From NCBI RefSeq assembly GCF_963921235.1, contig NC_086108.1:80168001-80232000 (forward strand): a stretch of DNA of 64,000 nt, read 5' to 3'. Origin of the DNA: Mobula hypostoma (lineage: Eukaryota). Positions 1 to 64,000 of the stretch are shown here, in pieces (within the stretch, counting starts at the first letter, position 1; each line of letters opens with the position of its first letter). Both the position numbers and the translations under genes were made by a program. Below the pieces are notes generated by a model. The model did no database searches. It saw nothing but the letters and a program-made list of their open reading frames with translations, and was not told the origin of the DNA.

Positions 1-195
1 CCTGCCTCTCGGTTTTTTTGCACTACCTTATCTTCCATTTTTCTATTTTGTATTTATGATTTATAATTTAAATTTTTAATATTTACTATCGATTTGTAAT
101 CCAGGGAGCAGGAAGCGCAGAATCAAATATCGCTGTGATGATTGTACGTTCTAGTATCAATGGTTTGGCGACAATAAAGTATAAAATATAAGTAT
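1..195 (+). mobile_element. 3' end of a non-LTR retrotransposon
   Basis: T-rich 3' UTR ending in AATAAA followed by a short repeated tail (taaagtataaaatataagta). Confidence 0.5.
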
Positions 196-829
196 TTCTT
201 CCAGAACATGTTTCTTTATTAGTAACCCACGGTACGGTTGAATATAAAGAACACAACAAGGTCAATGCCTAATTTTTCCAATGAAACCTGCGCTCCCACA
301 GTAGTTCAATACTGGAGAATTGTTATACCATGCACAACGTGACTTCTGGTCAATTTAGCCCCTGCATACCACGCTCCTTCAGTTGAAATCTTCTGGATAG
401 ATCATGAAACCATATATTTTACTTCCTTTATGTCTTTTTTGTTTTTAGGCTTGAATGTGATTCTGGAACTGTTGGAGCCTGTGATTTGCAGTTTGGAGAT
501 CACTTGGCTGTTTCAGTGCTTTGCAGTCTCCAGCTGGAGTCTGGGAGGCAGAGGCAATGTGCACGAAACTTGTGGTGAGCTGATATTCGATTCCATTTTG
601 CCGATTAATGTTTCCATTGTTCACCGATTAAAGCGATGAAAGAGATCGTAACATTGAGGTGAATGCGGAAGCTGAGTGCTGGCTACCTGCCTTTTGATCA
701 CTGGTGCAATCACTCAATATAGAGGGAAGACTGCCTTTTGATCGCTGTGGGATCGTTTGGCTATTGGAGAGGAGAGACTGCAATTTGATCACTGGGGGAT
801 TACTCTGCTATCGGAGAGGGGAGAGGTTG

Positions 830-1575
830 CCACTGTGCCTGAAGAATGTTACCCAGGTTTTCCGCATTTTGGATGTGGACTCGGACTATAGATTCCCCCG
901 CCCCCCCCCCCCCCCAGCATATGCAGTATTTTTGAGGCACTGCCTTTTGGAGATGTCCTTGTACCCATGATGGAGCTAGCTGAGTTTGCAACTTTCTGCA
1001 GCTTTTTCTCATCCTGTGCAGTGGCATCTCCATACCAGGGAATGATGCAACCATGTACTGTGCTCTCCATAGTACATCTGTAGAAATTACCAAGTGTCTT
1101 TGGTGAAATGCCAAGTCTCCTCAAACTCCTCATGAAGTATAGCTGCTGTCATGCCCTCTATGTAATTGCATCAATATGTTGGTGTAAGGATCAATATAAG
1201 GAACTGGAAACTGCTCACCCTTTCTACTGGTATCCCTCGATGAGAATCGGTATGTGTTCCCTTGACTTCCCTTTCTTAGTCTACAATCAATTGTTTGGTC
1301 TTACGAAGATTGAGTACAAGGTTGCTGCTGCAACACCACTCAGCCAGCTGATCTACCTCAATCCTCTATGCCTCATCATCATCTGAAATCCTGCCAACAA
1401 TAGTTGTGTCATCGGCAAATATATAGATGGCATTTGAGCTATGCTTAGCCTCAACAGTCATGAATATAGAGAGAGTAGAGCAATGGACCAAGAACATATG
1501 CTTGAGGTGTTCCAATGTTGACTGTCAGTGAGGAGGAGATGTTATCTTCGATCCACACTGAATGTGGTCTACCAC
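830..1575 (-). mobile_element. Rex1/Babar-type LINE, degraded RT C-terminal fragment
   Basis: ORF 849-1133 (LRRLGISPKTLGNFYRCTMES...CIIPWYG...KKLQKV) and an upstream YxFADDTTIVGRI-like segment are typical of Rex1/Babar ORF2. Confidence 0.8.
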
Positions 1576-1675
1576 CTGCTGACAAAGGTTTAGTTAATAT
1601 CATTGTCATTCACAAAGCTGGCAAGCAATTGGTTACATCTCACAGAGTCATGGAATCATACAGCATGAAAACAGG

Positions 1676-1840
1676 CCACACACAAAAAATGCTGGAGGAA
1701 CTCAGCAGGCCAGGCAGCATCTATGGAAAAAAGTACAGTCGACGTTTCTGGACGAGACTCTTTGGCAGGACTGCTGAGTTCCTTCAGCATTCTGTGTATG
1801 TTGCTTGGATTTCCAACATCTGTAGATTCTCTCTTGTTTA
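1676..1840. mobile_element. Penelope-like element terminus in inverted (foldback) arrangement, carrying a degenerate hammerhead-like motif
   Basis: cacacacaaaaaatgctggaggaactcagcaggccaggcagcatctatgga followed by its partial reverse complement. The minus strand of 1736-1773 reads CAGTC-CTGCCAA-...-GAAAC-GTC-GACTG. Confidence 0.7.
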
Positions 1841-1844
1841 TGAA

Positions 1845-2850
1845 AACAGGCCATTTGGCTCAAAATGTATAAACTACTGGACATCCATCCACATTCATCC
1901 TGTCCTCCAGCACTGATCCACAGCCTTCTGTGCTGAGGTGATTCAAGTACAAGTCTACAAACTTCTTTAATATTGTCAGCAACTTTGCTTCTACCATTCT
2001 TTCAAGCAGAACATTCCAGGTATTCACCATTCTTTGGGTGAAAAGGGTTCCCTCAGATCTCCTCTGATTCTTTTACCCCTAATCCTAAGTCTTGTTTTAT
2101 TCACCTCTGATAAGGAGAAAAACTTCCCTGCAGTCTACCCTATCTATACCCCTCATAATTTTATATAGCTCAATTATGTTCCCTCTTAAATTTCTTGACT
2201 CCAGGGAAAACAGAACCAGCCTCTCCAGTTTCTCCTTGTAACTGAAACACTCCATCCCAGGCAATATCCTGGGAAATCTCCTCTAGACCTTCTCCAATAC
2301 ATCTTTCCTACAGTGTGGTGACTAGAATTATATACAGTGGTCTTGTTAAGGTTTGACCAAGATTAATAAATTTGGAGCATAACCTCACTATTTTTATACT
2401 CAATGGCCCTGACAAATGAAGGCCAGTCTTCCACTTGCCTTCTTAACCATGTTCTGTATAAGTACTGCCATCTCAGTTTATCTTTGGACTTGCACACCAA
2501 TATTCCTGTGTTCCGCAAAGCTCCCTAGGACATAAGCTTTCATGATGCATGTCCTATTCTTATTAGTATTGCCAAAGGTATCATCTCATATTTGTCGTGA
2601 TTAAGCTCCATCTGCCATTTCTCAGCTCATTCCACCAACACATCAATATCACTCTGTAGCCCAAGACTATCCTCAAACTGTCAACAACTCTACCAATCTT
2701 CACATCACCTGCAAAGTTACTGATCATACCTCCCATAACTGTATCCAAATGACTCACACACATCACAAACAGCAAGGGTCTCAACACTGATCCCCGAGGA
2801 ACACCACGAGTTGCGAGCATACAATCACAAGCAACCTACTACCATCACTT
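1845..2850 (-). mobile_element. CR1-type LINE, degraded 3' part (continues at about 3290-3570)
   Basis: ORF 2581-2820 GVPRGSVLRPLLFVM...ISNFAGDVKIG is a decayed CR1 RT motif (GVPQGSVLGPLLF...FADDTK). ORF 3294-3551 contains FEVV...IDEESAVGVVY. Confidence 0.8.
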
Positions 2851-2852
2851 TT

Positions 2853-3272
2853 ATCAACACACAAAATGCTGGAGTAACCAGTTGACATCTTGGGTCAAGA
2901 CCTTTCATCAGGACTGGGGGAAAAAAAAGGGAAGTCAGAGTAAGAAGGTGGGGGGGTGTGGAAGGAAGAAGTATAAGGTAGTAGGTGACAGCTGAAACCA
3001 GGAGAAGGTCAGGGGTGAAGTAAAGAACCAGGAAGTTGATTGGGAGTCCGCTGAAGGATGCTGGAGATTGGGAGACTGCTTCACCGAGCACCTACTCTCT
3101 GTCTGCCAGAAAAAGCAGGATCTCCTGGTGGCCACCTATTTTCAATTCTACTGATGAAGGATCTTGGCCCAAGTGTCAACTGTTTGCATAGATGTCGGCT
3201 GGCCTGCTGAGTTCCTCTAGCATTTTGTGCATGTTGCTTGGATTTATAGCATCCATAGATTTTCTCGTGTTT
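2853..3272. mobile_element. Penelope-like element remnant: two inverted termini flanking a GIY-YIG-region fragment
   Basis: About 3060-3148 (+) reads RLGDCFTEHLLSVCQKKQDLLVATYF, similar to the PLE endonuclease motif R.xRFxEH...VAxHF. Inverted copies of the terminal repeat on each side contain CTGATGA. Confidence 0.75.
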
Positions 3273-4022
3273 CTGGTTCATCACTTTATCAGTCTAGGTT
3301 CTAGTTTGCCAACTTGTTCTGGATCCAATGAGCCGTAAACTTTTGGACCAGTTTCCCATGGGGGACATTGTCAAAGGCCTTAATGAAGTTACATAAACCA
3401 CACCTACGGCACTCTCCTCATCTATACAATTTGCTACAACCTCAAAAATATCAATCTGATCGGTCAGATGAGAACTGACGTTAACATAGCCAATACTGTC
3501 AATCTCTGGTACCAAATGATCATTAATCCTGTCATCTGAATTTTTTTCCAATGGCTTCCCTACTACTGATCTCTTTGAACATTTCCAATACCCTCAAGTC
3601 AGTTAAAGGAGGAGTAAGCACCCTTCAGATGCCAACCAAGAATTTCTATATTTATCTAGCTTTGTTTGGCAGTAAATTGGTGCACATGTGATTTAAAAAT
3701 AAAATCAATGTAATATGTTGGTTAAGCTGTTAAATCTTCAAATAAATCCTGTTCGCTCATTGCAATATTTAGTTACACTATATACAGTATAGACAAATTC
3801 TGGTCTAAACTCAAAAGTTAGAGCTGAACTTTTGACACTTCATTACCTCCCAAAAATACCATCAGCAAAATCTGTAGCAATTAAAAATGATCTTAATCAT
3901 TTTTAGCTAATCCACTCTGATCTGTATTGAGACAACCAATCTTTAACAGGACTCATCCCTCTGCTGGTGATTTTTCCAACACAAGCAGAAGTAAAAACTA
4001 CTAAGCAAGATACATTTCTTAC

Positions 4023-4213
4023 CTGTCGGTTGGCTTCAATATATGAAGGTAGAGTGTTTACACGGTAACACATCCCTTCTTCCATAATATGTACATAGCA
4101 GCGAAGTTTTGTTCCATGATATGGATCACTCATATCTCCATGATGATCATTCCAAAATGATTTTTCCCTGGCTAAATTCAGAAGATCATCCTCTTTTGTG
4201 TAACTGAATATAT
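4023..4213 (-). CDS. EIF2B3: eIF2B gamma subunit, internal coding exon (191 nt)
   Basis: (D)IFSYTKEDDLLNLAREKSFWNDHHGDMSDPYHGTKLRCYVHIMEEGMCYRVNTLPSYIEANRQ matches human DIYSF...[28 protein letters not shown]. Acceptor atttaAG, donor GTaaga. Confidence 0.96.
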
Positions 4214-4779
4214 CTTAAATAAACAAAGAAATAAACCTGTAAGTGCAACATGCATCAAGCAGAATTACTTAAATAAACAGACAAGGAATTAGATAGCATG
4301 TACAACATAAACATTAAAAAAAAACAAAAAGTGATGCCAAAGCAGGTCAGGCATCACATGTGGAGAGAGAAACAGTTAACATTTTAAATCTGAAACACTT
4401 CAGCAAAATTAGGCGAGTAACAAGTTGGTCCAGAAAATGTGGGAAAGTAGGAGAAGGCAGTAGTTGAAGCAAAGGGAATTTCTCTGATAGGCCAAAAACA
4501 ATGTGGACATTAACGTCACAGACTTTACATCAGCAACATATTAGACAGTCAAAGGAGTTCAGTTGCTCCTTAAAGGCCACAGTATTTCACATTATCAGAG
4601 AAATTTCCATTTTATTGTGTTCTTTAAAAATTCCCCAATATCACACCTTCTTCCAATCCAGCCCTTATTTTCTGCATTCTGACCTGAAACCAAATGGTAT
4701 TCTTAAACAATTAGTTTTAAGATAATTTATTTCCCTCCAGTTTTGTGGTTGACTGCATCCAGACTTTGCGCAGGTGGTG

Positions 4780-5400
4780 AGTGTTATACTTCAGATGTTA
4801 TATACTCCTTTCAACTACCTGTATTTTACCTACAAGAGCTTGTGTCATCCCTCATGCTACTTCTTTATATTGAATTGCCTTGGACTAAGGATTTCCATGA
4901 ATAGATGAGGCTATTATACATTTTCAAGGATGCTTTGATAATATCTTTGAAGGACTTCTCGATTCTCCAGACAAAGCTTAAAGGACAGTCCTTTGTTATT
5001 TTTAAGTAGTATGGTATCAAGCAACCAAATGGTATCCTGAGAATTAGAACTCACGGAGTATGATCGGCAACTGAGTGCTGGGAATTCTGGCCTTGGTGAG
5101 GTTCATACATCTGGCCAGTGGATTTGGAAGATCTTGCAAAGAAGACTTCTTCAGTGTTTTGGAGTGATGTTGTAGGTTATCCATGTCTCCAAGGAATATA
5201 GGAGAGTAGGTCATCACAAACATAGAGGTTAGACTGAACTGTTGACTTTAAACACTTTTACCCAGTCAGTCATAAGCTATCCTGGCACACTAAAGTTGGT
5301 GACGAATTTCATCATTAAGCGCTTGTCATGAGAAGTGATCCATATTTTCCACAGTCTGATCATTAAAGATGTTCTGTGCTGGGATTTATACAATTAGAAG
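4780..5400 (-). mobile_element. Old RTE-clade LINE fragment
   Basis: The minus strand near 5250-5380 gives ENMDHFS...DDEIRH...ARIAY...KSVF-like residues, resembling the RTE RT C-terminus. Heavily decayed. Confidence 0.5.
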
Positions 5401-5432
5401 ACCTATTACACAGAAATATCTACACAACATAC

Positions 5433-5560
5433 CTGCAGGCTTTGAGGTTTTCTTCTGATCTTCATTTATATTATCTTTAGAAAGCTGAGCAGAACTAGGC
5501 GAAGCAAACTGCTTTTGGACTAGATACGGAATCAATTCACCCCGGATTGATGTGAAGGAC
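5433..5560 (-). CDS. EIF2B3: eIF2B gamma subunit, internal coding exon (128 nt), not in the ORF track
   Basis: Manual translation SFTSIRGELIPYLVQKQFASPSSAQLSKDNINEDQKKTSKPA matches human [20 protein letters not shown]... Acceptor tctcttcaaAG, donor GTatgt. Confidence 0.95.
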
Positions 5561-6399
5561 CTTTGAAGAGAAACATTTTCATTACCAATAAAAAAAAGTG
5601 CTCTTCAGACTTAGTGTGCTTTTAATAATATTCTGGTGTGCTGAAATTATATGCAAGTGATTAAAAATGCAGGGTGTCTGACATAATATCCTACTTTTCT
5701 GTGCCCTATGTAAAACAAAAGGTAAAATACTTCTTCCCAGGAACAGCCAACCTCAGCCATTCTCTCACACCTCGGCAGTAGTACTCAGTTTGAAATTAAT
5801 TTGACCATTGTTCTCTCAGCAGTTAAGCAGAATGGAAAAGGTCAGACAGAAAAGTGGATTGGGAGTGTAGGATCAACCTATTCCATTCTGATTATGCAGA
5901 CGGGCTTGAAAGCCCATATGTTATACCTGCTTCTAAGTTTTCAATTAATCCATATAAACATGGCATGCAGTATTTAGTTATACCTACAAATCCAAACACA
6001 AACTATTGGATTATTAACAAAATGTAACAGTTAAATTGCTTTTGCATTGGTAAGCAATCAAGTATTACTAAGATAAAGGGATCTTAATTTGGACTGATAT
6101 ACAGAAGCAACATTAATTAAAGCATTCTGTATCTAATGACACATTTAGCACAAGCAATGTTTGGACTAAGACTGTCATAAATATGGGAAATATCAGTAGT
6201 AGATCTAGCAACATCTGTGAAGATTGAAACAGAGTTAACATTTCAGATCAATAATGTTGCACCAGAACCAGGAAAATTTAGAAACTAAAAATATTTTAAA
6301 TTGCTGAGAAAGTGGAGCAGCAAAGCAGGATAGAGGGAATTTCCGTGACAGGGATGGTGAGGTGAAGGTGAGAAAGAGCAGAAGTCATGGAAGAAAGAA

Positions 6400-8560
6400 G
6401 AAAGTTCTGTGGGATAAGAACAGGCCGAAATAACACAAGCTTGTTCTCTGGCAAGGATGTGATCGGTAAGTGGAAAGCCTTCAAAGGAGAAATTTTGAGA
6501 GAGCAGAGCTTGTATGTTCCTGTCAGGATTAAAGGCAAAGTGAATAGGAATAAGGAACCTTAGTTCTCAAGGGATATTGCAACTCTGATAAAGAAGAAGA
6601 GAGTTGTATGACATGTATAGGAAACAGGGAGTAAATAAGGTGCTTGAGAAGTATAAAAAGTGCAAGAAAATACTTAAGAAAGAAATCAGGAGAGCTAAAA
6701 GAAGACATGAGGTTGTCTTGACAGTCAAAGTGAAGGATAATCCAAAGAGCTTTTACAGGTATATTAAGAGTAAAAGGATTGTAAGTGATAAAATTGGTCC
6801 TCTTGAACATCAGAGTGGTCAGCTATGTGCGGAACCAAAAGAAATGGGGGAGATCTTAAATGGTTTTTTTGCGTCTGCATTTACTAAGGAAACTGGCATG
6901 AAGTCCATGGAATTAAGGGAATCAAGTAGTGAGATCATGGAAACTGTACAGATTGAAAAGGAGGAGGTGCTTGCTACCTTGAGGAAAATTAAAGTGGATA
7001 AATCCCCAGGACTTGACAGGGTGTTCCCTCGGACCTTGAAGGAGACCAGTGCTGAAATTGCAGGGGCCCTGGCAGATATATTTAAAATGTCGGTGTCTAC
7101 GGGTGAGGTGCCAGAGGATTGGAGAGTGGCTCATGTTGTTCCGTTGTTTAAAAAAGGATCAAAAAGTAATCCGGAAAATTATAGGCCAGTAAGTTTGACG
7201 TCGGTAGTGGGTAAGTTATTGGAGGGAGTACTAAGAGACAGAATCTACAAGCATTTGGATAGACAGGGACTTATTAGGGAGAGTCAACATGGCTTTGTGC
7301 ATGGTAGGTCATGTTTGACCAACCTATTGGAGTTTTCCGAGGAGGTTACCAGGAAAGTGGATGAAGGGAAGGCAGTGGATGTTGTCTACATGGACTTCAA
7401 TAAGGCCTTTGACAAGGTCCCGCATGGGAGGTTAGTTAGGAAAATTCAGTCGCTGGGTATACATGGAGAGGTGGTAAATTGGATTAGACATTGGCTTAAT
7501 GGAAGAAGCCAAAGAGTGGTAGTAGAGAATTGCTCCTCAGAGTGGAGGCCTGTGACTAGTGGTGTGCCACAGGGATCAGTGCTGGGTTCATTGTTATTTG
7601 TCATCTATATCAATGATCTGGATGATAATGTGGTAAACTGGATTAGCAAATTTGCTGACGATACAAAGATTGGAGATGTAGTTGACAGTAAGGAAGGTTT
7701 CCAGAGCCTGCAGAGGGACTTGGACCAGCTGGAAAAATGCGCTGAAAAATGGCAGATGGAGTTTAATACAGAAAAGTGTGAGGTATTGCACTTTGGAAGG
7801 ACAAACCAAGGTAGAACATACATGGTAAATGGTAAGGCACTGAGGAGTGCAGTAAAACAGAGGGATCTGGGAATACAGATACAAAATTCCCTAAAAGTGG
7901 CGTCACAGGTAGATAGGGTCGTAAAGAGAGCTTTTGGTACATTGGCCTTTATTAATCAAAATATTGAGTATAAGAGCTGGAATGTTATGATGAGGTTATA
8001 TAAGGCATTGGTGAGGCCGAATCTGGAGTATTGTGTTCAGTTTTGGTCAAATTACAGGAAGGATATTAATAAGGTTGAAAGAGTGCAGAGAAGGTTTACA
8101 AGGATGTTGCCGGGACTTGAGAAACTCAGTTACAGAAAAATAGATTAGGACTTTATTCCCTGGAGAGTAGAAGAATGAGGGGAGATTTGATAGAGGTATA
8201 TAAAATTATGATGGGTATAGATAGAGAGAATGCAAGCAGGCTTTTTCCACAGAGGCAAGGGGAGAAAAAAACCAGAGGACATGGGTTAAGGGTGAGGGGG
8301 GAAAAGTTTAAAGGGAACATTAAGGGGGGCTTCTTCACACAGAGTGGTGGGAGTATGGAATAAGCTGCCAGACGAGGTGGTAAATGTGGGCTCTTTTTTA
8401 ACATTTAAGAATAAATTGGACAGATACATGGATGGGAGGTGTATGGAGGGATATGGTCCGTGTGCAGGTCAGTGGGACTAGGCAGAATATGGTTCGGCAC
8501 AGCCAAGAAGGGCCAAAAGGCCTGTTTCTGTGCTGTAGTTTTTCTCTGGTTTCTATGGTT
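6400..8560 (+). mobile_element. CR1-type (HER1-like) LINE, 5'-truncated young copy with an open 514-aa RT ORF (6604-8148)
   Basis: KSPG.D, YRPVSLTS, QHGF...SCLTNL, DFNKAFDKV, GVPQGSVLG, SKFADDTK and LVRPNLEYCVQFW motifs. 3' UTR ends in a (tttctatgg)-like repeat tail. Confidence 0.95.
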
Positions 8561-8754
8561 TTTAAGTTCCACATTAGGACCGAAATAAATCATTAACGTG
8601 TTTTTAAAATTGCTACATAGAGAAACCTAACATTGTGAATGGCTGAAATGCTTCATTCTCAGATGAGCTCAGTGTTTTTCATGCACGCTTTGAAAGGCAG
8701 AATAAAATTACATTTGCGCGAATCACTGCAGCGTCTTGCAGTCCTCTGCTTTGG

Positions 8755-10425
8755 AGGCCAATGCCAGAACTTCTTTCAAGAGGGTGAAGGCATCAGGCCC
8801 TGATGATATATCTGGTAGGGCTCTGAAAACTTGTGCCAACCAACTGACAGGAGTGTTCAAGGACACCTTCAATCTCTGACTGCTGCAGCTGGAGGTTCCC
8901 ACCTGCTTCAAAAGAGTGACAATGATATGCACCAAAGAACAGCAGGGTCAGCTGCCTCAACAACTTTCATCCAGTGGCACTAACATCTGATGTGATGAAG
9001 CACTTTGAGAGGTTGGTCACTCACTACTAGAATCAACTCTTGCCTAAGCAAGGACCTGGTCCTGCTGTAATTTGCCTATCGCCACAATAAGTCTACAATG
9101 GATGCTATCTTAAGCACAAAATAATCTGCAGATACTGGGGTCAAAGCAACACTCACAACATGCTGGAGGAACTCAGCAGGTCGGACAGCATCTGTGGAAA
9201 CGATCAGTCAATGTATCGGGCCCCAACCCTTCGTGAGGACTGTAGAGGGAAGGGGCAGAGGCCCTATAATGAAGGTGGTTGGGGGGGGGCCTTCCCCTCC
9301 CCCACCCCTTTGTCTTTCCCCTTACTGGTTTTTCACCTGGAACCTACCAGCCTTCTCCTTCCCACCCTCCTCCCACCTTCTCTATAGGGCCTCTGCCCCT
9401 TCCCTCTACAGTCCTGATCGTTTCCACGGATGCTGCCCGACTTTAACTTTTTCACCACAGTCAGTGCAAACTGGAAACAACATCTCCACCTTGCTGACAA
9501 TCAACACTGGTACACCTCGAAGATTTGCGCTAAGCCCACTGCTCTACTCCCTGTACACCCACAACTGCACAGCTCTGCACAGCTTAAACGCCATTTATAA
9601 ATTTGCCAACAACATAACTATTGTTGGCAGAATTTTAGACGGTGATGAGGCGGCATACAGGAGCAATATAGATCAACAGGTTGAGTGCTATCGCAACAAC
9701 AACTTTGCACTCAACATCAGTAAGACCAAGGAAGTGCTTGTGGACTTCAGGAAGGGGAAACACAAACCAGTTCTCATCAAGGGAACAGCAGTTTTAAATT
9801 CCTGGGTGTCAACATCACTGAAGCTCTATCCTGGGCCCAACTTATCAATGCAACTGCAAAGGAGGCACAACAGTGGCTATATTTCATTAGGAGTTTGAGG
9901 AGATTTGGTATGTCACCAAAGGTACTCACAAATTTCTACAGATGTACGGTGGAAAGCATTCTGAGTGGATGCATCACCATCTGGTATGGAGGGGCCCACT
10001 GCACAGGATCAGAAAAAGCTGCAGGAAGTTGTAATTTCAGCAAGCCCCATCATGGGCACTAGCCTCTCCAGCATCAAACTGTGATGCCTGAAAAAGGCAG
10101 CATCCATCATTAAGGACCCCCCATCATCCGGGACCTGCCCTCTTCTCATTGCTACAATCAAGGAGGTCGTACCGGAGCCTGAAGACACACACTCAATATT
10201 TCAGGAACAGCTTCTTTCCGTCTGCTATTAGATTTCTAAATGGACAATGAATCCATGAATATTAACTCCCTATTTCCTGTCCGTTTGCACTACTTATTTA
10301 ATTCTTTATACACATTTCTTGTTGTAATTTATAGTTTTTTATTATTATATATTGCAATGTACTACTGCATCAAAACAACAAATTTCACAACATATGCCAA
10401 TGATATTAAACCGGATTCTGAAAAA
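8755..10425 (+). mobile_element. Rex1/Babar-type LINE fragment interrupted by a Penelope-like insert at about 9112-9445
   Basis: KASGPDDI...[18 protein letters not shown] at about 8785, and [13 protein letters not shown]...IYKFANNITIVG...LNISKTKEVLVDFRK in ORF 9194-9898. Tail attaaaccggattctga. Confidence 0.85.
9112..9445. mobile_element. Penelope-like terminal repeat pair, inverted
   Basis: tctgcagatactggg...caacactcacaacatgctggaggaactcagcagg, with an internal inverted repeat gactgtagagggaaggggcagaggccctata / tatagggcctctgccccttccctctacagtc. Confidence 0.7.
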
Positions 10426-11031
10426 GCCAAAGTGCTGTCTCAAAAATGGGAAACATAAACTTACTGTAATGTGCAAGACTTGCCTTAAAAGCTGAGTGAA
10501 CCAGAATTATCTGGTTTATGGTTGAAAGCTGAAGGCTACAGCTACTCATTTACCTTTTTCAATCACAGGACATAGAAGTACCAATCCGCTAACAAACTAA
10601 AGGGCACAAGCTATCTTATTTAAATTGATTCTTAGCTCTGACGTTAATCAATCCTCATTGGGAAAGTACAAAACATTTTTTTTCCATTTCATATTAGTAG
10701 TAGGAAGTATGCTCTACATCAGGCTCAACATTGAAGCTAAACTTGCTTCAATCTGAAGATCACTGCCATTTTGGTCGGCACAGTTTCTCAGATTTCGTAT
10801 GACACCGACAAAGTGGGATTTGACTTTATTTCTGTTATCCTGCATTAAATAAGGAAAAATGCAATTTTAAACCTTCCCAGTAACAAATTCTTCTGACACA
10901 ATAAACAACCATTTTCCTAAGAACCACAGGTATCCATTATACAGATACAATACGCATTTAATGCCTTGCATAAACAAGCAAAGTGACCTGAATCAGCAGC
11001 ACTTATAATTTTAATAAGCCAATTAAATTGA

Positions 11032-11680
11032 GGGAGGAGAAGATGGCGGCGCGACGCAGCTTGCAGTGGCCACTCCGGTGAATGATATCTGTCATCTGTC
11101 AAGTAGGGTGCCGTGCACAATCCTGATTGGATGGAGACAGACGTGAGAGCACGGAGGAACATCTGGTGAAACTTCTGAAATGCCTGTTTCGCTGCCGCTG
11201 CTACTGTGTGATCCAGAATCTCCGGAGGAGAAGGCCCCGAGTCCTCGGCTTTGACTTGTTGCTCGGCGGCCGGGGCGGGGTCGAAGTGCTCGGCAGAGAT
11301 GGTGCTTGGTGTCGGAAGGCTGGCCAGAGGCTCGAAGTTTTCGGATGGACTCAGAGTTGGCTGCGGTCGGGTGCTTCCAATGCATCGGCAAGTTTGCGGC
11401 ACTTGGAGGGGCAGGGAGAGTTTCTCCCTTCTACCGTCTGCATGAGATGATGGGGCTATTGGGACTTGAGAGTTTTTTACCATGCCCGTGGTCTGCTCTT
11501 TATCAAATTACGGTATTGCTTGGCACTGTTGTAACTATATGTTATAATTATGTGGTTTTGTCAGTTTTAGTCTTGGTTTGTCCTCTGTTTTCTGTGATAT
11601 CTTTCTGGAGGAACATTGTATCATTTTTTAATGCATGCATTTCTAAATGACAATAAACGAGGATTAATCTAAATCTAAAT
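11032..11680 (+). mobile_element. CpG-rich non-autonomous retroposon (probably a LINE 5' UTR joined to a LINE 3' UTR)
   Basis: Starts with AAGATGGCGGCG, then about 400 bp GC/CpG-rich, then a T-rich segment with AATAAA (11652-11657) and an (aatcta)n tail. No RT coding sequence. Confidence 0.6.
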
Positions 11681-11689
11681 TCACACTAT

Positions 11690-11980
11690 GGCCCCTAGTA
11701 CAGCATAGTGGTTAGTGTGATACTTCACAGTGCCAGCGATTGAAAGCGTTTATACGTTCTCTCAATTACCATGTCTCATTCAGGTGCTCTGGTTTTCTCC
11801 AACAATCAAAATAGATATATGGGGTATGGTTAGTAAGTTGTGGATAAGCTGTGTGGGTGCCAGAAGCATGGCTTTACTTACAAGCTGCCCCCAGTACATC
11901 ACAAACAATGACACACATGACAAATTTCACTGTATGCTTCAATGAACATGTGGCAAAAAAGCTAATCTTTATCTTTAAGT
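11690..11980 (+). mobile_element. V-SINE/HE1-like SINE, degraded
   Basis: tRNA-like head (gcatagtggttag), V-domain-like ggtgctctggttttctccaaca, and an (atcttt) tail. Confidence 0.6.
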
Positions 11981-14280
11981 TCTAGATTAATTCCCTCCAA
12001 ATCTACCTTTCTTCTAAACTCCAGTGGATACAAGCCTTGTCTTGTCTCTTAAGACAACTTGCCTACTTTAGACATTAGTTTAGTAAACAGCCGAATATGA
12101 TCTCAGTAATGCCCTATTAACTACAACATAATCTCTCCACTATTATATTCAGTTTATGCAGTAGGACCTGGATAATTTCAAATGCAAACTGACAAATGTT
12201 GGTTAATATTTCCATCATTGAAGCACCCTGCAATGATTAATTCCAACAAGACAGGTCGAACTTCCTACCCATGGCAAACAACAACATTGCTGAGTTCCTG
12301 TATTCGAATCCGGATGTTACTCCTATCATTTCCTTCACAATTATTAAGCTGACTGCTCCGTTCCCAGGTTTTGTTCTCTTCTTTCTTTGGTAACACTAAT
12401 TATCCGCCAAGTTTCTTCTTCATCAATCCAACAGGAAAGGGCCTTAGTTTCTTGCCCATGTTAAAGAATACGGAACTTTGCATAATTTTCAGTGCCCCAA
12501 AGACGATGAACAAAATCAGTATAGTTAAGTAATTATTTTCATATTAATCTTGTACAGGTATTAGTTTTTGATTTTTAACACACAATGGCACAACAACTAG
12601 AAATCTTTTTATTATTTATAGGAAAATATAAAGTACATCCAGATATTATAGTAACATATAAAGTATATGCTTTCTATTTCAACCAGCGTATTATATACCC
12701 AGACCACTAGCATTTGCTCATAAGAGTAAATGGGCAGCTAACAATAACGTAAATGCTTCCTAGACAATTTAGCTTATCATGGGCCATTATTATGAGTGAA
12801 AGTGAAAGATTCATAAGCCCTCTGCAGTAACCTTTATGCAAATCAATTGTTTTTTAACATATGCATGCCAGTCCGTGCTTTGGTATATATGCTCCTGCTA
12901 TTCTGCTAGATTTACATTAAAGGTCCAGACTAAACTATTAGATTTTCTTCAACGCCCCTTTATCACAACTGTTAGGTTTTTTGGCATGCCCTTTAAGAAT
13001 GGAAAAAACGAGCAAAATTAGATACTCTTTCAGGTGGTCTAAATACAGCTGCCTGGAAGATTCATTTAAGAAATAATAAATTTCAAAGAGAGGTTTGAGT
13101 TTAGACCATGAATACCTGCTAGCCATCTGCATATCGTATGTTTGGTCTTATTAAAGAGATATTTCATTCTGACTGCTTTTATTGTTACTAATATCTCAGA
13201 ATTTATATAAACATTTGTATAGTTAAGTTTATTTCTGTACAATTTTACATTAACAGCAAAATGAAAACTTGGAAAGATACATTACTGAATAGTTTCAATG
13301 AAACAGAAACTCTTTTATAGGACTAAGCAAACATGTTTGAGAAAATAGTATACATGTTAAAAAATTTAAATAAAATTTCACAATATTCTCTCATATTCTG
13401 TCTCAATTCTTTACAGTCCTGGTGGTAATATGATTTCATTTTCATTATGTTTATTTGGTAAAGCATACAGGCAGTCAAATCTCCTTCTTAAAAATTTCTT
13501 GGATTGGTAAAATTATCATTCTAAAACCCTGGAATTACATAATAAAGGTACCATCTGGAGAGTAGTAATAATGATTTATAGGGAAAGGACGGTTGAAGGA
13601 TATAGGAGCTGTCAAGTATCAAAATCACTCAAAAAGTGACAGTCTCATTGAACAAAGCTGGCTATCCTTGTCCTTAAACTTTCTAAAGTTACCATCTTTC
13701 AGTAAACAATACACAAGATCTAAGGATAAGGGTATTATCCCACATAATGCACAACTCTGATGTAAATGGAAAGCTTGCTGCAAACCTTTCCTTTCAAGCT
13801 ATGTAAAAGTAGTAAATCTAAGATTTAAGATCAATCATTCTGTTGTCAGGAATGCTTCTATGAAACCAGCAGGAAATTATTTTCAAGACACTGCAGCACT
13901 GCAGACACTGGAAATATGAAATAAAAACAGGGAAGCCTGGAAATGCTCTCTGGCTTAGGCAGCATCAGTAGAAAGAGAAAGAGTTCGCCTATCAGGTTGA
14001 TATCCCATACCGATGATGAGTTTTCAATACAAATTTGAATTGCTTCTCTTTTCATGGACGCTCTCTGACCAGGTGATTATTTTTTATTAATTTAAATTTT
14101 TATTAAGAATATTAGTTTCTCTTATTTTCTTTTTTTTTTGTCCTTCAAGTAAGACATGGAAATTTGAATGTTACAAAGCTTGACGGACATACAGCAGCTC
14201 AAATCTAACTGATTGTGTAGTTTACATAAGGCATCACTTGATAGATTATCCCATCAAGGGATTGTCTGATGTAAAGTATA

Positions 14281-14485
14281 TTATTGTTCCTTTTTGCGAC
14301 TCGTGGTGCATTGGGCGACATTTTTACCATTTCCGTAGCATTTGACCTTTTTTTTTTACAAGGCCAAGTTGCCAGCTCAATGCTCAGCCCAGCACGATGG
14401 AAAGCATGCAAGGAGCCAGCTGGATTCAAACACGGGACCATTCACCTCAATGTCTAGTGCTGATGCCGCTACAGCACCAGCCAGC
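14281..14485 (-). mobile_element. tRNA-derived SINE
   Basis: The minus strand starts gctggctggtgctgtagcggcatc...gtttgaatcc (A/B-box-like) and ends in an (aat) tail. Confidence 0.55.
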
Positions 14486-14857
14486 AAATAAAGTTACCAT
14501 ATTTCACAGTGCAACTGAGCTTCAAAGAGGATTGGAAGAAAACTTTTTGAATATATTGCAGGAAAATGTGTCAGATAATATTGACCCAGCTATTGGCTCC
14601 TCTCTTCCTATCGTTTCAAATTAGCTAATCACAACCAGCAGCCAGATAGCATGATCACAACTCCGCTTTCTAACCCCGTTGACAGAAAGTTATTTCAATG
14701 TTTGCAAATGATGAACATCGACATTTGGAAAAAGTTGAAAAAATTTGAAATAATAAATGATATATATTCAAAAGGCATGAACATATTGTTAATTAAATCA
14801 AAGACACTATGAAATAAAGAAAAGTAATCAAGAAATTTAGGTGACCTTACTTTATAA

Positions 14858-15036
14858 CAGTGGTCCCTGACCACCGGGCCACAAAGCATGTGCGAGGAAA
14901 CGATATGATTTGGCAATATGAGTCAGCTGCACCTTTCCTCATTCCCTGTCACACACTGTTGCCCCCGTCAGCCAGTCCACAAGAATATTGTCAATATTAA
15001 ACTGGTCCACGGTGCAAAAAAGGTTGGGGACCCCTG
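14858..15036. mobile_element. hAT (Charlie/MER1-like) MITE
   Basis: Termini cagtggtccc.../...ggttggggacccctg with a perfect 8-bp TSD CTTTATAA (14850-14857 and 15037-15044). Confidence 0.9.
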
Positions 15037-15787
15037 CTTTATAACATCCATTCAAAGAAATGGAGATGCACTAAATATTTGGCACAAGGCAGAGGTGCCA
15101 GATACAAAACACGTTCATCCCCTCATGCTTAACAGGCTACAAAATGATCCTAGACATGACAGAAAATCCAGGAATAGACAGCAGGATAAGCATCATATTC
15201 CCAATTTGTGCAGAGCAGTGAACAAGCATGCAATGTTGAAACAAACTATCATTTGCATCATAGTGAAATATCTGAAAACAGCGACTAAACTTCAGCAGTA
15301 TTTTAGTTGTGAAGCATATTGGAATCTCCTGAGAGAGTGAAAGGCATCATTTAAATGCAAGTTCCTTTTTCAGACTCTATGAGGCCTCCACCATTTGTAT
15401 CAATCTACGTTTGTACATCAGTTCTGACCAATTAAAAGAAAAAATTCAAATACATTGGATTTGTCTGCAGTAAAATGGGCATTCAAGACTTGCCAAGTTT
15501 TTTTCTTGATACTTTCTTTGGTTTACCATTACGTTCTTTTTCTACTGTGAATGCACATCTCAATAGCTTTTGCTGCCTCAGCACTAAGTTGAACAGCATC
15601 ATGGCCTCATACACTCTGCTTGGCAGAGTTACAGTAATACCAAGAGCAGGACTGAGATCAATCCTTTCTGATGCTTGTCAATGACATACTTTCCAACTCT
15701 GACTTCCATAGGTGTTCACTTAATTCAAAAATTCAGAAATTTATGATAAACAAGCAAAGCAGATGCCAAACAAGAGAGAATCCGCAG

Positions 15788-17652
15788 GAGGGCTAAAAGA
15801 AGACATGAGGTTGCTTTGGCAGTCAAGGTGAAGGATAATCTAAAGAGCTTCTACAGGTATATTAAGAGCAAAAGGATAGTAAGGGATAAAATTGGTCCTC
15901 TTGAAGATCAGAGTGGTCGGCGATGTATGGAACCAAAAGAAATGGGGGAGATCTTAAATGGGTTTTTTGCATCTGTAATTACTAAGGAAACTGGCATGGA
16001 GTCAATGGAAATATGGCAAACAAGTAGTGAGGTCATGGAACCTATACAGATTAAGGAGGAGGAGGTGCTTGCTATCTTGAGGCAAATCAGAGTAGATAAA
16101 TCCCCAGGACCTGACAGGGTATTCCCTCAGACCTTGAAGGAGACTAGTGTTGAACTTGCAGGGGCCCTGGCAGATATATTTAAAATATCAGTATCTACGG
16201 GTGATGTGCTGGAGGATTGGAGAGTGGCTCATGTTGTTCCGTTGTTTAAAAAAGGCTCTAAAAGTAATCCGGGAAATTACAGGCCAGTAAGTTCGACGTC
16301 GGTTGTAGGTAAATTATTGGAAGGAGTACTGAGAGATAGGATCTACAAGTATTTGGATAGACAGGGACTTATTAGGGAGAGTCAACATGGCTTTGTGTGT
16401 GGTAGGTCATGTTTAACAAATCTATTAGAGTTTTTCGAGGAGGTTACCAGGAAAGTGGATGAAGGGAAGGCAGTGGATGTTGTCTACATGGACTTCAGTA
16501 AGGCCTTTGACAAGGTCCCGCATGGGAGGTTAGTTAGGAAAATTCAGTTGCTAGGTATACACGGAGAAGTAGTAAACTGGATTAGACATTGGCCCAACGG
16601 AAGAAGCCAGAGAGTGATAGTGGAGGATTGTTTCTCTGAGTGGAGGCCTGTGACTAGTGGTGTGCCACAGGGATCAATGCTGGGTCCAATGTTATTTGCC
16701 ATCTATATCAATGATCTGGATGATAATGTGGTAAATTGGATCAGCAAGTTTGCTGATGATACAAAGATTGGAGGTGTAGTGGACAGTGGGGAAGGTTTTC
16801 AAAGCTTGCAGAGGGATTTGGACCAGCTGGAAATATGGGCTGAAAAATGGTAGATGGAGTTTAATACAGACAAGTGTGAGGTATTGCACTTTGGAAGAAC
16901 AAACCAAGGTAGAACATACAAGGTAAATGGTAGGGCACTGAGGAGTGCAGTAGAGAGGGATCTGGGAATACAGATACAAAATTCCCTAAAAGTGTCGTCA
17001 CAGGTAGATAGGGTCGTAAAGAGAGCTTTTGGTACATTGGCCTTTATAAATCAAAGTATTGAGTATAAGAGTTGGAATGTTATAGTGAGGTTGTATAAGG
17101 CATTGGTGAGGCCAAATTTGGAATATTGTGTACAGTTTTGGTCACCAAATTACAGGAAGGATATTAATAAAGAGTGCAGAGAAGATTTACAAGGATGTTG
17201 CCGGGACTTGAGAAACTGAGTTACAGAGAAAGGTTGAATAGGTTAGGCCTTTATTCCCTGGAGCATAGAAGAATGAGGGGAGATTTGATAGAGGTATATA
17301 AAATTACGAGGGGTATAGATAGAGTGAATGCAAGCAGGCTTTTTCCATTGAGGCCAGGGGAGAAAAAGACCAGAAGATATGGGTTAAGAGTGAAGGGGGA
17401 AAAGTTTAAAGGGAACATTAAGGGGGGGGGGGCTTCTTTACACAGAGAGTGGTGGGAGTGTGGAATGAGCTGCCAGATGAAGTGGTAAATGTGGGCTCAC
17501 TTTTAACATTTAAGAAAAACTTGGATGGGCACATGGATGAAAGGTGTATGGAGGGATGGACCAGGTGCAGGTCAGTGGGACTAGGCAGAAAAATAGTTTG
17601 GCACAGCCAAGAAGGGCCAAAAGGCCTGTTTCTGTGCTGTAATGTTCTATGG
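15788..17652 (+). mobile_element. CR1-type LINE, second 5'-truncated copy of the family at 6400-8560
   Basis: ORFs 15816-16853, 16854-17219 and 17174-17488 are nearly identical in protein to ORF 6604-8148. One in-frame TAG and frameshifts. Same 3' tail. Confidence 0.95.
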
Positions 17653-18060
17653 TGGAAATCAAAGCAACACACACACAAAATGTTGGAGGAACTCAACAGG
17701 CCAGTAAATCCTTCGACAGCCCCGAAATGCCAACTCTACTTTTTTCCATAGATCCTTGAATCTTTGGACACTACCTCACTTTTTTTTTTAATATACAGTA
17801 TTTCTGTTTTTGCACATTTTTAAAATCTATTCAATACACGTAATTGATTTACTTGTTTATTGATTGTTACTATTACTTTTATTTTATTTATCATTTTTTC
17901 TCTGCTAGATAATATATTACATTGAATTGCTGCTGCTAAGGTAACAAATCGTGCCGGTAATAATAAACCTGATTTTCATTCTGCTGCCTGGCCTGCTGAG
18001 TTCCTCCAGCATTTTGTGTGTGTTGCTCAGATTTCCAGCATCTGCAGCTTTTCTCTTGTC
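17653..18060. mobile_element. Penelope-like inverted termini with an inserted Rex1-type 3' UTR (about 17755-17980)
   Basis: caacacacacacaaaatgttggaggaactc at about 17665 and its reverse complement at 17983-18058. The AT-rich Rex1-like tail between them ends in aataaacctgatt. Confidence 0.65.
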
Positions 18061-18090
18061 AGTAAAAGTAGGGGTACTTTTCTTTCTTAC

Positions 18091-18180
18091 TTGTTTTCTA
18101 CAAGGAAATCCAGAATCCATTTCTTCATGCAATACAGATGAGCATCCACAAGTGCTGTTTTTATGTGCATCCTAGGATAT
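18091..18180 (-). CDS. EIF2B3: eIF2B gamma subunit, internal coding exon (90 nt), not in the ORF track in the correct frame
   Basis: Manual translation [29 protein letters not shown](K) matches human [30 protein letters not shown]. Acceptor ttttttcAG, donor GTaaga. Confidence 0.96.
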
Positions 18181-18699
18181 CTGAAAAAAAAACAAGCAGT
18201 AATTATTTTGTTTTTGAAGCATTCTTTGCCACTCCATTACAGCACAACTCCATTGCTAAAATCCAGCCCACCTGATCTTGCAGCTTCATCCTCACCAGAA
18301 GGATTATTTACCAGAAACAATTTAAACATTAGGCTGCAATTTTAGTAATTGCATTGCTGTAATATTTTTGTACAATTTGTAATAACTAATCACATACAAC
18401 CTTTGTTAAAAAGACAAATTTAATTACCCTGCAATATAGAAGAACCACTTAGTCTGGGATACAGAATTATATTTCACCAAGGAAGATTTCTTTTTTACCA
18501 TCACCTAGCTTTATGGTACCAAAACATTTTGGATAAAATAATCTACTGCTGTTCTTCTCCCTTTTCCCTGTTGATCAGATTTCTCAGCGTTGTTTCATTT
18601 CATTCATTAGTTTGGAAATTTTACCTGCAAACCAATATCCATTAATTTAATATAATAAAAAACACACAGCAAATCCAACATTTGAAAGTGGAAACACTG

Positions 18700-19950
18700 T
18701 TGATAGACTGATGGAGAAGGCATATGGTTTATCTGCCTTCAAAGGTCTGGGGGCAAAATATATGAAATGGATCATTGTGTTGCAACTTAATGTAAAAAAA
18801 AACTAGTTAGGGCACACCTTTGAGTATTATATCCAGTTCTGTCTGCTGTGCTACAGTAAGGCTGTGTTTGTACTAGAGACTCTACAGAGGAGATTCACCA
18901 GAAGTCCTGATGAATGGTCTTGGTCTGAAATGCCAATCGTTATTCCTCTCCATAGATGTTGCCTGACCTGCTGAGTTCTTCTGGCATTTTCTGTGCATTG
19001 CTCTGAATTTCCAACATCTACAGAATCTCTTATGTTTATAACCAATATATCGCCTGTATCCCTTAAGTTGTTATAGCCTGGTGGGGGGCGTGGTACTGGG
19101 GACAAGCTCCTGCTACTTATTAAATGCTCCCAATGGCGTGCTCCTCAAATAACTTATGACAACCAAGTCCAGCTGCGGGCCTTCATGTGTGGCTCAGAAG
19201 GGGCAAATGGGGCTCATCCGCCGTGGTTGGCAGCTCATCTAAGAGAAGGAAAACTCTGATCTCAAACCTCCACTACCTTGCGGCCATACCCACTCATGGG
19301 AAAGGTTTCGGGAGTAAACCCTGAGGGAAAAATCTAGAGCTGGATTCCCTAAAGCAGTCCTACATTAAGTTCAATGCTGAATTATGCAACATTGCTGGTA
19401 CCAAACTGTATCATTCTCTGCTGTTCCTTTGGGTTCATCAGTTGCTTGCAGAGGGGGAGTTTGCTACACGGGCAACAGCTTGCTTTCCATATCGTACTGC
19501 CCAGAATTGCGTATCTAGCCAGCTAGGATGCAATATCCATGGTCAGCTCTGAGCGATGGAGGCCCTCACTTTACCATTGCCTTGTAATGGAAGACTTTAG
19601 TTATGGAGAGAAATTGGATAAACTGGGTTTGCTTTCTCTGGAACAAAGGAGGCTGAGGAGTGACTTGAGAGTATACAATTTTATGAGAGACACAGATAGG
19701 ATAGATAGACAAATCTTTTACCCACTGTGGGGTATCAACAACAAACTAGCATAGATTTAAAGGAATTCAGAGGGATGTTTCAATTTTACACAGAGTGGTT
19801 GGTATCTGGAATGCACTTCTTGAACAGATGTTAATACAATTGTTACAATTAAGAAATATTTAAACCAACACTTAAATAGGCAAGGCATTGTCCTAATGTT
19901 GGCAAATTTCACTAGTGTTGATGGGCAAAAAGGTGGAGATGGACAGTGAT
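18700..19950 (+). mobile_element. Old CR1 3' fragment interrupted by a Penelope-like terminus (about 18903-19040) and an RTE-related short element (about 19065-19565)
   Basis: LVRAH...YYIQFC at about 18800 resumes as FSYGEKLDKLGLLSLEQRRLRSDL at about 19595. Confidence 0.7.
19065..19565 (+). mobile_element. About 500-bp non-autonomous RTE-related element (copy 1 of 3)
   Basis: Shares blocks (accaagtccagct, gaaaactctgat..aaacctcc, gcggccatacccac, ttcgggagtaaacc, catgggcaac) with 23567-24075 and 41175-41768. Confidence 0.65.
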
Positions 19951-21056
19951 TGAGTTGATAATGATTTAACTCCGGGGGTCAGAAAACCACTAGTAAATCT
20001 GAAATGCATATAAAGGATACATAAGGAGAGAAAAAAGGATCAGCTTCACCAGGCTGTTGAAAGAACTACAATTTTTAACCACAATGTATAAAGCAGTTAT
20101 CTTTGTTCTGTTAGAGGTTTCTTACCTGATACTTAGTTTTATCATGTGTTAAGGTCTATTGTAGATCTCAAATGTCTTGCTGTGATACATTTATTTTGGA
20201 TTTGTAATATGCAAAATAAGAATGCGATAGGATGCTAGAGTTTATTTTGTATGTTTATTTAAACTTACACATCAAAATAACTTTAAAAACTTTAATAAAA
20301 TAATCAAACTGATGTATAGCTTAAGGTGCTGGTAATTGGTTGATAATTGGTTGACCCTGCATAATTTCCAAGTGGGAAACTTGTAAATCTCAACCTAGCT
20401 TTCTGTGCCAGTCAGAAGAAATCCTTTACCTACCATGAAAAAGAAACAAAAACTCACAGTTGTCAATGTGATAATGTCAACAGATTTGAAAGTAATTTTT
20501 GATGTAATCTCGTGGAGGAGTTTGCACTTTGCTGATGTAGTATTCGGGTGATGCAGGAAAGCTGGTAAAATAGCTGAAAACCTATTAACCAAACAGCTAA
20601 AAACAAACCTGAAACCAATCATCAACTGAGACATTCAAGGACTTGAACCCTTAATTTTAGTTTGAAAAGAATCTAGTTTCAAACTTTTTGGTAAAAATAA
20701 ATGCTTGCCTCAAAGAAAGATGAAAAATAAATATTTCTACCAACGAGTTTGAAACTAAATTCAGTTTTAAACAAAAGTTTAAGGGTTGAAGCCCTTGAAT
20801 GACGCGGAAAAACATTTTTTCTTGCGTGGGAAGCAAACTCTTCATTCCTTTAAAGATTACATCGTTTTTAATGTACTCAGATGAATAAGACATGTACATC
20901 TAAGCATGTGGAATCCATGCTTCTAAAAACACAGATAATCCCCAGAAAAACATATGTTTTTGATCCAAATATACTATTTAATAACTCTATTTCTAAAGTA
21001 CTGCTGTGATGCATAGAACACCGACTATATTTGGCAAAGGTTTATACTTTAAAATA

Positions 21057-21807
21057 CAGTGGATTCTGGTTAATTGGGATACATCGGGACCAATACATTT
21101 TGGCCCAATTAAGCAGCTGCACCAATTAGCCCAATTCATGGAAATAGTTAAAAGGCATAACAAAGACAAACTACAGTTTAACTGAGTAACTCATTATGCA
21201 TTTAAATGAAATACAGAACAAATTATAACACTTATCAAAACTACTACAGTATCATAAAACTGTGCATTAGTTCCATTAATTATCAACAGAAGAATTCATC
21301 GCTGCTGTGTTCTTTTGGTTGATTGTAAATGAACAAAATCAGTGCAGACACCTAGTGCAGATAATGGACTGCCTTCATTGCCTTCCAGCATAAAGCGAAA
21401 ATAAAAAAACAAAATTACCAAAAATTGCTGTTTTTGAATAGGCCTCTGTTGGCCCAAATTGATAACACTGCACAAGCATATGCAACTAATGCTATTTAAA
21501 TACTATTTGGTCCATGACATCTAATGGCTTGAAACCACAGTGAGCAAAACAGTTCTGAATTGTCTTACTGCTTATTTCTTTCCAACTATCAGTCACAAGA
21601 ATCACTGCGTTTTGAAAACAAACACATGCAACTGATGCTAGTTAGAAACTGGTTGGCAACAGTCTCCTGACCCAACTAAGCAGCATAATGTCCCAAATAA
21701 ACGAAGGCAATCCCAGCTATTTTAACGATTTTTTTTGTTCCTTAAGAGTTGTCCTAAATAAACAGCTGCTCCAATTAAACAATGGCCTAATTAACTGGAA
21801 TTTACTC
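21057..21807. mobile_element. pogo/Tigger-type non-autonomous DNA transposon
   Basis: TA-cagtggattctggttaattggg ... cctaattaactggaatttactc-TA. Subterminal cccaattaa motifs are repeated at both ends. Confidence 0.75.
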
Positions 21808-21919
21808 TAATTAAGTGATGTTTCAGAAACAAAATGAGGGAATGGGAGAAGGTTAGTATTTGGCAATTGTACTAAGTGTGCAAGAATATGTGTATTTTCT
21901 TCTATGGTTTGGCCATAAA

Positions 21920-22445
21920 AAACAAGAGGGTGGTGATGGATGGGTGTCATTCTGACTGGAGGTCTGCAGCTAGTGAAGTTCTGCAAAGATCAGTGCTGTC
22001 ATTCGTGATGGACAAAAATGTTGATCTGCATATGACACAAAAATTAGCGGAGTTGGGGATGGTGAAAGAAGGTGTCAAAGGATTCAGCAGTATATCGCTG
22101 GGCAGAGAAATGCCAGATAGAGATTAATCCAGACCAGTATAAGGTGTCGCACTTATGAGTAAAATATACAGTAAATGGCTGGACACTGAGAAACATTGAT
22201 GTACAGAGGGATCTTGGGATACAAGTCCATAACCCCTGGAAGTGGCACCGCACATAGATAGTGTGAATAAGGTGGCATATACAACACACAGCCAGGGTTT
22301 TGAATATAAAAATCTTGAAGTCAATTTGCAGCTGTATAAAACTTTTGGACAGGCCACATTTGTGCGCTTTTGGTTACTGCATTATAGGAAAAATGTGGAG
22401 ACTTTGGAGAGGTTTACTAGGATGCTGTCTGGATTAGAGAGCACT
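21920..22445 (+). mobile_element. Old CR1 RT fragment
   Basis: RVVMDGCHSDWRS, GFEYKNLEVNLQLYKT and FWLLHYRKNVETLERFTRML. Confidence 0.75.
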
Positions 22446-22451
22446 AAAAAC

Positions 22452-22810
22452 TTAAAAGTTCAAAGTAAATTTATTATCAAAGTACATATATGTCACCATA
22501 TATAACCCTGAGATTCATTTTCTTGCGGGCAATTACAGTAAAGACAAGAAACACAATAGAATCAATGAAAGACCGCACCCAACAGGACAGACAAAAGCCA
22601 ATATTCCAAAAATCCCCCAACAAACTGCACCAGTACAAAAAGAGATGAAAAGAAAATAAATAATAATAATCAATAATCAAGAATATGAGAAGAAGATTTC
22701 TTGAAGGTGAGTCCATAGGTTGTGGGAACAGTTCAGAGACGGCGTGAATGAAGTTGAGTGAAGTGATCCCCCTTTGGTTCAAGAGTCTGATAGCTGAGGG
22801 GTAATAACAA
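22452..22810 (-). mobile_element. Rex1-type LINE 3' UTR/tail
   Basis: Reverse complement of the tail also seen at 28560-28892 and 62410-62750 (YYPSAIRLLN...tgtactttgataataaatttactttgaacttt). Confidence 0.75.
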
Positions 22811-23566
22811 GGACAAGAACAAGCAGGGATTTGACTGATATTGACCACGTGCAGGCACTGGTGCAGTTTAATTAGGCATCATGGTCGGCCAGACTTAGTG
22901 AGCTGAAGTGCTTGATCTTCTGCTGTTCATTTCTATTTTTAATATATGCATGTACAGTATCCAATCAAATTAAAGCATTGTTCATAAAGATCAGAATGTC
23001 TGAATTTGGAAATGAAAATTAGAAGAATTAATTCAATGTCTAAACAGGAGGATAAATTAGAATGAAATAGAAAAAATAAAAACATATAATTAATTTTTAT
23101 AACCTTAGCAAAAAATTAAAGTAAAAAAATGAGCCCCTGGTTAATTAAGACATACAGAGTATACTAAAAGGCTGCTTAGAGTGAAATGGATATTTCTTGC
23201 TTTCTCTAGCAATTTTAGTTTACATTGCCATGCCATTCAATGTACAGTACTTCAACAGTGAGGCAAAAAACAAGATCCAGTTTTCAGGAAGAAAATTATG
23301 CAGCAGAACATGTTGGATAAGTTTCTCAGCATGTTGATTAATTAGGTATTTTCCAAAAAGTGAAATTCAATTATGGTTTACAAACAGCAAGTACATTTCA
23401 CTCTGAATTATATTAAAAAACTTAAAAGGTAAGAATATTTCTCACAGAGGTCATGAATGGTCAGATAAGCTTGCTATAATGTTAAGAAGTTATTCTTTCT
23501 AGAATAGATACAATAGTTAGATCCATAATGTGCTGTGCTGTACTGTTCTGTTGTTGGTTCTGAAGG

Positions 23567-24075
23567 TTGTCATAGCCGGGGGGTGGTCAATGGGATGCTT
23601 TCCCACTACCTATAAAGTGCTCCAGATGGTATGCAACTCTAACAGCCTCTGACGACCAAGTCCAGCTCCTGGCCTTCACGTGTGGCTTCGCTACTGTGCC
23701 TGGCAGAACTGCTTCTACTCACAAAAAGTCGGACCACTGGCACCTCAAAACCAGTTGCTTCAGGCAGGTGGGGCTCGTTAGCCTTGGATGGCAGCCCGCC
23801 AAGGAGAAAGAAAACTCTGATTTTAAACCTCCGCTGCCTTGTGGCCATACCCACCCATGAAAAAGGCTTCGGGAGTAAACCCCAAAGAAGAAATCCAGAG
23901 CCAGAGTTCCTAAGGTAGTTTGATGTTGTTTACAACTTCATTCTGGCAACCTTTGTGACGACACTGGTGCCAAGATATATTGGTGCTTGCCCTTCCTTTG
24001 GACTACATCAGTGATGTGGAGAGGGGGAACCCACTGCATGGGCAACAGTCGGTTCTTCAAATCTTCCCACCCAAC
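23567..24075 (+). mobile_element. About 500-bp non-autonomous RTE-related element (copy 2 of 3)
   Basis: Collinear similarity to 19065-19565. Confidence 0.65.
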
Positions 24076-24380
24076 CATTGGGGCCATGTCATTTTCTCAT
24101 AGCTACCACTGAACAGGAAGTACAGAGCCCGGAGTTCTACACTACCAGGTTCATGAACAGCTATTTCCCTTCAATTATTTGGTTCTTAACTAACTGGCAA
24201 AACTCTAATCACCTTTATGGTTTAGCAACACCATGACGACTCCAAGCACTTGTCACAAGACTAAATGTTCTAATTGTGTTTCTTCTTGTAAAAATTACGT
24301 ATAATTTATGTTTTTCTTCTGAATGCTGCTTATATGATGCTATGTGCCTGCAAGGATGTTTCTCATTGCCCCTGTGCATA

Positions 24381-25916
24381 TAGTGCCTTGAAAGGGTATT
24401 CAGCCCCCAACCCTTTGTTCACATAAATATTACAACCAGGGATTTTGATCAATTTAATTGAGAATTTTTATTTGTGAATCGCATGCTCTATTTTTCTACA
24501 GTAGATTTCAAAAAGCAGGGAAAATTGTAAAGCATGAAAAACTAAAAAATCAAGAACTGAAATGTCAGCAGATCAGAAGTATTCAACCCCCTTTTCTCAG
24601 TACTTAGTTAAACCACCTCTTGCAGCTATAAGAGCCAGTAGTCTTTTTGGATATGCCTCTACTACTTTTGCACAATATGATGGAGCAAGATACGCCCATT
24701 CCTCCTTGCTAAATTGCTCAAGCTGTGCCAAGTTAATTGGGGAGTGGCAGTGGACAGCAATCTTGAGGTCTTGCCAGAGCTGTTTCGTTCCTCTAGCAAT
24801 GTGCTTTGAATAGTTATACTGCTGAAAGATGAAATTTCTCCCGTTTAAGCTTTCCGGCAGAGGCTAACAGGTTTTTGTCCAGGATCTCTCTGTATTTAGC
24901 TGCATTCATCTTCCCATCAATCCTCATCAGATTTCCAATCACTGCTGCTGCTGAAAAGCATCCACATAGCATGATGCCACCTCAACCATTCTTTACAGTA
25001 GGGATGGTGCTGCCTGGTTGATGCACAGTGTTAGAGTTACAGCACATTTACCACTTAGTGCTGAAGCCAAAAAGCTCCACTTGTCTCATCCAACCAGAAG
25101 ACCTTCTTCTAGATCTTTACAGTATCTTCTAAGTGATGTTTTGCAAACTCCTTATGGGCAAAGATATGCCTTTCTTTTGCCAGGGCTTCTTCCATGTCAC
25201 TCTTCCATAAATACCCTTTTTGTGTAAGGTTTTGGAGATTGTGGAGCCATGAATTTCATCTCTGGTTGAAGCCACTGACTTCTCAGAATGACTGTTGGCA
25301 TCACAGTAGCCTCTTTTACAAGTGCCATTTTCCTCTGATGACTAGGTTTAGAGGGGCAGCCTAACCTAGGAAGTGTGGTTGTGGTTTCATATTTTTTTCC
25401 ACTTTTTCACGATGGACTGCACTGAGATCCAAGGCACATTCCGGTGCCTTTGAGGTGGTCTTGTACCCTTCCCAGATTTATGCTTCTCTATTATCATTTC
25501 CTTGATTTGTCTTGAATGCTCTTTTGTCTTCATTTTGGTGTGGCTTGTGGAAAACATATCATACTGTTGGACCTTGCAGAGAGAAGGTGTATTTTTTCTT
25601 ATGAATTCATTGAAAACAGGGGATCCTCCAATTTTCTACATCAACAAATTGGGTGAGCGGTAAGGTATTACAGTATATTGCACCTGAGAAAAGTTAGCAC
25701 AGTAATTACAAAGGGATGAATACTTTTTCAGCTTCATAATTCTGGTTTTTAATTTTTAGTAAATTGTTGACAACTTTTGGAATTTTTTTGCTTTGACAAG
25801 ATGCACAGTATTTTGTAGATTAGCTCAAAAACCCTACTTCGATATATTTAAATTTTAAAAATGAGACAGTAAAATGTGAACATAGTTGTGCGGGCTGAAT
25901 ACTTTGCAAGGCACTG
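24381..25916 (-). mobile_element. Tc1-family DNA transposon with a decayed transposase (about 25533-24597)
   Basis: TIRs tagtgccttgaaagggtattcagccc / gggctgaatactttgcaaggcactg with inner repeats. The minus strand gives MKTKEHSRQIKEMIIEKHKSG, a WDET..VELFG-like block, GGIMLCGCFSA, FIFQQYN and YPKRLLALIAARGGLTKY*. Confidence 0.9.
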
Positions 25917-26901
25917 CGTGTCATTAAACTTGACTTTCACTTTTGACTTTCCAAGAAACCATGAAGATTACACATGATGAATTCATCCTTAACACTAATG
26001 GTGCCCATTGTTTTGTACAAATCTATAAAATTAAAATCACAATAACTACAGAGCATTTCTTACAAGTCCCCATGAATTCCTGGTACTTTACCTGTTCCGC
26101 AATATTGCTACTTTTAAGAGAGAATGTATACCCTTCTCACTAGTGACATTGTACTCTTACTATTTCTTAATCTTCTCCTAAATCGATTCTGCCATTCGAG
26201 CTTTTGAATCACTGTCATTGCTCATCACTGTAGTGTTCTCTACCTTTATTGTAGATCAAACCTACCCCCTTTTCCTCATCACCTATATTGCTGAAATGTC
26301 AAAATACCCCTGAATATTTAATTCCCAGCTTTGCTCACTTATCAACCACAACCACATCTCTGTGATGGCCATGAGATCATACCCCTTCATTTCTATTTGT
26401 GCAATCAACGCATTCAGCTTTTCACTAACAGAGTATGACTTCAGACAGGGATCCTTCAAATTTTATCAAATCATTTATTCTTACTTTAACTTCTTATTGG
26501 CGCATTCTTAAAATCGATTTGATATAAATCCATCTACTTTAACATGTGTGATGAGGTACCGACAAAATGGATTGTAGAACATCTTAAAAGTCAGCGGATA
26601 AAGGAATTGGAAGTGGAGTAGAATGTGACAATGGCAAGTTGTCATGCAAACAATAATCTCAAAATTATAGAAAATGCTGTAAATATTCAACAGTTTCAGC
26701 AGCACCTGTAGAAAGAATCAGAATCAGATTTAATATCAGTGTTGTGAAATTTGAGGGAAAAAAGTAGTGAATTAGTGTTCATGTGTTCAATGTCCATTCA
26801 GAAATCTGATGGTAGAAGGCAAGAAGCTATTCCAGAATCATTGAGTGTGTGCCTTCAGGCTTCTGTATTTCCTCTTCCTCATGGTATCAATGAGAAGAGG
26901 G

Positions 26902-27095
26902 CAGCAAGCCTCCCCACTCCACGACACCAATGCTGTCCAAGGGAAGGGCCAATACAGCTTGGCACTAGCGTCATCGCAGAGCACTGCATGGTTAAGTGCC
27001 TTGCTCAAGGACGCAACACGCTGCCTCGGCTGGGGGCTCGAACTCACGACCTTCAGGTCGCTGGTCGAATGCCTTAACCACTTGGCCACGTGCCC
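26902..27095 (-). mobile_element. Young tRNA-derived SINE with a CORE-like segment
   Basis: Head gggcacgTGGCCAAGTGGttaagg...GAGTTCGAGCC (A and B boxes), then gtccttgagcaaggcacttaacc. CpGs retained. Confidence 0.75.
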
Positions 27096-27963
27096 ACGTG
27101 TTGCATATATTTGCAAAAATGAAGGAAATACTGGTGACAGGGTCAGACAGTGAATTGGTTACATTGCTTGACCAGTAATTCAAAGACTAATTACCAGAAA
27201 ATTCAAACTGAAAATCTTGAAAATCTGAACTTGGTTCAAAACAACCTGAAATAAAATAAAAGCTGGTTTCAGTGAAAAGCTTGTCAGATTGGCCTAAAAC
27301 TCCAACTTGTTTAATGAGGAACCTCTGGTAAGGATTCCGATGATCTCAATTAAATTCCACCACATTGACTAATGAATATCCTGGCTCTTGGTTACTTAAC
27401 TGAATCACCCTTTTGCCAATATTAATAACAGCATTAAATAATAAACTTACTTAAGGTATCATTCAAGAATGATGAGCAAGACAATAACAACTCTGGACTA
27501 CTAAGCCAAAAATCAAAACCAGCAAATAGGATAAAATTCTACATTTGCCACCTTAAAAATATGGTAAGTGACCAATAATACCCCATCTGGAAAAGCAAAT
27601 ATTGACGGTTAAAATGCCAAAATAGCTGGATTACTTTACAACCTGTGAGTAAACTCATGTTCCTTTTAAACCACTCCCCTCTCATCTTAAAAATATGTCC
27701 TCTTTTCATGCATCCTTTAAAGCTCTTACAGTTTGTAAATTTTGTCTCATCTTTGCTTGATTTCTCAGCACATGGCTCCTAAACCATTTCGTATGTATTC
27801 TTTAACATTTTAAGAGGTAACATAGAATTATAATTCCCCAATAGAGGTGAAATCTCAGTTTTTTCAGCAAAAGTAACAAGAATAATCTGAAAGCAGGGTT
27901 AGTTTAGCTCATATTTCCTTGAACTTAACGTAAGTCTTAAAAACTCGAGCTTTGTTTACTCAC

Positions 27964-28075
27964 TTCTGCATCAAGGACTTCCTAATGACAAGCTCGTCTT
28001 CCAAATCAGCTTCATTGGCCATGAAAAGTAGACGTTTGAATGTGTCATCAACTCCAACAAAGTCCCTTTGTTCCA
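27964..28075 (-). CDS. EIF2B3: eIF2B gamma subunit, internal coding exon (112 nt), not in the ORF track
   Basis: Manual translation (V)[36 protein letters not shown](K) matches human [38 protein letters not shown]. Acceptor gtgcAG, donor GTgagt. Confidence 0.97.
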
Positions 28076-28224
28076 CTGCACACCATCAAAATATAAAAAT
28101 GTAACTTGTCATTTCATCCATGGCAAATAAAGACATCTGGGGGATATACAGACTTTGAAAAGACTACAAAGAATGAATCACCGGCTAAACAAGTTCTGTA
28201 GATAGACTTAAGCTGTCATATTTC

Positions 28225-28895
28225 AAAGCCTTTACTTTCTTAGAAGTTTGTGAAGATTTGGAATGTCATTTAAAACTTTGACAGACTTCTATAGATGTAC
28301 AGTGAAAAGTATATTGACTGGATCCATCACGGTCTGGTATGAAAACACTAATGCCCTTGAACAGAAAATCCTACAAAAAGTAGTGGACACATCACTGGTA
28401 AAGCCCTCCCCACCCACTGTGCACACCTACACAGAGCACTGTCACAGGAAAGCAGCATCCATCTTCAAGAACCTCCTCCACCCACACCATGCTCTCTTCT
28501 AGCTGCTGTCATCAGGAAGGAGATACAGGAGCCTCAGGACCCACACCAGCAGGTTCAGGAATAGTTATTATCCCTCAACCATCACACTCTTGTGCTAGAA
28601 GGGATAACTTCACTCACCCCAACATCAAACTGATTCCAAAACCTATGGACTCACTTTCAAGGACTCTACAACCCACATCATCAATAAAAAAAATATATAC
28701 ATTATGTGTATGTGTGCGTTTATTTATTTTCTACTTTGCATTTGCACATTGGTTGGTTGCCTACCTTGTTGTGTGCAGTTTTTTACTGACTCAATTATGC
28801 TTCTTTGTATTTACTGTGAATGTACAAGAAAAACTAAATGGGCAATATATGGTGACATATATGTACTCTGAAAATAAGTTTACTTTGAACTTTGA
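28225..28895 (+). mobile_element. Rex1/Babar LINE 3' fragment
   Basis: MSFKTLTDFYRCTVKSILTGSITVWY...ILQKVV, with an (actttga) tail. Confidence 0.85.
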
Positions 28896-29583
28896 AAAAC
28901 TTGCTCCATGCGAAGTGGTAAATGCTTCCTCTCATTTTATTTCATTTTTGCAAGTTCTGTTTAAAAGCAACTATTTTTATAGTGAACTTCACTACAAAAT
29001 ATATGCAAAATTGACAATTCTCCTCACTGATTGAGTATAGATTCTACAATACACAGAAATCTGCAAACCACCTGAAACAAAGATATTTGCTGTTTAACAT
29101 CTCATCTAATATTATAAACATTCACTTTCTCCAACAATTGAGTACTGTGGTTATGGTACGTACTATTTACAAACTGAACACTGCAGCTTGACAAGGTTTC
29201 GTCAACAGTGCCTCACGAAACTATAAACTATTTTTCAAAAATGGCAAAAATAAAATGTGCATAGGAATGTAAACTTGTGTCACAGTACCCTTAAAAACAT
29301 ACAATTTTCTCCTTACTGAAGGTTAAAATTCCTAAAACTTCTATTTAAAAGCACTGTTGAAGGTTCTTCCTGAAAAGGTCTACAATTATTCAAGAAAGTG
29401 GCTCACTACCATATTCCCAGAGGCAATTAGGGAAGGCCAATAAACACTGGCCTCATCTCAGGGAAATTTAATAACTTATACTAGGCTACTTTTATAAAGG
29501 TCGATTATTTAAGAAACCTATAGAGACCAGAACTCAAGTATAGAAGGTACACAAATATTTGGCCAACTTGTATATTTGCTTGC

Positions 29584-29762
29584 AACACACACAGAATGCT
29601 GGAGGAACTCAGCAGGCCAGGCAGCATCTATAGAAGAGTGCAGTCAATGCTTAAGCCCAAAATGTTGACTGTACTCATAGATGCTGCTGGCCTGCTGAGT
29701 TCCTCCAGCATTTTGTGTGTGTTACTTGGATTTCCAGCATCTGTAGATTTTCCCTTGTTTGT
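29584..29762. repeat. Foldback palindrome of two Penelope-like termini
   Basis: aacacacacagaatgctggaggaactcagcaggccaggcagcatctat ... atagatgctgctggcctgctgagttcctccagcattttgtgtgtgtt. Confidence 0.85.
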
Positions 29763-32187
29763 ACATTTGCTGATTTTAACCAAATCTCAGATATTTCTGA
29801 TAAATTACCAGTTTCCTTATTGATTGCAACTCCCATAGTGAAGACAGCTTTCTGGAATGAAATCAATCTTGCAAATGAATTACAAACTGAAAGAAAGTCA
29901 AAGTTCTTCAACTAGACTGTGTCACCTAAGCACATCAAAGAGGATATTCAAGATTTTACAGTTTATCCCAATGTTGTTGTCAGTGACCCTGCCCTGACTG
30001 AAAGGTCAAGCTTTGTTACATAAGGAAAACACCAGTCCTTCAGATCAAAGTCCTATATACAGCCCAGCAAACTCTGTCCTATAAAACCTGTTTTATGTCT
30101 GTGGATTGTAACTAATGTATAGACATTTTTGGAGCATTCTAAGAAATACTATTTGCAAATACTTCTTTAATAAGGAGTAACATCCAACATTTAAGCATAA
30201 AAAGTTAATTGTGTCTTTTCCTTCATTGTCTGCTGCATGAGAACATTTAATAAAGCAACTGACCATTTAGCTCTGCTTTGAAATGATGCCCAAAAATTCA
30301 GCATCAGAAAAGAGGAAGATCATACCACAACAATGGCTAGGTCCTTGCGGACAGCTTTCTTTGATGATATTTTACGCTATCACTTTGATCCTGTTGCTTT
30401 AAAGGACTAGTGAAGGACATGAGGGCGCATGAAGGAAATAAATGCTAAAGATGGTGGGTGGGCTGCCAAAAAAGCAGGGTACTTTGTTTTTGATGAGTGT
30501 CATCTCCTTGAATTTTGTTGGGTGTGCTGTCATCTAAACATGTGGAGAATATTCCATCACAGTCCTAAATTGTGTCCTAAAATTGGTGGAAAGATTCTGA
30601 GCTTTGACAAAGTGAACTACTTATAGAACAGTACTTAACCAGCAACCTGCTCTTGGAATTGCAGCATTTATTTGGCTGGTTAAGTTACATTCCTGATCAA
30701 TGGTGACTCCTGCTATGCTGATGGTTGGGGATTAATACCACTGAACGTCAGAGGTAGGTGGCAAGATTGTTTTGGTGGAGATGGTGCCTAGTACTTTTGA
30801 GGCATACGTTTCTTGCTGTTGTGCTGCCTGCAAGCACAGACTACTTCATTTTCTGAGGAGTTGTGAACAGAATTAAATATTGCATAATCAGCTTTTCTCC
30901 CAACAGATCTGCTGGGTATTTCTAGCGTTCTCTATTGTTTCAAATTTCGAACATCTACTAAGTTCTGAACCCCCAGTTTCAGTATTTTTTCTCTATTTTC
31001 CTCAATATTCTATTAACACTCTGTTAAATAGATCACTTGTGATTAACAGGTATTCATCAACATCTTTGAGTTAGCGTGAACACCTTCTGTGTCAGCAGAG
31101 CAATCTGGATTAAACCTCATCACAGGCAATTCCTTTGCACTTTTCACCTCTGTCCCTCTAGCCAATTTAAAACACACTCTTTCACTCCTGATGAACTATC
31201 ATCAACCTGAAACACTCTTTTTCTCTCAATTCATTGATGCTCCCTAACCTGCTGAGTAGTTTTTGCATTTTTTAAAAATTTTGTGGTGTTTTTTTTTGCT
31301 TTTCAGTTTTATATGGTCTCCTGATTGCTACATCCAGTTTCGAATTGAAACATTATTGTAACACGTACCCCAGTAGAGTGAAAAGAAAGTTTACCTTGCG
31401 TACTGTTCATTCAGATTAATTCAACACTGCATTGAGATAGTACAAGGTAAAGTAATAACAGAATGCAAAACAAAGTGTTATAGCTGCAAAGAACGTGAAG
31501 TGTAGGTAGACAATAAGGTGCAAGATTGTGAGGTCTAGAGTCCATCTTATAATACTAGGGGACCATTCAACAGTCTTATAGCAGTGAGGCAGCTATCTCT
31601 GAACCTGGACATACATGCTTTTAGGCTTTTCTATCTTTTGCCCTGTGTGTGAGTGGAAAAGAGAGAATGGCCAGGGTGGGTGGGCCTTTGATTATACTGG
31701 CTTCTTTATTGAGGCAGCAAGAGTATAAACAGAGAGAAAGCTGGTTTCCAGTGAATAGCACTCTCACTTCTCCAGAATTTAGCACATTGGACCAAAGCCT
31801 TAATGTGATCTGGACTGTGGTTTGTCTCTGTTTTGATTGCAGTGTTTATTGAATATTTATCAAATATTGACCAGACACTTACCCCATTCAGTTTTTGTGA
31901 AAACATACACTTGACCTAAATAGTAATGAGTTAGGGTACAATATTGTTAAAAGTCTTGACAGGTCAAGAACCACATTAGAAGTTATTTACAATAAGAAAA
32001 ACTCAAAGCTATATGTAGAAATTTCATGCAATTTTCTTGTACTATGCCATCGGATGAAATATTGAGCAACCAAGCAAGTAGCTCTTTTAAATGAGCTGTT
32101 GCAGGGCTCTCTAAAAGCAACAAAATTAATCTGCTGTAGCATTGATTTCAATGGCAATTAATGCTTTTTGACTTGAGAAAATTTTAC

Positions 32188-32347
32188 CTGCTTTATTTTT
32201 CCCTTTCTGGCCAGGCACAGGTTCAGTACAGTCGTGCATTTTGCACATCAACATTGATATTGTGGCATCATGTGCCCGGAACAGGTCAATCACCTCATGT
32301 AGAGCTGCATCAGTAATTAGGTCACAACTGACCACCAACACATCAGT
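32188..32347 (-). CDS. EIF2B3: eIF2B gamma subunit, internal coding exon (160 nt)
   Basis: [53 protein letters not shown] matches human [29 protein letters not shown]...[12 protein letters not shown]. Acceptor tttgcAG, donor GTaaaa. Frame continuous with both neighbouring exons. Confidence 0.97.
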
Positions 32348-33099
32348 CTGCAAAGACAAAAACATTTTAAGCATTGGAATTTTCAACACTAAGATCACAA
32401 AGACCTAAAGTACATCGCAGTTCAGAAGCCAGAAGTGATAGTTGAACAATGATATCAACTTGAAGTTGGCAATGTCCATTAAGAAGCAAGTGGATAAGCA
32501 TTCTGTTTCTGATTATGTTGGTTGAAGGATACAAACCAGCTGGAAAAGCTTAATGCGTCAAAAGACCTCTGAAATGAAGAAACTCTTAACACTGTGCACT
32601 ACACTGATATACTGGATTGCACTTCTCTTTGATAGGTGTGAAAATCAAGTCAAATTAATCAAACGCAGTTTAAACTTAGCACTAAGCTGATTACTATACA
32701 TGCTTGAATGCATTAATAATTAGATTAATAGAACAATAATGTATCTTAATGTGCTGCATCTACAACCTATAAAAGAAAACTGATTAATTGTAAATTTAAA
32801 TCAACATTACTTTTAAATAATAAATAATTGGAAATTTTACCCCCATTCTAAAGCAGTCACAAATGTTTACCTTTTGGAAGCATATAAGAGAAATAGTTCT
32901 CATTTGATACGTGCACATACCTTAAACTCCTGGTAGTAACTAACAAAACAACCTGTTAACCACATAAGCCATTTCTTTTTTATATTGTATTTTCTTCCTT
33001 ATTGGAATTGGAATTGATTTACTATTGTTGTCAAATGTACCGAGGTGCAGTAAAAAGTTTGTCCTGCATACTCTTCATGCAGATGAAATCATTACAATT

Positions 33100-33810
33100 G
33101 TGATTGTGGACTTCAGTAAGACACAGGTCAAACATTCTCCATTACACATCAATGGCTCTACCATGGTGCACATATAATGGACGACCAAGTGTGGACCTGC
33201 AACACCTCCTCGCTAGACAAGAAGGTACAGCAGTGTCTACACTTTTACTAAGGAGATTGAGGTGTGTAAGGCTCACCGCCCCCATTCTAATAACTTTCTG
33301 CAGGAGCACTGTCTGGCTGTATCATTGTGGGATATGGAAGATGCAAGGCATCAGACTGCAAGACCCTACATAGTAAAAACTGCCAAGTGGATCCACCTCT
33401 CTCCCCTTTGTAACATTTACCAGCAGCACTGGAGACAAAGGGCCTGAAGCACTGTTGAGGGTCCCTAACACCCAACCCACAATCCCTTTGACCCACTACC
33501 GTCAAGGAGATACACAATATCAGGACGAGAACTACCAGACTGGGTAACAACTTCTTCCATCATCCTGTGAGTGCCCTAATGAATACCCTGCCACCATCAA
33601 GGTCTCATCACTAGGACAGCAACTTGTTTACGGTTTACCTGTGCTGCATATTACATGCATTTGGAATTACAGTTCATTAACAGATTTATGGTAATATTTT
33701 GGTTTTTGCCATATGTTTTGATGGTGTCTGTGGTCCAGAGGAACATTGTTTCATTTGATTATATATACAGGTATAGTCAGCTGACAATAAATCTGAACCT
33801 GAATTTGAGA
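33100..33810 (+). mobile_element. Rex1/Babar LINE 3' fragment
   Basis: IVDFSK, LRRLRCVRLTAPILITFCRSTV; tail gacaataaatctgaacctgaatttga. Confidence 0.7.
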
Positions 33811-33994
33811 ATGCAGAATAAAGTTTAACAGCTACAGAGAAAGTGCAATGCAGGTAGACAATAAGGTGCAAGGACATTACGTGATAGAATGTATGATCAA
33901 GGCTCTGTATTAGCATGCTAAGGATCCATTCAGCAGTCATGACATTGGGTAGAAACCATCCTCAAGCCAAAAAAGGGGGCGGGGGGGAAGCAAT

Positions 33995-34830
33995 TTAAAC
34001 TCAAAAGATTCTGCAGATGCCAAAAATCTTGAGCAACACATACAAAATGCCAGAGGAACTGAGCAGTCAGATGGCATCAATGGAGGGGAATAAACAGTTG
34101 TCGTTTCAAGCTGAGATCTCTCATCAGAACTGGAAAGGAAGGGGAAAGAAGCCAGAAGGCGGCAAAGGGAAAGAAAGGACTACAAGCTGGTAGGTGATAA
34201 ATAAGATCAGAGGAGGGGGAAGGTGAGTGGATAGGGGAGGAGTGGATGAAGTTAGAACCTGGGAGAGATGGAAGAAGTGAAGGGATGAAGAAGGAAGATC
34301 ATGGAAGAAAGGGAAGGAGGGACACTAGAGAGAGGTGATAAGTGCGTGAGAAGGGAACCAGAATGGGGAGTGAAAGAGGGGAGAAATTACTGGAAGTTAG
34401 AGGTATCAATGTTCATGCCATCAGGTTCAAGACTATCCAGATGGAATATGAGGTGTTGCTCCTCCAACCTGAGTATGGACTTATCATAGCAGCTTGGGGC
34501 CCTGAATGGTGGTGACGGAGGAAGTGTAGAACTTGTCCCACTTGCAGGGATAAGTGCCAGGGGAGATCAGTGAAGAGGAATGAGTGGACAAGGAAGTCAT
34601 GTAGAGAGCAATCACTATGAAAAGCGGCGAATGGGGAAAGGAAAAATGTGCTTAGTGGTCGGATTCCATTGTAGATGGTATAAGTTACATAGAATGATGT
34701 GCTGTATAGGGAGGCTCATAGGTTTACAGATAAGGACATAGGGCACCTTATCTCTTTTATACGGTGGCAGAAGAATGGGGTGAAGGCAGATGTGCAGGAA
34801 ATGGAGATGCGGGTAAGGTTAGCATCACTC
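33995..34830 (-). mobile_element. Penelope-like element 3' fragment with its terminal repeat
   Basis: The minus strand of about 34390-34470 reads RLEEQHLIFHLDSLEPDGMNIDTSNFQ*, like a PLE GIY-YIG C-terminus. It is followed by a pyrimidine-rich tract, a CTGATGA...GAAAC motif and the family terminus. Confidence 0.75.
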
Positions 34831-35879
34831 TTTGAAGTTGCAGGAGATTCCAGATTTAATCAATTTAAGCTTTATGTTATCATAACATTATCCACTAGTC
34901 ACCAAAAAAATTCTTAAATATTGTCAGGAATGTTATCATTAGCATAGGTAAATTGATAGTTATCTTTTGACTGCTGCTCTATACTGGACAGTGCATTGCT
35001 GAACACTATTCCATAAAATGCAATATTTACTTCCATTCCTTGTGCAAATGTTTATTTTGCAAGGTCTAACAGAGGTGTAATAACTTGGAGCACAGCAGTG
35101 GTATTTTGTAGGCTCAAGTTTGTAATCTTGCATACACTGAGTTATTGATCAAAGCTTTGCTGGTTTGGTAGAGAGTGTCTTGTATAAGAATAAAATGAAA
35201 GGGAACAAGCAAATTAACATTATGGATCAAGTATTCCTTCGCATCAGCAAAAGTGAGAAATGTTAACAAAATAACTATAGCTTCTTTAAAGTGGTTTCAT
35301 ATATGTATAATTGAAATGTACTTTACATAATCACTCTATATAATTTTAAAAGTGCATGTTGAAATATCATGTAATTTGATGTACTGTACATTAAAGATAT
35401 TTTTTAAAACTGCTGAAAGAAGCAATCAAGTTAACTATCCAAAACCATACAGGCCACTAATAATCAATTAAGTTATGAGAGAACAAAATGAACCACAAAC
35501 CAGACTTTCTAAGCTTATCATTTGTGTGTGAAATGCAGATCTGAAGTCAGTGACTTAAACCTGAATGGAAACAGATTTGGCTAAAGCAGACTGGGAAAAC
35601 AGATTAAAAAGACAGTAGATAAGAAGTGGTAGACATTTAAGTATTTTATAATTCTTAACTAAGACATAATGTATTGAGAAAAACATTCTCTAGTAGGATA
35701 ATCCAGGGGTGGCTAAGGAAATTAAGCACTGTAACATTGCATGCTTATTCTTTCAATATGATCCAAAGATTAGCAATTGGCCCAGGAATTTGGAACCATT
35801 TGAAAAGCAAAGAAAGGATGACTATAGACTGAATGAGAAAACATTATAACAGTATAATAGCATGAAATATAAAAACAGA

Positions 35880-37190
35880 CAGCATGATCGTCCAGAAGTA
35901 TATAAAACGAGAGTTGCTAAAATAAATATTGGTTTCTCCAAGAAGATGAAACAGGAGAATTAATAATAGCAAATAAACAAATAGCAGACAGTGAACAAAT
36001 ATTTTTATATTTGTTTTCATGGTAAAATACATTACAAGCATTTTAGTATGAAGGGATAGAGAACTTAAAATAATAATTTTAGCACAGAAGTTGCCAGGTA
36101 GACAAATGGAGTTAATGACTGACAAGTCTCGTGGTCCCAGTGGCCCGTATCTTGGATTAAAATAAATAGTTTTATAAATAACTGATGCGTCGGTTGCGAT
36201 CTCCTAAAAATTCCCCAGGCTCTAGAAATCTCAGTAGATTGGAAAAGCATAAATGCAACACCTCTGTTCAAGACGGGAAGAAACTAATTAGACCCGGAAC
36301 TGTCTTTAGGAAAATACTGAAAGCAGTAACAGGCCACCACAAAGAAAATCATGAGGCAATCAAGCAAAAACCATAGTTATATGAAAGGGAAATTATTTGT
36401 GCAACAAGTTTATTCGAGTTCTTGAAGACATAATGTGTAGGTTGAATACAGACATTATTCATTTGGACATCTATTCGAAAAGATTCTACAAAAATGTCAC
36501 TTCACATGATTAGAGTTCATTGCATTGAGGATAATACCTTGGTATGGATGGAAGTTTGTTTAGCAACAAGAAACAGAAAATTGAGATAAAAGGGTCACTT
36601 TCAATCTTTAAAGCTGTAACTGGTTGTGTTCTATAGAGATTAGTGTTTGGACCTCAACTATTTACAATATGCATTCATTAATGTGGGGAAATATGAGGTT
36701 CTCTACTTTGGTACCAATGCAAAAAAAACAGAATTCTGTTTAAATGGAAAGACCTTCAAAATATTTCAGAAGGGAAATGGAATCCTGGCTGTTAAGCCAA
36801 AGCAGATGGAGTGCAAAAGTACACAAGTCTTGCTAAAATTATTCAGTACTTAATTAAATCATACCTGGAGTACTAGGTATAATTTGATTTTCTTATGTTG
36901 GGAGGCATTCAAGGCAAGTCAGAAACGATCTACTAAAAGATTTATTTCTGGGATGAAGGTATTGTGTTACAAGAAAAGAATTAATACCACAAATACTCAA
37001 AAGAGTCATAAAGCAATATAGCATGGATACAGGCCCTTGTCCCCAAAGAGTACACACCAACATGGTGCCCACCCAGCTCGTCCCAATTTCCTGTGCTCAG
37101 GCCATAACCCTCCCCCCTTCACTTAACTTGTTGGAGTTTAGTAGAATGAGTACTGATCTCATTGAAGCAGAAAAGATTTATACAGGAAGA
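35880..37190 (+). mobile_element. Very old CR1 remnants (resume at about 39500-39780)
   Basis: Decayed motifs DWKSINATPLFK, NVGKYEVLYFG, QMECKSTQVLLKLFST and RMSTDLIE; continuation RLDRVDTESMFPLV. Confidence 0.6.
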
Positions 37191-37439
37191 TATAAGAAAT
37201 TGCAGATGCTGGAGTTAAGAACAAGACTGCAGCATACTTAAAGAACAGTGGATCATGCAACAAATACTGAAACAAAAGGTATAAATTGATACTTTAGGTC
37301 AAGACTGAGAGGGAAGGGGATTGCGAGTGTACAGTAATGGGGAGGGCAGAGATAGGGATTGGAGAGGTGAACAAAAAGGAGAAGAAAGCAAGATGAACAA
37401 ATGAGAATGTGAGAGAGGAGTGCAGGTTACATGAAATTG

Positions 37440-39492
37440 GAAAATTTAGCCTCTGCACTCCACTCTGTCCTGTCCCATATGAGGAAAATGGTGCCTCATA
37501 TGCCAGGAAGCTGTTTATTGACATTAGCTCAGTATTTAATACGATCAAACCTCAGAAGCTGGTTCGTAAATTGTCCTCATTGGGTCTCAACACCTCTCTC
37601 TGTGAATGAATCCTGGACTTCTTGATAAAAAGGCCACAGTCAGTCCACGTTAGCAGAAACATCTCCAGCTCCATCATGCTGAGCACCAATGCTCACCAGG
37701 GCTGAGTGCTCAACCCACTGTTGTTCATACTGCTGACATATGCATGTACTGCTAGATCATGTCCAAACCGTTTCATCAAGTTCACTGATGACATAACAGT
37801 GGTTGGCCTCAACAACGACGACAAAGAGGCAGTGTGCAGAGTGGAGGTAAAGCAGCTGGTAGAATGGTGCGAGCACAACAACTTGAGTCTCAACGTGGGT
37901 AAGACCAAAGAGATGATTGTGGACTTTAGAAAAGTGCAGGTTAACCACTCCTCACTGCACATATACGGCTTCTCCATGGAGAGAGTTAGGAGCACTAGAT
38001 TTCTGGGAGTGCACATAACAGATGATCTTATCTGGTGCCTCAACACCACCTCTTTGGTCAAGATGCATAGCACTGTCTCCACTTCCTAAGGAGATTCAGG
38101 TAAGTGAGACTTCCCCACCTCCCATTTTAAGCAATCTTTACAACAGCACCATTGAAGGTGGCCTGACCAGCTGCATCACAGTCTCGTAAGGGAAATGCAT
38201 AGCATCTGACAGCAAGTCCCTACAAAGGATTGCGGAGGCTGCTGAGAGAATCACCGGGGTCCCTCTTCCACCCATTAGAGATACTAATCAGGAGTGCTGT
38301 GCACACAGGGCCCTTAGTGTTGTCAATGATCCAATTCATCCGTTGAGCAATCTCTTTGACTTCAGGCAGGAAGAATTAAGAGAAAAGTTGTTAGCATGGG
38401 AAATAACTTCTTCCCCCAGGATGTGAAACTACTGAACTTCCTGCCACTACCCAAGTCTCATCATATATGATATTAAGACATTGAAGCAGAATTAGGCCAT
38501 TTGGCCCATAGAGACTGCTCTGCCATTCAATCATGGCAGATCCTTTTTTCCCCTCCTCAGCCCCTTCACCCGTAACCTTTGATGTTATATCCAATCAAGA
38601 ACCTATCAGGCTACATCTTAAATACACCCAATGACCTGGCCTCCACAGCTGCCTGTGGTAACAAATTCCACAAATTCACCACCCTTTGGCTAAAGAAGCT
38701 TCTCTGCATCTCTGTTTTGAAAGGGTGCTCCTCTATCCTGAGGCTGTGCCCTCTTGTCTAGACTCTCCCACCATGGAAAATATCCTTTCCACATCTACTC
38801 TGTCTAGGCTTTCAACAATCAAAAGATTTCAATGAGATCCCCCCTTATCCTTCTAAATTCCAGTGAGTGCAGACCCAGAGCCATCAAACATTCCTCGTAT
38901 GATAGCCCTGTCATTCCTGGAATCATCTTTGTGAACCTTCTCTGTACCCTCTCCAATGCCAGCGCATCCCTTCTTAGATAAGGAGCCCAAAACTGTTTAC
39001 AATACTCAAGGTGAGGCCTCATCAGTGCCTTATAAAGCCTCAGCATCACATCCTGCTCTTGTATTCTAGACCTCTTGAAATGAATGTTAAAATTTTAGTT
39101 GCCTTCTTCACCACCAACTCAACCTGCAAGTTAACCTTTATGGCATTCTGCACAAGGACTCCCAAGTCCCTTTGCATCTCAGATCTTTGGACTTTCTCCC
39201 TGTTTAGAAAAAGTCTGCACAGTTATTTCTACTACCAAAGTGCATGACCATGCATTTTCCAACATGGTATTTCATTTGCCACTTTCTTGCCCACGAAGCA
39301 TCGGTGGCTTTATACTGTTTATTTTATAACTTGCATTGTATATGCACCTTATTATTTGTGGTAGTATTACTTTACGTGTTGCGTATGTGAGATTTATGTA
39401 CTGTGTTGTACACCTTGGTCTGGAGGAATGTTGTTTCGTTCGGCGGTATACAAGTGTACGGTTGAATGACTATAAACTGAACTTGAACTTAA
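37440..39492 (+). mobile_element. Rex1/Babar LINE RT fragment whose 3' UTR is split by a CR1 insertion
   Basis: [24 protein letters not shown]...KFTDDITVVG...LNVGKTKEMIVDFRK...FLGVHITDDL. Tail taaactgaacttgaactt at about 39475-39492. Confidence 0.85.
38472..39293 (-). mobile_element. CR1-type LINE 3' fragment (same family as 56860-59420)
   Basis: MMLRLYKALMRPHLEYCKQFWAPYLRRDALALERVQRRFTKMIPGM...RIRGDLIE. Confidence 0.9.
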
Positions 39493-40334
39493 TGTTCATA
39501 CCAAAGATATCTGTGAGGCTTGACAGGGTTGATACTGAGAGCATGTTTCCCCTTGTGGTGGAATCTAGAGCTAGAGCTGCACAATTTCAGAATAATGGAT
39601 CACTCATTTAAGACATATGAAATGGAATGCCAAATCTTTGGAATTCATTACCCAGGAACTATAGAAGTTGGATCTTTGAATACATTCATGGCTGAAATGT
39701 TTGATCTAAAGGTGCTTTATGTTATGGGAAACAGGCAGGAACGCAAAGCTCAGTTCAAGATCTGAACAAACATGATCTTATGATTTGCAGACAGTTAACT
39801 ACTACAATTTTTTAATTAACATGTTACTTTCTCCAGTTAGATGTTTCAGATACAGCTACACCGAAGACAGTGAACCTTTTAAAGAAAGTTAAGATACGTG
39901 AATCCTAAGCAACTTTTTTCCAAACATTAAATAATTATTTTCATTTCAATTTCTTTTCCACTGCATCAGCAATCTGACATTTCAGACCATGAAGTCATCA
40001 GACATGAAGATATCAACTTCTGACTGAACAAAACTTTGTCCAAGGCAACTACACAAAACCTTAGTTAGGCCACACATGGAGTTCCGTGCCCAGTTAAAGC
40101 TGCCACATGATGAAAATGGCATGATTACGCAGGAGTGCGTACAGAGAAATATACCAGGACGTTGCCTGGGATGGAGCATTTCAACTGTCAGAAAACAGCA
40201 GACAAATCAGGTTTGTTTTTCTTGGAAAACAGAAGGTCGAAGTTAACTTGATTGATGTACACTGAATTATGATTTTTTCTCCCTGGGAGAGGTGCTTATA
40301 ACTAAAAGGCATTGATTTAAGATAAAATTCAGAG

Positions 40335-40403
40335 CAAGGGTTCCAACTTAGGGTCCATGGATGCCTTAGGGGTCCATGGCATACAAAAGGTTGGGAACCC
40401 CTG
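40335..40403. mobile_element. Tiny hAT-type MITE inside an old CR1 fragment (about 40040-40650)
   Basis: caagggttccaac ... ggttgggaacccctg; degenerate 8-bp TSD (attcagag/atttggac). Confidence 0.6.
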
Positions 40404-41174
40404 ATTTGGACGGAATTTAAGGATTCATTTTCATCAAGAGGGTGGTTGAAATTTGCAATGCATGCCTTTTGGGGTGATGAGGACAGCTGCTAGACAACAT
40501 TTATTAAATACCAAAATAATCATCAGAAACACCCTGGCATAGAAAACACATTTGGAATGCTGGAAAATAGTATTAGTATAGATGTTGAATATAAGTACTT
40601 GATGGCCAACATGGACAAGGTGGGCCATCAAGTTTCAATGCTATATGATTCCTGAACACCATGATAATGCTCAACAACAGGGAATTCAAACTGAAGGTTC
40701 TAGAAAAGATGGATGAAATGATCTATTAGAAAAGGGAAACTGGCTATGGGATAGTAGCTGAGAAGACAAATAGACCAGCAGCTCTATTTTTGAGGAAAGG
40801 ACAATGAGATAATGAAGAAGAATTGGAGCAATGAATGATTAGATGATGTGGAAAAGAGGCATCTTGTGACTGGAATAAACTGGCAAAGATTTAGGAATCA
40901 GAAATTTGATGTCATATATTGGATTATCTCAAAGACAGTATTAAAAAAATTAGGCAAGAAGATGTGCTCCTATGTTAAATCATTAGGAAACCTTTTAACT
41001 TAAGGATTGGGAACAGGTCAGGACCAGTATGGCGCCTTCAGTGGTAACTTTAATGGAACGTGAATCCTCTCCCTCCACCCAAACTATATGCAACACATGA
41101 AATGTCCAAGAAAATGAGGTTTGCTGATGTTACTCAACAGATTGCAACTGGGATCGGTATGAGAGGCTCACAGC

Positions 41175-41768
41175 AGATTTCTTTATATCTCCATGGCCTC
41201 CATTGGTTGGGGTTGACCATGAATGCCACTTCCTGGCTGTTGAAGTCAATACGCAAGCCAGTACACAAGCCAGGGCATTACAATATGAAGAGCAAGTTGT
41301 TGCCCATGCAGTAGGCACCCCCTCTCCACGCAACTGATGAATCCAAAGGAACGGCAGGGACTGATACAGTTTGACACCAGCGGGAGTTCCCAGTCAGCAT
41401 TGAACTCATTGTAGGACTGCCTTGGGGACTCCGGGTTTTTCCTCGGTGATTACTCCCAAAGCCTTCGCTATGAATGGGTACAGCCGCAAGCCAGCAGAGG
41501 TGTGAAATCAGTTTTCCTTCCCATAGATGAGTTCTTACCCACACCTAATGAGCCCATCCAGCTGGAGCAACTGGATTTATGGCACCAGTAATCCGCCCTT
41601 GCCCCTTCTCCCCTCAGTAGAAATGGTTCCACCAGGCTTAGTAGCTAAGCCACATGTGAAGGCCAGGACCTGGCAGAGGCTATTTGAGACATACACCATT
41701 GGGAGCATTTAATAGGTAGTGGGATCTTATCCCCACTGCCTCCTCCAAGTTATGACAATCTTAAGGAA
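41175..41768 (-). mobile_element. About 590-bp non-autonomous RTE-related element (copy 3 of 3)
   Basis: Reverse-complement similarity to 19065-19565 and 23567-24075. Confidence 0.65.
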
Positions 41769-43043
41769 CCTTCTTACATCTAGTCGTAGCCAATTACCTA
41801 CAAACCTCTCAGACACTGGATGTTATGAGAATGATCCCTTTCCTACAAACTTTATTAAAAGCAAAACCTTGATCTATTCTGATATTACTAATCATCGTGA
41901 TTTACTAGATTGTTGAAATCACAAATCATTCAACAAATTACAAAGAAGGATAACAGCATGGAATGTGAGATACAAGTCAAAAATTGCAATTTCTGCAAAA
42001 ACAAGAATAAACAGAGAAAATTACTGTTAAACAAGAGTGCCTACACAGGATGTAGATATCATCAAGTTTTCATTTTTTCCAATTTCTATACACTTAACAG
42101 AAATATTTGCTTATCAGCTATTTAAATGGATTCAAATAAATATGTTTTAGCTTTGGATAATGAATAATTCCTTTAATTGAAAATGGAATATAAATTCTTG
42201 CATTCGTCCGTATAACAAATCTATTGAAGTCAAGACTAACATCTGCCATTTGAAATGAGTAATTCTATTTTTGTCATCCATATAAGGTAAGATTTGTTTG
42301 ACTGTAGGTAAGTGGTTAAAATGCCATCAATAAAAATCCAACACCTTTTAAAAGCAAAGCCCATGTAAAGAACTACTATAATGGTAATTACGTCTTGAGG
42401 ATAGCATCTACCCAGATGTTCTCAAGTGTCTGAAGCTTGTCTCCTGGAAGGGGGAGGAATTCAGCAAACTGTAGGTGATTCCACAACTAATCAGTGTAGA
42501 GCCACTCTACATCCAGTTCAACTCCACCCCAAAAAATTGAGTTCTAACTGGACAAGAAATGAGCTGGTCTATCGTAAAATGTAACAGTCCCAGAAATACA
42601 GGATACCGAAAAGGACGATAATGCAGTAAAATCGCCTGATGCAAATTGTAGAAATCAAAAGGAGACAAATACAAACTAAATCCACTTACAATTAGACACA
42701 TCTTTAATGCAGTAACACAAAAATGCAAACACCTGATAGATAAAGAAATCAGCCCAGATGACCTGAACTTGCTCACACATTCCAGCTTAAATTCTTCATA
42801 TGCACTGCTACTTGACTACTCAAGGAGCTGAAAGATAGAGCATGAACTTGCTGATATTTTCTAACAGTCAGGAATTTACTAATGGATCCTACACAAGACC
42901 ACAAATCCATTAAGTTTATAAAGATTTTGCAGCATTAGGAGCCAAAAGTCGCAACTTTTCTAAGCTCTGTGTTTCAAGTAATGTTTGAATTAGTTTAAAG
43001 ATATTTCTAAGATTTTATTTAGTCTCTTTCGAAAAATGCAATA

Positions 43044-43410
43044 CATTCATTCATTATGTGCCGTGTCGTATGACATGTGCGATCATGGTCATTGACCATG
43101 ACTGTTCTTCAAAAACTTTTCTACAGAAGTGGTTTGCCATTGCCGCCTTCTGGGCAGTGCTTTTACAAGACTGGTGATAAGCCATTATAATTACTCTTCA
43201 AAGACTGGCTGCCTAGTATCAGTGGTTACATAACTAGAACTTGTAATATGCACCAGCTGCTCATATGACCATCCACCATCTGCTCCCATGGCTTCACGTG
43301 ACCCTGATCAGGGGGCTAAGCAGCAGTTACACCTTGCCCAATGGTGGCATGCAGACAGGTGGAGGGAAGGAGTGCCCTACACCTCCTTTGGTAGGGACAT
43401 ATCACCACCC
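43044..43410 (-). mobile_element. Short non-autonomous retroposon with an RTE-type 3' end and (aatg)n tail
   Basis: The minus-strand 3' end gaccatgatcgcacatgtcatacgacacggcacataatgaatgaatg resembles the end of the RTE fragment at about 63373-63420. Confidence 0.65.
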
Positions 43411-43694
43411 AAAAATGCAATATCTCTTTTAATTTTCATATTACTTATTTTCCTGTGAACCTAAGGATCCTGTTGCAGGGGTGGCATTGACTCCCAGTGT
43501 CAAGAGTTCGGTATTGAGCTTGATTGGAGTAATCGTATTGAAGACAGAACTGAAGTCAATAAAAATTAGCCTGAAATAAGTGTCTTCACTCTCCAGACGC
43601 TCCAGGAGTGTGTGTCAGACCAGGGAGACGGCTTCCACAAATTGCAGTGGGTCGAAGTTGACTAGAAAGCTGAATTTGGACTTTATCTTCTTTT

Positions 43695-43945
43695 ATTCAG
43701 AGATACAGCGCAGAACAGGCCCTTCAGACCCTTTGAGCGGCTCCGTCCAACAACCTACCTAACCCTAGCCTAATCACAGGACAATTTACCTACTTACTGA
43801 TACAGCTTTGGACTGAGAGTGGAAACCAGAGTGCCCAAAGAAAACCCACATGGTCACGGAAAGAACATACGAACTCATAGAGATGGTGCTGAATTTGAAT
43901 TCCGGTGCCCCAAGCTGTAATAAGGTCATGATAACCACTACACTA
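43695..43945 (-). mobile_element. V-SINE/HE1-like SINE
   Basis: Minus strand: gtagtgtgtagtggttatc head, tgggttttctttgggcactctggtttccactctcagtccaaag V-domain, and a CR1-like tail. Confidence 0.65.
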
Positions 43946-44794
43946 CTGTTCTGCCCTTTCTACTTTCTCCCCCAATTTATGAGCATGTCATATCTGAATA
44001 ACCCAATCAGGTCTCTGGAAATCCTACTGCCACACACAGCGCCTTAACCATCAGGTTGAGGATGCTCTTTGCAAATTTAGCTTTCTGGATCCAATAACAG
44101 TGCACTGATGGTAACAGGGAACAAAGCAGCAAATGTGAAAGCAGGGCCACACCCAAAAAAAATTCCATGGAAACTATTCTTATTCTCTGTTATTTGCCAT
44201 TATTCAAACCCATATATGAACTACAGAGCTCCCCAGGTTATCACAGAACCGCGTGGACTTTACGCAAATTCCCCATAAATATGAAGAGTAAGGACCAGTA
44301 TCCAGTCATCATTTAATAAGTCTGTAAGGAACAGTCCACGCCTTCTGCAACTCCACAACCTTCTACCTCTACAGCTTCCTCATTACTTCATGAATTGTCC
44401 ACTGTACCACTTTCATTTGACACAAGTACAATTTGATTGTTAACAATTTCAGCTGACATTTGGAAGTGAATATTTTGTTAGACTAACAATATTGAGTAGC
44501 GTTCATTAACAACTGGGATATACTATATGTTTCATTAATTTAATTATGGGTAGTGTTGGGGTAACAGTGGGAAATATTTAATAAAAGAATAAGAGTATGG
44601 ACGACTTTAGGAAATGAATGACAATACAATAGAGTATTGAGAGTAAACAGTACATGAACAAGGATAGGCTCAACTATTTCAAGCAATGGGATTTTATCTT
44701 AGTTGTGTGGGGAATTATCAGTTTCTGACTTGTAGAAAAATTTGGTTTATAGACAGTTCTCAGGATACTTATATATCTTAATGATACATGATAT

Positions 44795-46055
44795 ATCTAT
44801 TGCCACAATAGATCAACGGCAGATGCAATCTCAATGGCTCTTCACACGGCCTTGGACAATACAAACACCTATGTCAGGATGTTGTTCGTCGACTAGAGCT
44901 CAGCATTTAATATTATCATTCCCACAATCCTGATTGAGAAGTTACAGAACCTGGGCCCCTGTACCTCCCTCTGCAATTGGATCCTCAACTTCCTAACTGG
45001 AAGACCACAATCTGTGCAGATTGGCGATAATATCTCCTCCTTGCTGACAATCAACACTGGTGCACCTCAAGTGTGTGTACTTAGCCCACTGCTCTACTCT
45101 CTCTATACCCATGACTGTGTGGCTAGGCATAGCTCAAATATCATCTATAAATTTGCTGATGATAGAACCACTGTTGGTAGAATTTCAGATTGAGGCTAGA
45201 AGGCGTACAGGAGCGAGATATGCCAACTAGTGGAGTGGTGTCGCAGCTTCAACCTTGCACTCAACGTCAGCAAGATGAAAGAGCTGACTGTCGACTTCAG
45301 GAAGGGTAAGACGAAGGAACACATACCAATTCTCATAGAGGGATCAAAAGTGGGGAGAGTTTCAAGTTCCTGCATGTCAAGATCTCTGAGGATCTAACCT
45401 GACCCCAACATATCGATGTAGCTACAAAGAAGGCAAGACAGCTTCTATACTTCATTAGGAGTTTGAAGAGATTTGGTATGCAGAGGGTCATACATTTAGT
45501 CAGCTCCATCTTGGGTACACGACATCTTCAAAGAGTGGTATCTCAGAAAGGCAGTGTCCATTAATAAGGACCCTTAGCACCCAGGGCATGCCCTTTTCTC
45601 ACTGTTACCATCAGGTAGGAGGTACAGAAATCTGAAGGCACACACTCAGCAGTTCAGGAACAGCTTCTTCCCCCTCTGCCATCTAATTCGTATATGGACA
45701 TTGATCCGGTGAACACTACATCACTTTTTAAATATATATTATTTCTGTTTTTGCACAATATTTAATCTATTAATTATACATATATTGTATTTAAGACGAT
45801 TAGATATAGGAGCAGAAGTAGGCCATTCAGCCCATTGAGTCTGCTCCACCATTCAATCATGGGCTGATCCAATTCTTCCAGTCATCCCCACTCCCCTGCC
45901 TTCCCCCATACCCTTTGATGCTCTGGTTAATCAAGAACGTAAATTGATTGATTGATTGATTTTTCGTATTCTATATTATGTATAGCATTGAACTGCTGCT
46001 GCCAAGTTAACAAATTTCACCACTCATGCCATAATAAACCCGATTCTGATTCTAT
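44795..46055 (+). mobile_element. Rex1/Babar LINE RT and 3' fragment, with a short CR1 3' tail (-) at about 45792-45938
   Basis: [46 protein letters not shown] and KFADD; tail aataaacccgattctgattct. Confidence 0.85.
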
Positions 46056-46282
46056 ATCTTGTCAAAAATTTCTAAGAACTTGGATTCTGATAAAATCTCC
46101 AGAAACAGAGCCTGCCATAGACCTTTTGCATTATGGTGTCCATAAATATAAATTATCCTATCTAATTTGGCAGCAAGAAGATAACAACTGAATATCCAGT
46201 ACTTCATGTGCACCTTCCAATATACCAATATGGACGGCTTGCTCCCCAGACTGGGTGAATCAAATTAAGGGATTCAAAGCAA

Positions 46283-46880
46283 ATCAGAATGAGAATCAGG
46301 TTTATATTCACAGATAGATGCTGTAAAATTTGTTGTTTTACAGCAGCAGTACAGTACAATACAATAAAGAAATTACCATATTACAATAAGATATATATAA
46401 GAATAAATAGTTCAAAGAGAGAGCAAAACAGTGAGGTAGAGTTCATGGACCATTCAGAAATCTGATGACAGAGGGAAAGAAGCTGTTCTAAAACACTGAG
46501 AGTATGTCCTAAGGCTCTTTTACTTTTTCCCTGATGGTAGTAATGAGAAGTGAGCATATCCTGAAATGTGACAGTCCTTAATGATGGATACTGCCTTCTT
46601 GGGGCACTGTCTTTTGAAGATTACCTTCGAAGAGGCTAGTGCCCATTGAGTCTACAACCTACAGCAGGTTTCCTGTGCACTGGAGCCTCCATATCAGGTA
46701 GTAATGCAACTAGTCACAAGGCTCTCCACGGTACATCTACAGAAATTTGCAAGTCTTTGGTGACATGCAAAATCTCCTCAAACTCTTAATGAAGTTAAGC
46801 TGCTGGAAGGCCTTCTTCAAGATAGTGTCAATATAATATCCCAGATAGATCCTCTGAGATGTTGACACTCAAGAACTTGA
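46283..46880 (-). mobile_element. Rex1/Babar LINE 3' fragment
   Basis: Reverse complement of the Rex1 C-terminus and its (attctg) tail (aatcagaatgagaatcaggtttat on +). Confidence 0.7.
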
Positions 46881-47813
46881 CAGGACTGTGGTCCCCCATG
46901 AGGAAATTAAAGACCCAGTTATAGAATGTGCTTAAGGTTATCAAATCTAAGTCTAAATAGAAATAATCAATTACAAGTGATAATACTTATTTTTTCTTCT
47001 CAGCTGCTGTTGAGTATTTCAGGTATTGTCTGCTTTTAGTTTAAGTTCTTATGCTCATTGGTATTGATGGTTAATCATGGAAGAGAACAAAATAGAAAGA
47101 TATTGTAGAATAACAAAGAGGAAAACAGGAAGTAGAAAGGGAGGAACTAAATGAAGAGGAGAGTTAGGCAGAAGTGGAAAAGGAACCGAAACAGAACTAC
47201 CGAAGGTGCAACCAACTAATTACAGGCTGGCTAGCAGGACAAGCAAAGGTATGAAAATTCTTCTGAGCTCAACCACCGATATAAAACCACTGTTCTGGTA
47301 TGTGCAAGTGCAAGAATTCATCTACAGTAGAATTATTCGTAAATGTATTCATTTATTTGAGATTTGAGCCAATGGCCAAAAAACCACAGATTAAAATTGG
47401 CATACAGGTGGAGAAAAACTGATTCCATTTGGTCACGGGAAACTGCAAAAGTTTTCTCTTTTCAGAATTTAAATGCACTCAAGCAACAAAACAGGAAAGG
47501 AGCTTGAGTTGCAGAAAATTACGGGCAAAACATAAAAAATAAGAAAATACAAGGGCTAAACACAGATTCACTGGGAACAGATATAACCAAAAGGATCAGA
47601 AAAATATTAAAGAAACTACATTATTTAAACTGCAGACTCAACATACAAAAACAGAATTGCTTTTAATACATCTACAAAAATATTATTCAAAGAGGAACAT
47701 AAAGCATTTCTTGCAGAAGAAAGAACATGAAGTATTCTCTCAGTAACCTAAAAATGAGAAAAATTGGTCACCTCTTGATATAGTAATACTTCGATTTCAA
47801 AATAATGCATTAC

Positions 47814-47953
47814 CTTAATTTTTCCATGTATCTGTCGTAAGGAATCTGCAGTTCCCATATCAGTGTCCTCAGGAATGTACACCATATCCAATTTCATCTT
47901 TGTGTCCAATTGTTGATGTTTTTGGACCTCTTTTGTTGTGACCACAATTACTT
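47814..47953 (-). CDS. EIF2B3: eIF2B gamma subunit, internal coding exon (140 nt; equivalent to the human exon starting at E50)
   Basis: Reads (E)[46 protein letters not shown], matching recalled human EVIVVTTRDVQK...[16 protein letters not shown]. Acceptor ttttccAG at 47954-47955, donor GTaatg at 47812-47813. Phase 1 in, phase 0 out. Confidence 0.96.
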
Positions 47954-48469
47954 CTGGAAAAGAAAGTAACTAAGAATTTCCAATCATAATGCATATACAG
48001 AACAAAGAACTTAGAAATGATCAACTGTTTAACCTTTTAGGTATCAAAGGTATTTGTACAGAAGGATATATGAAGATTATTTGGCACAGCAATGCAGCTT
48101 GTTCCTTCTTTGCTACCTTTGATTTGGTCACTTAAAACCAAATAGATGTGTTCACACAGAGTGAACTGAGATGGTGGTTATGAATGCTAAACATATAATG
48201 TATGACAAACAGAATGTGGGCTATTGTTTATTCTCATATTAATCAGGACCTTGCTTGCATAAAATATTTTTCAACAAGTAACCTGTCCAACTTGAAAATC
48301 AATGAGTTGAAGTGTACATTATGCACAAGAAAAAAGTGTGCTGGAATAGTTGTCTGAACTAAATGGAGACTATGGAGAGAAGGCAAGATAATGACGAAGG
48401 CTCTTAGGAAGATTAGGGACAAGGAGAGGAAACTTGTGGAATTTGAGTGGTGACAAAGATTCAGCATAA

Positions 48470-50776
48470 ACAATCCACTGACACACTCATAAACCAGGCC
48501 TAATTCTTCATGAATTAATTTTGCTTGCTCCTTCACTATCTTTGCTGACAGTTCTACACCTTTGCTGATGCAGAGTTTAAACCACTTCATGAGTACTTTA
48601 TCTAGTTGTGAACATCTTCCATCTTTCATTGTTTTTCTTCTGCACATCTGTTTTTTTTTTGATCCGCTGTCAGCAAAGAACTGAAGTAATTTTTTTTGTT
48701 TCTTTATATCATGAACTAGTGGTCTCCAACATTTTTTAAGCCCAAGATCCCCTACCTTGACTTTAGTGAAAGGCAAGATCTACCTACTGAATTGTTTAGA
48801 GAAAAAACAGCTCAGATTGTACTTCCAATTTGAGGCCTTTAATTTGGGCTAATTGTATTTGAATTACACAAAATACATTTGTCAAACTTTCAGATTAATT
48901 CAAACAAGAAAACACTGTAACTAGCATATCAAAGAGGCCATAGTTGTCTTTCTTTAAGAATAATACTTCACACCTTTAATTCTAAGTTTCATTGTTTAAT
49001 TTTATTTCAACACGAAAAATAAATGAATAAAAATTGACTGTTGCACTCAATGTGATGACTGGGGCTGAATACTTCATGCCAGTTCCCTGAAATTTGGCTC
49101 ATAACTACAGACAGCCAGTCTGAGACAGTCTGTGAGGTGTCTGTCAGTAAGACAGTTCCTGTACTTAGATTTAATAATTTTCATCTGTGAAAATGCAAGT
49201 TCACATAGAGAAGTTGACCCGAAGTAGGCACTGACCTTTAGTGCTATAAAACCAACACGCACACCGTGCATTGCTGGGGCCCCATCAGTAGTAATTGCCA
49301 CCAGTTTTTGAATGGGGATGTCACTTTCACAGACATTTTTTTTAAACTCATTGTAAATATCCTCACCTCTCGTTCTCTCCTTCAATTGCAAAAGAGTGAG
49401 GAAGTCCTCCTTTGCTGAAAAATCCTGGAAAGCCATTCTGACAAATACAACAAGCTGAGCTGTTTGCATTACATCCAGAGATTCATTGAGCTGTAGCGAA
49501 AAGTATTCACAGAGTGACAAGTCGATCCACGAACCCCGACAGTGATTCTACCCTCCTTGTCACAGTTGCAGAGCCAAGAGGTATAGTATGTATTGCGGTT
49601 GTGATGCCGTTTTTATTTTTAAGGTCGTTAAAAACAGTCTCTGTGGTAATGGCCATTGCTTTCTTGAATAAATCGCCATCTGTAAAAGGCTCCTTGTGTT
49701 TAGCCAAAAGGTGACTTACACGAAATGATGCTTCAATAGCAGCCGTATTTTGAGAAGCATGTTTTGTGAAAAACGATTGCTGGGCCTTCAATCCAGATTT
49801 CAGTTCCTCAACTTTCCTGGCATGAATTGCGCCCTCTGAGGGGCAGGAGTCTTTAAATTTCTGGTGGTTGGTGTTGCGGTGCTGCTCCAGATTCCCTCTT
49901 TTAGTCAGTGCTTGTGTTTGGTGGCACAACATACACACACACTTGTCTTTCACCAAGGTAAATATAAATTCCTCTTCCCATTCTGGATGGAATTTGTACA
50001 TTTTCGCCTTCTTTCGTGGAGCCTCTGCCACGTTATCAGGATATCACAAACGAGTGCCGTATATTGATGTTTGTGACAGTCTGTACTCTTATCCAATCTA
50101 ATTGGTCACTTTGATGCAGCACAAGCTACGCTGAAAACGCAGTGCATGGCGGGAGAGCTACACACATGCGCACTGGGCAGAAAGAATGGAACTAAAACCC
50201 CACAACCCGGAAACAATCTCTCTTTACAAACAGCTTTCAGTAGCGAAAGTATTGCTACATACTACTATCCTAATTAGTATTACTTATTTTTATAATGCTC
50301 ACATTACAACAGTATTTGTGTATTTATTTTTGATTTTTTTTCGGGATCTACTGGGAAAGTCTCCAAGATCGACCGGTTGATCGTGATCGATGGGTTGGCG
50401 ACCACTATCATAAACTGTGGAAGAGCCAGTGTTATACAAGTCGCATATACTTTTCACAGACAGACCACTGTCAAGTTTTTCAGAACTTCCACCTTATCTT
50501 GTATATAAAATGTATGGTGTTTGTGCTTTACACCATGAGAAGCACTTCCTTTATTCAATTAAGATCTGACTGGGGCTAGATGAGAACAGGTTATAAAATT
50601 ACAAAATTACACAGAAGGCTGTGCAAACAGCTGATTTTGCTAATAGCACCACCAAAACAGTGGTGATGGGTTGGTGTGGTGACGGAGGAAATCTGAAATC
50701 AAGCTGGTGAAAACTAACTCCGAACCTGTGGTGGAACCACCAATTACTGATTGCTGGATTCAAGGTGGTTGACCTG
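48470..50776 (-). mobile_element. pogo/Tigger (Jerky/CENP-B-like) transposon 5' part, split by a hAT insertion
   Basis: TA-caggtcaaccaccttgaatcc terminus at 50776. Minus-strand GVKHKHHTFYIQDKVEVLK.LDSGLSVKSICDLYNTGSSTVYD (about 50530-50408) continues as IKKQKKLLQFFADS...LDKVLMKWFKLCISKGVELSAKIVKEQAKLIHEELGL (48708-48490), the two CENP-B-type HTH domains. Confidence 0.85.
48717..50407 (-). mobile_element. hAT (Buster/Charlie group; GTF2IRD2/EPM2AIP1-like transposase) DNA transposon, internally deleted
   Basis: TIRs tagtggtctccaac / gttggcgaccacta; 8-bp TSD tcatgaac/tcataaac. ORFs 49507-50031 (CVCMLC...H..H zinc finger, KHKEPFTDGD, TVTRRV) and 49074-49520 (FSLQLNES.D, TTDGAPAM, FGSTSLCELAFSQMKIIKSKYR). 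Confidence 0.93.
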
Positions 50777-53700
50777 TACTGCCTCCTGGATGTTAGAATT
50801 CGGTGTATTCATAAATTACAAATTTTCCTTCTTCCATTCTCCTCCACTTTCCATCATATATTCATGATATTGACAGCATCCTTGTGTGAATGGACAGACA
50901 CACACAAAAATTACTGCAACACACACAAAATGCTGGAGAAAAAACTGCGTGTTTATCCAGGACTATTCAGGTCTGGGACATTATCAGGAGAGTAGGCATC
51001 CTAAAGATTGGCAAAGTACCAATAAGAAAGAGAAAAGCTACATAATTGAGAAAGACAAAGGAAAGGAGCCAAGAGTAGCAACTAATCTGGAAACACAAGG
51101 TCAGTGAGAGAGTCAGGTTACACTGGTGTTACAGCATTACGGAAGTTTCCAGATGCAGAATGTGATAAAACTTGAACACCTAAAACAGAACAAAAATGCA
51201 TAAACAATTTTGCCGCACAATATGAAACACAATTCAGATAAAATGAGATATTGGACTATGTGAGGATATAGCCCAATGAAGATTAGAAACATCAAATAAT
51301 TTAATAATCATCTTCATTCATTTACCTGCCATAACCAAATGGTTGCTGCATCAAACACCACACTAAATGATGGCTTTCAGGTCATTTTGAAGGATGGTAA
51401 AGTAAACAACCTGTTCTAACAAGAAATTAGTACTTCAAGGATGTGTAAGGATTCCACCATGAATTCTCTTGCATGTTGGGTATCAGATGGAATGCAAGTT
51501 ATAACAAGAACAGAATAGAGAAGAGCTTGGAGAGGTTGTGAATGACATGACCAAATATACAATAATAGAGTAACTTATTCTCTGCATTTGTTGCTCTCCC
51601 TTGCTCATTAGAATGTTTACTTAAAGAAATGATTTGGAGTAATTGATTGTGCTCAAAATGCAAATTTTGAACATTAACCTGAATTATTTTTCCAATCGCA
51701 ATGAGATGTTAAACTTAAATGTCTGAAAAATAATTGCTAAGTTTCGGCTTTCTTGAGTATTGCTGGGCTATACCACCACTCAATAATTTGTTTTTACACA
51801 GTAGACTACAGCATTCTAAACCCTCAGCATCATTGCAAGACATATTCCGATTTTCATTTGTGTACGTTGCTCAACAAGGTGCAATGGATAATCAGAAACA
51901 GCAACTCTGGATGATGTTTTTGCTCCCTTATCCAAAAGGCATCTTAGTAATTGGTAAAACCTCTATTATCACCTTGGTTGAGATCAATTAACTGAGCAGA
52001 GAACAGGAATCAGTGTTTGTACTAATTATTCAATGTACTGGTTACATGCTGATTTACTAAGCTCAGAAGGGAAATTTCAATTTTCTATTTGTAATTGAAA
52101 TAAACACTGACATGAAACAGAAAAAAGATTAATCTGCCAGTGTGATCACGATAAAAGTCAACAACAGTGCTGTCCAATCTTCATAGAACACATTTACAGC
52201 AATTTTTAAACAGAAAAGTTTAAAGGAGAAGTTCTTTAAAGCAAGAAACACCAAAGTCATTGGAAGGCCTACAATGCTTGTGTCTTTTACACAGGAGATA
52301 ACTAAACTGTATGAACTCAGTGAGAACAAAGCAGATTAATCAATAGTAGCCTGAACTTTTGAAACTACTTTCACCAAGAACAGAAGTTTTGGTTGAAGCT
52401 GCACAGCTGTAGTGAAAAGAGTTTCTATCTAGGTCTGAGACAGGGTGCTCTTCAGGCAACATCTTACTTGATGTTGTAAGTGCAGATGCACTGTTGGAGG
52501 AGGACAATCCTATATAATTTTCACACCCAAAAATAGGGCAACAGATCAGATAACCATTAAATACCAAAAGACAACAAAGAAAATGAACTAATCCAATACT
52601 CAAGTATATTTTCAAACCACTTTTGATTTCAGTTCAGTAATCCAAAGGCTTTTACAATGAACTTTAAAACGTTTTTAAACACTGTAGTTAATTACATATT
52701 TCACACCAGCGTAAGCCAGTTTAATCATAAGATTATATTTTGCCTTGTGGGCTATCTTTAACATTTTTAGTCAGGCATGTTTCAGCCTGTTATAAAACAC
52801 TGGACTTACACTTTCTTTTAAAAGTCATTACAGAAGCACGTTACTAACTATCCCTGTACTAACAGTTCTTAAAATGCCACAATCTAAAAGTACATGCCAG
52901 AAAGTTTCAAAATAGGCATTAGAGTGATTCTATCAATAAGTCAGAAAGCAAGCTACTATTTTAAGACTCATTAATTTGTGTTCCTCCAAATAATTTGTGA
53001 ACTGTCTACATCATTAAAGAATTGAAACTTTAAAAGAAAAGAAATCATATTCAAACGATCAAAGACTTGTTTTACTAACATCACAATTTGCGTTAGAAAC
53101 AGGTGCTTTAATGTAAATACCAGAAGACAATGAAGATCAGTTTCAGAACCACTTTCACCTCCTCCCATCCGAGGCACAACATCAATAATGTAATTCTTTT
53201 CTCTGGTTTAAAATAAAATCTTAACGGCTGACACCAAGATTTAAAAGCATTCAAAATATGTTGTCGTAAACAATAGTCCCTCAATGTCCTTTTACCGATT
53301 GACAGCAAGTTGCAATAGGGCAAAGAAAAGAATCATTTTGGGTTTCAATGACATAATATATTAATATATCAAGCAGCAGTACATTGGAGCAATATGTCAG
53401 AGTGAGTCTGTTCACTGTAAAATTTCATTGCACCGATCTAGTTATAAGACCAAAGTATTTAGTTATCCAGTTGCATTGATTTAGAAAAGAACAAAGAGGA
53501 ACAATATTCCTAAAAAACACTGCTACCATCATTGTTCCTAGGAGAAGGCATTAATCTGATTCCAAATCTCAGGAATGGAGGTTATTTTAATATAAACAGC
53601 AAATGCTGGAGTCTGTAGAATACCTCAAATGATTTGGTTTGGAAGAGTTGCCAGAAAATCAGAGTAACGTTCTATCATTCCATCAGAAAATGATCAGTGG

Positions 53701-54009
53701 ACTGTAAACTTCCCTACAGGGAACCCAGCTTCCCATTCATTCAAGGGAATATATTTCTGCTGGGCAGAATTCAAAATAGTTCTGGAATGCCTGTATAGAT
53801 GTCCTCAATTTGACTAAGGCCATGGGGTGGCAGTACAATAACTTAATTACACCCTCTCAACCCAATCAGAAGTCTGAGATGCAGCACAAGGGGAAGGGAC
53901 ATCTGCAAGACCAAATTCTGTCCGAGATCCCCACAGTCCATCATAAAACACAAATTAATGTTATCCAGGACTCAGTGCAATAAAAAAAATTCCAACTGGA
54001 ATTCTCATA

Positions 54010-55562
54010 CAGGTGTCCCCCGCTTTTCGAACGTTCGCTTTACGAAACCTCACTGTTACGAAAGACCTACATTAGTACCCTGTTTTCGCTTTCTGAAGGT
54101 GTTTTCACTGTTACGAAAAAAAAATTCAGCACACGAAAAAATCAGCGTGCAATAAAAGGCAGCGCGCTCTGAGCAGCCGCTCTCCCCCGGATTCGGAACT
54201 GCTTTGCTTTAACACGAGCCTGTGAGCAACCGTTTGCAAGATGAGTTCTATGGTATCGGAAAAGCCTGAAAAAGCTCATAAGGGTGTTACACTTACGGTC
54301 AAACTAGACATAATTAAGCGTTTTGATCGTGGTGAATGAAGTAAAGACAATGTGAATTTGGCTTGTGGAAGCTGACGAACATTATGTTGAAGAGGTTTTG
54401 GCATCCCATCACCAAGAACTGACAGATGAAGAGCTGATGCAATTGGAAGAAAAAAAGATAGCAATCAAAACCGAATGAGTAATGATAAAGTACGACTTTA
54501 ATTTTGAAAGGGTACGTCGGTCTAGGAGATATTTGCAGAATGGTTTGAGTCCTTATTAAAGAACTGTGTGATAGAAAAATGCACGAGGCTCAGCAGTCAG
54601 GCAAGCCTTACATCAGCCACAAGAGACAACGAACCTCGACCTTCGACATCGAGGTCGGTAGAGATAGAAGATGATGAGCTGCCTGCTGTAATGGAAACAG
54701 ACGATGAGATGACACCCCAGTGTCCCACCACCCCAACCCCCAGGCCACGGACAGCTACCGATTCGCGGAGAATGCAACGGTAGCCGGGACGCACACAGCA
54801 CACCTTTAAGAGAAAAGCCAAAATAAACATGGTAATTAATTAGGTGCCGCCGACACATAATTGTCGGCCCAGATCATGGATGACGCAATCGGAAATCGGC
54901 ACTGATCTGGGCCGACGTAAAATTACGTGTCGGGCAGCACCTAATTAATTAGCTTGTTTATTTTGGCTTTTTTCTTAAAGATGTGCTGTGTACCTCCCGG
55001 TTACCGCTGCATTCCTGCATGCTTCGCAGCAATGTATCACTTGGCGGCCTGGAGGGTGGGGGCCACTGCACCACCCAACCTGCGACGACTCAGTCTAACA
55101 CACCATCATCAGTGTGCTCGGCAAGCTACCTTCCCGATTCCCGTAAGTGATACTACACTGTACATACATTATTTCTACTTTATATAGGCTGTGTATTTTT
55201 ATGTGTTATTTGGTATGATTTGGCAGCTTCATAGCTTAAAGGTTACTGGAGAGAGTGTTCTTGCCAACAGCGCTTGCGTGAGATTTTCGCTACGGAGAGC
55301 TGTTCAGTAATGATTGTGGAAAAGTATTTCTACTTTATATAGGCTGTGTATTTATGATATCATTCCTGCTTTTACTATATGTTACTGTTATTTTAGGTTT
55401 TATGTGTAATTTGGCATGATTTGGTAGGTTATTTTTGGGTCTGCGAACGCTCACAAAATTTTCCCATATAAATAAATGGTAATTACTTCTTCACTTTATG
55501 ACATTTCGGCTTACGAACCATTTCATAGGAACGCTCTACCTTCGGATGGCGGGGGAAATCTG
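54010..55562 (+). mobile_element. Tigger-like non-autonomous DNA transposon with a residual CENP-B N-terminal HTH and a large internal palindrome
   Basis: TA-caggtgtcccccgcttttcgaac ... ttcggatggcgggggaaatctg. At 54241: MSSMVSEKPEKAHKGVTLTVKLDIIKRFDRGE*. CpG-rich. Confidence 0.85.
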
Positions 55563-55899
55563 TGTACTATTTCAAATTCTCTTACTTGATTGTTTAATTT
55601 GTTCAAGTCTACTATTTACCTAGTTAGCCCATTGCTTTGCTTTGTAGGTTAGCTGCACTGTAGGTTTTTTTGGGGTTTTTTCCTGGTTTTTTTTCTTGTT
55701 CTATCGATATATATGGAAAATTAGTATACAACTATATTACCTTGTTATTTTATAACTAACTTACGTTGTTTGCATTTTTTTTTGTATATTACTTGTATAC
55801 TTATATCTTAACAATGTATTGGTTGCTATATTTTTTTACCTTTTGTGTACTAATTCAATAAAAAGATTTAAAAAGAAAAAAGTGGCAATTCCCAACCAA

Positions 55900-56858
55900 A
55901 CCTAAATCACTGCAGGATGTTCAACAGCTGTGGCAGGGCTTGAATGCTATAAACCAAGCAACAAAAGTGACAAAAAAAGCTTCATTCCAATATGAGCTCA
56001 ATGTCTTCTATGCTCGCTTTGACTATAAAAACATGGAGGAACCGTCACAGACTTCCACAGCCCCTGATGACCCTGTGATTTTAGTTTCTGAGGCCAAAGT
56101 GAGAGGGTGTACCCACAGAAAGTATCTGGTCTAGATGGGATATCTGGCCGAGTACTAAAGATCTCTGCTGTTCAACTGGCTGGAGTATTCACTGACATCT
56201 TTAACCTCTTGCTTTGGCAGTCTGAGCTACCCACCTATTTCAAGTAGGCTTCAATTATACCAGTGCCTAAGAAGAATGACTATCATCCAGTAGCACTTAC
56301 ATCCACAGTGATGAAGTGCTTTTAGGGGTTGGTGATGAAACCCCTGCCTGAGAAGGCACGTGCATCAGGATGCCCTTCATTCAATACTAACATCCTCTTA
56401 AAACAAATCAGTAAGCTTCAAGGCCTTCACCTCAATACCCCCTTGTGCAATTGGATCTTCGATTTCCTCACTTGCAGACCCCAGTCAGTTAGGATTGGCA
56501 ACAACATATTCTCCAAAATCTCCATCAGCACAGGAGTACCGCAAGACTGTGTGCTTAGCCCCCACTCTACCCTACACTTACGACTAAGAGGCCTGCCACA
56601 TTTAAGTTGGCTGATAACACCTCCGTTGTTGGCTGAAACAAAGAATCGGCATATAGGAGAGAGATTGAAAATCCGGCTGTGTGGTGCGACAAAATCCTCT
56701 CACTCAATGTCAGCAAGACCAAGAAGCTGATTATTGACTTCAGGAGGAAACAGGAGGTCCATGAATCAGTCCTCATCAGGGGATCAGAGATGGAGAGGGT
56801 CAGCAACTTTAAATTCCTCCATGTTATTATTTCAGAGGATCTGTCCTGGTAAGTGCAA
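55900..56858 (+). mobile_element. Rex1/Babar LINE, 5' part of a copy split by the CR1 at 56860-62092
   Basis: ELNVFYARFD, NDYHPVALTSTVMKCF, LCNWIFDFLTCRPQSVRIG and LNVSKTKKLIIDFRRK. Confidence 0.85.
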
Positions 56859-58347
56859 AGAAGACCACAAGACCATAAGACATAGCAGCAGAATTAGGCC
56901 ATCTGGCCCATCAAGTCGGCTCCACTGTTCAATCATGGCTGATCCTTTTTTCCCCTCCTCAGCCCCACTCCCCAGCCTTCTCCCCATAACCTTTGATGCC
57001 GTATCCAATCCTTAAATACACCCAATGACCTGGCCTCCACAGCTGCCTGTGGTATCAAATTCCACAAATTCACCACCTTTTGGCTAAAGAAATTTCTCCA
57101 AATCTCTGTTTTAAATGGACACTCCTCTATTCTGAGGCTGTGCCCTCTTGTCCTAGACTCCCCCACCATAGGAAAGATCCTTTCCACATCTGTCTAGACC
57201 TTTCAAGATTCTAAAGGTTTCAATGAGATCCCCTCCTTCCTTCTGAATTCCAGCGAATACAGATCCAGAGCCATCAAATGTTCACCGCATGATAATGGTT
57301 TCATTCCTGGAATCATCCTTGTGTGCCTCCTCTGAACCCTCTCCATTGCCAGCACATCTTTTCTTAGATGAGGAGCCCAAAACTGTTCACAATACTCAAG
57401 ACGAGGCCTCACCAGCGCCTTATAATGCCTCAGCATAACAGCCCTGCTCTTACATTCTAGACTTCTTGAAATGAATGCTAAAATTGCATTTGCCTTCCTC
57501 ATCACTGACTGAACCTGCACGTTACCCTTTAAGGTGTTCTGCACAAGGACTCACAAATCCCTTTGCATCTCAGATTTTTGGATTTTCTCCCCATTTCGAA
57601 AATAGTCTGCACATTTATTTCTACTACCAAACTGCATGACCATGCATTTTCCAACATTGTTCATCATTTGCCACTTTCTTGCCCATTCTCCTAATCTGTC
57701 TAAATCCTTCTGCAGCCTTCCTGTTTCCTCAACACTACTTGCCCTTTCACCAATCTTTGTATCATCTGCAAACTTGGTAATATCGCCATCTATTCCATCA
57801 TCTAAATCATTGATATACAGCATAAAAAGAAGTGGTCTCAACATGAACCCTGCAGAACACCACTAATTACTGGCAGCCAACCAGAAAAGGATCCTTTTAT
57901 TCCCCCAACTTGCTGCCTCCTACCAATCAGCTAATGCTCTAACCAGGCCAGTAACTTTCCTGTAATACCAAGGGCTCTTAACTTAGAAAGCAGACTTATG
58001 CCTGGCACCTTGTCAACAGCCTTCTGAAAGTCAGAAAATATAACATCAACTGCATCCCCTTTATTTATCCTAATTGTAATCTCCTCAAAGAATTCCAGCA
58101 GGTTCATCAGGTAAGATTTTCCCTCAAAGAAACCATGCTGACTTTGCCCTATCATGGCCTATGTCCCCAAGTACTCCATAACCTCATCCTTAACAACTGA
58201 CTTCAACATCTTCCCAACCACTGAGGTCAGGCTAACTGGTCTATAATTTCCTTTCTGCTGCCTTCCTCCTTTCTTAAAGAGTAGAGTGACATTTGCAATT
58301 TTCCACTCCTCATGCACCACCCTTCTTTGATTTTTGAAAAATCGTTA

Positions 58348-58500
58348 CAAGTCGACCTTCACTAATCCAGCACCATTGGGACCTGAGGAGTGCCGAATTA
58401 GTGAAAGTGCCAAATTACAGAAGGATCACATTGAGCATAATCAGTGCCGGATTATCAAAGGAACCGGATTACAGGCAGTCGGATTAGTGAAGATCAACTG
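58348..58500. mobile_element. pogo/Tigger-type MITE inserted in the CR1
   Basis: TA-caagtcgaccttcactaatcc ... ggattagtgaagatcaactg-TA. Confidence 0.85.
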
Positions 58501-59140
58501 TACTAATGCCTCCACAATCTCCACCACTACCTCTTTCAGAACACCAGGGTGTAGCTCATCTGGTCCAGGTAACATGAACCCTTAGGCCTTTCAGCTTTTT
58601 GAGCACCTTCTCCTTTGTAATAGTAACTGCATTCATTCTCTTCCCTCGCACCCTTCAACATCTAGCACACTAGGTTCTTTTACCTTAAACTCCCAAATCA
58701 CCTCCAGTTCATTACATAAAACCCAATCCAGTATAGCTGATCCCCTAGTAGGCTCAACAATAAACTGCTCTAAAAAGCCATCTCGTAGATATTCAACAAA
58801 CTCACTCTCTTGAGATCCACTACCAACCTGATTTCCCCAATTTACCTGCATGTTGAAATCTCCAATGACTCTCATAACATTGCCTTTTTGACATGCCTTT
58901 TCTCTTTTCCGCTGTAATCTGAGGTCCCACATCCCAGGCCTGTAAATAACTGCCATCAGGGTCCTTTTACCCTTGCATTTTTCTAACTCAACCCACAAGG
59001 ATTCAACATCTTCCAATCCTATATCACCTTTTTCTACTGATTTGATGTCATTCTTTACCAACAAAGCCACGCCAACCCCTCTGCCCTCCTCCCTATCCCT
59101 CCGATACAATATGTAACCTTGGATATTCAACTCCCAACTA

Positions 59141-59329
59141 CAGGGGTAGGCAACCTTAAGCACAAATGATTTTCTAGCATGCGTTATCCATTAATTTAAG
59201 CAAAACATAACTAGATGTATTTAAATAGATAATTCCCATACTTCAAGTTTTTATGGCATTTATCTGCCCCACCGTCCGCTCATTAATACACGATCCGGCC
59301 CACAGAAGCAAAAAGGTTGCCCACCCCTG
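59141..59329. mobile_element. hAT-type MITE inserted in the CR1 endonuclease region
   Basis: TIRs caggggtaggcaacctt / aaggttgcccacccctg; 8-bp TSD cccaacta/cccagcta. Confidence 0.9.
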
Positions 59330-60074
59330 CCCAGCTACAACCATCCTTCAGCCATGATTCAGTGATGGCCACAAAATCATACCTGACAATCTGTGATAGT
59401 GCAATAAGATGATCCACCTGCAAGTTCTCTTTTCAGGATCTCTTTGCTTTTGCTTACTGACATTGGTACTGAAACACACTGGTTTCCTCGGCTCTGTAAA
59501 TCTAGGGAAGGCACTCTCAAGTCCCACGAAACTCATGAGATTGAGACAGTTCGTCCCACCCCAAACCCTGGTTTGTGTGGACACTGTGTAATTTGTTACT
59601 GTTACAAATTAGCGCCAAGAAATAACGGACAGTACACTGTGTATGATTAAAGGAATTATATTTATGAATCTTAACTTAAGGGTTAGTAAAGAATCACAAA
59701 AAGAAAAGGGCCCATTCTAATTTAACAGTCGAATGTGCACAAGCTGGAGCTCATCTTGAACTTTTCTGTCACTCACGCGCTGAGCCCTCGGTCAACGTGA
59801 AAGTACACACCACCTTCTGAACGTTGCTTGCAATCCATCTCGAGCAAACAGATTTCCTACTGGATCATATGGTACAACCGGTTCTCCCCAGCATCTTCTC
59901 TCTTCATCTCCCGATGAACAAAAGCCAAGACCAACCTATGGTCCCTGACCAAGAAAACCTCCTGCTAATTGGATGGCACACATTCCACATCATCCCTTAT
60001 CTTCAACAATAATCCCAAACAGGCTGAAAGCAGAACAGAGCTGCTAAATGAAATACCTACAGCTTACTGTAGGC

Positions 60075-60680
60075 TGTCAAAGAACACTGAGGCTGTCTGC
60101 AAGAAGGCTCAGAGTCGTCTCTATTTCCTGAGGAGACCGAGGCCCTTTAACATCTGTCGGACGATGCTGAGGATGTTCTACGAGCCGGTGGTGGCCAGTG
60201 CGATCATGTTTGCTGTTGTGTGCTGGGGCAGCAGGCTGAGGGTAGCAGACACCAACAGAATCAACAAACTCATTCGTAAGGCCAGTGATGTTGTGGGGAT
60301 GGAACTGGACTCTCTCACGGTGGTGTCTGAAAAGAGGATGCTGTCCAAGTTGCACGCCATCTTGGACAATGTCTCCCATCCACTACATAATGGACTGGTT
60401 GGGCACAGGAGTACATTCAGCCAGAGACTCATTCCACCGAGATGCAACACTGAGCGTCATAGGAAGTCATTCCTGCCTGTGGCCATCAAACTATACAACC
60501 CCTCCCTTGGAGGGTCAGACACCCTGAGCCAATAGGCAGGTCCTGGACTTACTTCCTGGCATAATTTACATATTACTACTTAATTATTTATGGTTTTATT
60601 ACTATTTAATTATTTATGGTGCAACTGTAACGAAAACCAATTTCCCTCGGGATCAATAAAGTATGACTATGACTATAACA
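60075..60680 (+). mobile_element. Young Rex1/Babar-type LINE 3' fragment (distinct subfamily)
   Basis: KKAQSRLYFLRR...MLRMFYEPVVASAIMFAVVCWG...SHPLH...TERHRKSFLPVAIKLYN; AATAAA followed by a (gactat)n tail. Confidence 0.85.
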
Positions 60681-61602
60681 GTAAAGATGTGAACCAGGGC
60701 ACTACAGTACCAATACGTACCAAGACATCTGGCTACTCTCCCTTCCTCTCCAAAATGCCGTGGACGCGATCCGAGACGTCCCTGACCCTGGCACCTGGGA
60801 AGCAACATACTATTCAGATGGCTCCGCTCACACACCGTTCACGTCCACAGAATCTCCTATTTGTTCCCCTGACTATTAAGTCCACTATTACTATCACTCC
60901 CTTCTTCTCTCTCTTTCCCTTCTGCACCACAGACCCATTCTCAGTGCCAGTAACCTGGTCTCTGTGGCATTGCCCTGGAAGATCATCCCCCACAACAGTA
61001 TCCAAAACGGTATACTTATTACTGAGGGGAATGACCACAGGGGTGTTCTGCGTTAACCGCCTATTGAAATTTCTATTTCTCCTGACAGTCACCCAGCTAC
61101 TCGGCTGCTGCAATTTAGGGGCGACTACTTCCCTGTAACTCTGAGTGGTTATCTGCTCACTGTCCCGTACAAGTCAAAAGTTACCCAGCTGCTGCTCCAG
61201 ATCCCTCACGCAGTCCTCAAGGAGCTGCTGCTGGATGCACTATGCGGATGTGGTTCCCTGGGAGACTTTGTGTCTCCCAGGGCTCCAACATCCAGCAAGC
61301 AGAACACACAACAGCCATTTACAACACTAGGTACAGTAGGAGAGAAAAAAAGGGAACCTTAACAGAAATTTACCCACAGCCAATACCTCTTCTGAGCCAA
61401 AGCTTCCTTTAAGCCAAAGCCTATCACACCTACTCTCACCACTGGCCTCCTCCCAACAATGGCCGTCCCACTTGTCCCTTCTGTACTTTTAAATTAGCAT
61501 CGTCGACCTGTGGGAAACCTTGTTGTTGTGGCCTGCTCCTGCAGCTGATTGGGCTGCTAGAGTGAGCCTGAATGCCCGCGAAGTTCTCCTTTTAAACAAG
61601 CA

Positions 61603-62043
61603 AGTTACAGAGAAAGGTTGAACAAGTTAGGTCTTTATTCTTTGGAGCGTACAAGGTTGAGAGGAGACTTAATAGAGGTGTTTAAAATTATGAGGGGGGG
61701 ATTGATAGAGTTGACGTGGTTAGACTTTTTCCATTGAGAGTGGGGAAGATTCAAACAATAGGGCATGGGTTGAGAATTAGAGGACAAAAGTTTAGGGGTA
61801 ACATGAGGAGGAACTTCTTTATTCAAAGAGTGGTAGCTGTGTGGAATGAGCTTCCAGCACAAGTGGTTGAGGCAGGTTCTATGTTCTCGTTTAAAGTTAA
61901 ATTGGATAGATAAATGGACAGGAAAGGAATGGAGGGTTATGGGCTGAGTGCAGGTCAGAGGGAATAGGATAGGGTAAGAGTTCGGCACAGACTAGAAGGG
62001 CCGAGATGGCCTGTTTCGGTGCTGTAATTGTTATATGGTTATA
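61603..62043 (+). mobile_element. CR1 3' fragment
   Basis: YRERLNKLGLYSLERTRLRGDLIEVFKIM, RNFFIQRVVAVWNELP; tail ttatatggttata. Confidence 0.85.
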
Positions 62044-62092
62044 AGGCCGACATGCAGGAAACCTCGTCACTGTGGCCTGCTCCTGCTGCTGG

Positions 62093-62752
62093 AATTACAA
62101 AGAAAGCATGGCAGAGCCTCTACTTCCTGAGAGGTTAATGAAAATACCGCATGACATCTAAAACTTGGACAAATTTCCATAGACGTCTCATGGAGAGTAT
62201 ATTGACTGGTTGCATCATAGTCTCGTATGGAAACACTAATGCCCTTGAAAAGAAAATCCTACAAAAAGTAGTGGATATGGCCCATTCCCTCATGGATAGA
62301 GCCCTCCCTATCACTGAGCACATCTACATAGAGTGTTGTCACAGGAAAGCAGCATCCATTATCAAGAAGGTACAGCAGCCTCAAGACCCACATCACCAGG
62401 TTCAGGAACAGTTATTATCCCTCAACCATCAGGCCCTTGAACCAGTGGGGATAACCACTTGTCCCATCACTGAACTGTTCCCACAACCTACGGACTCACT
62501 TCCAAGGACTCTTCATCTCTTGTTCTTGACATTTATTGCTTATGTATTTATTTATTATTATTTCTTTTGTTTTACTTTTGCATTTGCAAAGTTCGTTGTC
62601 TTTTGCACATTGGCTGTTTGTCTGTCCTGTTGGCTTTCATTGATCCTATTGTGTTTTCTTGGATTTACTGTGTATGCCGGCAAGAAAATGAATCTCAGGA
62701 TTGTATATGGTAACATATATGTACTTTAATAATAAATTTACTTTGAACTTTA
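62093..62752 (+). mobile_element. Rex1/Babar LINE, 3' part continuing 55900-56858
   Basis: ITKKAWQSLYFLR...MTSKTWTNFHRRLMESILTGCIIVSYG; (actttga) tail. Confidence 0.85.
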
Positions 62753-62999
62753 TTAATAGCCACAGATGAAGCTATCAAAGAGAGTAAAAATACCTGGCCA
62801 TAACAATTATAGTAATGTTTCTTAATGTCCTGGTAAGGGCTGATCACTATTGCACATCCTCTTAATTGCTAAGACTAGCGACACACTTTCAGACTGAATT
62901 TTAAAAACTGCATATCTGTTGAAATTAATAGAAGGATTGGGATGGTTAAATGCACGTTCAAGCTTTTGAGCAAGATACTAAAGAACATAATTTCTATGG

Positions 63000-63422
63000 G
63001 TAGGAAATGCAGTGCTGCGGTGCTACATTCATTCCACACTAACATTGAAACGAATATTGGACAATATCAAAGAAAAATGAGGGAAGACTTGAAGCTGCAG
63101 AAATGTGGTTTTTGAGAAGAATGATGAAAATATCATGAAAGGACAGATGAACAAACGAGGAAGTGTTGCGAAAAGCCAGAATCAGAAGAGCACTGATCAT
63201 CATCAATCAGGAGTAGCAGCAGGAATTTCTAGGATATGTACTGAAGAAAGTGAAGCTCGAACATTTCCTAGTGATAGAAAAAAAAGTTGTGAGCTCATGA
63301 GTTATATCAAGGAATGGCAGGCAAAAGTTTTGAAAAGTTTATTAGAACTTTTCAGATTAAAGCCAGATGGAAGACCATGATCGCCCATTATGACACAGCT
63401 CATAATCGTGATAATAATGAAT
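63000..63422 (+). mobile_element. RTE-clade LINE 3' fragment
   Basis: LEAAEMWFLRRMMKIS*KDR*TNEEVLRKA is a typical RTE C-terminal motif. It ends accatgatcgccc...cataat with a (taa/tgaa) tail. Confidence 0.8.
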
Positions 63423-64000
63423 AGAAGCATGGCTGACACCAGCACTTCCAGTTAAGTATAGTAATTTACTCAACTTACACTGTCTTCTGTGAAACAATAC
63501 AAGTCAGAAAGCCTTTGCTTTTGTTATTTTGTTATTACTTGGGTTTACACCATATAAGTGCAACACATTAGTTCAGAATTGCAGATGGTGGGTACTTCAA
63601 GAATAGTATGGCCTAATTTCCCCGGCAAAATTTCAAAGAATTATACAAAAGCAAAGATCACATGATACATGGCTAATACAGAAACCACATCACAATTGTA
63701 GTTTATGCCAAGAAATACCTGGTCAATTTCTGCAGTAATAAGAATTGCTCCAGAAATGGTTATAATTGCATTTCACTCCATCCAAAGGTAACTTTCAATT
63801 GCAAAAACAAGTTCTGTGGTTGATTAAGGTTAAATGTTTGAAATAACATTTTTAATTGATGAAAAGGCTCAGTTTAGACTTCACAGGAATTTCCACAGCC
63901 ATCAGATTCAACTAAAGATAATCACCAGATATGAGGTTATCACTTCCGTTATGTGTGGCCTGGACTCGTACTCCAGAAATGGACAGAACATATTTGCACC

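Follow-up and report, generated by a model that had tools for sequence, protein, structure and literature searches.

The element at positions 2857–3278 of the window (the whole 64-kb stretch of Mobula hypostoma DNA analysed here) is, with high probability, a dead Penelope-like retroelement (PLE) insertion of the endonuclease-bearing kind, probably Neptune-type, the clade being assigned by eye and the endonuclease at the level of motifs. The insertion was shown to consist of two 3′ element fragments in head-to-head arrangement, with a tail at one end, and each fragment carries a broken copy of a minimal hammerhead ribozyme motif. The first-pass annotation correctly traced the minimal type I hammerhead motifs to the terminal repeat of a Penelope-like element that has inverted ends and is present in high copy number. 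The two focal motifs as well as the five other copies it cited were recovered with the sequence and positions it had reported. The locus is a dead, ordinary copy of a very abundant Penelope-type element and matters little by itself.

The insertion was found to be bracketed by a target-site duplication of 13–14 bp, the 14-nt left copy (2843–2856, plus strand) being identical at 13 of 14 positions to the 13-nt right copy (3279–3291, plus strand). The score of this duplication was reached by 0.3% of 3000 random flank pairs. Because the duplication brackets 2857–3278, the whole of this region is regarded as the product of a single insertion event. The extent had previously been set at 2853–3272; the part 2857–3272 belongs to the element, but 2853–2856 is part of the left target-site duplication, and the true span is 2857–3278. 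The sequences flanking the insertion aligned with consecutive stretches (7290–7429 and 7512–8245) of a LINE copy containing a reverse transcriptase (RT), which shows that the element was inserted into an older LINE on the minus strand (2118–2852, resuming at 3354–3492), which we take to be of CR1 type. The LINE copies at 6592–8383 and 15750–17560 were 72–94% alike in the aligned blocks, and the former keeps an open RT frame of 518 aa (Pfam RVT_1).

An exon of EIF2B3 was identified at 4023–4214 on the minus strand (E 2e-14 to residues 262–325 of eIF2B gamma). Since this exon ends at a GT donor at residue 325 of the 452-residue eIF2B gamma, the insertion lies within the EIF2B3 intron that follows, and the left hammerhead motif is in sense orientation relative to the host pre-mRNA. 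A second EIF2B3 exon was detected at 47814–47951 on the minus strand (E 2e-9 to eIF2B gamma), and the next exon of the gene was not recognised in the window, nor by eye in 1–1030. The minus-strand segment 18091–18180 is presumably an EIF2B3 exon as well; a distal repeat and tail of the element family were observed at 17985–18060, about 30 nt past its donor side.

The left arm is on the minus strand and starts with the distal terminal repeat (2857–2878), which has no tail and from which about 36 nt near 2874–2878 are deleted according to the alignment; family contigs have 34–38 additional letters at this point. Next to it are a dead minimal hammerhead (2879–2916, minus strand), in which CUGAUGA is intact, G10.1, G12 and A14 are changed and the closing pair of stem I is broken, and the element's 3′ UTR (2917–3046, minus strand), which is rich in pyrimidines, inverted, covered by family contigs and collinear with the UTR of a longer copy at 34130–34270 on the minus strand. 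The inversion junction was placed at 3038–3064, with a 9-nt word at 3038–3046 that occurs again at 3066–3074. The segment 3047–3064 may represent filler, or the endonuclease piece may have had a false start here, and the repetition of the 9-nt word across 3038–3074 suggests microhomology-guided joining with such a false start.

The right arm (3065–3278, plus strand) contains a C-terminal fragment of a GIY-YIG-type endonuclease at 3065–3148 (RLGDCFTEHL ... DLLVATYF, then a frameshift), which is fused straight to CUGAUGA at about 3148–3151. Judging from the sequence, this is an internal deletion at 3148/3151 by which the C-terminus of the endonuclease was lost together with the UTR and stem I's 5′ strand. 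The fragment is followed on the plus strand by a dead partial hammerhead with a broken GAAA and without the 5′ strand of stem I (3151–3182), the distal terminal repeat (3183–3238), which is the family's most abundant segment, a 34-nt tail (3239–3272) that is absent from the left arm, and six further nucleotides (3273–3278). The earlier description of the two motifs as flanking a GIY-YIG fragment is therefore accurate for 3065–3148, but most of the intervening DNA (2917–3046) is inverted 3′ UTR, and the GIY-YIG label is based on motifs, with no database match. One-sided extensions like 3239–3272 were also present in two other insertions of the window (1679–1839 and 29581–29758).

In this layout, an inverted 5′-truncated copy adjoins the main copy, and the 34-nt extension at one end falls within the 30–40 bp class of tails. 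Inverted truncated copies and a one-sided tail of 30–40 bp are standard for PLEs (PMC8557442), and a 5′-truncated PLE whose 5′ end bears another minimal hammerhead, on the opposite strand, was presented in 2014 (PMC4209133, Fig. S4A). The layout of the element, including the second minimal hammerhead on the opposite strand, is thus already published for PLEs.

Besides the layout, the coding remnants of the family point, at the level of motifs, to an endonuclease-bearing PLE. Family contigs were found to extend upstream of 3065, in frame, to YIGETRR by hand translation (at least 165–325 contigs per run in four of four runs), and downstream of 3142 a further open frame was present in family contigs (at least 139 and at least 99 contigs in the two runs listed). 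The undeleted order is given by the longer 3′ copy at 33990–34820 on the minus strand, which consists of a degenerate linker, the endonuclease C-terminus with a stop at about 34388, the UTR, the hammerhead (34095–34132, U16.1 changed), the distal repeat and the tail. Compared by eye with Fig. S2 of PMC8557442, fragments of the family peptides look like the endonucleases of Neptune elements, the resemblance including YIGET..L..RF..H, a PVA.HF-like stretch and E..I..L....P.G.N. As regards the Neptune zinc finger (CX2-5CxxC, in the linker that joins RT and endonuclease), the frame at 34487–34651 contains a degenerate PGTYPCK.. stretch with one Cys left. The family also resembles the endonuclease-bearing Neptune PLEs in its 5′ truncation, the adjoining inverted copy, the tail at one end and the position of the hammerhead behind a putative C-terminal endonuclease of GIY-YIG type (PMC8557442). 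In contrast, Naiad has a similar endonuclease that is N-terminal, and is described in the same paper as being without canonical hammerheads.

Degenerate endonuclease fragments of 30–100 aa gave no match in Pfam, in word-index searches (three fragments), in PDB or in Atlas, and none of 1.84 billion proteins was matched when the 31-aa focal fragment was run in a full HMMER scan; blank protein searches are weak evidence when the fragments are this short and degenerate. No PLE reverse transcriptase of the family was seen within the 64-kb window.

Four other copies matched the 38-nt left motif at 25–28 of 38 positions, compared to best matches of 21–24 of 38 in 20 random 64-kb sequences generated under a dinucleotide model, which shows that the family is not due to chance. 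The loose pattern CUGANGA-N8-20-GAAA was not enriched (six matches in the window versus 3.4 ± 1.8 expected; 14 of 100 shuffles reached six). A match to CUGAUGA..GAAA-UGUC at 39980–40001 on the minus strand was regarded as a chance occurrence, as it is without stem I and the family flanks. For the ancestral motif, CpG-aware reconstruction from the seven window copies agreed at 37 of 38 positions with the sequence proposed in the first-pass annotation, and core position 7 may be either U or C. Stems I and II of the reconstruction each form with a probability of 0.9–1.0. The consensus contains CUGANGA, an unpaired extra base, a G10.1-C11.1 pair closing helix II, GAAA-C-G-U-C, a palindromic 15.2–16.2, a NUH cleavage triplet and a short helix I, with a stem I of 5 bp. 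In this it is like the published minimal hammerheads, which have the consensus CUGANGA, the extra base between 9 and 10.1, G10.1-C11.1, GAAA-C-G-U-C, the palindromic 15.2–16.2 and the short helix I (PMC4209133). The loose-end consensus of the family contigs gave GAAAC and GACUG, with A instead of G at 16.2 in that contig class, probably because contigs bearing G align further, into another class.

A reading of the motif as a chance resemblance within a SINE or MITE, and not as the relic of a ribozyme, would agree with the blank protein searches, with a Rfam scan in which no hammerhead family was among the six matches up to E 10, and with the folding of single decayed copies, which did not exceed that of shuffles (z −0.5 to +1.2). 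However, the reconstruction shows all the features listed for the published minimal motif and is situated directly behind an endonuclease-like frame, so that this reading is considered extremely improbable.

The hammerhead relics were shown to be decayed throughout the window. The combination of CUGANGA, GAAA and NUH was kept in none of the seven cited copies, and a descriptor scan of the whole 64-kb window gave no complete hammerhead motif. Both focal copies had lost GAAA (AAGAU in the left and AAGU in the right), with G12 and A14 changed in both. The decay at CpGs that had been noted earlier was borne out, as 13 of 20 inferred CpGs in the five ungapped copies read TG or CA and 5 were intact; in the same copies 15 of 40 cells at CpG positions were changed, compared to 25 of 150 at other positions. 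The decay of the core (5/35 and 3/20) was near that of other non-CpG positions (25/150). Covariation of paired positions was not above that of shuffles, 321 of 500 of which reached the observed value, in a comparison of five sequences only. Patterns for the intact motif gave no match in metagenome or viral contigs. No RNA holder of the sequence was listed either, which does not bear on its expression.

These results bear on the suggestion that the motifs are working self-cleaving cassettes, here in the EIF2B3 pre-mRNA. In favour of this, the left motif has the orientation of the host transcript and retains both CUGAUGA and GUC. Yet G12 and A14 are changed in both arms, the 5′ strand of stem I is absent from the right one, none of the seven cited copies is intact, and neither excess conservation nor covariation was detected. 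Because the two focal motifs point in opposite directions, any one transcript carries a motif plus its antisense, and the active dimer is ruled out within a single RNA of this insertion. In the predicted fold of the host-sense RNA (−127 kcal/mol, z −3.5) the motifs pair with one another. Even intact minimal motifs showed no cleavage as monomers and weak cleavage as dimers (PMC4209133), and eight of nine Xenopus retrozyme dimers assayed did not cleave (bioRxiv 10.64898/2026.07.22.740005). The earlier proposal of a family of self-cleaving cassettes was therefore not supported, and we give the cassette reading of this locus practically no credence.

Besides the focal insertion and the longer copy, the window was shown to contain further family copies of different extent. 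A short two-armed copy at 1679–1839 has a perfect 14-nt target duplication (14/14 at 1665/1840) and a hammerhead at 1736–1773 on the minus strand in which CUGAUGA is broken. Another short two-armed copy, at 29581–29758, has a 13-nt duplication (12/13 at 29568/29759) and only the 3′ halves of the motif. The copy at 9146–9411 contains a hammerhead at 9205–9242 (minus strand) with a broken core and an inner inverted copy of the UTR, which ends in the 5′ portion of another motif. The inverted duplication of the UTR end in this copy comprises 33 identical nt, and its two motif starts differ in the core. On the plus strand, a single-arm copy that starts at the hammerhead was found at 18902–19039, with the NUH broken, and a strongly diverged copy, in which the stems of the motif are lost, at 31183–31290. 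No target duplication joining 17665–17756 with 17985–18060 was found; of the three candidates tested besides the focal insertion, the other two have one.

With respect to abundance, 18,525 contigs of run X1, which may come from the source sample, matched a 751-nt stretch at 80% likeness, and the same stretch gave 17,396, 13,459 and 16,105 contigs in runs of three other organisms. The distal repeat had a summed depth of 2.2 million, compared to 16–17 for unique contigs, which suggests that family copies are on the order of 100,000, although summed depth is no copy number. Minimal hammerheads are known from the terminal repeats (pLTRs) of metazoan PLEs, including Xena, Poseidon and Neptune of fishes, and from thousands of dispersed single copies (PMC4209133). 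The ray family appears to be far more abundant than the 4,000–9,000 motifs of coelacanth and Xenopus given there. It also differs from that set in that Table S1 and Fig. S3 of the paper list no cartilaginous fish, and in that both focal copies are broken. In literature searches, with Repbase and Dfam outside their scope, none of the papers listed dealt with the family in rays or sharks.

Among the contigs listed from a related organism (B), both outer junctions of the insertion were spanned, by matches to 2700–2988 (two other letters and one gap) and to 3197–3450, and in another organism (C) a listed contig spanned the right junction (3209–3442). A contig of a further organism (D) was excluded, as fewer than 31 of its letters were inside the element. 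From these spanned junctions it follows that the insertion is older than the splits from organisms B and C, as are most lesions of the left motif. No contig bridging the internal junctions was among those listed from other organisms.

The focal insertion could also be thought of as a retrozyme or a non-autonomous mini-element of fold-back type, spreading as one unit, given its size of about 420 nt, its inverted ends, its target duplication and its stable predicted hairpin (z −3.5). Non-LTR retrozymes are likewise small PLE-derived repeats bearing hammerheads; they derive from PLE terminal repeats and were present in the one chondrichthyan sampled (bioRxiv 10.64898/2026.07.22.740005). However, retrozymes consist of units that are arranged head to tail in tandem and have complete motifs (bioRxiv 10.64898/2026.07.22.740005), whereas the focal element is a head-to-head single insertion with a coding remnant and broken motifs. 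Two or more head-to-tail units, each with a complete hammerhead, by which retrozymes are recognised, were not found at the focal insertion, which is not a tandem array. A unit that spreads as such is also contradicted by the collapse of family contig depth at the internal junction at 3142–3167, from 503,425 to 2,875, with at least 139 contigs of run X1 diverging beyond 3142. Moreover, the breakpoints differ in each two-armed copy of the window, and among the contigs listed the only long one across 2926–3092 has a single-copy depth of 16. Spread as a mini-element or retrozyme is therefore considered very unlikely.

For the preferred reading, a dead two-armed PLE insertion, a mechanism may be proposed from what is published on PLEs. 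The endonuclease of the element would nick both strands 13–14 bp apart, and reverse transcription would start at two neighbouring internal sites of the RNA, leaving one end tailed and the other tail-free. The two truncated copies would then meet at a short shared word, and the deletions would arise during copying or later. The hammerhead would be carried along passively by the terminal repeat. Its probable activity in the active parent was a weak cutting of multimeric element RNA, either as a dimer or aided by protein, whereas the copies present here decay neutrally and would be without effect on the host gene. The protein of PAc, a Poseidon element of Anolis carolinensis, cleaves the two strands, extends both of them and has two adjacent internal sites at which reverse transcription begins, and the PAc hammerhead is protein-assisted and dispensable for insertion in vitro (PMC11167929). 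Two such adjacent start sites would, by analogy, account for the one-sided tail of the focal insertion. PAc belongs to a clade other than the one assigned here, and the mechanism is carried over by analogy only.

Compared to the consensus, the two focal arms were found to have five derived changes in common, namely four transitions at CpGs, all running the same way, plus an A-to-G change in GAAA, the last of which depends on gap placement, and two private changes each. Within the 3′ half of the motif the arms were identical at 19 of 21 positions, which was the highest value among 36 copy pairs (the next being 17/22), and the chance of the arms agreeing at all four CpGs was about 0.004–0.03, as estimated from the states in the other copies. 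The distal parts of the arms were less alike (17/20, rank 11 of 66 pairs). This pattern, a single case noticed post hoc, may indicate that the RNA from which the insertion was made already had a dead hammerhead, which is the simplest reading but one to which we give somewhat less than even weight; conversion from arm to arm after the insertion would look alike. If true, copying from a dead hammerhead would be a genomic record of the PLE machinery mobilising ribozyme-dead copies in vivo, matching the dispensability of cleavage in vitro. The need for cleavage in vivo was called unclear in PMC8557442 and was addressed only in vitro in PMC11167929. The family represents a very large natural sample of paired-arm PLE insertions, which could be used for testing whether hammerhead cleavage is needed in vivo.

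Other repeats were also observed in the window. The minus-strand region 48243–50043 contains DNA-transposon remnants, with a Tc5-type HTH (48246–48779) and a Spin-doc zinc finger (49510–50043), probably a hAT-type transposase fragment. A MITE-like structure was found at 54770–55014, with inverted arms of 82 nt that are 89% complementary and 81 nt apart. Finally, an AT-rich hairpin at 20660–20772 gave a sub-threshold Rfam miRNA match and is probably a small inverted-repeat element.
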